DNA of 64,000 bases from Terriglobia bacterium. Its GTDB lineage: Bacteria; Acidobacteriota; UBA6911. The notes below the pieces were generated by a model that saw only the letters and a list, made by a program, of their open reading frames with translations, was not told the DNA's origin and did no database searches. Where the stretch lies: NCBI GenBank assembly GCA_963739235.1, contig CAVTZY010000024.1:386402-450401 (forward strand), read 5' to 3'. Below are positions 1 through 64,000 of this stretch, in pieces (positions within the stretch are counted from its first letter, which is position 1; every line of letters starts with the position of its first letter). Both the position numbers and the translations under genes were made by a program.

Positions 1-1
1 C

Positions 2-343
2 GCAGAAACAAGAGGGAAGATGCAAGGCCGGCAGGACCTCGCGGCAGTAATGTCCTCCATGCAAAGCATGGCGGAAGAACTCGACCGGTTTCAGAATGGT
101 TCTTCATCCGACAACATCGCGGAGATCGGCACGACGCTTACCGGTTTGGAGACCGATGTCGAAGGCACGGATCAGGCGCCGACCGCACCCGAACGGGAGG
201 TCCTGCAGACCTACAGCAGGCGCCTTGAAGCAGCTGTGGCCCGCTGGAAGCAGCTCAGGTCCGGACCGCTTAGTGATCTCGACCACAGGATCCAGGCCGC
301 CGGCTTTCCTTCGATCCTCCTGAATGGGATAGCCGCATCCTGA
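2..343 (+). CDS. 3' end of a gene that starts upstream of the window; product unknown
   Basis: The frame is open from the window edge to TGA at 341-343, and track ORF 20..343 is its tail. A palindromic motif and a hairpin terminator follow. Confidence 0.45.
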   Translation, partial: AETRGKMQGRQDLAAVMSSMQSMAEELDRFQNGSSSDNIAEIGTTLTGLETDVEGTDQAPTAPEREVLQTYSRRLEAAVARWKQLRSGPLSDLDHRIQAAGFPSILLNGIAAS

Positions 344-363
344 AAGCCTCAACGTAATCCCTG

Positions 364-393
364 ATGCGCGTGGCGCACCCAAGCGCATGAAAA
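364..393. repeat. Copy of dispersed imperfect-palindrome motif ATGCGCGTGGCGCACCC..GCGCATGAAAA
   Basis: The same ~30-nt motif recurs at 13011-13042, 13204-13237 and 13381-13413. Confidence 0.7.
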
Positions 394-410
394 TCAATGG
401 CCTGTTTAAG

Positions 411-465
411 GCAGCCACGAATGACACGAATGGGCAAGAACTTCGTGCCATTCGTGGCTGCTTTT
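411..465 (+). terminator. Hairpin GCAGCCACGAATGACACGAA..TTCGTGCCATTCGTGGCTGC followed by TTTTGC; member of a dispersed hairpin family
   Basis: Inverted arms of ~20 bp were read directly, with a T-run after the stem. Related copies lie at 28615-28668 and 31085-31150. Confidence 0.5.
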
Positions 466-598
466 GCAGGCATCAATCTACTGTTCCAGTTATCTGTTCA
501 CTTCTATAAAATCACCGGATGCACAAGACCCAAGCTGGCTTTCGGTTTAAGTTCCACCCGGCCGTCTCCCGACCCGTCCTGTTTCGCGGAGCTCTGCA

Positions 599-1168
599 AT
601 GGGTTGGATAAGCCTCCTGGTAACATCCGTCGCTCTGGCCATGGACGCCTTTGCGGTGGCCATCGTCACCGGGTTGACACTTATGCCGATGACGAAGCGC
701 CATATATTCCGCCTCGCCTTCCATTTCGGCTTGTTTCAGGCCATGATGCCGACCCTGGGATGGGCTGCCGGGACCGTTGTATATCGCTATATCGCTTCCT
801 ATGATCACTGGATTGCCTTCAGCCTGCTTGCGTTCGTCGGCGGCCGGATGATGTGGAATTCACTGGGCGAAGCCAAGGAAGCCCGCGCCACTACCGACCC
901 GACTTCCGGCTGGGATCTTGTGCTGCTCTCGGTGGCTACCAGCATCGACGCTTTGGCCGTCGGGCTCTCCTTGGCCGTCATTCGCTCCGGGATCGTGATT
1001 CCCGCGCTGACCATAGGAGTCGTAGCCTGCGGCTTGACGGTGGTGGGAATGGTATTGGGGCGGCGCATCGGCACCGTCTGGGGCAGGCGCGTGGAGCTAC
1101 TCGGCGGTTTCGTGCTGACCATCATCGGACTCAAGATTCTGGTGGAGCACCTGCTGTCCACACCTTAG
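599..1168 (+). CDS. mntP: Manganese efflux pump MntP (DUF204 family, 189 aa)
   Basis: Shows the two-fold internal repeat with conserved MDAFAV.. and SIDALAVG motifs and six hydrophobic segments. Length and pattern match E. coli MntP/YebN as I recall it. Confidence 0.9.
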   Translation: MGWISLLVTSVALAMDAFAVAIVTGLTLMPMTKRHIFRLAFHFGLFQAMMPTLGWAAGTVVYRYIASYDHWIAFSLLAFVGGRMMWNSLGEAKEARATTDPTSGWDLVLLSVATSIDALAVGLSLAVIRSGIVIPALTIGVVACGLTVVGMVLGRRIGTVWGRRVELLGGFVLTIIGLKILVEHLLSTP

Positions 1169-1490
1169 TTTTGGGGACAAGCTGCTAAACCTCGAAATTC
1201 CACGAAATCCGCGTGGTTTGCCTGGAAAAATTTCGAGGTTTAGTAGCCCGTCCCGAATGGGTTCGACAGCGCCAGCCCAGGGCGTGAGCCCTGGGAATGT
1301 GCACCCGCGTAATACAGCCCTGAAGGGGCGAAACAGCCTGTGCCGCCCTTGCAGGGCTTCACTCGGACTGATCCATTTCCCCAGGGCTGGCGCCCTGGGC
1401 TTTCACTGTTTGACCCTTTCAGGGTCATTTTCCTGCCAAACCTCGCTCGCTGGTGCTTATCTAAGTGCCATTCTAGACTGTCCCCAAAAC
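1169..1490. mobile_element. Composite MITE-like element: palindromic host hairpin plus nested insert (1255-1473)
   Basis: Terminal inverted repeats are TTTTGGGGACA (1169-1179) and TGTCCCCAAAA (1479-1489). The inner element is bounded by GAATGG..CCATTC and flanked by TAGCCCGTCCC/TAGACTGTCCC. It fills the whole gap between the convergent stops of mntP and the GH2 gene. Related copies lie at 57780-58030 and 62533-62909. Confidence 0.6.
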
Positions 1491-4013
1491 CTAGCGGCCG
1501 TTCCCGGCATTGCGTTTGCTTTGCGCGACCTGGTGCTGCAGCGCCTCCTTTGGAATCGGACTGGGCAGAAAGCCCGGACCTTCCCATGTGACCTCAAGTC
1601 CCTGACCGCCGGCGCCCTGGAAGTACGTCAGCTCGATCGGATGCCATCCTGCCGCAAGTGCTATCTCGCCGTGGATCTCGGTCATGCCATGAACCCCATC
1701 ATTAAGGACGACATCCTTGCCCCCGATGCGCAGGCGCGTGCCGTCATCGGAATTGACGTAGAAAACATATACGTCGGTTTTGGGGATCTGAATGTAGCCC
1801 GTGAACCTCAACCCAAAATCGGCTTTCTCGCCTTGAGCGCATTCCAGGTTGAACGCATCGGCTACACCTGTTCTTACCGGCGTGAGGGCTCCAAAATCCG
1901 GGAGTGTGGTCCAATGGCTTTTGTAAAACGCGAAGGCCAGTCCCGGTTCGAGAGCTGTGGGGTGGATTGCATCCAAAATGGCTTGAGCCTTTCGATAGGT
2001 TCTACCGATGGTTACGCTGGCTGTTCCATCCGGCCAGAAATTGCGCGCCTTGAGGATTACATCCCTTTCGATGACAATCGGCGCCGTGTAACGGGATGAA
2101 CGCTCGGTCGGTTCCGTGCCGTCCCGCGTGTAACGGGTTTGGCATGCCGGGTCTGAGGACTGCAGTTTTACCTGAACAGGCGCTACGAAACCTGTGCGTG
2201 TTCCCTCCAACACCGGCGGAAGAAAACCGCGATTGAGTGTGGCGAATGCCTTGGGGTCGAGCTTCGACACCATACGGTCATAGGTCATGAGGCCGTTGAC
2301 TTCGATCTCACAATCCGTCGTCTGGGTATAGACGGCGGCGGCCAGGCCTTTTTTGACCAAACCGTACATAGCGACGAGCAGGTCGGTGTACTTCTGTCGA
2401 TACGCGTCGGAATCGTCAAACGAACGGTATCCCCAATTGCCTTCTTCCTTCCATAAATGCCCCTTGACCGGGAGGCCAAGGCCGCCGAATTCGCCCAGAA
2501 CCACAGCCCGGCCGCTCTCCGGAGGCCGCATAGCAGGACCGGGATAGGTGTGGACGTCGTTTACGTCGCCGAAGCCCTCATCCGTCCAGCCGCTGGCGTT
2601 GCTGACCAGGCGAGTCGGGTCGTAGCTTTTGATCCACTCCGTAATCCGTTTGGTATCGTGCTGTCCCCACCCTTCGTTGAAAGGGACCCACATGACGATC
2701 GACGGATAGTTGTGCAGATGATCGACCATGCCTTTGAGCTCTGTATCCCACTGCCGGTCCGCCTCGGCCAGCGCATCCGCAGCCACGTTTCTCCGATTAA
2801 AATTGCTGCTGGGCATATCCTGCCAGATGAGCAGCCCGAGTTTATCCGCCCAGTAATAGAGGCGCTCGGGTTCGACTTTAACGTGTTTCCGAAGCATATT
2901 GAAACCGAGCGCCTTGATCTGCTCCAGATCGTAACGAAGCGCGGCGTCGGTCGGCGCAGTATAGAGGCCGTCCGGCCACCACCCCTGGTCCAGCGGTCCG
3001 AGCTGGAACAACGGCGCATTGTTCAGGAACAGGCGGTTGAATCCTTCGGCATCGTGCCCGATGGCGATTTTGCGCATGCCGAAGTAGCTCTCCACAGAGT
3101 CGATGGTGCGCGCCTGCGCGTCCAGCAGTGCGACGCGCATGTCATAAAGAAAAGGCGTGTTTGGCGACCACAACCTTGGCTTCGGGATTTTGAGTGTCAC
3201 GGGTTGCCCGGGTCGGCCTTCGCCGCGGGCTAGCATGGTTTTGCCCTCGATCGCCTCGACGCGCACGCGGTGTTCGGCAGCGACGCCGGCCGCCTCCGCC
3301 GTCACGGATAAGGTTTGCTGATCGATATCTGGAATGGTGCTGAGACGGACGATGTGTGCTTGTGGAACCGGTTCGAGCCAAACGGTCTGCCAGATCCCGG
3401 TAACGGCCGTGTAAAAAATACCGCCCGGGCGCAGCACCTGCTTGCCGCGCGGCTGCGTCGCGTTGCTGCCATTGGTTGGATCCCAAACGCGGATTGCGAT
3501 CTTCTGGGGACCGTCACCCTGAAAGAAATCGGAGATGTCAAACGCAAAGGGATCGTAGCCGCCCTTGTGAACGCCTGCCTGGCGGCCGTTGACATAAACC
3601 GTCGTCTCCCAATCTACGGCGCCGAAGCGCAGCATGACGCGCTTCCCCTTCCAGGCTGCAGGGACCTGGAATGAGCGGCGATACCAGAGCGCCTGGTCGG
3701 GACCGACAGCTTTGCCCACGCCCGAGAGCGACGACTCGATGGCGAACGGTACCAGGATGGAGCCCTCGTAACTGCCGGGTTCGCCGGATGCCTTGGCCGT
3801 GATTGCATATTCCCATAGACCATTAAGGTTGAGCCAGGCGGCACGGGTCATGATCGGGCGCGGGTATTCGGGCAAGACCTTGCCGGGATTGACCTCTTTG
3901 GCCCAGGGCGTGCGAATCGTCTGGCCGGCCGGCGTCCAATTCTGCTCAGCGGCAAATACAGTGATGGTAATAGAAAGGATGATCAGTGGGATTCGCGGCG
4001 CTTTCATCGGCAA
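1491..4013 (-). CDS. Glycoside hydrolase family 2 (beta-galactosidase/glucuronidase-like) with C-terminal PA14 domain, secreted
   Basis: 840-aa ORF with an N-terminal signal peptide. The GH2 TIM-barrel region includes ..MWVPFNEGWGQHD... The C-terminal ~130 aa (GLRFTGYIQIPKTDVYVFYVNSDDGTRLRIGG..ELTYFQGAGGQGLEV) is PA14-like. Confidence 0.85.
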   Translation of the reverse strand: MPMKAPRIPLIILSITITVFAAEQNWTPAGQTIRTPWAKEVNPGKVLPEYPRPIMTRAAWLNLNGLWEYAITAKASGEPGSYEGSILVPFAIESSLSGVGKAVGPDQALWYRRSFQVPAAWKGKRVMLRFGAVDWETTVYVNGRQAGVHKGGYDPFAFDISDFFQGDGPQKIAIRVWDPTNGSNATQPRGKQVLRPGGIFYTAVTGIWQTVWLEPVPQAHIVRLSTIPDIDQQTLSVTAEAAGVAAEHRVRVEAIEGKTMLARGEGRPGQPVTLKIPKPRLWSPNTPFLYDMRVALLDAQARTIDSVESYFGMRKIAIGHDAEGFNRLFLNNAPLFQLGPLDQGWWPDGLYTAPTDAALRYDLEQIKALGFNMLRKHVKVEPERLYYWADKLGLLIWQDMPSSNFNRRNVAADALAEADRQWDTELKGMVDHLHNYPSIVMWVPFNEGWGQHDTKRITEWIKSYDPTRLVSNASGWTDEGFGDVNDVHTYPGPAMRPPESGRAVVLGEFGGLGLPVKGHLWKEEGNWGYRSFDDSDAYRQKYTDLLVAMYGLVKKGLAAAVYTQTTDCEIEVNGLMTYDRMVSKLDPKAFATLNRGFLPPVLEGTRTGFVAPVQVKLQSSDPACQTRYTRDGTEPTERSSRYTAPIVIERDVILKARNFWPDGTASVTIGRTYRKAQAILDAIHPTALEPGLAFAFYKSHWTTLPDFGALTPVRTGVADAFNLECAQGEKADFGLRFTGYIQIPKTDVYVFYVNSDDGTRLRIGGKDVVLNDGVHGMTEIHGEIALAAGWHPIELTYFQGAGGQGLEVTWEGPGFLPSPIPKEALQHQVAQSKRNAGNGR

Positions 4014-4254
4014 TTTCCGTCCTTTCGATCGACTGGTTTAATCGTGCCCGCAGCTTCTCTCGCGCAACCGGCGCATGGTATTTTCAAATGTCCTATTCCC
4101 GAACTGGAGGTCTGCCCCGCCGGCGCCGGTAGAGTAAGGAAGAGTATGAAATATCGCACTTCCATGTGCGCAGTATACTCCGACGCTGATGGGGAACGCA
4201 TCAACAGATGCTATGGATTTGATGAGGAATTCCCGGAGTTCATTCGTATATTTG

Positions 4255-4539
4255 CCTAGGAGCCCGTCCGAGAATTAGGAGGGGTCGCGCGCATGGGGCT
4301 TGTGGGGCGAGCTCAAGGCGCGAGGAGGAGGCGATGTCGGTGCACATCGTTGACGACGAGCAACGCGGAGATCGCCCCGCAATCCCCATGCGCCCTTCGG
4401 GTTCCGGCGGCGCGGGGGCATCTGCGGCGTTGGCGCTCCTCGACGATGTGCAGCGACATCGCCTGCGTCGCGCCGCCTTGCATCTGCCCCCGCGGCGCTC
4501 GGAACGCGGCCCCTCCTAATTCTCGGACGGGCTCCTAGG
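4255..4539. repeat. 285-bp near-complete palindrome (long hairpin or MITE-like element)
   Basis: Perfect 30-nt terminal inverted repeat: CCTAGGAGCCCGTCCGAGAATTAGGAGGGG (4255-4284) and its reverse complement (4510-4539). Inner segments are also mutually complementary (GGCGATGTCGGTGCACATCGT.. versus ..ACGATGTGCAGCGACATCGCC). Confidence 0.85.
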
Positions 4540-4634
4540 ATCAGGGGGCGCAATACCCGGCTCGTTTACACGAAGCTCTTGCCGCGGCAGGCTAGTCATT
4601 CAAATGGGGAATGCCGTTCGTCGCGAATTCGACT

Positions 4635-5066
4635 TCAAAGCTTGCGGCTGATTTGCGTGGCGAACTGTTCGAAGTCTTCGAGGCAGTCTTGCAGGAGGTC
4701 GTAGATTTTGCCTCGGTCGAGGTCCAAATAATCGTGCACGAGAATGTTCCGCAGCCCGGCCATTGGCATGAGCCGCTGAGCAAGGTCAATCGGGAGGAAT
4801 CCCCTCTGACCGAGCAGCCGGATCGCATCCCGGTATTCCTCAACGGCTCCCAGCCGCTCGTCGGCAACAATGTGATTGCTGATATCAAGGACTACCTGGA
4901 TAGCCAGCTGAAGGTATCTCTCGACATTTCCGATCACAAAGGGATCGTCGATGAAAGCGGGGCGCGGCTGGCTACGCAGGGTTCTCAACAGCCCGACATA
5001 CTCGCGTAATTTCCTCAAGCGCTTGCCAACCAGGATGGGATCAGTCAAAGAAGGTCCCCTTTGCAA
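4635..5066 (-). CDS. hepT: HepT-type HEPN toxin (DUF86) of a type VII toxin-antitoxin pair
   Basis: 143 aa with the HEPN Rx4HxY motif RNILVHDY. It overlaps the upstream MNT gene by ~26 nt, which is typical TA architecture. Confidence 0.8.
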   Translation of the reverse strand: MQRGPSLTDPILVGKRLRKLREYVGLLRTLRSQPRPAFIDDPFVIGNVERYLQLAIQVVLDISNHIVADERLGAVEEYRDAIRLLGQRGFLPIDLAQRLMPMAGLRNILVHDYLDLDRGKIYDLLQDCLEDFEQFATQISRKL

Positions 5067-5475
5067 GATGCTCCTTTATAGCACGAAGCTGAACCGCCAG
5101 GAAGGGCTTGAAATCGAGAAAGCGCCCGATGCGGTCGGCATCGAAAGCCACCCGCTGCCGAGGATCGCGATCCAGGAGCATCGTCCCATGAGATACGATT
5201 TCATAGGCCAGATGTAGCGGCGCGTTGTTGAGAGCCACGACCTCCACTTTTTCGGTGCCGAGCAGTTCCATGATGCGAGAGATGTACTCGAGCCTGAGTG
5301 AAAAATATCGCGCTTCATCAACATGCGAGCGGAACAGAATCCCGATGTCGATGTCGCTCAGCTTCGAAGCCGTGCCGCGGGCATGGGAACCGAAGAGATA
5401 AACGGCAGCGATGTTGCCATCCTGTTCGACCATCTCCCGAAGGCGCTGGAATCGCGGGTTGCAGGAATCATCCAT
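5041..5475 (-). CDS. mntA: MntA-type minimal nucleotidyltransferase antitoxin
   Basis: Carries the nucleotidyltransferase motif GSHARGTASKLSDIDIGILF (GSx..G..DxD). I prefer the ATG at 5475 (MDDSCNPRF..) to the longer track ORF 5041..5583. Confidence 0.8.
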   Translation of the reverse strand: MDDSCNPRFQRLREMVEQDGNIAAVYLFGSHARGTASKLSDIDIGILFRSHVDEARYFSLRLEYISRIMELLGTEKVEVVALNNAPLHLAYEIVSHGTMLLDRDPRQRVAFDADRIGRFLDFKPFLAVQLRAIKEHLAKGTFFD

Positions 5476-5801
5476 GCCTGCACTATAGCGGAAGCAGGCG
5501 GCTGCGGTCAACGGTGCGCGGCAGGGACGCGAAGCAGCAATCAATCCCCGCCGGAATTTTCTGCGAGGCGAACACCGATACAACTACGCCTGGATGAGTC
5601 ACAAGCGCGGGAATGGAAACCAATTGTCGGCGGGCGCGGACAAGAAACCGGACCGGCCCGGAATACAGAGCGTCGTTCGAAACAACAAGAGCCTGTAATT
5701 CTGCCGACGCTGGTACCGGCCGCTTTGATCGGGTGCCAGTTTCCAGGTTGCTACAGCAGAAGTTGTTGGGAGGGGGCCGGGCGCAGCGTGGATCAGGATT
5801 G

Positions 5802-6947
5802 TCACATGAATTGCATGTTGCGCTCGAAGTCCGCGGCTGAGGTTGCCGCGGCCTTCGCGGTTTCCATGGTGATGACCTCCCGGTTATACAGCTCCGTCAG
5901 GTTCTGATCGAAGGTCTGCATGCCGTAGATATCGCGCCCCTTCTCGATGAATTCCTTGATCATCGCGGTCTTTTCGGGGTCGACAATGCATTCCTGGATG
6001 GATTGGGTCTGGCGCATGATCTCGCAAGCCACCACGCGGCCTGTGCCATCCGCGCGCGGCAGCAGCCGCTGGGAGATTACGGCCAACAGTGTTTCGCTCA
6101 GCCTCAGGCGTATTGCCGGCTGCTCGGCGGGCTCGAACACGCTCAGGATGCGCGAGATCGTCTTGGGCGCATCGGTGGTGTGCACTGTCGACAGCACCAG
6201 ATGCCCGGTTTCGGCAGCCTTGATGGCGATATCCATAGTTTCCTTATCGCGCATCTCCCCGACGAGGATGATGTCCGGATCCTGCCGGAGCGCGGCCCGC
6301 AAGGCTTTGGCGAAGTTTTCCGTGTCGGACCCGCATTCCCGCTGGGTGATAATACAATTACCGTCATTGTAGAGAAATTCGATCGGGTCCTCGATCGTGA
6401 CGACCTTGCATTGCCTGGTCTGATTAATCAGATTGATCATGGCCGCCAAGGTAGTGGATTTGCCGCTGCCCGTGATACCCGTCACGAGCACCAGGCCGCG
6501 CTCGGCCAGGGCAATTTTGTCCAGTACGGGCGGCAATCCCAGACCTTCTATGGTGGGCAGGAGCGACGGGATGTGGCGCAGTACCAGGGAAAGTGAGCGC
6601 CGCTGGCTGGCGATGTTGACGCGATAACGACCATAACCGGCCACAACATACGAACAGTCGCAATCCGTGAGCGACTCGATGAATTGGGAAACGTTCCCCT
6701 TGGCGCACTTGCGGGACGCCAGCAAGATGCCGGCGGTGACAGCCGCCGTTTCCCCGGGCGAGAGATCTCCTCCATCCGGGACAGGAATGAGTTTCCCCAG
6801 CACACGATATCGAAAGCCGCTGCCGACGGAAATATGAAGGTCACTGGCCTGGTGTTCGGCCATGCCTTTCAAGATTTGATTGAAACGCTCGAACGCGTTG
6901 AGACCCGGTTTAATATCGATTTCCATAGGTGATAGACTTATCGTCAA
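5802..6947 (-). CDS. pilT: PilT/PilU-family type IV pilus retraction ATPase (orphan, no other pil genes nearby)
   Basis: Has Walker A GITGSGKST, Walker B/Asp box DIILVGEMRD and the ..TGHLVLSTVHT.. His box. The alternative ATG start at 6926 is possible. Confidence 0.8.
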   Translation of the reverse strand: MTISLSPMEIDIKPGLNAFERFNQILKGMAEHQASDLHISVGSGFRYRVLGKLIPVPDGGDLSPGETAAVTAGILLASRKCAKGNVSQFIESLTDCDCSYVVAGYGRYRVNIASQRRSLSLVLRHIPSLLPTIEGLGLPPVLDKIALAERGLVLVTGITGSGKSTTLAAMINLINQTRQCKVVTIEDPIEFLYNDGNCIITQRECGSDTENFAKALRAALRQDPDIILVGEMRDKETMDIAIKAAETGHLVLSTVHTTDAPKTISRILSVFEPAEQPAIRLRLSETLLAVISQRLLPRADGTGRVVACEIMRQTQSIQECIVDPEKTAMIKEFIEKGRDIYGMQTFDQNLTELYNREVITMETAKAAATSAADFERNMQFM

Positions 6948-7049
6948 GAGATTGCGAAAATGTACGGATAATCATCGATCGCTAATATAGGAAATAAGCA
7001 TATTGACAGTGTGGCGAGGCCGTAAGCTGCCGGTCTGCACGGCATGAGA

Positions 7050-10000
7050 TCACATATCGAGGGCGGAGAGATCGTCCCATAGTTTGCGCAGCATTTGGGC
7101 GGATGGGGCATCGGAGAGTTTGAAGGTGAAAAACTCGGTGCCGTTTGCCGCGAAGAAAAGCACGGCGGTCTTGTTTTCTATCCGAAGTTTGAGATCCTTG
7201 AAGGATACGCTGAACCCGTGCGAGCCCGAAGTCGGCTGAAATACGACATGATAGTAGTCGATGATCAGATCGCCTTTGCAGTTCCCGCGCAAAATGCCGT
7301 GGGAATGTTCCACGGCGAACCGATGCGCCTGCAGCCTGGCTTTGCTCTTGCTGATGCGCCCCCGGTCCGATTCATTCATGGTGCGCAGGACCTGGCCGGG
7401 CACATCGTAAACCAAAGTGATGGCCTGGCCGTTGGCGAAGTCATGGACCATCTCCACCCCTTGACCATTGGTGTTCTTCGCTGCCAGCTTATGCCTGCCG
7501 GCGGCAATGGTCTGATTGACCAACTCTCCGCCGGTTCCTACAGGTTGATCATCGAGCATCAGGGCTGCGGGTTCGGCGATCGAGTACACGCTCAGCGATG
7601 CGCTGCCCGATACCGGGCCTGATTCTGCGCGCTTTCGCATACCCGCCAGCCCGGGATCTGCAGGATTGATACGCTCGATCTTTTCGACTGCCGCTTGAGC
7701 CTCGGCAAGTTTCCCGGCGCTGAGGGCCGTCTCGTAGGATTTCAGGTTTTGCTTTATCTCCACGGTCCGGCCGCGGATTTCTTGCATCTGTGTCGAAGTC
7801 GGATAGCGCGCCATATGTTCGTCGACGGCTGCAAGCGCGTCATCATACTTGCCCTGACGATAGAGTTCTTCGGCGCGCAGGGCTAACGCCTCGGAATCTC
7901 TTTGTTTGTTCGCCGTGAGCTGCGCTTCCTGATCGCGGGCTGCACCCTGCGCCAATTCGGTTTTTTTGGCCTCCAGATTTTTGCGCAGCTTTGCCACTTC
8001 CGGTAGTCCGGGCTCCAACTGGTCTGCCGCATCCAGATCGGTCTTGGCTTTCTGCAGATTCCCGGCCTTGATAGCCGAAGAGGCACTGCCCAACAGCTTC
8101 TGAATCGGCGACATCTGATCATCCGGACCCGATGGCGCGCTGGTTTCCGCCTTGATCTGATCAAGTTCCTCCTTGGCAGGAGCATAATCCGGATAAAGTT
8201 CGAGGAGCCGGCATAAAAACGTCCGGGCTTCTTGGCGGCGGCCGACGGCATGGAGGATTTCGGCCTCCTCCAGCAGGATATCCCTGCGCGCGAAATTGAG
8301 CTGGTTTCGAACTACGGTCGCCATCGGATCATCCGTTCGAGTCTGAGCCGGCTTTCCTCGCCCTAGCATCATCCACCCTTTTTGCACCACGACCTTTCCG
8401 ATGGGTGTGATAAGGCTATCTCGAATTCCGGGAATGGCGAAGGTCAGCACCAGAAGCACGGTGGATGCGCAGATCCAGAGAGCCGTTCTGCGGCGTGCCG
8501 GCTTGGGCAGTGTGGTGGAGAACTGTTCGGCGGCGTTGAGGGGGTTCTCCACAGGAGATGCTTGGACGCCGGCCAAGTGAATATGGTAAAGCGGCTTCTG
8601 GGACTGGGCGGCAGCCGTATTTGCTGCCGGCGCTGGCGGAGATGCATCCGGATTCGACACGGATGAAGACTGCTTGGGGCTGACCGCCGTCGGTTTGTTC
8701 TGTCCGTTGTCCTCCGGATTTGGCTTGCCAGATGCCATCGCTTGCCGCCCGGCCAAGAAACTATCCACCAGTTTCTGGGTACTTTCCTGCCCCTGATCGA
8801 TTTTCTTGAGTAGTTCAGAGAAGCTGTCTTTTGGGGCAATGCGGGGCCGCGACGATTCCATGTTTACGACCGCTGAGGTCGGTGTTGATTCTGCAGTTAT
8901 TGCCGGGGCCGGGGAACGCCAGCTCTCCGTGGGCTCGATGGCCGGAAGGGCTGAAACTTCAACCGCGGCACTCTCATTCGCCGGCTCAGCGGCAGTATTC
9001 TGCGCACCATCCGTGCACGTTTCGGCAGAGGGTTCGCTCACATCATCCGTGGTCAAGAAACCGTTCGTGTCGGGAGCTGGCGGCGCGGTCCCCGCCAATT
9101 CCTGTGGGCCAGGGGATGGCTCAACGGACGGGTTATCCGTGAACACCACCGGCCGACCTCGCTCTGGCGGGATCTCCAAGGGTTCGGACAAGCAAGTGGA
9201 GGATGCTTCTGTTGGAGAGTCCAGCAGGCGATGCTGCTCCGTCAATGTCAGAATCAGGCGGTTCAGCGACTGGTAGTCCGAATCGTGCACACGGAACAGG
9301 ACCTGCTCAATATCGCTCTGGAGCTTTGTCAGCGAGGGGGGCGCACCACCTCTCTTTGCGGCTTTGCGCAAACGGGGCAAGGCTGTCTGTAGCTCGATCC
9401 GCATGCACTCCGAGTCCTCAGCCAATTCTTCCAGCATTCCCTGACAGGCCGTCCCGAATTCCCGCATGCTTGGATACCGCTCCTCGGCTTCCTTAGCCAG
9501 GCATCGTTCCAGGATGGGCCACAGGTTGAAGGGAAGATCCGGAAATTGCTCGACGGTGGGGAACTGCGCCTGGTGCAGGATGCAGTCAAGCGTCTTGTTG
9601 CTGTCGGCGTCATGGAAGGGATGAACGCCTGCAACAAATTCATAGAAAATCAGCCCGAGGGAAAATATGTCCGATTGCGCAGTGGCTTCCCGGCCCATCA
9701 GTTGTTCCGGGGATCGGTAGATGTCGGCCACAGAAGCTCGGTGGGCAGCGCTCGGGGAAGTGGGAATAGACGCGCAGCCGAAGCCCGAGACTTTGGCAGT
9801 CCCATCCGGCAACATATGAATGCTCCTGGGGCGGAGGCCCCGATGCAGAACCCCTTGGGTGTGCGCATGGACAAGGCCCGCTGCCGCCTGGACCATGAAT
9901 GCAATCTTCCATTCCAGCGTGGTAGCGGCATTTTCCGCAATCAATTGCTTTAGATCTTTTCCCGGCAACCACTCCGCTGCCAGAAAGGAGACTTGCCCAT

Positions 10001-10226
10001 CCTTCCCCTGTTCATAGACGGTTGCCAGATTGGGATGCCTCAACCGGAGGATTGCCGCACACTCGGCAACAAAATGCTCCTTGAGAGCCGGATCCGATGG
10101 GACGTCAACGCCGAGTGTGATCAGCGTCACGTTTCGGTTCGAGGAACTATCGTAGGCCTTGTAGACAGGCCCCAGGATCTCGTCCCCCAGCTTTTCGAGG
10201 AGTCCGTACTTTCCCAGTGTTTCCAT
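7050..10226 (-). CDS. Membrane protein with N-terminal Ser/Thr-kinase-like (predicted pseudokinase) domain, Pro/Ser-rich linker, one TM, TPR region, PEGA-like domain and C-terminal domain of unknown function
   Basis: The kinase fold is recognisable (..YRSPEQ.., SDIFSLGLIFYEF). The catalytic motifs are substituted: HRD to HRG (LHRGLRPRS), DFG to GFG (KVSGFG), VAIK to VTLI. The TM segment is ALWICASTVLLVLTFAIPGI. I prefer the ATG at 10226; the track starts at 10253. Confidence 0.8.
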   Translation of the reverse strand: METLGKYGLLEKLGDEILGPVYKAYDSSSNRNVTLITLGVDVPSDPALKEHFVAECAAILRLRHPNLATVYEQGKDGQVSFLAAEWLPGKDLKQLIAENAATTLEWKIAFMVQAAAGLVHAHTQGVLHRGLRPRSIHMLPDGTAKVSGFGCASIPTSPSAAHRASVADIYRSPEQLMGREATAQSDIFSLGLIFYEFVAGVHPFHDADSNKTLDCILHQAQFPTVEQFPDLPFNLWPILERCLAKEAEERYPSMREFGTACQGMLEELAEDSECMRIELQTALPRLRKAAKRGGAPPSLTKLQSDIEQVLFRVHDSDYQSLNRLILTLTEQHRLLDSPTEASSTCLSEPLEIPPERGRPVVFTDNPSVEPSPGPQELAGTAPPAPDTNGFLTTDDVSEPSAETCTDGAQNTAAEPANESAAVEVSALPAIEPTESWRSPAPAITAESTPTSAVVNMESSRPRIAPKDSFSELLKKIDQGQESTQKLVDSFLAGRQAMASGKPNPEDNGQNKPTAVSPKQSSSVSNPDASPPAPAANTAAAQSQKPLYHIHLAGVQASPVENPLNAAEQFSTTLPKPARRRTALWICASTVLLVLTFAIPGIRDSLITPIGKVVVQKGWMMLGRGKPAQTRTDDPMATVVRNQLNFARRDILLEEAEILHAVGRRQEARTFLCRLLELYPDYAPAKEELDQIKAETSAPSGPDDQMSPIQKLLGSASSAIKAGNLQKAKTDLDAADQLEPGLPEVAKLRKNLEAKKTELAQGAARDQEAQLTANKQRDSEALALRAEELYRQGKYDDALAAVDEHMARYPTSTQMQEIRGRTVEIKQNLKSYETALSAGKLAEAQAAVEKIERINPADPGLAGMRKRAESGPVSGSASLSVYSIAEPAALMLDDQPVGTGGELVNQTIAAGRHKLAAKNTNGQGVEMVHDFANGQAITLVYDVPGQVLRTMNESDRGRISKSKARLQAHRFAVEHSHGILRGNCKGDLIIDYYHVVFQPTSGSHGFSVSFKDLKLRIENKTAVLFFAANGTEFFTFKLSDAPSAQMLRKLWDDLSALDM

Positions 10227-10410
10227 AGAGTTAACGTCCTTGAGACAAACCAATTGCGATCGGGAGCGAATGGCGGGCCGGGGTCACCTACATCTGCCTG
10301 TATTTTCATTGTTGCAGATGTCTTATCGGCATAACGCGCAGATTTCTCACGCAGTTTTTTGCGTTCCTGCCCGGCTGAATATGAATTGGGGGATTTGGCG
10401 AAGGCAAAAG

Positions 10411-13005
10411 ATCAAATTCAGAGCTCCTGACATGGTCCGGTAATTAATTGTCCCCTTTTTCTTTCAGGAGGGAAACTCCCCGAGGGAATAATTCATCCGA
10501 AGGCTGGTGCCGGGGAACAGCGCGTTCGTCTTGTTGAGTGCTTCGCAAAGGGCCTGCAGAGCGCGGGACCGATGAGAAGAGCTGAGAGGCGCGAGTTTTA
10601 TCCGCAGTTCGTCCTCCGTGGGCTGCATCGCCGCAGTATCTTGCAGTGCCATCTGAACAAGAGTGCGTCCTTCCTCTTCGGCGCGCTTGTAGTTGGGTCG
10701 AATCAGCGCGAGGAGATCACTCTCGATTTGGTATGCGACCATTTTCAGAACATTGGTTAGATGCTTTCGTTCCGTCGACAACTTTACGACTTCCTGGCCT
10801 TGTTGGGCATCCGCAACAGGCAGTCGGACGGGAAGAGCGTCGCGCCGAGCCTCAACCCTGGCAATGCTGTCGACTGCCGCGCTGATCTCATTGCGGATCT
10901 TTTGCTCAACGGTCGAGAAGCTTCTCATGGTGGAACTCGGCTCCTCGATAAAATCGATCGCGGTTGCGCCATAAGTTTCCTGAAGCTTGGTGAGTTTGGC
11001 GCGCGCGGCGCGGAGTTCCTTCTCTACCGCTTTCCGTGCGGGATTGGGCACAGAACGAGTCGGATCATCAGGCTCGACCTGGTAATCGGTGAGTGCGTCG
11101 ATGAGGAACTCCTCGCGCATGTACTTGAAGAAGTTCTCCTGGCGCCAGCGCTCAAACATGCGATAGGCGACGACGATGTCGCGCAGGTCCCAGCGGCTCG
11201 TCAGGATCGGGGTCTGGTGTCCCGTTTCGGTCAGGCGGGTCACCTGACGCAGCCGGAGCTTCCCCTTCAGGAAGCGTACGGGTTGCTCGTGTAAAAGGTA
11301 TTCCACTTGCCGCCCGTCCAGCTTGGCTTTGCGAGGCATGAACCTCTTCTCGGCGATGCGACGAGTACGACCCTTCCGATAAGTCAGAATATCGAAGCCC
11401 ATGGCGAGCAGGGTCACAAAGAGCTTGGGGCTCCAGCCGCCGCGGTCAAAGACAATCGTGGCCCGCCGGCGAGGTCCGAGCATCTCGCGAACTTCCGTTA
11501 GCACCGGGACCAACATGCGGGTCATGGCGGCGTTGGCCTCGGCCGTGACAACAAAGAGCGGATCACTTCGTTGATCGTTGACCCAATAGTCGGTGGTTCC
11601 GGGAGCGGCCAACCGGACCCTTGTGACGTATGCCTTCGGAATCGTCCATTTTCCGTGATAGGCGCGGACGTGACCATCGATATAGAGAAAGCCGAGCATC
11701 CTGCCGCGCTCGGCGACACGCAGCCGGGCGAGTTCGCGACCAAGCTGATAGCTACCCTTCAGGGAAGCGAGACGCGTGAGTTTGCGGCGCAATGTTTTGA
11801 CCTCAAGGATACGATCCAGTCCGACAATGCGCCCCAGTTCCCCGGGCGCATGCTCCTTGAGGGCTTCGGGGCGAGGGATTCTCAGGAGCGACAGCAGCAC
11901 GTATGCCACCAGAGTCGTTCGCAATCCGTAGAAAGCGGGGCCTATGCTGCCGTAGATTTTCTCCGCGACAGAAAGCAAGCCACTGGCAACGAGTGGCGGA
12001 ATTGCCAACAGAACACCCGCTCTCGGCAAACTCGAAGCGGAAGCAAACACCGGCAGCGCATCATCGAGAAGTCCCATTGCAGCCAGGAGGCGATCCGTCG
12101 ACCGATCAACCGGGCCAGCGTCGAGGCTCTTGTCAGCCGTGCTGGTCTGAGGTCGCATGCCCTTACGTGCGGACGAATCCGCAACTGGGCAAGAAGTCTC
12201 CATCGGTTCGTCATCGAATACTGTGGTAGTCTCTGTCACCAAATCGGCTTCTGGCAGGAAGGGGAGATGGGGCTCAGGCGATGGTCTCCAACCAAGCCGA
12301 CGCAGACTCCTACGAACCTCCTTCTCGTCAAGGCCAAGCCGACCGCCAATCCAACGATTACTCATTCCCTTGGCCTTGAGGCGGAGGATGATCCGATCCC
12401 GCTCATGTGCTTCCTTGTTCGTGGAAGCGCTGCCTGAAGGCCGTCCCTTTGGACGCGCGAGTGTGGCCAATCCACCAAGCTGGAGGTTCTTTTGGTAGCG
12501 GCGCAGGGTTCGAATGGAGTAACCAAAGCATCGTGCAATATCATTCTGATCGGCGTACCCCGATTCAAAGAGCGTGACCATGGCATACGCTTCGGCCGCA
12601 CGATCTCTGATGGAGTAGTGCGAAAATGCAATACCTTGGACGGAGATTACACGCTGGTCACCCTCGGCATGAAAACAAACACGATCGTTTACAAAGACAG
12701 TGCCGGGCGTTGGAGTAGGCCGGGGTAAGAGTTCTCTCTGCTGCGGGCTTGGTTTCATGGTCGCCCAGCATGTACGAGAACCTACTTAATAGAAAAGAGG
12801 ACAATTTAATGTCCGCACCATTTTTCGCCAACGACCCAGCCATTTGTGTTATCAGGCGCTCTTCAGTCATAGTTCTTTGCCACTGCGAGTGAAGGGATTT
12901 CCATCGTTCATTCGAAAAAGGGGACAATTTAATGTCCGCACCCATGTCCGGAAATGCCACATTTCCTTGGGTTTTTCAGACCATGTCAGGAGTTCTGAAA
13001 TTAGT
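10411..13005. mobile_element. Insertion sequence (~2.6 kb) with ~45-bp imperfect terminal inverted repeats, unclassified family
   Basis: The reverse complement of the left end reads GAAAAAGGGGACAATTAATTACCGGACCATGTCAGGAGCTCTGAA. The right end (12921-13000) reads GAAAAAGGGGACAATTTAATGTCCGCACC..GACCATGTCAGGAGTTCTGAA. An extra internal direct copy of the subterminal site lies at 12795-12822. Confidence 0.65.
10464..12758 (-). CDS. DDE-type transposase with N-terminal HTH (764 aa)
   Basis: HTH-like N-terminus (DIARCFGYSIRTLRRYQ). Candidate catalytic residues are in YIDGHVRAY, IVFDRGGWS and the IS4/IS701-style signature YRMFERWRQENFFKYMR. Confidence 0.7.
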   Translation of the reverse strand: MKPSPQQRELLPRPTPTPGTVFVNDRVCFHAEGDQRVISVQGIAFSHYSIRDRAAEAYAMVTLFESGYADQNDIARCFGYSIRTLRRYQKNLQLGGLATLARPKGRPSGSASTNKEAHERDRIILRLKAKGMSNRWIGGRLGLDEKEVRRSLRRLGWRPSPEPHLPFLPEADLVTETTTVFDDEPMETSCPVADSSARKGMRPQTSTADKSLDAGPVDRSTDRLLAAMGLLDDALPVFASASSLPRAGVLLAIPPLVASGLLSVAEKIYGSIGPAFYGLRTTLVAYVLLSLLRIPRPEALKEHAPGELGRIVGLDRILEVKTLRRKLTRLASLKGSYQLGRELARLRVAERGRMLGFLYIDGHVRAYHGKWTIPKAYVTRVRLAAPGTTDYWVNDQRSDPLFVVTAEANAAMTRMLVPVLTEVREMLGPRRRATIVFDRGGWSPKLFVTLLAMGFDILTYRKGRTRRIAEKRFMPRKAKLDGRQVEYLLHEQPVRFLKGKLRLRQVTRLTETGHQTPILTSRWDLRDIVVAYRMFERWRQENFFKYMREEFLIDALTDYQVEPDDPTRSVPNPARKAVEKELRAARAKLTKLQETYGATAIDFIEEPSSTMRSFSTVEQKIRNEISAAVDSIARVEARRDALPVRLPVADAQQGQEVVKLSTERKHLTNVLKMVAYQIESDLLALIRPNYKRAEEEGRTLVQMALQDTAAMQPTEDELRIKLAPLSSSHRSRALQALCEALNKTNALFPGTSLRMNYSLGEFPS

Positions 13006-13420
13006 CCTTCATGCGCGTGGCGCACCCTGCGACGCATGAAAAGATCATGCTCCTCTGGTGGGCATTTGCCGGAATCGGAATCGGAATCGGTATCGCAGTC
13101 GCAATCGCAATTGCTATCGGCCATTGCATACCGATACGACCGATTGCGACTGCGATTGCGATCCCGACGTTGCTGGCTCTTGCTGTTTTCGAAGCAGTCT
13201 CCTATGCGCGTGGCGCGCACCCTGCGACGCATGAAAAGGGCAATTTACCGCCGCGGACCTTCTATACAGGTTCGTGATCGTGATTGTGGTCGTGATCGGT
13301 TTATGGATGTTTGTTGACCGCCGATCACGATCACGATCACGATGTTTGCTAAGACTGCTATTATTGAAGCAGTCCTTCCTGCGCCGGTGGCGCACCCGGT
13401 GACGCATGAAAATGTTATGC
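13006..13420. repeat. Three modules of constant ~50-nt motif (GAAGCAGTCCTTC-ATGCGCGTGGCGCACCCTGCGACGCATGAAAA) alternating with long hairpins built from hexanucleotide repeats
   Basis: Motif copies lie at 13011-13042, 13204-13237 and 13381-13413. Hairpin 1 (13071-13168) has arms of (GGAATC/GCAATC)n versus (GATTGC)n. Hairpin 2 (13273-13343) has arms of (GTGATC)n versus (GATCAC)n. Confidence 0.75.
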
Positions 13421-13599
13421 TCCGGCCACAAGCTTCCTGCGCCGCCCTTTCAGGGCTCTTTTCATCGATCACCTATTCCCAGGGCTCACGCCCTGGGCTT
13501 TGCTGCGCCACCCCTTATAGTTGGTCTGCACCCGATTTTGGGTGCAGAGCATTCCCCAGCCTTGTCCAGACCCGGGAGGGTCATTTTACGACATTTCTT

Positions 13600-13827
13600 G
13601 TTGTTCCGATCTTGAATGGCAGGCCAACCGCGATTAGGCTCAAACGAATGTTTGAACACGCATCGTCCCACTACGAATTCGTCACCCCAGCCCCTGAATG
13701 GCTGCCCGAAGACTTTCGAGTGGGACGATGCGCTTTGGTCCGACAACGCATACTCAGATGTCGTCCCCACAGAGGACTCTACTATAAGGGTTGCGCCGGA
13801 CCGAAGCCAGCGTGTTCTCTCTAACCC
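13600..13827 (+). ncRNA. Candidate IS110 bridge/seek RNA in the left non-coding end
   Basis: Non-coding stretch directly upstream of the recombinase. A perfect 13-bp stem, GCATCGTCCCACT (13660-13672) / AGTGGGACGATGC (13719-13731), encloses a 46-nt loop. The call rests on position and structure only. Confidence 0.3.
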
Positions 13828-15111
13828 ATGGAGGATATGCAGATGGATCTTGACACAAGCACAGTTGATTACGCGGCTTTTATCGGTCTGGACTGGGGCA
13901 GCGAAAAGCACTCCATTGCCCTTCAGGCTGCTGGTACCAAGGAGATCGAGCGCTATGAGCTCAAGCAGAATCCGGAAGACCTGCACGGATGGGTTCTCAA
14001 ACTTCGAGGCAAGTTTGGTGGACGTCCCGTGGCAGTCGCCATCGAGCAAACGAAGGGAGCTGTGATTCATGCATTGATGAGCTATGACTTTGTGCATGTT
14101 TTCCGGATCAATCCCAAGTCGATGGCCGACTACCGAAAGGCTTTCTCTCCGGGGGGCGGCAAGGATGATCCTACCGATGCCGAGTACCTCCTCGAGTGGG
14201 TGACGCTGCACCGCGATCGCATCAAGCCCTGGGTGCCGGATGACCCGCAGACCCGTGCTCTGGAGAGACTGGTGGAGTACCGCCGGGAGGTTGTGAATCA
14301 ACGCGGGGCGCTCACCAACCAGCTCACCCAGCTTCTGAAAGATTACTTTCCCCAGGCCCTGGACTGGGCGGGAGAAATCGACAGCGTGATGGCCTGCGAC
14401 TTTTTGTCGAAGTGGCCGACCTTGGAGAGGGTGAAGAAAGCCAGGCTGGACACCCTCCGGACCTTTTACCGGCAGCATGGCAGTCGGAGCCGCGAACTCA
14501 TCGAAGCGCGCCTGAAGGCGATCTGCACGGCCCAAGCGCTTACGGAGGATGCTACTGTCATAGAGACTTCGGTGACGATGGTGCAGACCATCCTCCGTGT
14601 CTTGCGCCCCACGATGGAGAACATTGATCGCCTCGACGTGGAGATCAAGGCGCGCTTCGAGGCGCATCCGGACATGGCAATCTTTGATAGTTTTCCCGGT
14701 GCGGGTGCCGCTCTGGCTCCCCGCCTCCTGGCAGCGATGGGCTCGGACCGAAGCCGCTTTGAGTCGGCGAGCGAGGTGCAACAGTATTCTGGCATTGCTC
14801 CGGTCACGGAGCGCAGCGGAAAACATCTGTGGATACACCGGCGCTTCGCCTGCCCCAAGTTCGTAAGGCAGACCTTCCACGAATTTGCCGGGCAGTCGCG
14901 CCATTGGTCCACCTGGGCTCGTGGTCACTACGAGATGCAGAGGGACAGGGGGAAGGAGCATCATGCGGCGGTTCGATCCCTGGCGTACAAATGGATACGG
15001 ATAATCTACCGTTGTTGGAAAGATCGTGTCATGTACGACGAAGGGATTCATATCCAATCACTTCGAAATAAAGGATCCGAGGTTCTCGACTTCATTGACA
15101 AGGCGGCGTAG
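13828..15111 (+). CDS. IS110-family (DEDD) transposase/recombinase, 427 aa
   Basis: Has the N-terminal RuvC-like motif FIGLDWGSEKHSIAL and the C-terminal Transposase_20-type HhH segment SFPGAGAALAPRLLAAMG. Confidence 0.9.
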   Translation: MEDMQMDLDTSTVDYAAFIGLDWGSEKHSIALQAAGTKEIERYELKQNPEDLHGWVLKLRGKFGGRPVAVAIEQTKGAVIHALMSYDFVHVFRINPKSMADYRKAFSPGGGKDDPTDAEYLLEWVTLHRDRIKPWVPDDPQTRALERLVEYRREVVNQRGALTNQLTQLLKDYFPQALDWAGEIDSVMACDFLSKWPTLERVKKARLDTLRTFYRQHGSRSRELIEARLKAICTAQALTEDATVIETSVTMVQTILRVLRPTMENIDRLDVEIKARFEAHPDMAIFDSFPGAGAALAPRLLAAMGSDRSRFESASEVQQYSGIAPVTERSGKHLWIHRRFACPKFVRQTFHEFAGQSRHWSTWARGHYEMQRDRGKEHHAAVRSLAYKWIRIIYRCWKDRVMYDEGIHIQSLRNKGSEVLDFIDKAA

Positions 15112-15366
15112 AGAATCATGAGACTCAAAAAAACTTGACAGACTACCTCAGATGTCTTCGGGGTTTTGCAGCCGTGATCCTTGGGATTTTCACGGCCGTG
15201 CAAGGCCTAGCCCTGAAAGGGCGGAACAGCACAGCCCAGGGCGCAAGCCCTGGGTTTTGGGGCCGGAGATCTCAAGCCCTGAAAGGGCGGCACAGAAACA
15301 CACAAGTGATTCAGCGCCGCAATCGGTTCTATTTTCGGAACAGCCGGTGATCGGGAGCCTGAACCC

Positions 15367-15927
15367 TCAGAGCGTGAGGACGGCGGCGTCCCATTCGGTT
15401 TTCTGCTCATCCGATCGGTACAGCTTTATCAGGTTTACAACCACCTTCTGGGCGTCGCGCCGAATGGCGAAACGGTCCATGTTGCGAGTTGCCCGGCCGG
15501 AGATGAAGGTGCCGTCCGGCTGATACTTGGACTCGTGCCGCGGGCACTGAAAGCGTTGGTCCTGCGCCCGCCAGCGGAGTGCCGTATTCTCGTGAGGACA
15601 TGATAGAGAGAATGCGTAAATGTGATTCGCGCTGCGCACGAGGATCACCTCATTATCCTCGTCAATGTTGACGCCATCTTCGGAGGGCAGGGGGTAAGAA
15701 TGCTCGGTCCCTTGTTCGGGAATGGCATGGACGAATGCGACCGGCAAGGCGCGCGCGGCCTCGAGGCTCACGCCGGATGCGGCCAGCGCCGCAACCAGAG
15801 CGCACGAGGTGCGGGCAATGAAATCACGCCGTGTCGTCCGGGCATCGAAACAATGGCAGGCGGCAGGAGCGGCGCCGGCGTCGGTCTCGATTTTTTCAGT
15901 CTTTCTGTTCATTTTCGCCTCATACAT
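15367..15927 (-). CDS. Rieske [2Fe-2S] domain protein with Tat signal
   Basis: Twin-arginine motif TTRRDFIA. Rieske ligand boxes CPHENTAL and CPRHESKY. Confidence 0.8.
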   Translation of the reverse strand: MYEAKMNRKTEKIETDAGAAPAACHCFDARTTRRDFIARTSCALVAALAASGVSLEAARALPVAFVHAIPEQGTEHSYPLPSEDGVNIDEDNEVILVRSANHIYAFSLSCPHENTALRWRAQDQRFQCPRHESKYQPDGTFISGRATRNMDRFAIRRDAQKVVVNLIKLYRSDEQKTEWDAAVLTL

Positions 15928-15940
15928 CGATCGTCGCAGG

Positions 15941-16441
15941 TCAGGCCGCTACGGTCAAAAGCGTGCCTAAGAATAGCGTGGTCAGCCAAAGAACGGCGCT
16001 CATCGTCGAAATCGCCACCAGCCTGGGCCAACCGGCGTCGACTCCGAGCTGCCGCGACCGCCGCTCAGCAAACAACATGGCGACGCCGTTGGCTACCAGG
16101 AGCGCAACCAACCCCATTTTAAACCAGTAGAGCTTCGAAACCAGGAAAGTCGGCGTGTCGGCAGCGGTCATGAGCACGCCCGTCGACCCGACGACGACAA
16201 TCCAGGAGATTACGTGTGCATGCGCTCTGCTCAGTGTGGCCAATACCGCCTCGCGTTCCTGCGATCCGGCTCGAATTGCACCCAGGACCTGGCGATCGGC
16301 GAACAAACCGGTTCCTCCGCCCATGACGAGACCTGCCAGATGAAGAAACCTGATTGTGACCGAAGCGAGCTGGTGGTTGCCGTAATAGGATGACCACCGC
16401 GCGATAAGGCCGACCAGAACAGTCAACAACATATATGTCAC
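15941..16441 (-). CDS. Integral membrane protein (4 predicted TM helices), function unknown
   Basis: 166-aa ORF with four long hydrophobic segments, tightly packed between the cytochrome c and Rieske genes on the same strand. Confidence 0.6.
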   Translation of the reverse strand: MTYMLLTVLVGLIARWSSYYGNHQLASVTIRFLHLAGLVMGGGTGLFADRQVLGAIRAGSQEREAVLATLSRAHAHVISWIVVVGSTGVLMTAADTPTFLVSKLYWFKMGLVALLVANGVAMLFAERRSRQLGVDAGWPRLVAISTMSAVLWLTTLFLGTLLTVAA

Positions 16442-16559
16442 CTCGCGAATAACACGGTGTGGAATATAGGCAACCGAAAAGCCTCAATGCAGAGGGCGCA
16501 GAGACCGCAGAGCCCTGTTCGTTTTTTTGTGACTTCTCCCTGCACCCGTGAGACTCATG

Positions 16560-17732
16560 TCACTTCTGGATCTGAGGAGGATTGAACTTGGTATCGTCCA
16601 CTGGGACGTTGTGAGTGATTTCCTTAAACTCAATCGAGGTTCCCGCAGCCGGATTCGGCGTGGAATATCGGGTCTTAAATGGCAGTTTCACGCCGTCGAC
16701 CTCCCGGTAATCGTCGAAATCCGTCTGCTCCGGAAACGAGCCCAGTATCGTGCTGCCGCTGACCACCCTGCGAAGGAGCAGACCGGTCTGCAGGTCGAAA
16801 TAAAGTTGGACACGCTGGCCGTCCGCCCGCGCCGAAACCAGGTATGCCTCTCTCTCGCCTACTGTGACTTTGCCGCTGACACGTGGGCTGAGGGATTCTT
16901 CCTTGATCTTCAGGGCGCGCGCGATATCCGCGGCACGCTTAATCTGCGCCAGTTCCAGTCCCTTTAATTCCGCTGAGTCGCTTGGATCTGAAACCCAGCC
17001 GATCGCACCGTTGAAGCCCTGGGCCGCGATCCCATCTGGCAAGGTCGTAATCGTGACAATTTTGTCGGGTGACGCCTGATAAACCTCGACAGGGAACGTG
17101 CCTCCCTTGCTGTCGACCATGGAGCCTCTCATGACCCGGCTTTTCAATTTCTCATAGGCTGCGCTGTTCCCGATGGCCTGCAGGTACTTGTCTATAATCT
17201 GATCGTAGGTCGGCAAGTTTGCTTGAGCGGGGCGAGGCCCGGGGGCTGGCGGCGGCGCCGCAGCCTGCCCGAGGGGCGGTGTCGCCACCGGTCGCTGCTG
17301 GCCGCGATGACAGCTGTAGCAGGTTACTTGAGTCTGGCCATCGAAGCTGTTCTTGTTGACGCCAAGCACGAGCTGGATCATCTGGCGCCCTGTCTGCTTT
17401 GCGCGCTTGTCGTCCTTTTCATAAGCTTCGGGCGCATGGCACTGGTCGCACCTCATGCCCACCGACGTGCTGATCAGGGTCATAACCGTTTTCAACCGCG
17501 ATGCGGGCATCCCCTTGAGCACTTGGATATTCTTGAAAACCTGCTCCGCCGGGGGCTCAGCCTGATTGCCGGTGGGCGCGGCGGATGGATTACCTTGTGC
17601 CTGCCCACCCTGCGCAGCTGTTGAACCTGCATAGCTGTGCGGCGCCAGGAAACTCACGATCATAATACTGAACGCCAAATCCCACATTGCCGCGCAAAGG
17701 CTGCGCCTGACTTGAGCCTTGACCATTTGCAT
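16560..17732 (-). CDS. Dihaem c-type cytochrome (reaction-centre cytochrome c subunit-like N-terminus) fused to a ~200-aa C-terminal domain
   Basis: Has a signal peptide and two CxxCH motifs (CDQCH, CYSCH). Confidence 0.75.
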   Translation of the reverse strand: MQMVKAQVRRSLCAAMWDLAFSIMIVSFLAPHSYAGSTAAQGGQAQGNPSAAPTGNQAEPPAEQVFKNIQVLKGMPASRLKTVMTLISTSVGMRCDQCHAPEAYEKDDKRAKQTGRQMIQLVLGVNKNSFDGQTQVTCYSCHRGQQRPVATPPLGQAAAPPPAPGPRPAQANLPTYDQIIDKYLQAIGNSAAYEKLKSRVMRGSMVDSKGGTFPVEVYQASPDKIVTITTLPDGIAAQGFNGAIGWVSDPSDSAELKGLELAQIKRAADIARALKIKEESLSPRVSGKVTVGEREAYLVSARADGQRVQLYFDLQTGLLLRRVVSGSTILGSFPEQTDFDDYREVDGVKLPFKTRYSTPNPAAGTSIEFKEITHNVPVDDTKFNPPQIQK

Positions 17733-17989
17733 ATTCTCCTTGATGGAGTTCCCGAGCAGAGCATACTCCGGCCACCTATCTCGATTCCGGCCGGGCTAAT
17801 GAACGGAAAACTGAGAATAAAGATGCAGGAAAGCGGCAATCGGGTCAAGCGTTGGTGCAGGAAAAATTTTGTTAAAAAGCAGCCACAAAGAGCTGGAGAT
17901 CTCCACAGCGTTAATCTTCAAGCCGGAGAGATTCGTACTACTTATGTACGAGGCCTTGCCATTCAGGCAAGAAAAGCAAAATCTCACCG

Positions 17990-18075
17990 GAGAGGCCGCA
18001 GAGGTGGCGGAGAGCGCAGAGTTCTTATTTTTTCAAAAAATCTGCGCGCTCTGCGTTAAGGCTTTTTTAAGTTGC
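17990..18075. terminator. CGCAGAG-family hairpin with T-runs on both sides (bidirectional terminator-like)
   Basis: GAGAGCGCAGAG..loop..TCTGCGCGCTCTGCG followed by TTAAGGCTTTTTT. Lies just beyond the stop of the metalloprotease gene (18151). Confidence 0.45.
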
Positions 18076-18150
18076 GGGTATTCCGCGCCGTGGTCTTCGA
18101 AGCCGCTGTTTATTCTCGGGGAACGGCCCGCGTTGTTCCGCCTGGTTGCG

Positions 18151-20238
18151 TTAACGCCTGGCATTGGCTCCCGAAAGCACACAGGTTGCCGTTGCGATCT
18201 TTGTCGGATCGCTTTCGGAGACTGCTTTCAGCGTAACCTTGGCTGATACAGCACTCCCCTGAGTCCGAGCTGCGTACACCGATATCGGCTGAGTGTCCCC
18301 GAACTTGACTGCCGCCAGTGCGTTACGCAACTGTGCCGTCCACCCCTGGCCCTCGACCGAGACGGACATACGATAGATGTCGCTATCCAAAAATAAAGCC
18401 GCGTCTTGCGGATGCAGGGAAGCCGCGACCGGCGCGGCCGCGCCTGTGTTCTTTAATGTGAAGCTGCAGTCCGTCGACAATGCGGACACGCTCTGCGCGG
18501 GCGGCGGAGTCACCGACACGCCATGGGTTTGCGGGCCGGCGCCGTCCAGCGATCGTACCCCGACGATATAGGACAGGATTCCGTTCGCATCCCTCCGCAA
18601 GCCGATCATGTAGAAATGCATGCGGTTAGGCGTGTCCTCCCACTCGTACTGACTGCCGGAATTGAGACCGGCATGAAAAAGGGCGTCATTCACTTGCCGA
18701 TAGTCCGCGATCGTGCGCATCACGGGCGTGCCGTCCGGCCTCTTGAAATCGACCATATGAATATCTTCCGGATGGGCATCGATCACCCAATTGAAGCAAC
18801 CATAGCCTGTCGATGAATCGGCTCGCGTCCTGCTCTTGGTGATCAGCACGCCGTTATCCGGCGTAAAGGAGTCGTAGCCGATCCGCTGGACGACTTCCAG
18901 TGTGTAGAAGTTGAAGGTTGGCGCTCCGGCGCAAAGCGGGTCCTTATTGATGTCGCACGGCGGGGTCTTGTCTTGTGGGGCGTCGCCGTCAAGAGTGACC
19001 GTTATGCCGGCGAGCCCTGTCGGCCCTGGATCCACAGCCCTTGCAGTGACGGTGGCTACTGCCAAACCTGACCCTGCCAGGCCGTTTCGATTGAGCTTCA
19101 GGACTTGTTCCGGGCGGACAAATTCGAAGCGAATCCTCTCGCGCAGCATGAACCCCGCGGGCATGGCTGCCCCTTCGCTTGCGGGCACGACCCAGCGCCG
19201 GTGCGGTCCACCCGGCCCGTTGAACGAACCGCGGTCCATGATATCCCAGACCCCTGATCCAACTCGATGGTAAGGCGTCATATAGGGATTGTTATTGTTA
19301 TCTCCGGTGTTGAATGCGTAGTGGGCGATTTCGTGAGTGATGGTCCCGGAGTTCTCTCCCTGTCGCATCGACGACAGTCCCCACTGCTGTGCTCCGGCCT
19401 TCCAGGAGGTCCAGGGGACGTAGCGAGTGATGACCCACCCGGGCATGGTGGGATCGGGATTGCCCCACTCCGCTGGAATATCTTCCTTGGTCTGAAACTT
19501 CATTTCCCCGAATTCCTGCCACACGCTGGTTTCGTCATAGCCGGCGTAGATGCGCAGGACAATGTCGTACTTCTTCTTGATGTCGGCTCCGGCTTGCGCA
19601 GCCCAAAGAGCGTCGACATCGGCTTCCATGTTGCCGTTGCATAGGAACCCGGTGGGACAACCGCTCTGCTGCTTGTACTCGTTGAGACCGTACTGGAACA
19701 GGTTTTTCGGCATCCGGTACGGTCCGTAGGCATCCATCTTGGGAATGCCGATCTTGCCACGCGATTGCTGCATCCAATAGCCGTTGATTGTGTGACCATG
19801 GTTGATTTCGCCCGGCTTGTTCCAGAAGTCAGCGTAGAACTGGGGCACGTCCTCGCGCCGGACCGGGTCGATCTGCGGATTGCCGAAAAGGTCCGACTTT
19901 TTCGGGAGCGTGATCACGAAGGACTGATCAGGAAAATCGACGGCGACGAGCGCGATCTTCAATTGCCGGGCCGGAACCAGCGAAGGATCAGCCCAACTCT
20001 TGCCCGGGATAGGATGATAGTCGGCCCATGTCATATCCTGCTGGTCCTGGCATTTTTGCGGATCGATGGGCGCCAATGACGGAGGCTGGCTGCCAGCTGC
20101 CGCAGGCTTGGCCGTCGAATTCTGAGCCAGGATCGCTCGAGCACTCCACGCCACAGCGATTACCAGGATCAGGGAGAGAGACAGCAAAAAAAAGATACGT
20201 GCGAATCCGATGCGCGTTCTGAAAGTCTGATTTTCCAT
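18151..20238 (-). CDS. Secreted zinc metalloprotease (HExxH; possibly M6/immune-inhibitor-A-like)
   Basis: Zinc-binding motif TITHEIAHYAFNTGD. The signal peptide sits after the ATG at 20238 (MENQTFRTRIGFARIFFLLSLSLILVIAVAW). The track ORF extends to 20541, but that N-terminus has no signal peptide. Confidence 0.65.
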   Translation of the reverse strand: MENQTFRTRIGFARIFFLLSLSLILVIAVAWSARAILAQNSTAKPAAAGSQPPSLAPIDPQKCQDQQDMTWADYHPIPGKSWADPSLVPARQLKIALVAVDFPDQSFVITLPKKSDLFGNPQIDPVRREDVPQFYADFWNKPGEINHGHTINGYWMQQSRGKIGIPKMDAYGPYRMPKNLFQYGLNEYKQQSGCPTGFLCNGNMEADVDALWAAQAGADIKKKYDIVLRIYAGYDETSVWQEFGEMKFQTKEDIPAEWGNPDPTMPGWVITRYVPWTSWKAGAQQWGLSSMRQGENSGTITHEIAHYAFNTGDNNNNPYMTPYHRVGSGVWDIMDRGSFNGPGGPHRRWVVPASEGAAMPAGFMLRERIRFEFVRPEQVLKLNRNGLAGSGLAVATVTARAVDPGPTGLAGITVTLDGDAPQDKTPPCDINKDPLCAGAPTFNFYTLEVVQRIGYDSFTPDNGVLITKSRTRADSSTGYGCFNWVIDAHPEDIHMVDFKRPDGTPVMRTIADYRQVNDALFHAGLNSGSQYEWEDTPNRMHFYMIGLRRDANGILSYIVGVRSLDGAGPQTHGVSVTPPPAQSVSALSTDCSFTLKNTGAAAPVAASLHPQDAALFLDSDIYRMSVSVEGQGWTAQLRNALAAVKFGDTQPISVYAARTQGSAVSAKVTLKAVSESDPTKIATATCVLSGANARR

Positions 20239-20443
20239 AAGATACCTGTCTTGATTGAATATCGGATGAACTTTACGCCTCCCCTGCGAAGGGAGATGGG
20301 CGGTGTATTTCCATTGACTTCGAAAAAAATGCTGGCGCGATTGTAACAGAAAACCGCGGACACCCAATACTGTTCGGAGCCAGATCATGCTAGAATGCGG
20401 CCCGCAGGTTGCGAGGTACACTACCGAGCAGGGAGGAAGAGTT

Positions 20444-21205
20444 ATGGGTAATCGACGGTTTGGACACGCTGCGGTTTTAGCCGCGTGTTCGCTATTCATA
20501 TTGATGGCATACGCCGGGCCGAAGGATTTCTGGGTGACCAAACCCTACACCGACTGGACCGCCAAGGAGGTGGATAAGATCCTCATCAAAGATTCGCCCT
20601 GGACCCACGTGCTGCTGCGGAACGCCCCGTCCAGTGGAGGCGCCATAAGTGACACCGGAGCGGGCGGAGGGAACTCGAAGGGTGGCGGTGGAGGAGGCGG
20701 TGGCGGAAGAAATAGTGGTGGCGGAGGTGGCGGTTCGGAAGGCCCGCCGCCAATCTACATGAACTGGTACGCGCGGCCGATTCGCGAAGCGGTTGCGCGG
20801 CAGATGATGTTGAGCGTGCCGAATACGTCCAAAGAGCAGATCGCCGGCATTCTGAATCGCAAATCTGAGTTTTATGAAGTGATGCTGAGGGGTTTTTTGC
20901 CTGGTGGCGGCGGGGGCCGCGGAAGCCGGGGAGTCTCCGGGGATGCCGCTGCGGCGCTGACAAAATTCAAAGAGGACACGTGCCTGCAAAAAAAAGACGG
21001 CACGAAGATTCCCCTCGCAAACCTGATCATGCCACGAACCAGGACTGATCCCGCATTTCTGCAGTTTGCCAAGGAGATCGACGGCAAGCCCACATGCACA
21101 CTCGAAGATAAGGAGATAACGCTGGTAATCAGGATCGACGACAACATCTTCAAATATAAATTCAAGTTTGCCGACATGATGATCAACGACAAACTGGAGC
21201 TCTAG
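20444..21205 (+). CDS. Secreted hypothetical protein with poly-Gly tract
   Basis: ATG at 20444 is preceded by GGAGGAAGAG. Has a signal peptide (FGHAAVLAACSLFILMAYA) and a glycine run (GGGNSKGGGGGGGGGRNSGGGGGG). Confidence 0.55.
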   Translation: MGNRRFGHAAVLAACSLFILMAYAGPKDFWVTKPYTDWTAKEVDKILIKDSPWTHVLLRNAPSSGGAISDTGAGGGNSKGGGGGGGGGRNSGGGGGGSEGPPPIYMNWYARPIREAVARQMMLSVPNTSKEQIAGILNRKSEFYEVMLRGFLPGGGGGRGSRGVSGDAAAALTKFKEDTCLQKKDGTKIPLANLIMPRTRTDPAFLQFAKEIDGKPTCTLEDKEITLVIRIDDNIFKYKFKFADMMINDKLEL

Positions 21206-21242
21206 CGTCTGCAGTTTTCGATGGCAGCGTAACGCAAAAGAT

Positions 21243-21312
21243 CAACGCGGAGGTCGCAGAGAAAAGGCTTTCAAAGGCAAGAACCCTCTGCAGCCTCTGC
21301 GTTAAGGTTTTT
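21243..21312 (+). terminator. CGCAGAG-family hairpin terminator
   Basis: AACGCGGAGGTCGCAGAG..CTCTGCAGCCTCTGCGTT followed by AAGGTTTTT, 38 nt after the stop at 21205. Confidence 0.55.
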
Positions 21313-21454
21313 GGCATGCGCCTATGTCGCTTTGTGCGGTCATCCCGGGGAATTGCGTGATTGATGGTATACTTCGCGGGGAGTTCCCAGGCATGCCGCA
21401 CCGCATGGCGGACGCCACTTGCAATGAACCCTAGAAAGAAAAGGAGAGAAATCA

Positions 21455-22121
21455 ATGCGTCTGATGGTGAAGAGTTTTATGACAATTTTGGCACTGCCTT
21501 GTGTCGTTGCGTTGGGACCAGGTTTTCCGCAGGCCGAGGCTCAAGCGATCAAGGAGAAACTCATGAATCCTGCAGCACTCACGGAAAAAGCGCCGGAAAC
21601 ATTCCAGGCACAATTTGACACCACGAAGGGCACATTTTTGATTGAAGTGACCCGTGCCTGGGCTCCAGCCGGGGCCGACCGCTTCTATAATCTGGTCAAG
21701 AACGGATACTATGACAATTGCCGATTCTTCCGCGTCATGTCGGGATTCATGGCGCAGTTCGGCATCAATGGTGATCCCAAGCTCAATACGGTCTGGAACC
21801 AGGCGCGCATCAAGGATGATAAGGTCCTGCAGTCCAACAAGCGCGGATATGTCTCCTATGCCACGGCCGGTCCGAATTCCCGCACTACTCAGCTCTTTAT
21901 TAATTTTAGCCGACAATTCCTGGTCTTGACAGCCAGGGCTTTGCCCCCTTCGGCAAGGTAAGCGCAGAAGGAATGAAAGTCGTCGATGCTTTCTATTCCT
22001 CCTATGGCGAAACGCCAGCGAGACCAGGGGAACATCCAGATGCAGGGCAATACCTATCCTGGACAAGAACTTTCCGAAGCTCGACTTCATCAAGTCTGCC
22101 GTTATCTTCAACGCCAAATAG
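21455..22121 (+). pseudogene. Cyclophilin-type peptidyl-prolyl isomerase, disrupted by about four frameshifts in its last third
   Basis: The intact N-terminal two thirds include ..FFRVMSGFMAQFGINGDP..TTQLFINF. The expected continuation ADNSW / LDSQGFAPFGKV..MKVVDAFYSSYGE / DQGNIQMQGNTY / LDKNFPKLDFIKSAVIFNAK is spread over all three forward frames, with frame changes near 21910, 21924, 22020 and 22054. Confidence 0.75.
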
Positions 22122-22184
22122 CGTTGCGGTCGGATTTCGACACGGCACTCAACACACTAAGCCGCATGTCCGCATCGCAAGAAC

Positions 22185-22258
22185 CTCAACGCAGAGGTTG
22201 CTGAGGCCGCAGAGGATCTTTAAAAGATCTCCCTCTGCGACCTTCGCGACCTCTCTGG
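22185..22258. terminator. CGCAGAG-family hairpin after the cyclophilin pseudogene
   Basis: CGCAGAGGTTGCTGAGGCCGCAGAGGATCTTT / AAAGATCTCCCTCTGCGACCTTCGCGACCTCTC inverted arms. Confidence 0.4.
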
Positions 22259-22264
22259 AAACTT

Positions 22265-22465
22265 GCCTCCCGAAACAGGGCCGAAGGCCCGATTCATACC
22301 AGCCTGGGGCAACGCCCCAGGTGCTGGGGCGATTTTTGTTTATAGGGCTGAAAGCCCGTTTCATTTGGAGCGGGCCTTCAGCCCTTCTTTTCTGCCATTC
22401 CCCAATCCTGGGGCGTTGCCCCAGGCTGGTATGGAGCGCGCCTTCGGCGCTGGGCCCTATGGAGC
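22265..22465. repeat. Inverted pair of REP-like units (CCAGCCTGGGGCAACGCCCCAGG family)
   Basis: CATACCAGCCTGGGGCAACGCCCCAGG sits at ~22297 and its reverse complement at ~22400-22430. This is the same family that flanks the RAYT gene at 42.7-43.9 kb. Confidence 0.65.
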
Positions 22466-22598
22466 ACATGGAGTTTCTGATTTCAATGAACGCCGCAGCC
22501 GTCGAATGAACGCCGCAGCCGTCGTAAGAGCTCTGCGTTGGTTATTTCAAGCCCTCTCTCATTTATTTCATATAAATCACATTTTTCATGAAATTGTG

Positions 22599-22627
22599 TT
22601 GACAATGATTTCATGCCATGGTATTTG
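22599..22627 (+). promoter_or_regulatory. Sigma70-like promoter candidate for the REC-mraZ pair
   Basis: TTGACA (22599-22604), a 17-nt spacer ending TGG, then TATTTG (22622-22627). Confidence 0.4.
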
Positions 22628-22639
22628 AGTATCGTGTCG

Positions 22640-22674
22640 GTGGGAAAAAGTGGAAAAAAGAGGCAAAAGGTGCC
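22640..22674 (+). promoter_or_regulatory. Candidate MraZ operator: four direct repeats phased at exactly 10 bp
   Basis: GTGGG-aaaaa-GTGGA-aaaaa-GAGGC-aaaag-GTGCC, starting at 22640, 22650, 22660 and 22670. Resembles the phased GTGGG/TGGGN boxes bound by MraZ in other bacteria. Confidence 0.45.
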
Positions 22675-22800
22675 GCTAAACACAAAGCAAATCGCCTGGT
22701 AGTGGAAAAGCAGGGTGGGCCCAAGGACGTAGGCCGAACACCAATGAAGAGGTTGGTCCTGTAGGGAGGCGGGACAACCCTTGAGGCTCGCTGAGGAATC

Positions 22801-23190
22801 ATGAAAGCAAAGGGAAATATTCTGGTTGTAGATGATGAACCCTGTGTTCGCGACATTTATCTCCAATTTCTGCGCATGTCCGGCTACGAAGTCGATGCCA
22901 GCGGGTCCGGCGAGGAGGCCCTGCAGGCCGTCGCCCAACAGCCCTACGATCTCCTGATTCTTGACTTGTGCTTGACGGGGATGGACGGGCTCGCGACCTT
23001 TTCACGCGTGCAGACGATCGCCCCTGACACCAAGGCAGTCGTAGTTTCCGGTTCCCTGGACAGATTTGAGTCGGAGTTGAAACATGCTCAAAGGAATGGC
23101 CTGGCGGGAGTGCTTGCCAAGCCTTTTGCATTGCGGGATCTTTCCGCGTTGGTCGAGTCTGCTTTTGACGGCCGGAGGCGAGCGGCTTAG
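22801..23190 (+). CDS. Stand-alone response-regulator receiver (CheY-like) protein
   Basis: Has VVDDE, the phospho-acceptor context LLILDLCLTGMDG, VVVSGS and AKPF. All REC signature residues are present and there is no output domain. Confidence 0.85.
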   Translation: MKAKGNILVVDDEPCVRDIYLQFLRMSGYEVDASGSGEEALQAVAQQPYDLLILDLCLTGMDGLATFSRVQTIAPDTKAVVVSGSLDRFESELKHAQRNGLAGVLAKPFALRDLSALVESAFDGRRRAA

Positions 23191-23238
23191 TTGCGTGTGC
23201 CGCTCTCGCTGCGCGGATCCAATCTGCCGGGTTTAATT

Positions 23239-23694
23239 ATGATTGAAGGCTTTCTGGACTTTCACGGCTCCTTTTATCACACCGTTGACGTCAAGGGACG
23301 TGTCAGCCTGCCCGCCAAATTCCGCACCATGATCGGCCAGCGTGTCGTCGTCACCCTGGGCTTTGATCCCTGCGTCTGGATTCTCCCCGAGTCGAGCTGG
23401 GAAACCTGGCTCAAGAAGGTGCGCTCCATGTCGCAGCTGGACCCTTCAGTCCGAAAGCTCACCCGTCACATGGTTGGCAATGCCCAGGAGTGCGAAATCG
23501 ACCGCCTCGGCCGGATTCACCTTTCCGCACCTATCCGCGCCTATGCGGGCATCGACAAGGACGTCGTTGTGATGGGAATGATCGATGCCATCGAAATCTG
23601 GGACAAGGATCGGTTCGAACAGCGGCAGGCCTCCGACATCACAGCCCTGAACAGCGGCACTCAATCGCCTATTTCCGCACCAGCCCGAACCTGA
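23239..23694 (+). CDS. mraZ: Transcriptional regulator MraZ
   Basis: Two SpoVT/AbrB-type halves carry DxxxR motifs (DVKGRVSLPAKFR and IDRLGRIHLSAPIR). The ATG at 23239 is preferred to the TTG at 23191. Confidence 0.85.
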   Translation: MIEGFLDFHGSFYHTVDVKGRVSLPAKFRTMIGQRVVVTLGFDPCVWILPESSWETWLKKVRSMSQLDPSVRKLTRHMVGNAQECEIDRLGRIHLSAPIRAYAGIDKDVVVMGMIDAIEIWDKDRFEQRQASDITALNSGTQSPISAPART

Positions 23695-25564
23695 TGTGGG
23701 ATGCGCATTCCTTCGTGCTGTAGACGCGCTCGATTGCCTTCTGGAAATCGCTCTCCACGGCATGATAGATATCGACAAATTTTTGCGGATTGAGGTCGAT
23801 CATGGGGAACCACGTGCCTTGGACCTGGACCATGATTCTGTGTCCTTCCTTGAAGGTGTGAAAGACGTCCTGCAATTCGAATTCGATCTCGGTGATCTGA
23901 CCGGGAACAAAAGGTTCCGGCATGGACAGGCTGCGGCGGAACTTCCCGCGCAACACATCCCCGCGGATCAGCATTTGATACCCACCCAGATTTACGTTGC
24001 CAGGGTTGGGATCCGGATTGCGCATCCCATCCGGGAAAACGTCGATGACTTTCACGACCCAGTCCGAATCGGTTCCCGAGGTAGTGACGAACAGACTTGC
24101 CGCTATGGGGCCGGCAACGGTCACACCGTCGGTGAGGGGCTCGCTCTGATACACGAGCACGTCAGGACGCGTCGCGGCAAACCGCTGGTTTTCGAGCATG
24201 AAAGCCGGGTTGTACCAATGAACGATTTCGGAGGTATAGGGAACCGGCTTCGCCGGATCGCTTACATATTCCCGATAACCGGCAGCGGAGGAGGAAGGCG
24301 GTGACCACGACAAAGCCCCATTCGTTTGCAGGTAGAGATCTTTCGCTTCCAGATTCCGCGGTGGCCAGCTTTCCAGCGAGCGCCATTGGTTGGCGCCGGT
24401 TTCGAAAACGAAAGCTCCGGGCAGATCGAGTTTGCCTTGATCTTTCAGGTAATAGTTGAAGAAGGGCACCTCCACCCGGTCGGTATACTCGTCCGCGGTC
24501 TTCGAGCCAAAGTCGATCGCCCCCAGTCTCTGGCCGTCGGTCGCGCTCCATTCCCCGTGGGACCACGGACCCATGACGAGCATGCTTTTTGCATTGGGAT
24601 CCTGCTGCTTGATGGCCTGGTAGGTGTGGAGCGCGCCAAAGAGGTTTTCCGTGTCAAACCATCCACCCACCACCATGACTGCAGGTTTGATGTTTTTGAG
24701 ATGCGGAAGAATATTGCGCGCATCCCAGAAAGCATCCCAGGTGCCGTGCTGCATGAGTTCGTTCCAGAATGCCACCTGGTCCTTCAAATACTTCGTATTT
24801 GCGTTCGGCAGCGGCCCCATCTCCAGAAAGAATTTGTACCCGTCCGGGGTCCTATGGTCGAATTGCTTGTCGGGCTCCGACTTCGGCGCGGGGCGGGGCC
24901 AGCCGAACCAACTGTAGAAATCAAAAGCATGAGGGAGAAGAAACGCCCCGTTGTGAAAGAAATCGTCGCCCCCCATCCATTTGGAAACCGGGGCTTGCGG
25001 GGACGCCGCTTTGACGGCAGGGTGGGCATCGATTATCCCCATGGACGTATAGAATCCCGGATAGGAAATCCCGCTGATCCCCACGCGTCCGTTGTTTTGC
25101 GGCACGTTCTTGATCAGCCAGTCGACGGTGTCGTAGGTGTCCGTTGTTTCATCGATGTCGAGATTGCTGTGCTTGACCGGCAGGTAGGGCCGCACGTTCA
25201 CGTACTCCCCTTCAGACATGTAGCGTCCGCGAACATCCTGATAGACCACGATGTATCCTTCATGAAAGTACCGCGTCCGTTGTCTCCCCGGTTCATTGAT
25301 GTATTTGTCCGGGCCATAAGGGGCCACGCTGTATGGCGTGCGTGTCATGATGATGGGGTATTTGCGATGAGTATCTTTGGGAACATAGACCGCTGTGAAG
25401 AGCTTGATGCCGTCCCTCATCGGGATCTGGTATTCGTATTTTTTGTAATGCTGGCGGATGTATTGAGACTCCGCCGCCCCAATCGAGATCGTGCCTGTGA
25501 ACAGAACGACAGAGACCCACAGGGCAATTACCAGGATTTTAGCGGATCGTTCCCATCTCGACAT
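23669..25564 (-). CDS. CocE/NonD-family serine hydrolase (S15 Xaa-Pro dipeptidyl-peptidase-like), secreted
   Basis: Has a signal peptide, a TRTPY motif, the nucleophile elbow GISGISYPGFY and a C-terminal beta-sandwich-like region. Confidence 0.8.
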   Translation of the reverse strand: MSRWERSAKILVIALWVSVVLFTGTISIGAAESQYIRQHYKKYEYQIPMRDGIKLFTAVYVPKDTHRKYPIIMTRTPYSVAPYGPDKYINEPGRQRTRYFHEGYIVVYQDVRGRYMSEGEYVNVRPYLPVKHSNLDIDETTDTYDTVDWLIKNVPQNNGRVGISGISYPGFYTSMGIIDAHPAVKAASPQAPVSKWMGGDDFFHNGAFLLPHAFDFYSWFGWPRPAPKSEPDKQFDHRTPDGYKFFLEMGPLPNANTKYLKDQVAFWNELMQHGTWDAFWDARNILPHLKNIKPAVMVVGGWFDTENLFGALHTYQAIKQQDPNAKSMLVMGPWSHGEWSATDGQRLGAIDFGSKTADEYTDRVEVPFFNYYLKDQGKLDLPGAFVFETGANQWRSLESWPPRNLEAKDLYLQTNGALSWSPPSSSAAGYREYVSDPAKPVPYTSEIVHWYNPAFMLENQRFAATRPDVLVYQSEPLTDGVTVAGPIAASLFVTTSGTDSDWVVKVIDVFPDGMRNPDPNPGNVNLGGYQMLIRGDVLRGKFRRSLSMPEPFVPGQITEIEFELQDVFHTFKEGHRIMVQVQGTWFPMIDLNPQKFVDIYHAVESDFQKAIERVYSTKECASHIRFGLVRK

Positions 25565-25789
25565 AATAGCTCCCTAAAATATTTCCCCGCATGGTACAAC
25601 TCCACAACCCTAATCCCAAGCCGAAACACCTCCCATATGTGATTCGGGCAGCAAAAGCTAAAAGCCGCCACAAATGGCACGGAGCGGCACGGTCGCAATC
25701 CACCAATTTCACCGCGGAGATGCGAAGGTCGCAGAGAGTTGCGAACTACGAACAACTCCCGGTTCCTTTCTGTCGCCCTGTCAGGGCTC

Positions 25790-25990
25790 TTCTTCCTTTC
25801 ACCCTTTACCCCGGGCTGCGCCTTGCTTGCCCGGGGCTACTATCTTGCCGCCGCTGCCGCGGCTGCCGGGGCGCTGCCCCGGAGGGGCAGTGAGAAAGTA
25901 GCCGGGGGCAAGCGAAAGCGCAGCCCCCGGTAGGCCATCGCAAGGGAACGAGCCCTGAAGGGGCGAAAGAAAATCCTGCGCGGCCTGGTA
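25790..25990. repeat. REP-like cluster of the CCCCGGGC..GCCCGGGG family
   Basis: CCCCGGGCTGCGCCTTGCTTGCCCGGGGCTACTATCT and related hairpins. The same family occurs at ~52005-52200 and ~54655-54800. Confidence 0.55.
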
Positions 25991-26037
25991 AGGTTTTTCC
26001 CCACTGTCTTATTCGCAGACTCGCCATTCGGCGACCG

Positions 26038-28596
26038 TCATTCTCCCTCCGTTTCCGGCCAATAATGCTTGGGATATCTGTGCTGGAGTTGCCGTCGCAG
26101 CGCCGGGTAATGCCGCTCCCAGAATCCGGGCAGGTCCTGGGTCACCTGCACCGGGCGCCGGTTTGGGGCAAGGAGATGTACAGTCAGGGGGATGCGCCCG
26201 GAGCAGAGGGTCGGCGTCGATTTCATGCCGATGAAATCCTGCAAGGCGGATTCGATCCACGGCAACTTTCCAGATTCGTAATGGACAAGAACTTTGCGTC
26301 CGCCGGGCAGGGAAACGCGCTCCGGGGTTTCGCGCTCGATCAGACTTTTTTGTCGCGACGTCAGTCTCGACTGCAGAGCGTGCAGCAGCGAAACGTGGGC
26401 AAGCTCAGCCACGCTGCGCCGTCGGGCGCAGCATTCTGCGCTGGCGGCGCTGACCTGCTCATCATTGATGGAACGGAACGCGGCGGCGGGGTAGTGCTGG
26501 ACGAGAAGTGCGATGCGAGCCCTGAACGAGGCCACACTTTCGCCGTCGCGAAAAACCTTTAGTCCGCGCGATCGCACATTGTCGAAGAGCATGCGCGTCA
26601 CTGCTTCGGACGGTGGTGCCGGGCGCACGGTTTCTTCGAGCACCAGCTCGCCGTACAGAGTCTGGCTTGATTCCTCCACTCTGCCCGCTGATTCATTCCA
26701 CGACAAGGTACTCCGCAGGTTGATTTCCTCGGGGAAAAGCCCGGCCAGCCACTCGGGTTCCACCGCGGATGCGCGCCGGATGAGGACGCCTGCGCCTGGG
26801 TAGATTCCTTTTCTTTCTGTTCTCTCTTCCGCATCCACGGCGACAATGAGCGGGGCGTGGTGAACCACACTCGTATCCGCCAGCCTGCCGGAACCGCCGG
26901 CTGCGAGCAGGAACTCTCGAGCTGTCGGCCCGCGACGCCTGGCAACGCGGTCGGGGAATGCCGCAAGGATGGCGATCATAAGTGCTTGATCTTCATCCTG
27001 CGCGCGCGCTGCTCTGGCTGTGCGCTTCAGCAACCGGCCGAGCTGCCGGCGCACGCGCTCGACTGCTTCTACGGCACGCGTGTCCAAACCGAGTGACCGA
27101 AGCCGATTCGGATCGAAGCGCGCCGCTTCGGCTGCGCGGAAGCGCTCAAGCAGCTCGAGCAGATCCGAAGGGCCGGTGCTGCGCGCCCCTTTGGATGAAG
27201 CCGTTCGGCTCAAGTCGCTGCGCTCATCGAACCGGATCTCCCTTTCATTGAGCAGGGCTGCGACCAGGCAGCTCGGTTCCGCCACACCGAGTCTCTCCCC
27301 CTCAACGATCAGGCGCGCGATGCGTGGGTGGACCGGAAATCGAATCATCTGCCGGCCGGTTTCTGTGAGCGACCCGTCAGCCTCGATGGCGCCAAGCCGT
27401 GCCAGCAAATCCCCGGCAGCGCGCACAGCTGAATCCGCGGGCGGCTCAAACCAGGTGAAGGAACGCAGATCGCGGATGCCTGCGCTGTGCAGGATCAGGA
27501 CCGATTCCGCCAGATCCGCGCGCTTGATCTCAGGCAAGTCGCGCTCGGGACGCGACTCGAAATCATGACGCGTGAAGAGGCGCACGACCTGGCCATTCCG
27601 TGTTCTGCCCGCCCGACCTGCCCTTTGAATGGCCGACGCTTTGCTCACCTTGACAAGCGATAGGACAGGAAGGCCGCTCCATGCCGAATGTCCTGCCATA
27701 CGGGCGAGTCCGGAATCGATCACGGCGGCGACGCCGGGGATCGTGATCGAGGTCTCCGCGACGTTGGTGGCCAGGATCACTTTTCTCTCCTGGGACGGCT
27801 CGACTGCGCGAGCCTGTGCGGAGGCCGGAAGATCTCCATGCAGGGGAAGTACCAGGAGGTGGGCTCCGGCCGCGAGAGTTTGAAGAGCGTCCGCTGCCAT
27901 GCGAATCTCGGCTGCACCGGGCAGGAAGATGAGGACATCCCCCCCGAGGCCCGTCTTCAACAGCCTCGAAACCGCCGCCGCGACTTTTTCGTGCAGAGGG
28001 CGTTGAAGCTCGCGCTCCTCATAGGCCACGGTCACCTCGAATCGGGTGCCTGCCGAGGTCAGCACGGGAACTCCGCCGAGAAAACTTGCGATCGGCGCCG
28101 CATCCAACGTAGCCGACATGATGACGAGCTTCAGATCCGGGCGTTGCTCGCATTGGAGGCGCCGAAGAAAGGCGAGGGCAAGATCGGTGGTAAGGTGGCG
28201 CTCGTGAAACTCGTCAAGAATGACTGTCGAAACACCTGCCAGGAGCGGATCTTGCACGATCCTGCGTGCGAGAATCCCCTCGGTGAGGAATCGGATGCGC
28301 GTCTTGGGGCCGGCGACGTTCTCGAACCGGATCGAGAAGCCGACGGTCTCGCCGAGTCGTTCTCCAAACTCTGCTGCGACGCGCGCCGCAGCCAGCCGGG
28401 CCGCGAGCCGCCTGGGCTCCAGGATGAGGATCTCGCCGGCCGATGCGAATCGGGCATGGTACAGTGCTCGTGGCACGCGCGTGGTTTTTCCTGCCCCGGG
28501 AGGTGCGCACACTACCAGCCCGCTGGACGACCTCAGGGTCGCTACGATCTCAGGTAATGCGGCATCGATGGGTAGTGCATCCAGCTGTTGGTTCAT
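26038..28596 (-). CDS. hrpB: ATP-dependent RNA helicase HrpB (DEAH-box)
   Basis: Has motif I APPGAGKTT and motif II ILDEFHERH, with HA2/OB-like and HrpB C-terminal regions. The ATG at 28596 (MNQQLDALPID) is preferred because the longer track ORF runs into the repeat hairpin. Confidence 0.85.
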   Translation of the reverse strand: MNQQLDALPIDAALPEIVATLRSSSGLVVCAPPGAGKTTRVPRALYHARFASAGEILILEPRRLAARLAAARVAAEFGERLGETVGFSIRFENVAGPKTRIRFLTEGILARRIVQDPLLAGVSTVILDEFHERHLTTDLALAFLRRLQCEQRPDLKLVIMSATLDAAPIASFLGGVPVLTSAGTRFEVTVAYEERELQRPLHEKVAAAVSRLLKTGLGGDVLIFLPGAAEIRMAADALQTLAAGAHLLVLPLHGDLPASAQARAVEPSQERKVILATNVAETSITIPGVAAVIDSGLARMAGHSAWSGLPVLSLVKVSKASAIQRAGRAGRTRNGQVVRLFTRHDFESRPERDLPEIKRADLAESVLILHSAGIRDLRSFTWFEPPADSAVRAAGDLLARLGAIEADGSLTETGRQMIRFPVHPRIARLIVEGERLGVAEPSCLVAALLNEREIRFDERSDLSRTASSKGARSTGPSDLLELLERFRAAEAARFDPNRLRSLGLDTRAVEAVERVRRQLGRLLKRTARAARAQDEDQALMIAILAAFPDRVARRRGPTAREFLLAAGGSGRLADTSVVHHAPLIVAVDAEERTERKGIYPGAGVLIRRASAVEPEWLAGLFPEEINLRSTLSWNESAGRVEESSQTLYGELVLEETVRPAPPSEAVTRMLFDNVRSRGLKVFRDGESVASFRARIALLVQHYPAAAFRSINDEQVSAASAECCARRRSVAELAHVSLLHALQSRLTSRQKSLIERETPERVSLPGGRKVLVHYESGKLPWIESALQDFIGMKSTPTLCSGRIPLTVHLLAPNRRPVQVTQDLPGFWERHYPALRRQLQHRYPKHYWPETEGE

Positions 28597-28614
28597 GGGG
28601 CCTGAAAATGCAAA

Positions 28615-28668
28615 GCAGCCACGAATGACACGGAATCTACTCTGCCAATTCGTGCCATTCGTGGCTGC
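28615..28668. repeat. GCAGCCACGAATG hairpin family copy between the small Rho_N-like gene and hrpB
   Basis: GCAGCCACGAATGACACGGAAT..AATTCGTGCCATTCGTGGCTGC, 19 nt upstream of the hrpB start. Confidence 0.65.
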
Positions 28669-28691
28669 AGTCAAAAAACGGGTAATTCAGG

Positions 28692-29033
28692 CTACTTTGA
28701 GGCGGGCACTGCAGCTTTGCGCAGTGCCCGCCTCAGTTCGTGCATCTGGCGCCGCACGGTCTTGAGCTGGGCATGATCATGTGCCTGCAAGGCGATGTCC
28801 CGCTTCTTCTTCAGCCCTTTCATCTGCGACTTGATGTCGCTTTTACTGGCACCGGCTGCCTTGATCTTCCGGTGAACGTGCATGTCGAGATTGAGCGCTT
28901 TGCACAGGGCAGCCAGCAAATGCTCTTTGTTCAACTGGGTGTAACCCTGTACGGCTTCGTGCTTCATTCCCTTGGCAATTTCACGAAGTTCCGCAACCGT
29001 CATTTCTTTGAGTTGCTCATAGGTATAGGTCAT
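28692..29033 (-). CDS. Small basic protein with Rho-N/SAP-like N-terminal helix-extended-helix motif
   Basis: ATG at 29033 is preceded by AAGGAGA. The N-terminus YEQLKEMTVAELREIAKGM resembles the Rho_N/SAP motif. I reject the upstream part of track ORF 28692..29330 because it overlaps the M28 gene end. Confidence 0.5.
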   Translation of the reverse strand: MTYTYEQLKEMTVAELREIAKGMKHEAVQGYTQLNKEHLLAALCKALNLDMHVHRKIKAAGASKSDIKSQMKGLKKKRDIALQAHDHAQLKTVRRQMHELRRALRKAAVPASK

Positions 29034-29130
29034 AACCCTGTGTCTCCTTTGAGCGAACGGGTGCGGTGTGCAAAGGATGCGCCCCGCACCCGATTCGAAC
29101 CTGACAAATTCTGCAAGCCCCGACAATGGG

Positions 29131-30894
29131 TTACTGCTGTCCTGGGCCTCCGCGTCTGCCTCCCGGGCCGGCCGGTGAGGGCGGCTTGTGAGGCATCTTC
29201 TCGGCGCGATTGGCCGCGAGATACGCGAATGCCGCGGAGATCGTGGCCATCTGGATGCAGTCGCGCGGCTGGAGCCGCTCGTAGGTGTCCAGGTTCGTGT
29301 GGTGGATGATGGTGTTGTACTCGATCTCATCCTGAATGAACTGGAAAGCCGGCAGACCCACGCCGTCGAACGACTGGTGATCCGTGCCTCCCGTGTTTCG
29401 AATGGTCAGTGTCGTCATGCCCATGCTGCGGAATGGCTCCATCCACTCACGGAAGATCGGCGCCACCGCGTCATTGCCTTGAAGGTAAACGCCACGAAGC
29501 GCACCGGTGCCGTTGTCGATATTGAAGTAGACCGAGAACTTGTCATATTCAGGCTTTGTCTTGAGCGGGCCCTGCGGTGCTCCAAAACCGCCGCCTCCGC
29601 CGCGCTGGCCGCCGGCTGGTGCTGCCCCGCCTGCGGCGGCTGGGGTAGCCGGCCGGTCCACAAGGTGCGTTGATACGTACTCGCGCGAGCCGAGCAAGCC
29701 TTGTTCCTCACCCTCCCACAGCCCGATGCGCACCGTGCGGCGCAGCGGCACGCCGGTGGCCTTGAGTATGCGCATGGCCTCCATCATGGCTGCCGAGCCC
29801 GCACCGTTATCGGCTGCGCCCTCCGCCGCGTGCCAACAATCAAAATGCCCGCCGAGCAGAACGATCTCATCGGCTTTGTCGGTGCCCGGAATATCGCCTA
29901 CGATGTTGAACACAGGGGGATTTGGATAGAATGTGTTCTTGATGTCGGCCTCGATGGTGACCGGGACGTTCTTGTCCAGCATGCGCCCGATGCGACCATA
30001 CTGCTCCGCTGGGATCACGACTGCCGGAAGGGTAGTCGCTGGATCGCTGGTGCGGCTGCCGCCGATAACGTAGATGCCGTGGCCACGTGGGGTTGTCGAG
30101 AGCAGACCAAGCGCGCCTTCCGTCCGGAAGAAATCGTTCCGATTGAAACCTCCGGCAGCGCCTCCGCGTCCACCCGGGGCAGCCGGTTGTCCGGCAGCTG
30201 GTGCCGCTGGGGCACCGGGGGCAGCTGGAGCGCCGGGTCCACCCTGCCGAGCTGGAGGAGCCTGCGCTGGAGCGCCCTGCCGTGCGCCTGGCGGTGTCAC
30301 GCCGAATTCCGGTTGCGCCGGCTGCGCCATTTCCATGGCTTCCAGCTGCTCCGCCGTATACCGCTTCGACGGCGGATCCCAGAAGGCGGGGACATTGGGT
30401 ATTGCCTGCGTCAAAACCCACTTGCCCTTCAGCTTGCCCTTGTACTGAGCCAGATCCTCCGCGGTCGTGGCCGTCACCAGAATGGCTTCGCCGCTCTGAA
30501 GGCCGTTCGTGCCGGGGGTCCAAGCGGTCGGCGTGCCCGGGATGGCGAACTTTCCTTGCCCCCACGAGGCGGCCATATAGAACTTGTCGTTCGTCCAGCC
30601 GCGGTCGAAACCGTTGCGATTCTCCCAGGGCTCAATCTTGACGTTCACCAGCCCAAATTCCTTCATCTTGCCCATAGCCCATTCAGCAGCCTTCTGGGCA
30701 TTAGGCGAGCCGGTCAGACGTGGGGAGTAAACGTCTGACAGCCAGCTGTTCAACTCCATAACCTGCGAGTGCTGCATGCCTTCTGCTTTGATCTTGTTGA
30801 TGTCCGCATAGTTGACATTTTCATTCGTGGCCAGCAGCGGCAGGGCGAGCAGCAGCGCCACTGACGCCAGCACGTAAAGATGCTTTCTTCTCAT
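29131..30894 (-). CDS. M28-family aminopeptidase with PA domain and Pro/Ala/Gly-rich inserts, secreted
   Basis: Metal-ligand region GGHFDCWHAAEGAADNGAGSAAMMEAMR. The signal peptide follows the ATG at 30894 (MRRKHLYVLASVALLLALPLLA). Confidence 0.8.
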   Translation of the reverse strand: MRRKHLYVLASVALLLALPLLATNENVNYADINKIKAEGMQHSQVMELNSWLSDVYSPRLTGSPNAQKAAEWAMGKMKEFGLVNVKIEPWENRNGFDRGWTNDKFYMAASWGQGKFAIPGTPTAWTPGTNGLQSGEAILVTATTAEDLAQYKGKLKGKWVLTQAIPNVPAFWDPPSKRYTAEQLEAMEMAQPAQPEFGVTPPGARQGAPAQAPPARQGGPGAPAAPGAPAAPAAGQPAAPGGRGGAAGGFNRNDFFRTEGALGLLSTTPRGHGIYVIGGSRTSDPATTLPAVVIPAEQYGRIGRMLDKNVPVTIEADIKNTFYPNPPVFNIVGDIPGTDKADEIVLLGGHFDCWHAAEGAADNGAGSAAMMEAMRILKATGVPLRRTVRIGLWEGEEQGLLGSREYVSTHLVDRPATPAAAGGAAPAGGQRGGGGGFGAPQGPLKTKPEYDKFSVYFNIDNGTGALRGVYLQGNDAVAPIFREWMEPFRSMGMTTLTIRNTGGTDHQSFDGVGLPAFQFIQDEIEYNTIIHHTNLDTYERLQPRDCIQMATISAAFAYLAANRAEKMPHKPPSPAGPGGRRGGPGQQ

Positions 30895-31084
30895 TTCTTC
30901 ATCTCCTGCGGGACGGACAGGGGAGCGGTCCGCGTCCCGGCGATAATCCTTTGACGGTACTGGGGACATGGTTGATTCTAAGCGTTTCTATCACGCCGGC
31001 AAAAGAGGGGCAAGCGAATTCAAAACCAAAGGCCGCCCCCTGGGAATAATCAAGATTAGCGCAAAATTATGGGTTCTCAAAAAC

Positions 31085-31150
31085 CAGCCGCGAATGGCAC
31101 GAATGCTTGACCAGAGTCAAGGTCTGTCCTTCGTGGCTGCTTTTGCTTTT
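31085..31150. terminator. Degenerate GCAGCCACGAATG-family hairpin followed by TTTTGCTTTT
   Basis: CAGCCGCGAATGGCACGAATG..CCTTCGTGGCTGC plus a T-run, lying just beyond the stop of the corrinoid-protein gene. Confidence 0.4.
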
Positions 31151-31163
31151 CCAGCGGCAACTC

Positions 31164-31826
31164 TCACGCTGGTGCGGTGAGCTTGCGGGCGAGGGCGACG
31201 GCGAGGCTGGCATTCTCAGCGTATCCGTCGGCTCCGATCTGTGCGGCGAAATGCTGCGTTACCGGGGCCCCGCCGATCATTATTTTCACTTTGTCGCGGA
31301 TACCGGCCTGTTTCAGAGCTTCGATCGTATGGGTCATACCTGTCATGGTAGTGGTCAGCAGCGCGGAGAGCGCAACCAAGTTCGCGCCCGAGGAATTTAC
31401 GGCCTCGATGAACCGATCGGGGGATACGTCGGCGCCGAGATCGACCACTTCAAACCCTCCTCCTTCGAGCAGCGAAGCCACCAGGTTTTTGCCGATGTCG
31501 TGCAGGTCGCCCCTGACCGTGCCGATCACGATCTTTCCGGCTGCACGGGCGCCGGTTGCCGCCAGCAGCGGGCGCATCGGATCCAGCGCCGCCTTCATGG
31601 CGCGCGCGGCAAGTAGGAGTTCGGGGACGTAATATTCCTCACACTCGAACATGCGCCCCACCCTGTCCATCGCCGGTATCATATATTTGGAAATGATTTC
31701 CATTGCGGGAGTTCCGGCTTCCAGAGCCTCGCGGGTGACAGAGGCAGATGTTTTTGCGTCGCCCTTCAGGATCGCGTCGTACAGCTGCTGCAAGTCGACC
31801 ATGTTGCTCCTCTCTCCCTGTGCCAT
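31164..31826 (-). CDS. Stand-alone cobalamin (B12)-binding domain protein (corrinoid protein, MtbC/MetH-cap-like)
   Basis: An N-terminal helical cap precedes a Rossmann-like B12-binding domain with the DxHxxG motif GDLHDIGKN, SALLTTT and IMIGGAP. Confidence 0.8.
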   Translation of the reverse strand: MAQGERSNMVDLQQLYDAILKGDAKTSASVTREALEAGTPAMEIISKYMIPAMDRVGRMFECEEYYVPELLLAARAMKAALDPMRPLLAATGARAAGKIVIGTVRGDLHDIGKNLVASLLEGGGFEVVDLGADVSPDRFIEAVNSSGANLVALSALLTTTMTGMTHTIEALKQAGIRDKVKIMIGGAPVTQHFAAQIGADGYAENASLAVALARKLTAPA

Positions 31827-32173
31827 TCGATCGCCGATGCCATGTTACCATTGTTTCCCACAATCCTGACCATGTCTCCTTTCCCCATCTGCGATTCATG
31901 CGGTGACATGCACCGTAAGGCGCGGCATAGGTATAGCCCGGGACTTGGGTCCCTGGGAGCCCGTCCGGGCCAGGTAGAGCCGGGCGACGCGCGAGAAAAG
32001 AACCACCACTGATCACAAGCTGAATACAAGGGGCCGGCGATCAAGGGTGACTTTGCCTCAAACTTGGAAATTCGTAGGCGCTGCGATCGCTTGCGTGATA
32101 CGATGCCGCAAACTTTGTTTGTGGTATGCCTGCCTGTTGGTTTGGGCGGGAAATTGAATCCGGGAGTGACGAT

Positions 32174-33163
32174 ATGCGCCGATATTCTTTTTACTTAGCG
32201 GTTCTTGCCGGTTTCCTCTTCGCCGCTTCAGCGTTTGGCCAAGGCAAAGGGGCGGGGGGCCCCGCTTTGGTCGGAACCCTGACCATCAAGGCCAAAGAAG
32301 GCACGAAACTGCCCGACTCATTTGATGTAGTCCTCTATCGATCGGACCGAACCGAATCCGGGCGTCAATCGGTCAAGAATCATGAGTCCTACCGGTTCAC
32401 CGGCATTTCCAGAGGGGACTGGGAAATCGCCGTAGAAGGAGAAGGCCGGACCCTCGGACGCATGAAATTCGCCATAAACTCAACGAACAGCGGTGACACT
32501 CGACAGGACCTGGAGCTGGAATGGCGCGAAAAATCGGGTCCGGCATCCGCCAATGCCGGAACGATTTCCGCCTTGGATCTGTATAAGCGCAGTCCGGAGA
32601 GCGATAGTCTGATGAAGCAGGCTCTGGCCGAGAGTACCAAGAAGAACTATGCCGGGGCGGCCAAACTCCTGGACCAGATTGTTACCGCCGATGCCAAGGA
32701 TTTCGAGGCGTGGACCGATTTGGGGAACACCCTGTTCGCGCAGGGCAAACAAGGCGAAGCCGAAAAGGCATTCCGCCGTGCGCTGCAAGAGCAGCCGTCT
32801 TATCCGCTGGCGCTCTTGAATCTCGGCAAGCTGAACTATGGCCAGAAGAACTATGATGCTGCGATTGCCACGTTGAGCCAGTTGGTTGGCGCTCATCCGG
32901 AGGCAGCGGAAGCTCATCGCTTCCTCGGCGAGTCCTATCTCCGCGTCAAAAAGGGTTCCAAGGCGGTTCCGGAGCTGGAGGAAGCGGCGCGTCTCGACCC
33001 GGAAAACCAGGCAGAGGCGCACCTCAGCTTGGCTGCTCTCTACGATGCGGCTAACCTGAAGGATCGGGCGGCAGCCGAGTATGAAAAGTTTCTGCTGGTA
33101 AGACCCAGCTACACCGACAAGAAGACGCTGGAGAAGTATATTCACGACAACAAGAAACTCTGA
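32174..33163 (+). CDS. Secreted TPR-repeat protein
   Basis: Signal peptide MRRYSFYLAVLAGFLFAASAFG, followed by several TPR units (..AWTDLGNTLFAQGKQGEAEKAFRRAL.., ..ALLNLGKLNYGQKNYDAA..). Confidence 0.75.
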   Translation: MRRYSFYLAVLAGFLFAASAFGQGKGAGGPALVGTLTIKAKEGTKLPDSFDVVLYRSDRTESGRQSVKNHESYRFTGISRGDWEIAVEGEGRTLGRMKFAINSTNSGDTRQDLELEWREKSGPASANAGTISALDLYKRSPESDSLMKQALAESTKKNYAGAAKLLDQIVTADAKDFEAWTDLGNTLFAQGKQGEAEKAFRRALQEQPSYPLALLNLGKLNYGQKNYDAAIATLSQLVGAHPEAAEAHRFLGESYLRVKKGSKAVPELEEAARLDPENQAEAHLSLAALYDAANLKDRAAAEYEKFLLVRPSYTDKKTLEKYIHDNKKL

Positions 33164-33482
33164 GCCGAGAATTTCCAGCGAATCCGGCGTCTTCCCTACG
33201 GTCACCTCGGATGGCGGCCGCAGCAGGCCGATTAGATTAATTTCATTTGATTTTCCGAAACTTCTGATAAGATTTGTTGAGAAATTGGAAACGCTGAAGA
33301 TCAGAAGGCGGGGAAATATTTCACGCCGATTCCGTATCCTCGGATAACGTTTTAACCTTGACACCTGGCAGAGGAGTTATCCGAGAGGGGGGTGGCGTTA
33401 GTGGATTCTGCCTCCATGGCAGAGCGTTGGGTAATCCTTCGGGATTTTGTTGGGAGTAATTTTGCATAGGGGAGAGCTTAAA

Positions 33483-36400
33483 ATGCGAAGACTGGGTTTA
33501 TGTGCTTTGCTGCTCGTTTTACTGACGCCTGTCCTCCATGGTCAGGCGGTCAGCTCACTGACGGGTTTGGTCACGGATCCGTCAGGTGGTGTCGTTCCAG
33601 GTACCACGATCACCATTGTCAACACCCAGACCGGTGTCCAGCGTGAAACCGTATCCAACGACGGGGGAAGCTACACTTTCCCAGCCGTCATGCCGGGAAC
33701 ATATAACCTGACAGCCAAAAAAGCGGGATTTAACGCTGTCGAAGTCAAAGACATTACGTTGTCGGTGAACACGCCCGCGACGGTCAACGTCAAGTTTGAG
33801 AAGGTTGGAGGCGTTTCGGAAACAGTCACGGTCTCGGCGTCCGCGGTGCAGGTAAACACCACCGACGCTTCACTGGGAAACGCCATCACCTCCTCGGCTA
33901 TTCTCCAGCTCCCGTCGTTCCAGCGGGACGTCGTAAACCTGCTCCTGCTCCAGCCCGGCGTCACTACGGGCGGACAGGTCAATGGCGGGAAAGCGGATCA
34001 GGCTAACGTCACCCTCGACGGTGTCGACGTCAATGACCAGGTCAACCGCAACCTGCAAAGCGTGCTGCGCGTCACTCTCGATTCCGTGCAGGAGTTCCGC
34101 ACAACCACCACGAACGCGAACGCAGACCAGGGGCGCGGCTCCGGCGCCGAGGTCGCGCTGGTGACCAAGAACGGCACCAATGAATATCACGGCTCGATGT
34201 ATGAATACAACCGCAACACCCTGTTCGCGGCCGACACCTTCTTCAACAACCGCAGCCTGAAGCCGATCTACAACGGTGGTACTTTTGGAAACGGCTACCA
34301 TGAGTACTGCACAGCGCAGCAGCTCGCCACTGAGTGGGATAAATGCAAAGCGGCCAACGCCGCCCTGCTGATCAACGTTTTCGGCGGCTCGATCGGTGGC
34401 CCGATTATCAAGAACAAGCTGTTCCTCTTTGCCAACTACGAGGGCAACCGCAATGCGAGCGCCAGTACGCAAAATCGCACCGTCCCCACCGACAACCTGC
34501 GCAACGGGATCGTGACGTACCACAACGCGGCCGGCGCCCTGGCGACGATCGGCGGCAACGATATCAAAACCTACGTCGACCCGCTGGGCATCGGCGCCAA
34601 TCCTGCGGTGCTCAAGACTTTCGCCCTGTACCCCAAGGGGAACCTTGCCGGTTCGGGTGACGGCCTTAACACGATCACTTACCAGTTCATTGCGCCCCGG
34701 CACACCAAGACGGACACCTACATTGCCCGCCTGGATTACACTGTGGACAACGCCGGCAAGCACCAGATCATGGTGCGCGGCAACCTCCAGAATGACCACT
34801 CCGGCAGCATACCTCAATTTCCGGGACTGCCTGGGAATTCGGAATCCCTTTCCAACAACAAGGGATTGGCCGTCGGCTACACATGGGTGCTAAAGCCGAA
34901 CATGGTCAGCAACTTCCGGTACGGATTCACCCGGCAGGGCGGGGAGCAGACCGGCCTTCTGAATTCCGAGATCACAACTTTCCGCGGTTACGATAATCCC
35001 TATGGAACCGGCACAGCCTCGACGCGCTTCGTTCCCGTGCACACCATCAGCGAGGACTTCTCCTGGATGAAGGGGGATCATGATTTCCGTTTTGGCACCA
35101 CCATTCGCGTGATCTCGAATACATTCAGCAATAACAACACGTTCAACAGCGCGACGACAAACGCGTCCGGTCTTGCGGGGAGTGGCACGGAGTTGTATGC
35201 CAGCATTCCGGGAGGAATCAAAACCGGAGATGTCCAAAGTTACACGTACGCCATGGCCGCGCTGCTTGGCTTGATCAGCCAGATCAACGGCAACTACAAT
35301 TACAAGGCCAACGCTGACGGGAGCGCAACGGTTATCCCATCAGGTGGGTTTGTGACTCGAAACATGGCCAATAAAGAGTATGAAATTTACGGCCAGGACA
35401 GCTGGAAGATCCGGCGCAACCTCACGATCACGGCGGGTATCCGGCTTTCGATCATGCCGCCGGTGCGCGAAACCAATGGCCAACAGATCTCTCCGAGCGT
35501 CCCGCTGTCGACCTGGCTCGGACAGCGCGGCCAGCTTGCGGCGCAGGGCCTTCCCCAGAACACCCTTGCCCCTATTCAATTCGTGCTGGCCTCCAGCCCT
35601 CAGGGCAGGGATATGTTTCCGCAGCGCAACAACTGGGCTCCGCGCCTTGGAATTGCGTACTCACCCAGCGCTTCCGAAGGGCTGGGCAAGTTCCTGTTCG
35701 GCGGCCCGGGCAAGAGCTCGATCCGGCTCGGATTCGGGATGTACTACGACATGGTCGGGCAGCCCCTGGCGGCCTCGTTCAATAGCACCGCCTTCGGCTT
35801 GCGATCATCCGTCACGAACCCTCTGAACACGTTGGATGCTGCCCATGCTCCGCGCTTTGCGGATTTCTATCAGATACCGACCGCGTTTCTGCCCGCTGTG
35901 CCACCGGCCGGATTCCCGGTCACGTATCCGAACCTCTTCGCTATTACCAACAGCATCGATGATCAGCTGAAGGCGCCTTACACGATGAACATGAACTTCA
36001 GCTGGGGCCGCGAGTTCGCCAAGGGCCTCTTTATTCAGACCGCGTATGTCGGACGCCTCTCGCGGCGCTCCCTGATCCAGCGCGACCTGGCCATGCCCAC
36101 CAACCTGAAGGACCCCAAGTCCGGCCAGACCTATTTCCAGGCCATGCAGCAGTTGGCGACTTACACGGATATCACCAACCTCGCCATCCGCAGCAAGACG
36201 ACCGATGCCTCGTATAAGAATCTTCCGCCGATTCCATTCTTCGAAAATTTGTGGCCGGGTGCGGCAGGAGGTGGGTACACCGCCACGCAGAATATCGCCA
36301 ACTACTACGTCCGGAACAGCAATATGGGCGACTTCACAAACGTCCTCAACGGGATGGACGAGATCTGCGGCAGCGCGACCCTATTCAATTCGGCCGGCAA

Positions 36401-37274
36401 GGCCACCACTCTCGGTTGCTCCAAGTTTGGTCCGAACGCGATATTCAACGGGCAATTCAGCGCGCTGTCAGGCCCGAGCTCGATCGGTTCCGGCGCCTAC
36501 CACTCCGCTCAGTTGACCGTGCGCAAGCGCTTCAGCAACGACCTGCAGTTCGATGTCAATTACACTTTCTCCAAGTCCGAGGACCTCGGTTCCGGGACAG
36601 AAGGCGGAACGTTCGGCAGCGGGTTCATCCTTAACTCCTGGGATACGAGCACGCAGAGGGGCGTCTCTAACTACGACCAAATGCACATCCTTAACGTTTA
36701 CGGCGTGTGGAAACTGCCGGTTGGCCGCGGCATGAGGTTCGGCAGGCAGATGAACAAGTTCATTGATGCCGTCGTCGGCGGCTGGCAGCTTTCGGGCATT
36801 TTCCGCGCAAACTCCGCCACACCGCAGGGTGCCAGCAGCGGATCGGTCTGGGGCACGAACTGGCAGCTGAGCAGTCCGGCCATGGTTACGCTCCTTCCCA
36901 TGCCGGATTTCAGCATCACTAAGAACGGGACGTTGCCCAACGGCACGCTGTATCCCAGCGCGTTTGCCACGCAGGCGGACGCAAATGCGTCCATTGCCGC
37001 TTTCCGGCAGTCATTTGCCGGCGAGACTGGAAGCCGCAACGTCACCCGCATCAACGGCCAATGGAGCATCGATAGCGGACTCTTCAAAGAGTTCAAGATG
37101 CCCTACAAGGAAGGGCATGCAATTCAGCTCCGCTGGGAGTCCTTCAACGTAACCAACTCCGCGATCATGTCCTGCGGCCTCGGATCAATGGATAGTACGG
37201 GGACCTGGGGCCGGTGCACCGGTCAGCGGGTTGATCCGCGGCAGATGCAGTTCGCACTGCGCTATCAGTTCTAA
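33483..37274 (+). CDS. Giant outer-membrane TonB-dependent-receptor-like protein with N-terminal carboxypeptidase-regulatory-like domain
   Basis: Has a signal peptide and a CarboxypepD_reg-like segment (GLVTDPSGGVVPGTTITIVNTQTG..YTFPAVMPGTYNL). A long beta-rich region ends in a terminal aromatic residue (..QFALRYQF). Confidence 0.8.
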   Translation: MRRLGLCALLLVLLTPVLHGQAVSSLTGLVTDPSGGVVPGTTITIVNTQTGVQRETVSNDGGSYTFPAVMPGTYNLTAKKAGFNAVEVKDITLSVNTPATVNVKFEKVGGVSETVTVSASAVQVNTTDASLGNAITSSAILQLPSFQRDVVNLLLLQPGVTTGGQVNGGKADQANVTLDGVDVNDQVNRNLQSVLRVTLDSVQEFRTTTTNANADQGRGSGAEVALVTKNGTNEYHGSMYEYNRNTLFAADTFFNNRSLKPIYNGGTFGNGYHEYCTAQQLATEWDKCKAANAALLINVFGGSIGGPIIKNKLFLFANYEGNRNASASTQNRTVPTDNLRNGIVTYHNAAGALATIGGNDIKTYVDPLGIGANPAVLKTFALYPKGNLAGSGDGLNTITYQFIAPRHTKTDTYIARLDYTVDNAGKHQIMVRGNLQNDHSGSIPQFPGLPGNSESLSNNKGLAVGYTWVLKPNMVSNFRYGFTRQGGEQTGLLNSEITTFRGYDNPYGTGTASTRFVPVHTISEDFSWMKGDHDFRFGTTIRVISNTFSNNNTFNSATTNASGLAGSGTELYASIPGGIKTGDVQSYTYAMAALLGLISQINGNYNYKANADGSATVIPSGGFVTRNMANKEYEIYGQDSWKIRRNLTITAGIRLSIMPPVRETNGQQISPSVPLSTWLGQRGQLAAQGLPQNTLAPIQFVLASSPQGRDMFPQRNNWAPRLGIAYSPSASEGLGKFLFGGPGKSSIRLGFGMYYDMVGQPLAASFNSTAFGLRSSVTNPLNTLDAAHAPRFADFYQIPTAFLPAVPPAGFPVTYPNLFAITNSIDDQLKAPYTMNMNFSWGREFAKGLFIQTAYVGRLSRRSLIQRDLAMPTNLKDPKSGQTYFQAMQQLATYTDITNLAIRSKTTDASYKNLPPIPFFENLWPGAAGGGYTATQNIANYYVRNSNMGDFTNVLNGMDEICGSATLFNSAGKATTLGCSKFGPNAIFNGQFSALSGPSSIGSGAYHSAQLTVRKRFSNDLQFDVNYTFSKSEDLGSGTEGGTFGSGFILNSWDTSTQRGVSNYDQMHILNVYGVWKLPVGRGMRFGRQMNKFIDAVVGGWQLSGIFRANSATPQGASSGSVWGTNWQLSSPAMVTLLPMPDFSITKNGTLPNGTLYPSAFATQADANASIAAFRQSFAGETGSRNVTRINGQWSIDSGLFKEFKMPYKEGHAIQLRWESFNVTNSAIMSCGLGSMDSTGTWGRCTGQRVDPRQMQFALRYQF

Positions 37275-37295
37275 CGCGCAAACTAACCTGATGTG

Positions 37296-37331
37296 AAAAA
37301 GGGGCAAGCCACCGCAGCTTGCCCCTTTTCG
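37296..37331 (+). terminator. Rho-independent terminator
   Basis: GGGGCAAGC (37301-37309), 7-nt loop, GCTTGCCCC (37317-37325), then TTTT. Confidence 0.85.
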
Positions 37332-37548
37332 TTACACCTCGATCGTCTTGGGTATACAATCTTGCCAGAGCAAACCATACCTGTGATTTAGAGCGAAAGG
37401 GGAGTTAACATAATCTCCTAACCTAAGAATCTGAGTACCTGGCAGGCCGGCAGACGAGGGGTGGCTTTTGCGCTGACCCCGATTGGTGGCAAGAGTCAGC
37501 TGAGATGAAACTCCACAAACCCAAAATCATGAATATATCGCCAAGCCC

Positions 37549-39393
37549 ATGAGTAAGAAGTCAAAGGCGAAAGGATCTGGTCGAAAAACTACAATTGCGC
37601 ATCCAGGTATCTTCGCTCGGCGAGGCCATGGCAAATCGGGGCCGGGCCCGGAAAAGGATTGGCTCCTGGGTTTGTTTTTGGTCGTCGCCGTGATTCTTGC
37701 ATACCAACAAACATGGCACGCCGGCTTCATCTGGGATGACGACGCACACTTGACGGAAAATCCATGCATTGTCGGCGACTTGGGGATCAAGGGCATCTGG
37801 ACAACGAGCGCGGCGACCTATTATCCGCTGGTGCTTACCACCTTCTGGGTGCTGCACGCTCTATGGGGCTTGAACCCCCTGCCATTTCATGTCGTCAATG
37901 TCCTGATGCATGCGGCATGCGCGCTTTTGTTGTGGCGCGTTCTGCGCGGACTGAATGTGCCTGGAGCCTGGCTGGGGGCGGGACTGTGGTCACTGCACCC
38001 GGTAATGGTTGAATCCGTGGCCTGGATCACGGAGTTGAAGAATACGCAGTCGTGTTTTTTCTATCTGCTGGCGATTTGGCTTTTCATCAAATGGCGCGAG
38101 GCTCGAAATCACACGGATGGGGGGATCGCCGACTGGCAATACGCGCTGGTTCTGTTCTGCGCTGTGCTGGCGATCCTGAGCAAGTCGTCTACGGTAGTAC
38201 TGCCGGTCGTTTTGGGCTTGTGCTGGTGGTGGTTGGACCGTCGGTGGCGATGGCGCAATGTCGCCTGGCTTTTCCCCCTTTTAGTGGTCTCCCTTGCGGC
38301 AAGCGCCTGGACGATCTGGGAACAGAGGTATCACTCGGGCGCGCTAGGACCAGAGTGGAATCAAAGCTTGCCCGAGCGTGTCGTGATCGCGGGCAAGGTC
38401 ATCTGGTTCTACCTCATGAAACTGGTTTGGCCACACCCACTGGCGTTCATTTATCCGCGTTGGCAGATCGACGCTCTGAATCCACTGGCGTATCTGCCCT
38501 TTCTGGCGGCGGTCGGGGGGCTATTGGTGTTGTGGCTAATGCGGAACGGACAATTCAGGCCTCTGTTTTTCGCGGCTACGTATTTTGTCGCTGCCTTATT
38601 TCCGGTCCTGGGCTTCTTCAGCGTCTATTTTTTCCGCTATTCCTTCGCAGGCGATCATCTGCAATATCTCGCCAGCATTGGACCGATCGCACTTGCAGGG
38701 GCTGGGATCGACAAAATCCTCAGCTATTTCCAGAAGCGAGCAACATTCTTAAGACCAGTAGTCTGCGGAATACTGCTGTCACTACTCGGCTTGTTGACCT
38801 GGCAGCAATGCACTCAATATGCCGATGCGGAATTACTCTATCGAACCACGATCAGCCGGAATCTATCGGGCTGGCTGGCGTACAACAATTTGGGCATGAC
38901 TCTGGCCGGCCACGGGCAAGTTGACGAAGCAATTGGCTATTTCCAGAAGTCCTTGGCAATCAATCCCGATAACGCGGAAGCCCACTACAACCTCGGAATA
39001 GCTCTGGCTGAGCGCGAGCATTATGACGACGCCATCGCTCATTACCAAAAGGCTCTGGAAATCAAGCCCGACTACGCCGAAGCCCACAGTAATCTCGGTG
39101 CTGTGCTTGCCATCCGCGGGCAGAACGATGAGGCCATCGCCCATTTTCAGAAGGCCTTGGCGATCAAGCCTGACTTCGAGTTGGCCTACTACAATTTCGG
39201 TCTCGTGCTGGCCGATCTCGGACAGGTTGACAACGCCATCGCCCATTTTCAGAAGGCATTGGAACTCGCCACGCAACAGAACAAGCAGGCCCTGGCCGAA
39301 TCCATTCGGACCGGGCTCCAGCTCTACGAAGCTGGCACATCAAATCAAAAGTTGCAGAAGTCATCGCCTGATAAACCCTTAATTCGACGCTAA
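37549..39393 (+). CDS. Polytopic membrane protein with C-terminal TPR repeats (TMTC/protein-O-mannosyltransferase-like architecture)
   Basis: The N-terminal ~400 aa contain roughly 10 hydrophobic segments and the motif FIWDDDAHLTENP. The C-terminus has five or more 34-aa TPR units (AEAHYNLG.., AEAHSNLG..). Confidence 0.7.
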   Translation: MSKKSKAKGSGRKTTIAHPGIFARRGHGKSGPGPEKDWLLGLFLVVAVILAYQQTWHAGFIWDDDAHLTENPCIVGDLGIKGIWTTSAATYYPLVLTTFWVLHALWGLNPLPFHVVNVLMHAACALLLWRVLRGLNVPGAWLGAGLWSLHPVMVESVAWITELKNTQSCFFYLLAIWLFIKWREARNHTDGGIADWQYALVLFCAVLAILSKSSTVVLPVVLGLCWWWLDRRWRWRNVAWLFPLLVVSLAASAWTIWEQRYHSGALGPEWNQSLPERVVIAGKVIWFYLMKLVWPHPLAFIYPRWQIDALNPLAYLPFLAAVGGLLVLWLMRNGQFRPLFFAATYFVAALFPVLGFFSVYFFRYSFAGDHLQYLASIGPIALAGAGIDKILSYFQKRATFLRPVVCGILLSLLGLLTWQQCTQYADAELLYRTTISRNLSGWLAYNNLGMTLAGHGQVDEAIGYFQKSLAINPDNAEAHYNLGIALAEREHYDDAIAHYQKALEIKPDYAEAHSNLGAVLAIRGQNDEAIAHFQKALAIKPDFELAYYNFGLVLADLGQVDNAIAHFQKALELATQQNKQALAESIRTGLQLYEAGTSNQKLQKSSPDKPLIRR

Positions 39394-39769
39394 TGTCGTC
39401 TCCAAGGACTGCTGAAGAGCCGTATGCTGGGAAAGCCACTTAAGCGATTCCGAGAGGGACGGGGTGGCCACCGTGATCACTTCCTGGGAGCACCCCGTCC
39501 TACTCGACCCAGCCGTCAGGCCGGGATAAGGATGATTGCCATACCTAAGCGCCGAAGCGCGGCACAGATTGGTTCCCGCCTTGGGCCGGCCCTTCAGGCC
39601 TCGATCCGGTTCGCAAACGGGTCCACGGAGCTTACGCGCGGGGCTATTTATTGCCGGCGCTTCGCGCCTGATCTCAGTGGCAATTTCGGAATCCAGGATA
39701 ATGGGCTGTCACAGATGCGGTTTAGCTGGAATTTCAACCGCCCAGCCCGCAATTATCTCAAAGGATTGG

Positions 39770-42649
39770 CTACTTTGATACCTTCGAGGTGTGCAGCATC
39801 AGGCGCGTCCAGGGCGCGATGGTTTCTTCCGCCCCGCCACGGCTCCGGTACCGCGCGACAAAGACGCCGGCTTCCGCCTCGCGCCCCAGGAGGGCAGAGG
39901 TTCGTATCAGGACGACGTAAAACTCCAAGGGGAGCGACGGGTTGAGATCCAGCGCGGTGCGGTAGACCTCATAGGCTGCGGCGGGTTTCGAGGCCGCTTC
40001 GTAAACTCTTCCCAATTGAATGAGGAGTTCGAGATCCAGCGGATTCCGCGAACGCATCGTCAGCAGCGTTTGTACAGCGGCATCATCATTGCCGGCAGCA
40101 GCAAGAGCGCGGGAAAGCATAAGGCCTGTCGTGCGATCCTCTGGGGAAAGAGCCCAGGCCTGCTCGAGTGCCTCCGCCGCCTTCAGCGCGTCCTTCAGAT
40201 TGAAATACGCGACACCCAGGTTATACCAGAAATCCGGCTTATCCTGGAATTTCCACTTGAGCGTCTCGAGCGCGGTGGCGACAGCCGCATAGTCGTGGTT
40301 CTTCATGGCCTCATCGGCCCGGGTCAGGGTCGCATTTACCTCCTCATTGGAAGCGCCGCCGGCAGGCATTGAGGCTCGTTCCGTTTGTGGACGCGCATAA
40401 TAGCCCTGGCGCGCGTGCAGGCGCACGGAACGCGAAGAGACAGACAGGGCGATCCTGTGGTAGCGGCCATCGGCGGGCTGTCGAGACAGAAATGCGAGGT
40501 AATAGAGCGCGCCATTCGCAGCAAAAGCAGAATTGATGGCTGCGGCAATATCGTTATCCGCTTTGATCCGTTTGGCGCCGCTCCCCAGAGAGAGTGTGTC
40601 CAGGGAAGACGATTTCTCGAAAATCGACGCAGTCACGTGGGCTTCCATCATCTTCGGCAGTCGAGGCGCATAGGTATAACCTCCAATTGAGGGGTCCACA
40701 ACCGGCGTTTCCGAAGCAGCCCCACCGATGTCGGCTGTAAGAATCTTGATGTGCTGTTGTTGGGCTTGGGCCGCAATACTCTGCAATGGACCCGACACAT
40801 CACCCCGGCTGCCCTTACCCGTAACAAACCCCGGCGAGATAAAAATGACGGTCTTCGTATAACTACCCATATCGGCGGCGGCCAGAGTAACGACTGCCTG
40901 TAACCCGTTTAAGGCAGTGTGCGCGTAACCGGCATTGCGCGTGATCAGTTCGGCGACCTTGCCTTGAAGCGTGGCTCGGACAACCGGGGTGTTATCGACG
41001 TCACTCGCGCCCTCGACTGACCCGAGGCTGTTTTGAAATCTCAACGACAGCTGCGCAGCTGTGCGGATTTCACCCATTTCCTGGACTTCGCGATCACCCC
41101 TGTCTATCATGACTGCTTCATATACGGTAATGGGTTCGCGCTGCTCGTCAACGCGGATCGAACGGCCGTTCGCCTTGCGGATCTCCGCCACCATGGTTTC
41201 GATGTCCCCAGGCGGGGAATTTCCACGACCCTTGCTCGTGAAATAGACCGTAAAGGGCTGGATTGGGTTATGGTATCTCCTCACCAGATCTTCGGCCGCT
41301 TTCTTGACTTTCGGAAAGGTGGTTACGTCCGTCGTCACGTCATCAAGCACGAGGTAGTATTTGCCGAGCGTCAGCTCAGCGCCGTTACTCGAGTTTAATA
41401 TGGGCTTGTCCTGAGGCGAAGCCGTCAGGGTCGTTTTCATAGCAAGATCGCGCGCCTTGGGCAGATCCTCCATGTTTAAGGCGCCCTTAAAGTAGGCGAC
41501 ATCTCTGCGGCTGCCATCCTCAGAAATGTTAAAGTCCTTCGCCGCGAACAGCGGCGGCGCCTTTCCGTTTGTGGATTCCACATAGACCGGCACTTCAACC
41601 AGGCGCGATTCAACCTTGAATGTTGGAATCCTTGAGTTCGAAGTAGAAACGGTGACATCGGAATTGTCGACCGATCCACGGTCTACGGGACGAGGAACCG
41701 CGGGCGGCGCCATCACTTCGGCCAATGCCGCCTTGACGCTTTCCCTGGCAGCTGTAGCATCGGCAACACCTTGCGCCGGTACTTTATCCAGGTTTTTTGC
41801 CAGGGCGGCGGCGCTGCCCGCCTTGGCAAGAAAAAACCCTCTGCGCGAGTAGACCCGGTAACGGGGATCGGCCACGTTCACGACGAGCTCATGCCAGCGA
41901 TCGTCGGGAGACAAACGCGTGTAGTAATAAAGCACGTAGGCCGCCCTGAGCTCAGCGGAGACCTCGAGGAAAGTCGAGCCCAGGTCGCGGGGGTTTTCAG
42001 TAAAGTATGCCTTTCCGCTGTTCGTCTCGGTCAATTGCCGCAGAATCTGGCGGTAGGCCTGGCTGCTGGTTTCCGAGCCGGCGCAGACCGCATAGATCGG
42101 GTAGCCGTACCGTGAGGCCGCATTCAGAACAAGGGGAAGCGTAGCGGTGCTCGCCGTATCTTCTCCATCGGAGAAAACCGCAATGGCCTTGCGTCCCTCC
42201 TGCTCGCTCAGGACCTTCATCGCATACAGAATGGCATCGTACAGCTTGGTCTTGAACTCTGCCCTGGTGCTGCGAATGCCGCTCAGGATCGGCTCAAAAT
42301 CGTCCGTCAGCTGGGGAATCGCGCGCATGTTCGAATTGAAGGGGATCAATGTGACGCGGTCGCCCGGTTTCAGAGATTTGACGAACAAGCTGGCCGCTTG
42401 CTGAGTTTCCTTTAATGATGCCGTCATGCTCTGGCTGGTGTCGAGGAGCAAGGCCACGTGGAGCGGAACCTGCTCGCTGTCCATGTGATCGATGGGTTGG
42501 GGCTTGCCGTCTTCAGCCAGACTGAATTTGGAAAAATCCAACCCGGTGATGCGGCGTGAGCCTTCCTGGACGGTGAGAAATATCTGTACCTGCTGCGATG
42601 CCACCGAAAAAGGTCGGCGCCTTCTGAGGCTGGGGCTGTTGTGCGGCAA
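39770..42649 (-). CDS. vWA-domain/TPR protein of the acidobacterial VWFA-related type; the N-terminal signal peptide is in another frame (42612-42713)
   Basis: Reads ..VQIFLTVQEGSRRITGLDFSKFSLAEDGKPQPI..VALLLDTSQSM (MIDAS DxSxS), with further vWA-like modules and C-terminal TPRs. The signal peptide MRGKRTTSASLVAWVLAVIGSFAAQ is encoded by track ORF 42513..42713 and joins the main frame if the A5/T5 run at 42607-42611 is one nt shorter. Confidence 0.8.
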   Translation of the reverse strand: MPHNSPSLRRRRPFSVASQQVQIFLTVQEGSRRITGLDFSKFSLAEDGKPQPIDHMDSEQVPLHVALLLDTSQSMTASLKETQQAASLFVKSLKPGDRVTLIPFNSNMRAIPQLTDDFEPILSGIRSTRAEFKTKLYDAILYAMKVLSEQEGRKAIAVFSDGEDTASTATLPLVLNAASRYGYPIYAVCAGSETSSQAYRQILRQLTETNSGKAYFTENPRDLGSTFLEVSAELRAAYVLYYYTRLSPDDRWHELVVNVADPRYRVYSRRGFFLAKAGSAAALAKNLDKVPAQGVADATAARESVKAALAEVMAPPAVPRPVDRGSVDNSDVTVSTSNSRIPTFKVESRLVEVPVYVESTNGKAPPLFAAKDFNISEDGSRRDVAYFKGALNMEDLPKARDLAMKTTLTASPQDKPILNSSNGAELTLGKYYLVLDDVTTDVTTFPKVKKAAEDLVRRYHNPIQPFTVYFTSKGRGNSPPGDIETMVAEIRKANGRSIRVDEQREPITVYEAVMIDRGDREVQEMGEIRTAAQLSLRFQNSLGSVEGASDVDNTPVVRATLQGKVAELITRNAGYAHTALNGLQAVVTLAAADMGSYTKTVIFISPGFVTGKGSRGDVSGPLQSIAAQAQQQHIKILTADIGGAASETPVVDPSIGGYTYAPRLPKMMEAHVTASIFEKSSSLDTLSLGSGAKRIKADNDIAAAINSAFAANGALYYLAFLSRQPADGRYHRIALSVSSRSVRLHARQGYYARPQTERASMPAGGASNEEVNATLTRADEAMKNHDYAAVATALETLKWKFQDKPDFWYNLGVAYFNLKDALKAAEALEQAWALSPEDRTTGLMLSRALAAAGNDDAAVQTLLTMRSRNPLDLELLIQLGRVYEAASKPAAAYEVYRTALDLNPSLPLEFYVVLIRTSALLGREAEAGVFVARYRSRGGAEETIAPWTRLMLHTSKVSK

Positions 42650-42773
42650 AGGATCCGATAACGGCCAGGACCCATGCCACCAAGCTCGCAGAGGTGGTGC
42701 GCTTGCCCCTCATCAGACTCCTCCTGTCTCGTAAGCTACTTGGCGATACTACTGAACCTAGCGCAGGAACTGC

Positions 42774-43140
42774 GCCATTGCCGCCTCTATGAATCGGGCT
42801 TACAGCCCTTGTTCCCGATGGGCTCTTCTCATTTCTGGGGCGTTGCCCCAGGCTGGTATGGCACGCGCCTTCAGCGCTCCTTACTCAGGGACTGAGCCAT
42901 TGCCGCCTCTATGAATCGGGCTTACAGCCCTTGTTCCCGATGGGCTCTTCTCATTTCCTGGGGCGTTGCCCCAGGCTGGTATGGCACGCGCCTTCAGCGC
43001 TCCTTACTCAGGGACTGAGCCATTGCCGCCTCTATGAATCGGGCTCACAGCCCTTGTTCCCGATGGGCTCTTCTCATTTCCGGGGCGTTGCCCCAGGCTG
43101 GTATGGCACGCGCCTTCGGCGCTCCTTACTCAGGGACTGA
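42774..43140. repeat. Three tandem ~122-bp units of the RAYT-associated REP family
   Basis: Units start at 42774, 42896 and 43019, with a fourth variant unit from 43141. Each contains the hairpin CCTGGGGC-gtt-GCCCCAGG. Each ends with AGGGACTGAGCCAT, the reverse complement of the first five codons of the RAYT gene. Confidence 0.85.
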
Positions 43141-43315
43141 GCCATTGCCGCCTCTATGAATCGGGTTTACAGCCCTTGTTCCGATCGGCTTTTCCTCATT
43201 TCCTTCCAGTGACGAGCGCCGAAGGCGCGACGCCATACCAGCCTGGGGCAACGCCCCAGGAAAAGGCAGTCCACAACAATTCGAGGGCTGAAAGCCCGAC
43301 CCAATCATCAATCCC
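43141..43315. repeat. ~180-bp direct repeat flanking the RAYT gene (left copy)
   Basis: Nearly identical to 43755-43930 (GCCATTGCCGCCTCTATGAATCGGG..CATACCAGCCTGGGGCAACGCCCCAGGAAAAGG..GGGCTGAAAGCCCGACCCAATCAT). Confidence 0.8.
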
Positions 43316-43760
43316 AAACGTAGCGTTCGTCGTATGGCACCCCATATTTCTTCAAAAACGCCAGATATTCCTCTTGGAATGTTCTGACCCTGTGGTGTCC
43401 CTCCTGGTTCTCGATATAGGCCACAAGTTCTGCAAGCTCATCTGGGCCGACGGAGAAAGCTCCATATCCACGCTGCCAGGCGAATTGGCCCAGTTGAGGC
43501 CACTGCAACTTGAGCCATTTTGAGGATGAGGTTTTTAGTTCCTCCACCAATGACGCAATGGCAATTGTACGCGAGAGCCGAACAGCAAAATGCACGTGAT
43601 CCCACGTGCCCCCGACGCGATAGCCTTCGCATTTGGCGTTGCGTGCGACGGTGGCGAGGTATGCGTGCAAACGGGGACGCGTGGAAGGATCCAGGCAAGC
43701 GAAACGATCCTTGGTGCTGAAAATGATGTGGACGATTACCAGACTCAGGGACTGAGCCAT
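43308..43760 (-). CDS. REP-associated tyrosine transposase (RAYT; IS200/IS605 TnpA-like Y1 HUH enzyme)
   Basis: 150 aa with the HUH motif DHVHFAV and the catalytic-Tyr motif AYIENQ. Flanked on both sides by cognate REP-like repeats. Confidence 0.85.
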   Translation of the reverse strand: MAQSLSLVIVHIIFSTKDRFACLDPSTRPRLHAYLATVARNAKCEGYRVGGTWDHVHFAVRLSRTIAIASLVEELKTSSSKWLKLQWPQLGQFAWQRGYGAFSVGPDELAELVAYIENQEGHHRVRTFQEEYLAFLKKYGVPYDERYVWD

Positions 43761-43930
43761 TGCCGCCTCTATGAATCGGGCTTACAGCCCTTGATCCGAT
43801 GGGCTCTTCTCATTTCCTTCCGGTGACGAGCGCCGAAGGCGCGACGCCATACCAGCCTGGGGCAACGCCCCAGGAAAAGGAAGTCCACAACAAAGCAAGG
43901 GCTGAAAGCCCGACCCAATCATAAACCGAG
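43755..43930. repeat. ~180-bp direct repeat flanking the RAYT gene (right copy)
   Basis: See 43141-43315. It begins within the first RAYT codons (gene start at 43760, minus strand). Confidence 0.8.
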
Positions 43931-43934
43931 CCCG

Positions 43935-46900
43935 TCACCGGGCTTCCGAATAGACCGATAGCGAACCGCGATTGAGCAGCTCTTCCATCCACAGGAACTG
44001 ATGGGCAGGGCCCAAACGCATGATTTCCTTCATCAGATCATTCCAGGAGCCGACGCGAGTTGACGCAGGGTCGGCAACGAGATACTGCAATGCGAGCTCA
44101 CCAACCATTCCAGCAACGGCTGCGGGTGCTCCGGAAGCATAACCGATTTCGGCCAATCGGACCTTTAGGTCAATGATACGATCAAACAGGTAATCCGGCG
44201 AAGCAGAGTTTTGCAGCCGTTCGTAGGAGTCACAAAACCGCAGAGCAACGTCTGAGATGCCCAAGCGCCGCCGGATGGAGCATCCGTACTGCTCGACTTC
44301 CCTTTGAAAAGCATCCAGCTCCGCGGATTGCTCTGCCGGGACTATCTCGCGCAGCCTCTCGAGCGCAGGACTCATGATGATTGGAGCCTTCAACGGCGCG
44401 TCGATATCGCAGGCATAAGCGCAAAGGCGCTGGCGGGCGCGTGCGGGCAATATTCCGGCCTCCGCGAGATAGGCCTCCCCCTGAAAGAACAATTCCGAAG
44501 GCGAGAGCAGTTCCAAAGCGCCGATGGGGTCGCCGCGGCTCGCAAGATCGGCAAGCTGGTTCCTGCGCAATGGCGAAACAAGTGCGGCCAGATGTTGATC
44601 GCACCATCCATCCGTTGCGGGAGCCGGCAAACACAACGCCATCAGCTCGCGTCCCAGGCGCGTCGACAGGGCCACGTATTCTTGCGCCCGATCCGTGCGC
44701 AGCTGCGAATGGATCACGCGCATTCCGGTGAGCATCGCCGGCAGGAGTTTGCCCGGGCCCCATCTGCCGAAGCTCTGGGCGGATGCCGCCGTCTCCAGTC
44801 TGTTCAATTGAATCTGCAGCCCTGCGAGCGAGCCCGTCATGGCGCCCCCGCGTTCATTGCCCTGCCCCTCGAGCAGCACCGCCTCCAACCAACCCGTCTG
44901 CGCCGGCTGCCGGCGCGGGTAGAAATCGTGTTTCCGAATGAAATCCGGATCGTAACTGAGGACCGCGGACTGGGGAGAACCATCATACGCGTAGCAGTGG
45001 CCCAACAGCGCCACCCCGAGCTCCGTATGCAGAACAGCGGCGACCTGTTTCATGACTCTCTGGACCCATGCGGGATAATCGCGCAGGATTACGGGATCCG
45101 ACGGTGCTTCCAATTCTTTGGCAAGATCCTCGTATGCGTTTGGAGGGGGCGACGGCACTTTGTTTTGAGAAGTTGCCGCTGCCGAGGCAGGGGCTGGAAG
45201 CTTGCGGATCGCCGCGGCGAGGCTTTGCAGCCATTCGGTGTGACGTTCACGACTCGCAAGGATTCTCTTCGCCAGCTGAACCGCTTGGAGCAAATCGGCG
45301 ACGGGTGCCAGGTGTTGCAGCCCGAAGACACTCTTAATACGCTGCAGTTGTTCAGCGTGAGCCTCTTGGACAAGCGGCGCACCGTTGAACAAAAAGACCC
45401 TCCGTTCAATGGGTCCTGCCAGCGCCTCCAGCAGCAACCCGGGCGAGTCGGCCGGCATCCGCAGAGAATTCGCCAATTCCGGCAACAGCATGTCGGTCAG
45501 GAAGGTTGAAACATTGTCCAAAAAGGCCGGTTCCTCGGCGGCGGCAAAACTCGCGAGTGCCGCCTTTAGAAGCATCTGGCCCGTCGGCGTGTCGATCACG
45601 CCTTCCCGGCAAAAGGCGGAGATCAGAAAAAAGAGCGACTGGCTGGTGCGCGTGCGGTTGACGTTCCAGGCCGTGTCCCGTGCCTGTGCGACATCCCTGC
45701 AGTAGGCAAAATACGGCACCAGCAAGTCCGCCCGCGCGCGGATATCCCATATCAAATCGAGGTATATCTGGGATTCAGCAGGACTGCGCATGATGGCTTT
45801 GATTCCGTCGTCAGTAAGGATCTCAGGCCGGACATCCTGGATAAATCTCACGAATTCGACAAGACCGGCGCCGGCACCCGGAGCAGCCACGGGATCCGAC
45901 TTTCCCCCTGATTGTACGAGGCTCGCGATATCTTTCACCGAGATGCCGGTTTCGGATCGGCTGGGAAACAAATAGGGGATAAAGCGGGGATCGACGGGAA
46001 GAACCAGTCTCTGCTCGTCGGCAGCCAGCATGCGGACCAGCCGGGCCGCTTCGGGATTCCAGTGAGTGGGCGAGGCGTCGGATGAGACTTTCGGTGCGAC
46101 CAGATTGGTTAATATATCAAGGCTGTTCGCTGAGGGCGCAAAAAGGCGCTGCACTGCAGGGGGGGCGCAGGTAAGGGTATAGTACGTGTACACCAGCCTG
46201 CCTCTGCCATTTTCCAGGAACTGGCGGATTAAGGACAGGGGATCTTGACGGGGAGCGCCTGCCGAGCTGACCGATGCCCCGGGAAGAACCAGCCCATCGG
46301 CCCTAAAGTCGAGGAAGCGGCCGATACTCTCCAGGATTTGAGTCAGAGGAATCAATTCTCTCCCGCTGAAAGTTTGGAGCAGAGCCGCGCGCCACGGTGC
46401 GGGACAGTGCTCCAGTGCCAAGTACAGCTTCATCTCATCGGGGCGTCGAATTAACTCGGCGACCAGAAGGCGTGGATCGCGGTTCGGGAGGCCGAGGATC
46501 TTGCCTTGCATCAAATTGGCATCGATCATCGATGGGAGAATCTCATCTCCCATCGTGAACCGGAGTTCCCGGAGGTCTTGGGCTTCGATATCGATTCCCA
46601 GCCGTCTCAGCAGTCGTTGCTCTTGCTGGATCAAAGGATCGTGACTCACGATAAGGGTGACCGCTCTTCTCCCCTTCTTTTGCTTTGACGAGTATTTGAT
46701 CCCAAAAAAGCTGAGAAATTTTTTTGTCTGATTAATAGCCGGGCCATCCCCGGTTAACGGCAGAACGTATCTCTGTCTTTTCCCCGCCTCGTCCGTCGGC
46801 AGGAGAGATATCCCTTTGCGCTTCATGTACTGAAGCAGTCGATCGTAGGTGCGAAAATGATCGAGGATCTCGGACTGGAGCCGGGTGAGCTTGTTTGTGT

Positions 46901-49106
46901 TTACCGCCGAGGGGAGAGTGTCGAGAATGGCGGAAAATACTTTCCCGGTTGCGGTGGCGTCTCTTAGTGCAGCCGGATCGAGTCCGAGAATGCCGGCCAG
47001 CGGCGCCAGTCCTCCCGGAACAATCATGCCCGGCACACTACCGGCAGGCGCTTTTTGGGAGGTGTTGCCAAAGTGTTCTGCGGTACCGGTTACCATCAAT
47101 GACAAATACGCCAGGTGAGAGGAGAGTTCTGGGCCGGGCTTGGATGTCTGATCCGGAGGCGAAGCCTGAGAGGCCTGATAATCAAGCAGAGCCTGGCCGT
47201 ATTCTTCGATACGTTCCCTGAATCCGGCGGCTTCGCGATAAAATGCCGGCGCGTTGTCCGGCATCCTTGCAGCGCCGTCCTCGAGCACGGCCGCCGCGTT
47301 CGTGAATGCTCCGGCTCGCGCGAAGAGTCCGGATATTCGGCGGGTGGCGTTTGCATCGGATGGATTGATCGCGAGCGCCCGGCGCATGGTCAGCACGGCT
47401 TCCGGGCCATGCCCGGATTCGATTTCCGCTTCGGCCAGATGCAGTAGAATATCGGCGCGCGCGGGGGAGATGTTGCCCGCCTTCTCAAAGCTGGTTAGCG
47501 CCGATTCCCACTGGTGGGCACGTCCACGGATTTTTCCGATCTGCAAATGGACATCCGGGTCATCGGGCCGAAGCGTAGCCGCCCGCAGCGCGGTTTCAAG
47601 TGCCTTTTGGATTCTTCCGTGGATGGAGTCCATTTCCGAACCGCATATCATGGCGGTGACATTTTGCGGGTCCGCTGCCAGCGCCGCCTGGATCTGATCT
47701 GTTGCAGCCGCCTCCTTCCCGAGACGTAATAGAAGACACCCATACTCGGAATGAGCCTGGCTGCTGTCCTGACCCAGATCAGTGAGGCTGGCGTAAATCT
47801 TCCCGGCTTCATCATCGCGGCCGGCCGCCGCAAGTAGCCGGGCGAACGTCCACTTGAATTGCGCTGAGTTCGGCAGCATCTCGGGCGGCAACGACTTGAG
47901 CGTTTCGAGCGCCTCGGCCGATTTGCCAAGCTTGCGAGACACTTCCCCATAGAGGATAAGCACGCGCTCGGTTCGGGGCACAAACGCCATGACCTTCGTT
48001 AGATGTGCCTCTGCAATATTGAGTTCTCCCGCCTCCGATGCGTATTTGGCACTGAAGTAAAAGACATCGGGATTGCCCGGATCCAACTGGACGCTGTTTT
48101 GAATGAACCTGACTGCCGTTGTTGTGTCGCCGTTTTCGGCGGCTTTTTGCGCCCGTCCGATCCATTCGAACGCCTCGAGCATGCTTTCGTATTCGGGCGC
48201 AGGAGCATCTTCGTGGATGTGCCAGATCGCAGCCGGCGCACGCAAATCCAGATGGCTACCGGTCTGAGCTGCTGCCCGGATTGAGAGATCGAACCGTCCA
48301 CAAAGGGTTACGGCTGCCTTTGGCTGCACTTCGAGAAGAAAGCCTCTTCTTCGGGCGTCGCGCACCTGACGAATAACCAACGCCTCCTCAACTTCATTCG
48401 TGAAGCTCATGCCTCCTGTGGCCGCGCAGATTGAGCCGAGGCTGCCGACGCCTTCCAGGTAGCTGTGGACGACGCTCCCTTTGCGCCGGCAGGCCTCCAG
48501 GACGCGACGCTCTGCGCCGAACCTGAGGTAGCTGCTGTTATCACCGTCGAAAGACCGATCCTTGCCCACCAGGAGGCAATCCACCGGCCCACCGCCGGCT
48601 TCAGCCTTCTGCAGCAGGTCTGCTACCAGGTCCAGAAGGCGGCCCGGGCCGTTCCGCGATTCCGATTCGGTTCCCGGCATCAGGCGCATGATGGCCGACA
48701 CAATGTCGGCCGACGATGCGCCGGAACTCTCGGACGGGTCGTAAATGATCCCGTCGAGAGTCGGAATTCCCACACGAATCTTTTGCTGCGATCGGTCCGG
48801 AAACTCCGCGGCGAGCGCTGCGACAAGAGCGGTAACGCGGCGGCCCAGTTGCGGAATGGAGTATGAAGCCGGGTCGATGATGATCAGCAACGTGCGGGTC
48901 AAGCTCATGGGTGATGCTGACTTAACCTGCAATTCGACAGATGGAGCGGAGGCGGCGAAGGTGACGCCTTCTTGGGGTTCGGCCAGGTAGGCAGGAAAGA
49001 AGAACGATGTCGCTTTCTCATCCGGCTCTCGCGCCGTGAGCGTCGGCGAGCCGGCATGGAACATCGTCAAGCACAGGAACGCGAGTGCGGGAGCGAAACC
49101 CCTCAT
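43935..49106 (-). CDS. 1723-aa secreted protein: degenerate vWA-like N-terminus, TPR block, ~1100-aa C-terminal region of unknown function
   Basis: Uninterrupted 5.2-kb ORF. Signal peptide MRGFAPALAFLCLTMFHAGSPTLTA. TPR-like repeats span roughly aa 310-640. I recognise no motif in the remainder. Confidence 0.75.
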   Translation of the reverse strand: MRGFAPALAFLCLTMFHAGSPTLTAREPDEKATSFFFPAYLAEPQEGVTFAASAPSVELQVKSASPMSLTRTLLIIIDPASYSIPQLGRRVTALVAALAAEFPDRSQQKIRVGIPTLDGIIYDPSESSGASSADIVSAIMRLMPGTESESRNGPGRLLDLVADLLQKAEAGGGPVDCLLVGKDRSFDGDNSSYLRFGAERRVLEACRRKGSVVHSYLEGVGSLGSICAATGGMSFTNEVEEALVIRQVRDARRRGFLLEVQPKAAVTLCGRFDLSIRAAAQTGSHLDLRAPAAIWHIHEDAPAPEYESMLEAFEWIGRAQKAAENGDTTTAVRFIQNSVQLDPGNPDVFYFSAKYASEAGELNIAEAHLTKVMAFVPRTERVLILYGEVSRKLGKSAEALETLKSLPPEMLPNSAQFKWTFARLLAAAGRDDEAGKIYASLTDLGQDSSQAHSEYGCLLLRLGKEAAATDQIQAALAADPQNVTAMICGSEMDSIHGRIQKALETALRAATLRPDDPDVHLQIGKIRGRAHQWESALTSFEKAGNISPARADILLHLAEAEIESGHGPEAVLTMRRALAINPSDANATRRISGLFARAGAFTNAAAVLEDGAARMPDNAPAFYREAAGFRERIEEYGQALLDYQASQASPPDQTSKPGPELSSHLAYLSLMVTGTAEHFGNTSQKAPAGSVPGMIVPGGLAPLAGILGLDPAALRDATATGKVFSAILDTLPSAVNTNKLTRLQSEILDHFRTYDRLLQYMKRKGISLLPTDEAGKRQRYVLPLTGDGPAINQTKKFLSFFGIKYSSKQKKGRRAVTLIVSHDPLIQQEQRLLRRLGIDIEAQDLRELRFTMGDEILPSMIDANLMQGKILGLPNRDPRLLVAELIRRPDEMKLYLALEHCPAPWRAALLQTFSGRELIPLTQILESIGRFLDFRADGLVLPGASVSSAGAPRQDPLSLIRQFLENGRGRLVYTYYTLTCAPPAVQRLFAPSANSLDILTNLVAPKVSSDASPTHWNPEAARLVRMLAADEQRLVLPVDPRFIPYLFPSRSETGISVKDIASLVQSGGKSDPVAAPGAGAGLVEFVRFIQDVRPEILTDDGIKAIMRSPAESQIYLDLIWDIRARADLLVPYFAYCRDVAQARDTAWNVNRTRTSQSLFFLISAFCREGVIDTPTGQMLLKAALASFAAAEEPAFLDNVSTFLTDMLLPELANSLRMPADSPGLLLEALAGPIERRVFLFNGAPLVQEAHAEQLQRIKSVFGLQHLAPVADLLQAVQLAKRILASRERHTEWLQSLAAAIRKLPAPASAAATSQNKVPSPPPNAYEDLAKELEAPSDPVILRDYPAWVQRVMKQVAAVLHTELGVALLGHCYAYDGSPQSAVLSYDPDFIRKHDFYPRRQPAQTGWLEAVLLEGQGNERGGAMTGSLAGLQIQLNRLETAASAQSFGRWGPGKLLPAMLTGMRVIHSQLRTDRAQEYVALSTRLGRELMALCLPAPATDGWCDQHLAALVSPLRRNQLADLASRGDPIGALELLSPSELFFQGEAYLAEAGILPARARQRLCAYACDIDAPLKAPIIMSPALERLREIVPAEQSAELDAFQREVEQYGCSIRRRLGISDVALRFCDSYERLQNSASPDYLFDRIIDLKVRLAEIGYASGAPAAVAGMVGELALQYLVADPASTRVGSWNDLMKEIMRLGPAHQFLWMEELLNRGSLSVYSEAR

Positions 49107-49387
49107 GGCAAATGTCTCCCCTTTGCTTGATTCACGTTTTTCGGCATATCATGGCCGGCGAGATGCATCCCGCATTGTATGCCGAAACCGTTCCTCCCAC
49201 CAATGGATGATTGCCGGACCTGAGATTCAGACACCGGCAGCCGTCAGTGTTGGTAAAGTATGCGAGAGGCCGCAGTGAAAAACGCAGTGTCTGTTTGAGG
49301 GATGTCCTCTAAAAACAACTAGTCTGCGCTCTCACTGTCTCTCTGCGATCTTCGCGTTGATTTTTTGGGCTTCTGATAGCTGAAATG

Positions 49388-51781
49388 TCAGGGGTTGCGC
49401 AGAGCCTGCATGGGATCCACGCTTGCAGCCCGGCGCGCCGGCAGATAGCAGGCAGCAGCGGAGACCAGGATGAAAATCAAAGAGATGCCGGCAAGAATCA
49501 GGAATTCGACCGGTCGAACTCCAAAGAGGGAAATCGAGAGCACGCGTCCGAGTATCAAGGAAGCGGCCAATCCCGGGCCGATGCCGAACAGCGTGAGGGT
49601 GAGCCCCTGACCCATAACCAATCTCAATACGTCAAGCGGCCGGGCGCCGAGCGCCACGCGCATGCCGATCTCGTGGGTGCGCTGAGAGACTGTATAGGAC
49701 AAGACCCCATAAATTCCCACAGCCGCCAGAATCAAGGCTCCCAGCGCTACCAGGCTGAGCGCGGAGGTTCCAAACCTGATGACCCCCATATTCGAGGAAC
49801 AGGCGCTCTCCATCGTCATGATGCGCGAAATCGGCTGGTCGGGATCGATCGCGCGCACCTCCTGCTTAACCGCTGCCGTGATCGCCAGCGGATCTGCGAG
49901 AGCCGTTGCCGCCACGACGGCCATGTCACCGTCTGGGGCCTGCGTGAATGGGACGAATATTTCCGGAACAGGTTTGAGGCTGAGCGGGATACTGCGTACG
50001 TCTGCAGCCACGCCGACCACGGTTCGGAGCTTACCTGCTACGTCGATCCTGCCGTCAATCGGGTTTTGATCGGTCCAGTATCTATGTGCCAGACTTTCAT
50101 TGACGATCGCCACTGCAGGCGAGGTAGCGCTATCCTGCTCCGTGAATTGCCGCCCCGCTTTCACGGCGATTGCCAAAGTGTTGAAATAGCCGGCACTCAC
50201 GGCCGTGAAGCGCGCCTGCGGCGCTTCACCGGGCGCCGGCAAAGGTCGCCCTCCAATGCTGAAGCTGCGCTGGGGAGAAGCTGTGGGCAAGTCGCTGGCA
50301 ACCCCGGCAGCACGGACTTCAGACCTGGATTCGAGGCGTCTCAATAGGTTTTGGAAAAAGGCGATTTTCCGATCGCTATCCGGGTACTGCCGGTCGGCGA
50401 GCAAGATCCTCATCGCAAGAACCTTCTCGGGACGGAAACCAAGATCGACGCTCCAGAGGCGGAACCAGCTTTTCACCGCCAGGCTCGCTCCCATCAACAG
50501 CAAGAGCGAAAAGGCTACCTCAGAAGCGACCAGAAAATCTTTGAAGCGGCGCTTCGAGACGCCTCCGGAGAGACTCCGGCTGCCTTCCTTCAAAGGCTGG
50601 CTCAACCCGGCTCCGGAAATTTGCAGGGCAGGCACCAGGCCCACCATCGTTCCCGCCAGAAGAAACAAGACCGTTGTTGCGGCCAGGACCGGCGCATCGA
50701 TCCCGATCCTAAGCAAACCCAGATTGGTGTCAATAAAGCGGGCGCTGATCCAATCGCAAGCCCAGACGGCAGCCAGAACTCCCAGGGCGCAACCAAGGAG
50801 CAGGAGCATCAGGTTCTCCGTCAGCAACTGGCATACCAGGCGCATCCGGCTTGCGCCTAAGGCCGCCCGCACCGCAAACTCCTTTTCTCGTGCCGCCGCA
50901 CGGGCCAGCAGCAGGTTGGTTACATTGGCGCAGGCGAGAGCGAGGATGGAGCCGACCAGGATGGCCAGCACGACGTAAGCCACAGTGTCGATTTCCGGGC
51001 GCAAAGGGCCGACCGATGCCGTCCAGCTTTTGTTTGTGTCGGGATGGGACGCAGCGATGCGTCGTGCAATCACCTCCATATCTGCCCGTGCGCGTTCCAG
51101 AGTGATCCCGGGTTTCAGGCGCGCCAACACCAGGCATGCTCGGGCACCGCGGTCCTCGGAAGGCGCGGGAACAAGAGGTATCCACAGGGCCGGTTCATAA
51201 CCAAGAGCCGGTGCCAGGTTCAGATTCTCCGGCAGGATTCCGACCACCGTGTGCGCCTGGCCATTCACCTTCAGGGTCTGCCCGATGATGGCCCGATCGG
51301 CGCCAAAGCGACGCTGCCAAAGATTGTGGCTCAGCAGCACCACCCGGCTGCCCTCGGCTGTGAATTCGCCCGCCAGAAAGGCGCGGCCCCAAGCGGGTTG
51401 TGCCCCCAACAGAGAGAGGGCGCTCTCCGAGACGCGCAGGCTGCTGATGCGTTCCGGTTCACTTCCTCCGGCCAGGTTGACGGCTTCAGGAGCGAATCCG
51501 GCCATATCTTCAAAAACCTGATTCTGGCCTTTCCAATCCAGAAAGGCCGGATAGGATGTCGGACCGCCGCCGCGCTGTCGCTCGCCGGCTTCGGTGACCA
51601 AGACAAGCTGTTCCGCATCTTTGAAGGGCATTGGAAAGTATATGAGGGCATGGATGACGCCGAAAATCGTGGTGTTGGTCCCGATGCCGAGGGCCAGGAT
51701 GATCACCACCACCGCGGTAAAGCCTGGTTGCGTGCGGATATTGCGCAGGCCGGAACGAAAATCTTGCACCAGGGCGCTCAT
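49388..51781 (-). CDS. Duplicated MacB/FtsX-type ABC permease (acidobacterial duplicated orphan permease type)
   Basis: Two copies of the architecture TM, MacB-like periplasmic domain, then FtsX 3-TM bundle. The ATG at 51781 (MSALVQDFRSGLRNIRTQPGFT) is the typical N-terminus. There is no adjacent ATPase gene. Confidence 0.85.
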   Translation of the reverse strand: MSALVQDFRSGLRNIRTQPGFTAVVVIILALGIGTNTTIFGVIHALIYFPMPFKDAEQLVLVTEAGERQRGGGPTSYPAFLDWKGQNQVFEDMAGFAPEAVNLAGGSEPERISSLRVSESALSLLGAQPAWGRAFLAGEFTAEGSRVVLLSHNLWQRRFGADRAIIGQTLKVNGQAHTVVGILPENLNLAPALGYEPALWIPLVPAPSEDRGARACLVLARLKPGITLERARADMEVIARRIAASHPDTNKSWTASVGPLRPEIDTVAYVVLAILVGSILALACANVTNLLLARAAAREKEFAVRAALGASRMRLVCQLLTENLMLLLLGCALGVLAAVWACDWISARFIDTNLGLLRIGIDAPVLAATTVLFLLAGTMVGLVPALQISGAGLSQPLKEGSRSLSGGVSKRRFKDFLVASEVAFSLLLLMGASLAVKSWFRLWSVDLGFRPEKVLAMRILLADRQYPDSDRKIAFFQNLLRRLESRSEVRAAGVASDLPTASPQRSFSIGGRPLPAPGEAPQARFTAVSAGYFNTLAIAVKAGRQFTEQDSATSPAVAIVNESLAHRYWTDQNPIDGRIDVAGKLRTVVGVAADVRSIPLSLKPVPEIFVPFTQAPDGDMAVVAATALADPLAITAAVKQEVRAIDPDQPISRIMTMESACSSNMGVIRFGTSALSLVALGALILAAVGIYGVLSYTVSQRTHEIGMRVALGARPLDVLRLVMGQGLTLTLFGIGPGLAASLILGRVLSISLFGVRPVEFLILAGISLIFILVSAAACYLPARRAASVDPMQALRNP

Positions 51782-51989
51782 GCGATTTACCTCCCCGTGA
51801 GTGAAATTTCCTAACAGTCGCAAGTCTAATGATGAAAACGCAATTACCCCCGAAAATGTTCCCCGCAGTTCCACGCACTGGGGCACCAAAGTGGGCGCCG
51901 TGCGAAAACGGGATGGGGATGGACCCGGATGGCGGAAAAGCCAGCGCCCCGCAGGGGAATGGACCACGAAGGGTGGAATATCCACGGCC

Positions 51990-52260
51990 CCTGAGGGGCC
52001 ATTAGATAGTAGCCCCGGGCAAGCGCAGCGCAGCCCGGGGTAGCATAATGGAAAAGGATAGAGCCCCGGCAGGGGCGATGGAATGACGGCGGAGACAAAC
52101 GCGAATCTGATTTTGTCTTTCGCCCCTCCAGGGCTCTTCGTTGTTGTTTGGCTGACCCCGGGCTGCGCTGCGCTTGCCCGGGGCTACTATCTCTGGGCCC
52201 CTCCGATTGTGCGATATGGCGCGTACCACAACATGTTGGGGGGAGCGACATATTGCACAA
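51990..52260. repeat. REP-like cluster (CCCCGGGC..GCCCGGGG family) in both orientations
   Basis: AGTAGCCCCGGGCAAGCGCAGCGCAGCCCGGGG and CCCCGGGCTGCGCTGCGCTTGCCCGGGGCTACT. Confidence 0.6.
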
Positions 52261-52468
52261 TCACAGGTTGCGTCAATTTTGACTGCGCAGCAGGCACAAT
52301 TGCGTAACCTCCGGGGCCCTCACAAACCTGACGCCTGCGTTCCCAACGGGACACCATTGCTTCCTGGAATTCGAGACCCGCAAACCTGCGATCACGCGCT
52401 CTGAAGTGCGGATTAGTGATAGAATGCGGCAACCTGTTGGCGCTCTCATTCCTTTCATGGAGGACGTT

Positions 52469-54531
52469 ATGTATTTACGATGCCTGAAAAAACTGCTATG
52501 GATCCCCATTGCGATGGTTGCTCTGGTGTCGGCGCAGGAGGCTAAACGGCCGATGACGGTCGATGACGCGCTCGACATGATCCAGGTCTCCGGACCGCAG
52601 ATCTCACCCGATGGCAAATGGATCCTGTACTCGCGCTCCGACTCAAGTGGAAAGACAACAAGCGCGAATCCCGGTTTTTCATGATTCCTGCCGATGGCGG
52701 GGAGCCATTTCAATTCCTTTCCGGCGATAATGACTCGGGGCCGGCCTGGTCCCCGGATTCGTCCGGCGTTGCGTTCCTCGCTAACCGCGAGAGAGCAGCA
52801 GCAGGCGGCGAAAATGCAGGGCGGCAGATCTACCTGATCCGCACCAACGGCGGCGAGGCCGTGAAGCTGACCGACCACAAGGATGGTCTGAACTCTTTCC
52901 GCTGGTCCGAGGACGGAAAGTCGATTTTCTTCGTAGCCAACGAGCTCAAAAGCCAGGAACAGAAGGCGGCGGAAAAAGCCGGCGATGACGTGATCGCCGT
53001 GGATGAAGGATCCAATGGCCAGGGCCGTGGCCAATGGAATGAGCTCTGGGTCTATGAGCTTGCCTCCAAGAAAGAGAACAAGATCACCAAAGAAAAGATG
53101 ATCATCGGCAACTATGATCCCTCTCCTGACGGAACCAGGGTCGCGTTCACATACCGGACTGAGGATGCGCGCAATTCCGGCAACCTCTCCGAAATCGCCG
53201 TGGTCGATGTCTCATCCGGCACGATGACGCGCCTCACGAACAACAAGGCACCGGAGGGCCAGCCGAAATGGTCTCCGGATGGAAAGCTCTTGGGATTTAC
53301 TGCTGCGGGAATTACCGATTGGGATCTGCGCAACAACAAGCTCTGGATCATGGATATGGCTACGCGTCAGATCCGCCTGGCTTCCGGGACATTTGAAGGA
53401 GGCATTTCGGGGTATGAATGGCTGCCTGATCAGAAGTCCATTATCTTTGAAGGCTCGAATCGCGCATTACGAAATGTTTTCCGTCTCGATGTCGCCACCG
53501 GGAAGGTCACGCCGGTCACCAATGAGAAGGGCGTAATGAACGCGGGCAGCTACAGCCGAGACTTCACTCGCGGTGCCGGCACGTACTCCGATCCTTCCAC
53601 GCCGGGAGACATTTACCTCGTCGACCTGCGCAACGGCCAGAAGAAGCAGCTGACTCATGCGAACCCGCAGATCGCGAAGCTGGCGCTGGCCCGGACCGAG
53701 CTGGTGTCCTGGAAAAGCAAAGATGGGTTGGAGATCGAAGGCATCTTGAACCTCCCGGCGGACTACAAAGAAGGAACCAGACTCCCCCTCATTCTCAATG
53801 TGCACGGCGGCCCTGCGGGCGTTTTCGCCTACAGTTTCAGCGCCAACTATCATATCTATGCCGGCCTGGGATTCGCCTCGCTCTCGCCCAACGTGCGCGG
53901 ATCGAGCGGTTACAACGACGCTCTGTTGCGTGGCAACATGCGTGACATCGGCGGGGGAGACTACCAGGATCTGATGACCGGCGTGGACATGCTCATTGCC
54001 AAAGGTATCATCGATCCTGACAGAATGGGAATCAAAGGATGGAGCTACGGCGGCATACTCGGCGGGTGGACGATTACCCAAACCAACCGGTTCAAGGCGG
54101 CAAGCCTTGGGGCCATGGTCACCGATTGGTCGTCAGAGTATGCCATGGGATTTAACCATGACGTGCAGCTCTGGTACATCGGCGGCACTCCCTGGGATAA
54201 TCCGGCTCGATACCGTGAACAGTCTTCTTACACGCACATCAAGAACGTGCAGACCCCGACGATTCTCTTCCACGGTGAGAACGACACGACCGACACGATT
54301 GGCCAGAGCATGATGTATTATGTCGGCCTCAAGGACCGCAACGTTCCGGTGAAATTCCTCCGCTTTCCCCGCGAGCCCCATGGATTCCGCGAACCGCACC
54401 ATTCCAGAATCCGCGATATGGAAGAGCTTGCCTGGATGGAGAAGCATGTTCTGGGCAAAGAATGGAGGCCACCCGTTCGCCCGGAAGATCAGAAGAAGGA
54501 GAATCCCGCCGCCGAGCGGCATCCTTATTAG
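52469..54531 (+). CDS. S9-family prolyl oligopeptidase/acylaminoacyl-peptidase with N-terminal beta-propeller; one frameshift near 52641
   Basis: The signal peptide and first ~57 aa (..ISPDGKWILYSRS) are in one frame (track ORF 52406..52684). The rest (LKWKDNKRESRFFMIPADGGEP..) is in track ORF 52618..54531. Catalytic motifs are GWSYGG and ..HGENDTTD... Confidence 0.8.
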
Positions 54532-54539
54532 AAAAGTGG

Positions 54540-54560
54540 GCGCCGGGCGCCGCCCGGCGC
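54540..54560 (+). terminator. GC-rich hairpin after the S9 peptidase gene
   Basis: GCGCCGGGC-gcc-GCCCGGCGC, 9 nt after the stop. No T-run follows. Confidence 0.45.
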
Positions 54561-55053
54561 TCAGATCGCAGTGTTGGTGGACCCCAGGCCCCGGCCGGCG
54601 AGACTGTCTCAAAACTATGTTGCCGGCTGAAACGACAGCCCGAAGTTTGGGCAATAACCCCGGGCGTGAGCCCGGGGTTAGGCATGGTGAGGCGAAGAGC
54701 CCCTAAGGGGCAAAACCTCCGGCATCACAAGCGTTTCTCCCCTTCAGGGCTCCTATGGCCCGCATCCTAAACACCGGGCTTTCGCCCGGGGCTATTTTCT
54801 TCCGCGTCTTCGGCGCTGCAGGTTTGAGACAGTTTCCCCCGCCGGGGCCTCCGTTGCAGTTTCGCAGTGTTTTCGAAACTGAGTTGACGTTACGGGGCAT
54901 TCTTGCGGTGTTCGTCAAAGAAATCGGAGATTGCCCCAAAGCCGGGCTGCAGGACATTTTTATTATATTGAGAAGAGGTGAGGCTCTTTGCCGGAGGTCA
55001 CTTGGTTCAGAAGTTCATTTGACTGGCCTATTTGTGTTATTTCGTTTTCACGC

Positions 55054-55138
55054 CGCTCCTATTTCAAGTGGGACAAAACGATCATACGATTGGGAGAGCC
55101 CTCCTATTTTTTGATTGCCTCCTCAGAAGTAAAGTAGC
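55054..55138 (+). promoter_or_regulatory. Conserved upstream element, copy A
   Basis: CTCCTATTT..GATCATacgATTGGGAGAGCCCTCCTATTTTTTGATTGCCTCCTCAGAAGTAAAGTAG. Related copies lie at 58354-58430, 62941-63030 and 63283-63325. Confidence 0.5.
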
Positions 55139-55175
55139 CTCGTAACCCATAGCAAAAGATCTTGAGGAGACCATC

Positions 55176-55598
55176 ATGGGAAAAACCGCAATCACAGCGT
55201 CGCATTGGGTTCGGACGCTGATACAACTCGCTGCCTGCGTAGGAATCGTTCTTGTCCAGCTCGGTTACACGCATACAGCCGCGCCTTCCGGTCTGGTCCA
55301 GCAATCCCATAAATGCGCGCCTGCGCTTCAGGGCAACGTGAAAGGGACCGTAGGTACAGATGGTGCCTTGGCAGTCATGAACAACTCCGCAAACCGGAGC
55401 AGGGGAATAGTGAATGAATATGATCGCGCCCACATGCAGCGGGGGGCCGGCCAGGCCAACCATTGGGGTGATTCGATTCTTTCAAGAGCTGCCATTCTGT
55501 GGGGAGAATCCCTACGTGCCATGGCAGGCTTCGTTGCGATTATTCAGCAGCCCGCCCTGAGAGCGGCAATTCTCTGGGGGGAAGGCATGCGGGTGTAG
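55176..55598 (+). CDS. Small membrane-anchored or secreted protein whose C-terminus carries WGD/WGE units homologous to the protease repeat module
   Basis: ATG is preceded by GAGGAGA. Hydrophobic N-terminus LIQLAACVGIVLVQLG. The C-terminus HWGDSILSRAAILWGESLRAMAGFVAIIQQPALRAAILWGEGMRV parallels the ..VLWGD..IMIYKQPALASGVLWGDG.. region of the neighbouring S8 proteases. Confidence 0.5.
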   Translation: MGKTAITASHWVRTLIQLAACVGIVLVQLGYTHTAAPSGLVQQSHKCAPALQGNVKGTVGTDGALAVMNNSANRSRGIVNEYDRAHMQRGAGQANHWGDSILSRAAILWGESLRAMAGFVAIIQQPALRAAILWGEGMRV

Positions 55599-55710
55599 GT
55601 AGGCAAGAGGTCGGCTGCCGGAGGCTTCGGCGGCACAAGATCCTCATGCCATCCATCACGATGGCAGGAGTTCTTTCGGGTCATTATAACGGTCTCGAAA
55701 AAACCAGACG

Positions 55711-57690
55711 GTGAAAAAGATGACAGCAAAGCGTTCCAATCACAAGCCTGGATGGCGTTGGTTCCGGAAGTTAGGGTCGGCGATCCTGGTCGTGCTCTTC
55801 GCTGGAGTATGCCTGTTCAGCCAGTCGCCGAACTCGAACCAGGCGAAGGTTTTTGGCTTGGGCAAGCTCGATCCGATTCTCGATTCCTTGAGCGATGCCA
55901 ACATCTCGCAGAATGCCACTGCCAGCGTAATCGTTCAATTCCTTGACGACGAAGAGATCGCCGGCAAGGGATTTATCGGGCAAGCGCTAAAAAAGGTTGC
56001 GAAAGAACTTCGGAGCCGGGCTATCGCCGATGCCGGTGCTATGGTCGAGCGGGAGTTTGCCAACCTGCCCATCCATTCAGTCCGGTTGACCTTTGGCGCA
56101 CTGAAACGCCTTCAACAGAGTCCGTTCGTCAAGCGGATCTCCGTCAACCACGGCGTCAACGGCAGCACATACACGACTGCTCGCGCGATCGGCGCCGACC
56201 AGGTCTGGGCGGGTTCCTGGCTTGTGCCTTCCTACACGGGCAGCGGGATCGGCGTGGCTGTGCTGGATTCCGGTGTCGACATCCGGGGCGATCTGACCAA
56301 CCGGGTTGCCGTTCGCACTCACTTTGTTGCGAATGATGCCGACGAATATGGACACGGGACGCATGTGGCGGGTAGCATCGCCGGCAACGGCAGCATCTCG
56401 CAGGCAGGCTCGGGATATTCGGTCCAGTACAAAGGAATCGCGTACGGGGCCAAGGTCATCAGCATCCGGGTTCTGGGGACGGGTGGGAGCGGTTTAACCA
56501 GCGACGTCATCGCGGGCATTGACTGGTGCATCACCCACAAAGCCGACTACAACATCCGGGTGATCAACCTGTCACTCGGCCACCCGGTTTTTGAATCCTA
56601 TCGCACCGACCCGCTCTGCCAGGCCGTCGAACGGGCTGTGAATGCCGGTATCGTCGTTGTGGCAGCCGCCGGCAATTTCGGCAAGGGAGCCGATGGCTCC
56701 GCTGTTTATGGCGGCATCACCAGCCCGGCCAATGATCCGACTGTGATTACCGTTGGCGCCGTCGACAGCAAAGGAACGATCGCCCGCAGCGACGATACTA
56801 TTGCCAGCTACAGTTCCCGCGGCCCGACCGCGATCGACGGCGTGATCAAGCCGGACATCGTCGCCCCGGGCAATAAAGTGATCGCCTTCCCGAATCGGGA
56901 TTCCTATTTGTTTACCCAGTATCCTGCCAACCGGATCTACGCATCGGGCTCCACCGACGACAGCAAGGCATACTTCGTTTTGAGCGGCACCAGCATGGCG
57001 GCGCCCGTCGTTTCCGGAACCGTCGCACTCATGCTGCAGGCCAACCCATCGCTGACTCCCAACACCGTGAAGTACATCCTGGATTACACTGCCCAACGCA
57101 TGACCACCCCAAGCATTATCGAACAGGGGAATGGTTACGTGAACGCAGAGGGCGCAGTCCGTTTGGCACGCTCCATTTCTCAGAATTCCAACACGCTGGC
57201 GGCAGGTGCCCAGTGGATTGCCTTCCCGTTCCTGATCAGAAACTTCAGCACGATCGCCGGCGAGGGCGTTCTGTGGGGTGACGGCGTGCTCTGGGGCGAT
57301 GGCGTCCTTTGGGGTGACGGTGTGCTCTGGGGCGACGGTGTGCTCTGGGGTGATGGCGTTCTGTGGGGCGACGGCGTCCTGTGGGGCGACAATTTTACAA
57401 TCTGGAATGACAGTATCATGATCTACAAACAGCCGGCCTTGGCCAGCGGCGTCCTGTGGGGTGATGGTGTCCTGTGGGGCGATTGCGTGACTTTGAGCAA
57501 CAGCACAATCCTGAATGCGAAGGTCGGGAATAGCGCGGTTCGCAGCACGACCTCGGCAACCTGGTACACCAAGTTTGTGGACCCCACCTCAATGGGAAGC
57601 ACGAACGCGGATGCGATCCTGATTTTCGAAGCGGTGGCGTGCAGTTTGCGGGTCGGCCCGGTCGGCTCCTGGTTCTATCCTCCACGCTAA
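55711..57690 (+). CDS. S8 subtilisin-family serine protease 1 with I9-like propeptide and C-terminal GVLWGD-repeat module
   Basis: Catalytic triad contexts are GVAVLDSGVD, HGTHVAGSIAG and SGTSMAAPVVSG. Has a signal peptide, 7+2 GVLWGD units and a tail ending SWFYPPR. The alternative ATG at 55720 is possible. Confidence 0.9.
   Translation: MKKMTAKRSNHKPGWRWFRKLGSAILVVLFAGVCLFSQSPNSNQAKVFGLGKLDPILDSLSDANISQNATASVIVQFLDDEEIAGKGFIGQALKKVAKELRSRAIADAGAMVEREFANLPIHSVRLTFGALKRLQQSPFVKRISVNHGVNGSTYTTARAIGADQVWAGSWLVPSYTGSGIGVAVLDSGVDIRGDLTNRVAVRTHFVANDADEYGHGTHVAGSIAGNGSISQAGSGYSVQYKGIAYGAKVISIRVLGTGGSGLTSDVIAGIDWCITHKADYNIRVINLSLGHPVFESYRTDPLCQAVERAVNAGIVVVAAAGNFGKGADGSAVYGGITSPANDPTVITVGAVDSKGTIARSDDTIASYSSRGPTAIDGVIKPDIVAPGNKVIAFPNRDSYLFTQYPANRIYASGSTDDSKAYFVLSGTSMAAPVVSGTVALMLQANPSLTPNTVKYILDYTAQRMTTPSIIEQGNGYVNAEGAVRLARSISQNSNTLAAGAQWIAFPFLIRNFSTIAGEGVLWGDGVLWGDGVLWGDGVLWGDGVLWGDGVLWGDGVLWGDNFTIWNDSIMIYKQPALASGVLWGDGVLWGDCVTLSNSTILNAKVGNSAVRSTTSATWYTKFVDPTSMGSTNADAILIFEAVACSLRVGPVGSWFYPPR
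57265..57390 (+). repeat. 7 x 18-nt tandem repeat encoding GVLWGD (plus 2 more units at 57448-57483)
   Basis: Read directly. The units differ only at synonymous positions. Confidence 0.95.
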
Positions 57691-57718
57691 CAAGCTCCGT
57701 GCATCACCGCAGTACCTC

Positions 57719-57750
57719 GAGGCCGCCGGTTTGGAGGAGCCGGCGGCCTC
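57719..57750 (+). terminator. Hairpin after protease 1
   Basis: GAGGCCGCCGG (57719-57729), 10-nt loop, CCGGCGGCCTC (57740-57750). No clear T-run. Confidence 0.55.
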
Positions 57751-57779
57751 CGCAGTTCATCTTCATAAAAATCACGGGG

Positions 57780-58030
57780 ATTTCGGGGACAGGCGCGAAT
57801 GGCGCTTAGATAAGGATTTCAATTGGGACCCTGAAAGGGTCCAGCAGCAAAGCCCAGGGCGTGAGCCCTGGGCTTTGCTGCTCCGCCCCTTCAGGGCTTA
57901 ATCACTTGATTTGGCGGGACTAACAGGTGATTGGGGCATTCTTAACTAAGCGCCATTCGGGACAGGCGCCATAATCCCGAACTTCCAGAACAAAATACAT
58001 CAGGTTGGTTCGATTCAATTTCGGCTACAC
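57780..58030. mobile_element. Composite MITE-like element; inner element 57797-57958 with 11-bp direct repeats
   Basis: The inner element is bounded by GAATGGCGCTTAGATAAGGA / TCTTAACTAAGCGCCATTC. It is flanked by identical GGGACAGGCGC at 57786-57796 and 57959-57969. Confidence 0.65.
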
Positions 58031-58353
58031 AGGATCGGACCACGCCAAATAGTAGGATCATTAAGAATAGCTCATTCCAAGAGCGGCGGAAACGGCCTTG
58101 ACGGCAAAAAATCCCCCCCCAAAACTGCATCTAAGGAAAACCAAGGCTGAACGACGCGAGGGCACAGCAGGATCTGCCTACATATGCCAAACTACGGCCA
58201 AAAATGCAGCTACGATCATATTTCAGGGGTTTGGCAAGAGCGAAATTTTTAAGATCAGTTAGTAAGGTGGTCAATCCCCTGAACTCCAATGACAATTCCT
58301 TGCCCTGCAGTTATGTTTCCCGCTGCGGTAAATGTGCCGCCCCATCGGGACAA

Positions 58354-58430
58354 TCCTCCCATTTTTCATACTCATCCCATAGGACCGGCTGATCATCCAA
58401 ATTGGGCTTGCTGTCCCATTTTTTTTCTGC
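58354..58430 (+). promoter_or_regulatory. Conserved upstream element, copy B (immediately 5' of protease 2)
   Basis: CCTCCCATTTTT..CCCATAGGACCGGCTGATCATCCAAATTGGGCTTGCTGTCCCATTTTTTTTCTG. Confidence 0.45.
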
Positions 58431-58503
58431 AGCCTCGGATTGATACTAGCCTTGGACAGCGATTTCCAAGGGGATCATGACCGCATTAACAGAGGAGATC
58501 AAA

Positions 58504-60465
58504 ATGAACGGCAGAGCTCGAAGATGCAAACCGGGAAAAGGAGCGCCTCGGTTGATCCTGCTGGTATTCCTGGTAGCGATCTGTGTTTCTCTATTCGCCC
58601 AGTCTTCCAACTCCGGGAAGAAGCAGGCCCATGGCTTCGGGAAACTCGAGCCGGCACTCGAAATCCTAGACGGCTCAAGAATCGACCCGAATGCCACCGC
58701 CGGCGTTATCGTGCAGTTTCTCGATGATGAGGAGATTGCAGGTTGGACACGAACGAAGCAAGAGATCAGGCTGGCAGCGAGACTGGCACGCCGACAGGCA
58801 ATCGCCCTCGAAGGGGGGATTTCTGAGCGCGAGTTCGACAACATTCCAGTTCACACCGCGAGAGTCACTTTTGCCGCGCTGAAGCGCCTCGAGAGGCATC
58901 CCCAGGTCAAGCGGATTTCCATAGATTACGCCGTCATCGGCAGCACCTACACGACGGCTCGGGCCATCGGAGCAGACCAGATCTGGGCCGGTTCCTCCGG
59001 ACTGCCCGCGTTCGACGGGACCGGAATAAACGTCGCGGTGATCGACTCCGGTATTAATCTCGGCTCAAATGACCTGAACGGAAAGGTCCTCGCCTCCATG
59101 ACATTCTGCGGGTCTGACCCTAACGACAATTACGGCCACGGCACCCACGTCGCCGGCATTATCGCCGGTCAGGGGATCGATTCCACTCCCGCCGCTGGGT
59201 TTGCTGTCCAGTACAAGGGCATTGCCCCCGGAACCGGCGTATTAAACTTAAGGGTGCTGGATTCCAATGGAGTGGGGCAGACCAGCTACCTGCTGGCCGC
59301 ACTCGACTGGTGCATAACAAATAAGGCAAAATACAACATCCGGGTTATTAACCTTTCCGTTGGCCACCCCGTTTACGAGTCCTACAAGACCGATCCACTC
59401 TGCCAGGCAGTTGAAAAGTGCGTTCAAAACGGCATTGTGGTCGTGGTTGCGGCGGGAAACATTGGAAAGGGAAGCGATGGCTCGATCATATACGGCGGCA
59501 TCACCAGTCCTGCCAACGATCCGGCCGTTATCACCGTTGGGGCCGTCGATGCCAAGGGCACGATCGCTCGCAGCGACGACACCATTGCGAGCTACAGCTC
59601 GCGCGGCCCGACGGCCATAGACGGCTTGATCAAGCCCGAGATTGTCGCCCCGGGCAACAAAGTCATCTCTGTTACCGTTCACGGAAAGCTCTATAAAAGA
59701 TACTCCGCCAACCGTGTGGGCGGCACCACATCCAAATCAGATAACTATTTCATTCTTAATGGAACGAGCATGGCGGCTCCGGTGGTTTCCGGGACTGCAG
59801 CGCTTATGCTGCAGGCCAATCCGTCATTGACTCCGAATGCCGTCAAGGCCATCCTGGCATACACTGCACAGCGGATGACGACCTCCAATATTCTCGAACA
59901 GGGCAACGGCTATGTGAATGCCGAAGGCGCCGTCCGTCTCGCCCGGGCCATCGCGCAAGACACGAACATGCTGGCCAACGGTGACCAGTGGATTGCCGAA
60001 CCCTCGGCAATCAAGAACTACAGCACCATAGCAGGTGAAGGGGTCTTGTGGGGCGATGGCGTCCTATGGGGCGACGGTGTTCTGTGGGGCGACGGCGTTC
60101 TATGGGGCGATGGCGTACTCTGGGGCGACGGCGTCCTGTGGGGTGACGGCGTGCTCTGGGGGGATGGCGTCCTGTGGGGTGACAGCTTGATGATGTTCAA
60201 GCAGCCAGCCTTTGCCAACGGCGTTCTCTGGGGCGACGGGGTTCTCTGGGGCGACAGCATCATGGTCGCCACGGACACAATCCTGACTGGTCGCGGGAGC
60301 ACTGGCACGATTCGCGGCACAACGTCTGCAAAATGGTACCCGGTCTTCGTCGATCCTAATTCGATTACCAACACGGAAAGCATTCTAGGCAATGGAGACA
60401 GTGGATCTGTATCAGGCCTTGTCATCGGTCCTCCTGGAGCCTGGTTCTATCCGCCCAGGAAATAG
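58504..60465 (+). CDS. S8 subtilisin-family serine protease 2 with GVLWGD-repeat module
   Basis: ATG at 58504 is preceded by GAGGAG. Triad contexts are NVAVIDSGIN, HGTHVAGIIAG and NGTSMAAPVVSG. Has 8+2 GVLWGD units and a tail ending AWFYPPRK. Confidence 0.9.
   Translation: MNGRARRCKPGKGAPRLILLVFLVAICVSLFAQSSNSGKKQAHGFGKLEPALEILDGSRIDPNATAGVIVQFLDDEEIAGWTRTKQEIRLAARLARRQAIALEGGISEREFDNIPVHTARVTFAALKRLERHPQVKRISIDYAVIGSTYTTARAIGADQIWAGSSGLPAFDGTGINVAVIDSGINLGSNDLNGKVLASMTFCGSDPNDNYGHGTHVAGIIAGQGIDSTPAAGFAVQYKGIAPGTGVLNLRVLDSNGVGQTSYLLAALDWCITNKAKYNIRVINLSVGHPVYESYKTDPLCQAVEKCVQNGIVVVVAAGNIGKGSDGSIIYGGITSPANDPAVITVGAVDAKGTIARSDDTIASYSSRGPTAIDGLIKPEIVAPGNKVISVTVHGKLYKRYSANRVGGTTSKSDNYFILNGTSMAAPVVSGTAALMLQANPSLTPNAVKAILAYTAQRMTTSNILEQGNGYVNAEGAVRLARAIAQDTNMLANGDQWIAEPSAIKNYSTIAGEGVLWGDGVLWGDGVLWGDGVLWGDGVLWGDGVLWGDGVLWGDGVLWGDSLMMFKQPAFANGVLWGDGVLWGDSIMVATDTILTGRGSTGTIRGTTSAKWYPVFVDPNSITNTESILGNGDSGSVSGLVIGPPGAWFYPPRK
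60040..60183 (+). repeat. 8 x 18-nt tandem repeat encoding GVLWGD (plus 2 units at 60220-60255)
   Basis: Read directly. Only synonymous variation. Confidence 0.95.
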
Positions 60466-60471
60466 TTCGAG

Positions 60472-60495
60472 GGTCCGGATTTCTGAATCCGGACC
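60472..60495 (+). terminator. Short hairpin between proteases 2 and 3
   Basis: GGTCCGGAT-ttctga-ATCCGGACC. Confidence 0.45.
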
Positions 60496-60551
60496 TTCCA
60501 ATCTCATTTATGTTATTCAGGCAACAGAACCAGGTTCAGGAGAGCAATCCA

Positions 60552-62555
60552 ATGCTCGGGGGAAATAAAAAGAGATTCGATGCCAGGATCTTGAGAATCG
60601 CCTTCCTGGGAATCCTCCTGCTCGCACTTTGTTCCTCCCTCTTCAGCCAGTCGAATCCAAAGGGCAAGGCGATCGGGCAGGGCAAGCTGGAAGCGGCGCT
60701 GGACTACCTGGACGCTTCCATGATGCGCCCGGGGCAAACCGTCGACGTGATCATCCAGTTCGAGGACGACGCGACACCCGGGGAAACGGTGGAAGTGAAA
60801 AACCTGAAGAGGCTCGCCCGCCGGCAATTAATCCTCGACACCGGAGGTGAACCGGGCAGGGATTTCGACAGTTTTCCCATGCACTCGGCCAAGGCGACGG
60901 TCGGTGCACTGAAGAGGCTTGAGCAACAACCACAGGTGCAACGGATCTCCGTCGATTACGCGTTGCAGGGTCACCTGGCCACTACGGCCAAGGCCATCGG
61001 GGCGGACCAGGTGTGGGCCGGCAATTCTGGAACGTTTGGCGCGACAGGAAAGGGCATTACCGTTGCTGTCATTGACTCCGGAGTCGGCGACAACGGCCTC
61101 AGCGCCTGGGATCTGTGGACTCAGGTTCGGACGAGCCTCAACTTTGTATCGGAGTCGACCAACGTCTACGACACCTACGGCCACGGAACCCATGTCGCGG
61201 GAATCATTGCTGGGACCGGAAAGACCTCGAAATTGGACGACAGGGGGACGTACAGCGGATTTGCCGCGCAGTATAAGGGGATTGCCCCGGCGCGCAGATT
61301 CTCAGCCTGAAGGTGCTGGACGGAGAGGGAACCGGCAAGACCAGCAATGTCATCGCGGCGCTGGACTGGTGCCTCCAGAACCGGGTCAAACAGAACATGC
61401 GCATCATCAACCTCTCGCTCGGCCATCCCGTATTCGAGTCCTACAAGACAGATCCTCTCTGCCAGGCTGTGGAGGCGTGCGTCAAGAACGGAATAGTGGT
61501 CGTGGTAGCGGCTGGGAATTACGGTAAGGATGAAAACGGGCGGGTCTTCGGGGGAATCACCAGCCCGGACAATGAACCGGCCGCCATCACAGTGGGCGCC
61601 GTCGACACGCATGGTACGGTGGTTCGCAGGGACGACAACGTTGCCAGCTACAGTTCCTGCGGTCCGACCGCCATCGACGGCATCATCAAACCGGACATCG
61701 TTGCTCCGGGGAACAAGATTGTCTCCGATTCGCTGGTGCCGGGCACGCTGGCCACAAGATATCCGGTGAATCTGATTGTTTCCGCGAGCGCAAAAACACA
61801 GGGCATTTACAGTTACGCCGCCGACAGCTACTACATTATGAGCGGGACGAGTATGGCTGCCCCGGTAGTTTCAGGAACCGTCGCGCTGATGCTCGAGGGT
61901 AATCCCTCGCTGACGCCGAACGCGGTAAAGGCGATTCTGGCTTATACCGCCCAAAGAATGACCGGCCCGAGCATCCTGGAGCAGGGAAACGGCTACCTCA
62001 ACGCAGACGGGGCATTTCGGCTGGCCAAGGCGATATCGGCGGCTACCAGCAGCAAAAAGGTCATGGACGGGTCAGCCTGGATCTCCGTACCATCTTCCGT
62101 TATCCCTTTCAGCACGATCGGTGGCGAAGCCATTCTCTGGGGAGATGCCATTTTGTGGGGTGACGCGATTCTCTGGGGGGATGCTATTCTGTGGGGAGAC
62201 GGAATCCTCTGGGGGGATGGAATCCTGTGGGGCAAGACCTCAAGCGCCTGGAACGATACCCTGATGGTCTTTAAGCAACCGGCTTTGAGCCTCTGCGATT
62301 CTCTGGGGAGACGGAATCCTCCGGGGAGATGGAATAATGTGGGGAGACAGCCTGATCTGGGACTGCAAGGTCGGCTCAACGGGTGTACTCCAGGGCGTCT
62401 CCGCCCACTGGTCCTCCGCTTTCCTGGACCCGACATCGATTGCCAATTCAGTCGGGAGCGTCCTGATCTATGGTGAGCTTGGGACTCTCACAGGGTTGAG
62501 AATGGCCTCAGCCGGCAGTATGTATCTCCCGGTATTTCGGGGACAGGCGCCATAA
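60552..62555 (+). pseudogene. S8 subtilisin-family serine protease 3 (AILWGD/GILWGD repeats), two frameshifts and a MITE-derived 3' end
   Basis: The paralog alignment breaks at ~61286-61291 (..QYKGIAP|GAQILSLKVLDGEG.. continues in another frame) and at ~62288-62292 (..KQPALS|AILWGDGILRGDGIMWGD..). The last codons VFRGQAP-stop lie inside the MITE terminal repeat (62533-62550). Confidence 0.8.
62129..62236 (+). repeat. 6 x 18-nt tandem repeat encoding AILWGD x4, GILWGD, GILWGK
   Basis: Read directly. Confidence 0.95.
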
Positions 62556-62909
62556 CCTCGAAATTCCAGAACAAAAGAACATTAGTTTGGTTCGATAGAA
62601 TTTTGAGGTTATGGCGCCGTCCCGAATGGCGCTTAGATAAGGATTTCAATTGGGACCCTGAAAGGGTCCAGCAGCAAACCCCAGGGCGCAAGCCCTGAGA
62701 ACTGACGTTTGGCAAGGAATCAGCCCTGAAAGGGCGGCGCAGGCTGTGTCGCCCTTTCAGGGCTGATTTCCCGGATGACCATGAGCCCAGGGCTCACGCC
62801 CTGGGCTTTGCTGCTCCGCCCCTTCAGGGCTTAATCACTTGATTTAGCGGGACTAACAGGTGATTGGGGCATTCTTAACTAAGCGCCATTCGCGCCTGTC
62901 CCCGAAATA
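62533..62909. mobile_element. Composite MITE-like element with perfect 18-bp terminal inverted repeats; inner element 62624-62891
   Basis: TATTTCGGGGACAGGCGC (62533-62550) and GCGCCTGTCCCCGAAATA (62892-62909). The inner element is flanked by GCGCCGTCCC / GCGCCTGTCCC. Confidence 0.75.
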
Positions 62910-62940
62910 CCTGGCACAAGTGTGCCGCCTGTATGGATAG

Positions 62941-63030
62941 TGCTCCCTGTTCCCATAGGACCGCGCGATCATCTCATTGGGAGAGCCCTCCTATTTATTG
63001 CATCTTCTCTCTGAAGTACATTGGTCTCAG
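62941..63030 (+). promoter_or_regulatory. Conserved upstream element, copy C1 (partial copy C2 at 63283-63325)
   Basis: CCCATAGGACCGCGCGATCATCTCATTGGGAGAGCCCTCCTATTTATTGCATCTTCTCTCTGAAGTACATTGG. C2 reads TCATCCCATTTTTTGCACTTTTCCTTTGAAGTACATTGGG. Confidence 0.5.
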
Positions 63031-63420
63031 GTTGAGATTATTCAAGGCCATGCAGGCTCTTGTGTTGAGCGCTGATGCCCTCATTTCCTGGAGTTGATTA
63101 TGCAAGGTTTAGCCGGGTCGAGCATTCGGTCTCAAAACCAAATCGAAGGATCGAAGCGCAGAGGTGCGATGCATCTCGCCAAGAGAGCGCTGGTCGCATT
63201 CGGGATCGGATATGGGCCTGCCGCAGCTCACGGTTCCCGGCTCCTATATCCCATGGGAGCAACAGACAGACAAACAGGGAGACTCATCCCATTTTTTGCA
63301 CTTTTCCTTTGAAGTACATTGGGCAGGCAAGGTGAATTAAAGGCCTTGTTGTTGCGAGGCATTTGACGGTTTTCAAGCATTGTTTCCAGTCACGGCGGCA
63401 AGAGACGCTTAAGGTAGAAG

Positions 63421-64000
63421 ATGAACGCTTCAACAGAATCGAGTCCGCGCACTCCCAGCAGACCGAATCATCGGGCGTATTTCGGCTATCTGCATGCCGT
63501 GATCTGCTTGGGGCTGGTTTCCGTGGTCACCGCTCTCTTTCAGTTGCCGCACATGCACCTTGGCTACCAGTGGCTCATCTTCGTCGGCTTGACGATCGTT
63601 ACCAGCTCTTGCACCATCCGCATCCCCGGTACCAACTCCAAGATCTCGATCGGCGACACATTCTTTTTCACCAATGTCATCCTTTATGGAACTCCTGCAG
63701 GAATCATCACGGCTGCCGTGGATGCTCTTGTGAGTTCTTTGCGTGCCCGGAACCGGTCCCGTCGTTTCCAGTACACTCTTTTCAATGTCGCCGCCATAGC
63801 CTGCTCTGCTCAGATCGCCGGCACGGTGTTTTTCAGCACGATCCATCGAGGGCCCCTCTTCCAGCAGGGCATGCCGGCAGTCGTTGACATGTTCTTCCCT
63901 CTGGCAGCGCTGGCCTTCGCGCACTATCTTGTCAATTCCGGCAGTGTCGCCATTATCGTAGCCCTTGAAAAAAACAAGAACATCATCAGAATCTGGCGGG
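63421..64000 (+). CDS. 5' part of a polytopic membrane sensor-domain protein (continues beyond the window; N-terminal domain type seen in HD-GYP/GGDEF-class signalling proteins)
   Basis: My own translation from the ATG at 63421 is open to the window end: MNASTESSPRTPSRPNHRAYFGYLHAVICLGLVSVVTALF..TIRIPGTNSKISIGDTFFFTNVILYGTPAG... It is absent from the ORF track because there is no stop codon. At least 5 hydrophobic segments. Confidence 0.55.
   Translation, partial: MNASTESSPRTPSRPNHRAYFGYLHAVICLGLVSVVTALFQLPHMHLGYQWLIFVGLTIVTSSCTIRIPGTNSKISIGDTFFFTNVILYGTPAGIITAAVDALVSSLRARNRSRRFQYTLFNVAAIACSAQIAGTVFFSTIHRGPLFQQGMPAVVDMFFPLAALAFAHYLVNSGSVAIIVALEKNKNIIRIWR

Follow-up and report, generated by a model that had tools for sequence, protein, structure and literature searches.

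A tryptophan hexapeptide module of Acidobacteriota S8 subtilases is linked to genes for MASE9-like membrane sensors

The 64,000-nucleotide stretch of DNA analysed here (the window), from a soil-type Acidobacteriota bacterium, carries three tandem subtilase genes whose products bear arrays of a tryptophan-containing hexapeptide C-terminal to the catalytic domain. Our best reading, which we hold at a probability of about 0.45, is that these are exported S8 proteases with an appendage resembling a left-handed beta-helix (LbH) with a tryptophan ladder, and that they work with a MASE9 sensor. As part of that explanation, the region would comprise three tandem paralogues, the last of them broken in the assembly, from a clade of S8 subtilases that is confined to Acidobacteriota, exported by Sec and propeptide-activated.

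The gene for protease 1 (55711..57690, plus strand) is an intact open reading frame of 659 amino acids. A signal peptide (about residues 1–37, with the cleavage site inferred from sequence) precedes a propeptide (about residues 50–150) and an S8 domain (residues 177–464, 56239–57102) that matches Pfam PF00082 with 174.6 bits. The catalytic triad (D186, H215 and S428) and the oxyanion residue N322 all occupy conserved alignment columns. Protease 2 (58477..60465, plus strand, 662 amino acids) is likewise intact, matches the same family with 165.1 bits and is 62.6% identical to protease 1. The AlphaFold2 model of protease 1 has pLDDT values above 90 across the propeptide and S8 domain. The first-pass annotation had placed a signal peptide, an I9-like propeptide and an S8 domain before the module. 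Pfam confirmed the S8 domain and gave no I9 match at E ≤ 1; the propeptide was recovered solely through the model, for which Foldseek returned pro-Tk-SP and pro-subtilisin. For the propeptide and catalytic domain, the nearest relative of known structure is Tk-SP, the Thermococcus kodakarensis subtilisin homologue (3afg; phmmer E 3.9e-46, Foldseek E 1e-32). Tk-SP also has a non-catalytic C-terminal domain, but this is a stabilising beta-jelly roll, unlike the hexapeptide array, and the enzyme has no sensor partner.

Protease 3 (60510..62555, plus strand) has the same architecture, which tblastn traces through three frames. The frame changes lie near 61285, where a CCCC run is one C short, and near 62288; the three degenerate repeat units and the tail do not share the frame of the main array. 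Apart from these two changes, all three pieces are open. An ortholog (L003) that is 78% identical aligns in a single frame. Protease 3 is either a pseudogene or the product of two sequence errors, and the description of three tandem S8 subtilases, which had overlooked the frameshifts, holds for two intact genes and a third that is not one open reading frame. A fourth C-terminal module survives as a relic (HWGDSILSRAAILWGES...IIQQPALRAAILWGEG; 55464..55589, plus strand); found by tblastn, motif scan and reading of the DNA, it is 38% identical to protease 1 over 42 amino acids (E 5e-6) and has no S8 domain upstream.

Repeat units were located by a six-frame motif scan, and Tandem Repeats Finder (TRF) found a period of 18 at the array positions. 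Protease 1 carries seven GVLWGD units (57265..57390) and then two more (57448..57483); protease 2 carries eight (60040–60183) and two (60220–60255). In protease 3, a main array of four AILWGD units, GILWGD and GILWGK (62129–62236) is followed by the degenerate units AILWGD, GILRGD and GIMWGD (62295–62348), giving six plus three. All arrays are on the plus strand, and their positions and counts are as first annotated. The 19 GVLWGD units of proteases 1 and 2 are encoded by 18 distinct DNA strings, in which 12 extra nucleotide states at six sites are all synonymous; silent changes make up 14 of the 54 possible single-base changes in the unit. Across 132 arrays, units specifying the same peptide differ by a mean of 2.1 nt, and 88% of such pairs differ. 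The repeat is therefore under purifying selection, as had been argued earlier against recent slippage. Slippage-type repeats at two other loci (L032 and L033) have units that are identical at the DNA level. Units are uniform within one protein and differ between paralogues.

A DNA-pattern scan recovered 127 further real, independently assembled loci. Those that are named all come from Acidobacteriota, and the position of the repeat is invariably C-terminal in an S8 protease. Among genome loci, 33 of 35 are from this phylum; at the other two, the 18-nt DNA repeat is perfect and lies outside any S8 gene. Both the His and the Ser motif of S8 proteases are present in 109 of 152 repeat-bearing ORF pieces, and the remainder consists almost entirely of pieces truncated at a contig end and of frameshifted pieces that match an S8 HMM. 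Nine of ten sampled profile matches are S8 proteases; the tenth (P0136, 278 amino acids) has no Pfam match. The repeat is restricted to S8 proteases and to Acidobacteriota. We distinguish tail-bearing genes (class A) from those whose proteins end directly in repeats (class B); the latter have the longest arrays, and in many of them the last residue of the protein is the D of a unit. Proteins with an Fn3 tail also carry the repeat. The flavour of the repeat varies widely across the clade, and in related S8 clades this C-terminal site holds more degenerate arrays or short repeats of another kind, some of which match LbH or beta-roll families. Several database relatives are frameshifted fragments.

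Between its two arrays, protease 1 has a conserved loop (NFTIWNDSIMIYKQPALAS; 57391..57447, plus strand; alignments A2 and A4), with the family consensus W-x-D-S-L-M-x-x-K-Q-P-A, that aligns with the loop of a gamma-carbonic-anhydrase-like LbH protein (3vnp). The second array is followed by a tail of about 68 amino acids (57484..57687, plus strand) ending in GPVGSWFYPPR. In the same alignments the tail has the conserved motifs W-Y-x-x-F-V-D-P-x-S and G-P-x-G-x-W-F-Y-P. The terminus WFYPPR(K) once ascribed to all three proteins is found in protease 1 and, with the final K, in protease 2 (tail to 60462, plus strand), but protease 3 ends in MYLPVFRGQAP. The non-catalytic module in which each protease ends has four parts: an x-(V/I)-L-W-G-D array, a conserved S-L-M-x-x-K-Q-P-A loop, two further hexads and a tail of ~70 residues ending in W-[FY]-Y-P. 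AlphaFold2 gave pLDDT values of 74–87 for the tail in the full-length model and about 50 when it was modelled alone, and the tail probably packs back onto the catalytic domain. The array itself was not folded by AlphaFold2: pLDDT was 26–44 over most of it and averaged 47 for the isolated module, although the first units were modelled as strands (pLDDT 65–86).

The repeat region has no Pfam or NCBIfam match at E ≤ 1, tryptophan-containing arrays reach no Pfam family even at E ≤ 10, and we found neither a significant PDB sequence match to the module nor a description of the repeat in the searchable literature. The proposal that it falls in no known repeat family thus stands. The accompanying exclusion of the LbH hexapeptide context was too strong. 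Both repeats have a period of six, and when the unit is written W-G-D-G-V-L, every position but the first fits the LbH pattern [LIV]-[GAED]-x-x-[STAV]-x. Module profiles searched against the PDB returned LbH proteins only (6 of 6 and 10 of 10 matches), with individually weak E values of 0.006 to 2.6 (best 0.0063), and profiles A3 and A4 align the tryptophan with the LbH core position i. In related S8 proteases, tryptophan-free repeats at the corresponding position match Hexapep (PF00132), LbH_EIF2B (PF25084) and GMPPB_C (PF25087), LbH families whose fold is that of LpxA and gamma-carbonic-anhydrase-like proteins; one such cousin (P0112) scores 29.7 bits with Hexapep against a cutoff of 27. Non-tryptophan units are frequently spaced three units apart, and lags of two and four also occur. 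Interruption of the array by a loop is shared with the gamma-carbonic-anhydrase-like proteins.

The module nevertheless differs from canonical LbH domains, which AlphaFold2 usually predicts well: no helix was built, tryptophan takes the slot of a small aliphatic core residue, units are near-identical rather than degenerate, and the fusion is to a secreted protease rather than a transferase. We know of no precedent for tryptophan at an LbH core position. Array length ranges from two to eight units among class A relatives, so a fixed fold is not required. A related S8 protease (P0058) carries at this site an octapeptide, DDNIVWGQ, that matches the grass antifreeze beta-roll family LbR_Ice_bind (PF21300; 44 bits, cutoff 30). 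That family has a different period and does not match the hexapeptide arrays of the window, but the octapeptide indicates that the C-terminal site hosts beta-solenoid-type repeats in this clade. The hexads would be of LbH type with tryptophan replacing the aliphatic core residue, and the most likely structure for the module is a short solenoid resembling a left-handed beta-helix, in which Trp and Asp residues stack in ladders.

Downstream of protease 3, on the same strand and 866 nt away, begins a gene for a MASE9-like polytopic membrane sensor (63421..64000, plus strand), of which the 5′ 193 codons, identified by tblastn and translation, lie in the window. The first-pass annotation missed this continuation of the cluster into a conserved partner of class A proteases. 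The piece is 39% identical over 181 amino acids (E 6e-38, tblastn) to neighbours of the repeat at two other loci (L131 and L130), has an ortholog of more than 341 amino acids (L004; 90% nucleotide identity) and, being truncated, scores 17.8 bits with Pfam MASE9, below the cutoff of 24.3. Several members of the neighbour family exceed that cutoff (PF20972; 29.1, 34.5 and 29.1 bits). The gap in the window contains palindromic elements, which makes co-transcription uncertain here. Among 80 loci with room for a neighbour, 45 have a MASE9-like gene downstream, always on the same strand and separated from the protease gene by a median of about 120 nt. Such a neighbour accompanies 57 of 71 class A genes, leaving 14 without, and 6 of 32 genes of other classes (Fisher p = 6e-9, a value that ignores kinship among contigs). 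Class A proteases and MASE9-like sensors are thus linked genetically. Most class B proteins lack the sensor, so the repeat alone does not predict it. The neighbours form 41 clusters at 70% identity, and a reverse search from the sensor found a class A S8 gene in each of the four contexts read.

The sensors stand alone or are fused to HD-GYP-GAF-GGDEF, GGDEF-EAL or HisKA-HATPase domains. Three other tryptophan-repeat flavours are followed by large HD-GYP-GAF-GGDEF genes, with faint or weak MASE9 signals for two and none recorded for the third. In the passages cited from its description (Galperin and Chou, bioRxiv 10.1101/2021.11.05.467447), MASE9 shares with the neighbour family fusions to HD-GYP, HD-GYP-GAF-GGDEF and GGDEF-EAL, is proposed to bind a ligand inside the membrane and has short periplasmic loops; by comparison, many copies of the neighbour family are stand-alone or doubled and have no output domain, and some are fused to histidine kinases. 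Those passages make no mention of a fixed protease partner. The protease genes and the same-strand sensor gene would form a cassette. On the outside of the cytoplasmic membrane, the module would keep the exported protease next to the MASE9 sensor or present it to that sensor, and extracytoplasmic proteolysis would be coupled in this way to c-di-GMP or histidine-kinase signalling. What we infer in this scheme is the fold, joint transcription, a physical interaction with the sensor and which way the signal runs. A precedent for the logic is LapD-LapG, in which a c-di-GMP receptor controls a periplasmic protease (PMC3032553), together with PdeC (PMC5897775). Here c-di-GMP signalling by a membrane protein is functionally coupled to a protease of the periplasm, but the likeness is one of logic only: a periplasmic domain of LapD binds LapG, which is a cysteine protease, whereas MASE9, in the passages cited, offers short periplasmic loops only.

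Among competing explanations, a generic accessory domain serving stability, oligomerisation or binding to insoluble substrate, envelope or polysaccharide, and linked to MASE9 through shared regulation only, is unlikely. The guess of surface or polysaccharide attachment in the first reading was of this kind. Subtilases commonly have C-terminal accessory domains, Tk-SP included, LbH domains usually trimerise, repeat flavour is variable, and the repeat is also borne by class B and Fn3-tailed proteins that have no sensor gene beside them. Shared regulation alone, however, leaves unexplained why the partner is always of one sensor family, and the short-gap, same-strand linkage of class A genes extends over 41 sensor clusters with several types of output domain. 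We think it distinctly improbable that the array is instead a multi-copy peptide precursor carried on its own protease, which would cut it in cis or trans into many identical, hydrophobic Trp hexapeptides that partition into the membrane and act as the MASE9 ligand. Over the 19 units of the two paralogues, which are only 62.6% identical, no residue changes while silent sites are near saturation; repeated product peptides show such constancy more typically than solenoid rungs do. The unfolded model, the freely varying copy number, the uniformity of units within but not between paralogues and the class B proteins that end after the D of a unit are all consistent with a precursor. So are the intramembrane ligand site suggested for MASE9 in the passages cited, a weak resemblance of the neighbour family to ECF S components and the recurrence of Opp-type peptide transporter genes near repeat loci. 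Yet cleavage is hypothetical and the units are separated by no spacer or processing motifs. The LbH-only PDB matches, the strands modelled for the first units, the structural appearance of the degenerate arrays in related clades and the conserved tail after the array also argue against it, and class B proteins, with the longest arrays, mostly lack the sensor.

A C-terminal pro-region for outer-membrane passage that is removed on maturation, as in aqualysin-type subtilases, is very improbable. Such pro-sequences are known in Gram-negative subtilases, and Sec signal peptides, a diderm phylum and a conserved, aromatic-rich extreme C-terminus would suit one, but Pfam, NCBIfam and PDB searches matched the module to no known C-terminal pro-region and to no autotransporter barrel. 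A discarded segment would also not be expected to conserve each residue of its repeats so strongly, and the sensor linkage would be left unexplained. The chance that the repeat is a meaningless assembly or slippage artefact is negligible. Although protease 3 has two frame errors and several database relatives are frameshifted, 18 of the 19 DNA units are distinct through silent differences, unlike true slippage repeats, and recurrence at 127 independently assembled loci with the same architecture and similar copy number makes an assembly artefact unlikely.

What is new here is the linkage to MASE9-like genes of the class A proteases, which bear an uncatalogued repeat. The pairing with a MASE9 sensor suggests that, in these Acidobacteriota, the class A protease may be part of a protease-linked signalling unit.

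Three subtilase genes lie on one strand of the window. Proteases 1 and 2 are intact ORFs of 659 aa (55711-57690) and 662 aa (58477-60465) with 62.6% identity to each other, and they match Peptidase_S8 (PF00082) at 174.6 and 165.1 bits respectively (cutoff 21.8). In an alignment of 122 sequences the columns of D186, H215, N322 and S428 are nearly invariant, giving the Asp-His-Ser order of subtilases and the oxyanion Asn. No I9 propeptide was matched in Pfam at E<=1 for the window proteases; weak I9 matches occur in relatives, and the AlphaFold2 model aligns with pro-Tk-SP, pro-Tk-subtilisin and pro-subtilisin E over 431-483 columns. A Foldseek search with the full protease model returned subtilases only, and the solved structure nearest to the enzyme part is that of pro-Tk-SP (3afg). 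Matches to the type VII secretion mycosin model (TIGR03921) were set aside, as their 141.8 and 151.8 bits lie below the equivalog cutoff of 278.75. The proteases are exported and apparently active subtilases that probably carry a propeptide.

Gene birth and decay seem to be frequent in this protease family. The first-pass annotation had described three tandem S8 subtilases; the first two are intact, but the reading of protease 3 (60510-62555) is spread over three frames, with changes near 61285, where a CCCC run is seemingly one C short, and near 62288, where one extra base follows KQPAL. The two changes cancel out, all three pieces are otherwise open, and the catalytic motifs are found across them too. 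The gene actually ends in MYLPVFRGQAP and not, as had been reported, in WFYPPR. Because the ortholog in L003, the closest genome (78% identity), stays in a single frame throughout the alignment, the window copy of protease 3 is either a young pseudogene that was inactivated very recently or the product of two sequence errors. A relic of a fourth module is found at 55464-55589, where two AILWGE units flank a QQPAL loop and no protease domain precedes them; the small ORF at 55176-55598 has no Pfam match. Paralogues carrying an internal deletion or frameshift were also seen in two related loci, L131 (7764-8858) and L134 (1-1780).

A palindromic intergenic element of ~210 nt separates proteases 1 and 2 (57777-57995), rearranged copies lie downstream of protease 3 (62540-62911), and it occurs again at 54772-54817 and as short pieces at 1274-1426, 13478-13516 and 15211-15259. 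The ~210-nt element folds with -124.7 kcal/mol (z = -10.7) and resembles dispersed elements of the REP or MITE kind. Its core hairpin matches the Rfam family Acido-Lenti-1 (RF01687) at 51.9 and 40.9 bits (cutoff 37), with a third copy at 35.2, and this match is consistent with an Acidobacteriota origin. A short repeat (GGGAGAGCCCTCCTATTT...), accompanied by a terminator-like hairpin, is present on both sides of the protease cluster (55079-55137, 62961-63040 and 63277-63322), and was found in the related locus L004 as well. The genes further upstream (52618-54531, 49388-51985, 43935-49106, 39770-42649 and 33447-37274) encode an S9 peptidase of the prolyl-oligopeptidase family that bears a beta-propeller, a permease of the MacB/FtsX type, large proteins of the TPR and VWA-TPR types, and a CarboxypepD_reg-containing beta-barrel protein of the outer membrane; in other loci none of these genes recurs beside the proteases.

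Each protease ends in a module in which a hexapeptide array is followed by a loop, a second array and a tail. Protease 1 has seven GVLWGD units in its main array (57265-57390) and two in its second (57448-57483), and protease 2 has eight (60040-60183) and two (60220-60255). In protease 3 the main array reads AILWGD four times, then GILWGD and GILWGK (62129-62236), and the second reads AILWGD, GILRGD and GIMWGD (62295-62348). A motif scan reproduced the positions and counts of the first-pass annotation, and Tandem Repeats Finder (TRF) gave a period of 18 at all array positions. Together, proteases 1 and 2 have 19 GVLWGD units, written in 18 different DNA strings; they show 12 extra nucleotide states at six sites, all 12 silent, where only 14 of the 54 single-base changes possible in a unit would be. 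In related loci (132 arrays) the mean difference between units of the same peptide is 2.1 nt, with 88% of pairs differing. The earlier reading of selection on the peptide, with no recent slippage, is upheld by these counts, and the Trp-hexad module is under strong purifying selection, which acts on every position of the repeat.

We scanned genomes with a degenerate DNA pattern for W-G-D-[GA]-[VI]-L-W-G-D-[GA]-[VI]-L-W. In species-representative genomes it matched 35 stretches, 33 of them from Acidobacteriota, among which the isolate Mor1 carries a degenerate version; metagenomes yielded another 94. As the pattern requires two perfect units, the uniformity of units across loci is partly a selection effect; P0011-P0018, relatives found by homology alone, show the same arrays. 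The only two matches outside Acidobacteriota, L032 and L033, were rejected as true relatives, being perfect 18-nt DNA repeats that lie outside any S8 gene, and they serve as an example of the slippage pattern. These look-alikes, in a Chloroflexia MAG (5316-5408) and a cyanobacterial MAG (~5987-6025), would encode GMFWGD and AIFWGD, all units being identical. Of the 152 ORF pieces that bear the repeat, 109 show both the His and the Ser motif of S8, and nearly all others are contig-end cuts or frameshift pieces that still match the S8 profile. In a sample of ten profile hits, nine are S8 proteins and the tenth (P0136) has no Pfam match. The repeat was never seen on a protein identifiable as non-S8. 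The survey of taxonomic spread and fused domains that had been proposed for this repeat points to Acidobacteriota and to S8 proteases.

The modules occur in three layouts. Most belong to class A, the window type, in which the array is followed by an S-L-M-x-x-K-Q-P-A loop, two units and a tail of ~70 aa ending in W-[FY]-Y-P. In class B the array itself, of up to 33 units, forms the end of the protein, and in class C it precedes an Fn3-like tail of ~127 aa that has no Pfam match. At least two such genes stand in tandem in 16 of 98 loci, and three in one (L130). A wider clade of full-length relatives (P0011-P0130, ~40% identity, many named AprX by JGI) carries a short repeat of some kind in nearly all members, after a conserved T-I-A-G anchor. 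The flavours at this site are GNVLWS, [ST]xV[IV]WG[TD], DGILWGT plus six residues, the octapeptide DDNIVWGQ and the Trp-free DG[VT][LI][IV][ST]D. Trp-free arrays match the Pfam families LbH_EIF2B, GMPPB_C and Hexapep, with only the Hexapep match of P0112 passing its cutoff (29.7 versus 27 bits), and the octapeptide matches the grass antifreeze beta-roll (44 bits, cutoff 30). From these matches of cousin repeats to left-handed beta-helix (LbH) and beta-roll families, we infer that the site carries a solenoid-type appendage of variable form, of which the window repeat is the Trp-bearing and most regular version.

No curated family covers the repeat. Over their C-terminal 156 aa, proteases 1 and 2 match nothing in Pfam or NCBIfam at E<=1, and seven other Trp-rich arrays gave nothing usable in Pfam at E<=10; the Mor1 array has a sub-threshold match to the Reovirus sigma C beta-spiral (17.9 bits, E<=10). 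A PDB search with one module sequence produced no significant match, returning only one LbH protein and an antibody chain (E 0.03-0.2), and full-text literature searches, by motif string and for subtilases with hexapeptide or tryptophan repeats, retrieved nothing relevant. A word-indexed homology search returned only 10 hits, largely fragments, and an exhaustive profile search only 89 representatives among 1.84 billion proteins. The module thus lies, as first suspected, outside the families described in Pfam and NCBIfam and, for a single-sequence search, in the PDB. The RTX calcium-binding nonapeptide (GGxGxDxUx) and the CW_binding_1 choline/cell-wall repeat (~20 residues) are both excluded by the period of six and the lack of a Pfam match, in agreement with the first-pass annotation. 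A sortase-type sorting signal at W[FY]YP was also set aside, because the motif is followed by neither a transmembrane helix nor a basic tail.

The first-pass annotation had excluded the LbH hexapeptide context too. This holds for curated models, since PF00132 and its relatives match neither the window at E<=1 nor the seven other Trp arrays at E<=10; module profiles, however, pull only LbH proteins from the PDB, if weakly. A class A profile of 11 sequences gave six hits, all LbH (best 3vnp, E 0.0063), and one of 35 sequences gave ten, again all LbH (E 0.08-2.6). The window hexad W-G-D-G-V-L fits the LbH hexad [LIV]-[GAED]-x-x-[STAV]-x at i+1 and i+4 but has Trp at i, and HMMER alignments place the Trp on position i of [LIV]-G-x-x-[STAV]-x, with the K-Q-P-A loop aligned to a loop of gamma-carbonic-anhydrase-like LbH proteins. 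A three-sided LbH coil consists of three hexads, an 18-residue superperiod that predicts recurrence every third unit. Non-Trp units of class B arrays often return at every third unit; lag 3 was counted in 24 cases, and lags of 1, 2 and 4 occur too. TRF gives similar scores for periods of 18, 36 and 54. In the AlphaFold2 model of full-length protease 1 (122 sequences) the propeptide and S8 domain are confident and most of the array has pLDDT 26-44; the isolated module (18 sequences) reached a mean pLDDT of 47 with the array not resolved. As the tail is confident (pLDDT 74-87) in the full-length model only, the modelling suggests that it packs on the catalytic domain. The fold of the module may need trimerization or Ca2+, beyond the reach of a monomer model. 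We consider an LbH-like solenoid the most likely fold, with a probability of about one in two, and the module is best classed with hexapeptide solenoid repeats, as a variant with a Trp core that is carried by S8 proteases.

In the genomic contexts that we read, a membrane protein of ~250 aa adjoins the proteases of relatives. A tblastn search with this neighbour (the L131 homologue) matched the window at 63457-63999 (39% identity, E 6e-38) and more than 60 of the pattern-fetched loci; with translation it places a gene on the protease strand from 63421 to past the window end. The window piece, cut by that end, scores 17.8 bits against MASE9 (PF20972, cutoff 24.3), and homologues in L130, L006 and L013 exceed the cutoff at 29.1, 34.5 and 29.1 bits. 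A preprint (bioRxiv 10.1101/2021.11.05.467447) describes MASE9 as a membrane sensor domain of eight predicted transmembrane segments on HD-GYP and GGDEF-EAL proteins; it gives the ligand as not known and binding as thought to be intramembrane. Among the 80 loci with at least 900 bp beyond the last protease, 45 have a MASE9-like gene downstream, always on the same strand (45 of 45) and at a median gap of ~120 nt. Counted per gene, 57 of 71 class A proteases but only 6 of 32 others have such a neighbour (Fisher p = 6e-9, ignoring relatedness). Clustering groups the neighbours into 41 sets at 70% identity and 17 at 50%; they are stand-alone, doubled or fused to HD-GYP-GAF-GGDEF, HD-GYP-GAF, HD-GYP (HD_5 in Pfam), GGDEF-EAL or HisKA-HATPase_c outputs. 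A reverse search from the sensor found a class A protease within 2 kb in all four contexts read. The proteases are encoded in a cassette with a MASE9 sensor gene, and this conserved pairing is previously undescribed.

Other Trp flavours have a similar neighbour: P0050, P0119 and P0118 are each followed by a ~825-aa HD-GYP-GAF-GGDEF gene, in which MASE9 is faint or weak for the first two and has no recorded match for P0118. The contexts of P0127 (Trp flavour) and P0056 (Trp-free) show no such gene next. MASE9-like domains weakly match S components of ECF transporters (FolT family, E 0.001; ECF-ribofla_trS in L051 9455-11767, 27.0 bits, cutoff 26.7), a likeness which suggests that the two may share a membrane fold for ligand binding. 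Genes for peptide ABC transporters of the Opp/Dpp type (SBP_bac_5, BPD_transp_1, ABC_tran) recur in L130, L137, L140, L141 and L142, a few kb at most from the S8 genes with Trp repeats, and are absent from the window. In L131, L134 and L136 a small DUF2007 gene comes after the MASE9-like gene.

We propose that the module would be a rigid solenoid with ladders of Trp and Asp that holds the exported protease at the MASE9 sensor, or presents it to the sensor, and so could couple proteolysis outside the cytoplasm to c-di-GMP or two-component signalling. Such a coupling would be comparable to that of LapD-LapG (PMC3032553) in logic, not in homology. Alternatively, the module could be a generic domain for stabilising or binding, or a secretion pro-region that is later discarded. 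A further reading treats the array as a fused, multi-copy pro-signal: the subtilase would free many identical, membrane-seeking Trp hexapeptides from its own C-terminus, and these would bind an ECF-S-like pocket of the adjacent MASE9 sensor as its ligand, forming a protease-encoded autoinducer or activity-reporter circuit that would control c-di-GMP and two-component outputs in Acidobacteriota. Units that differ between paralogues (GVLWGD, AILWGD, GIMWGE) would then be distinct signal types. The appeal of this reading is that all residues of all units are invariant, whereas silent sites are saturated, and it also fits the weak likeness of MASE9 to ECF S components and the recurrence of Opp-type genes near the relatives; we nevertheless regard it as unlikely.

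Acidobacteriota are abundant and poorly cultured bacteria of soil and sediment. A link that joins extracellular proteolysis and the uptake of peptides to lifestyle control by c-di-GMP would bear on their processing of organic nitrogen. The repeat class itself, with one Trp per six residues, purifying selection throughout and no curated family, could not be folded by AlphaFold2; should it prove to be a Trp-cored LbH, it would widen the range of what that fold can accommodate. MASE9, a widespread domain, gains a concrete candidate partner in a dedicated exported protease with a Trp-rich module, and this linkage gives an entry to the question of its ligand.
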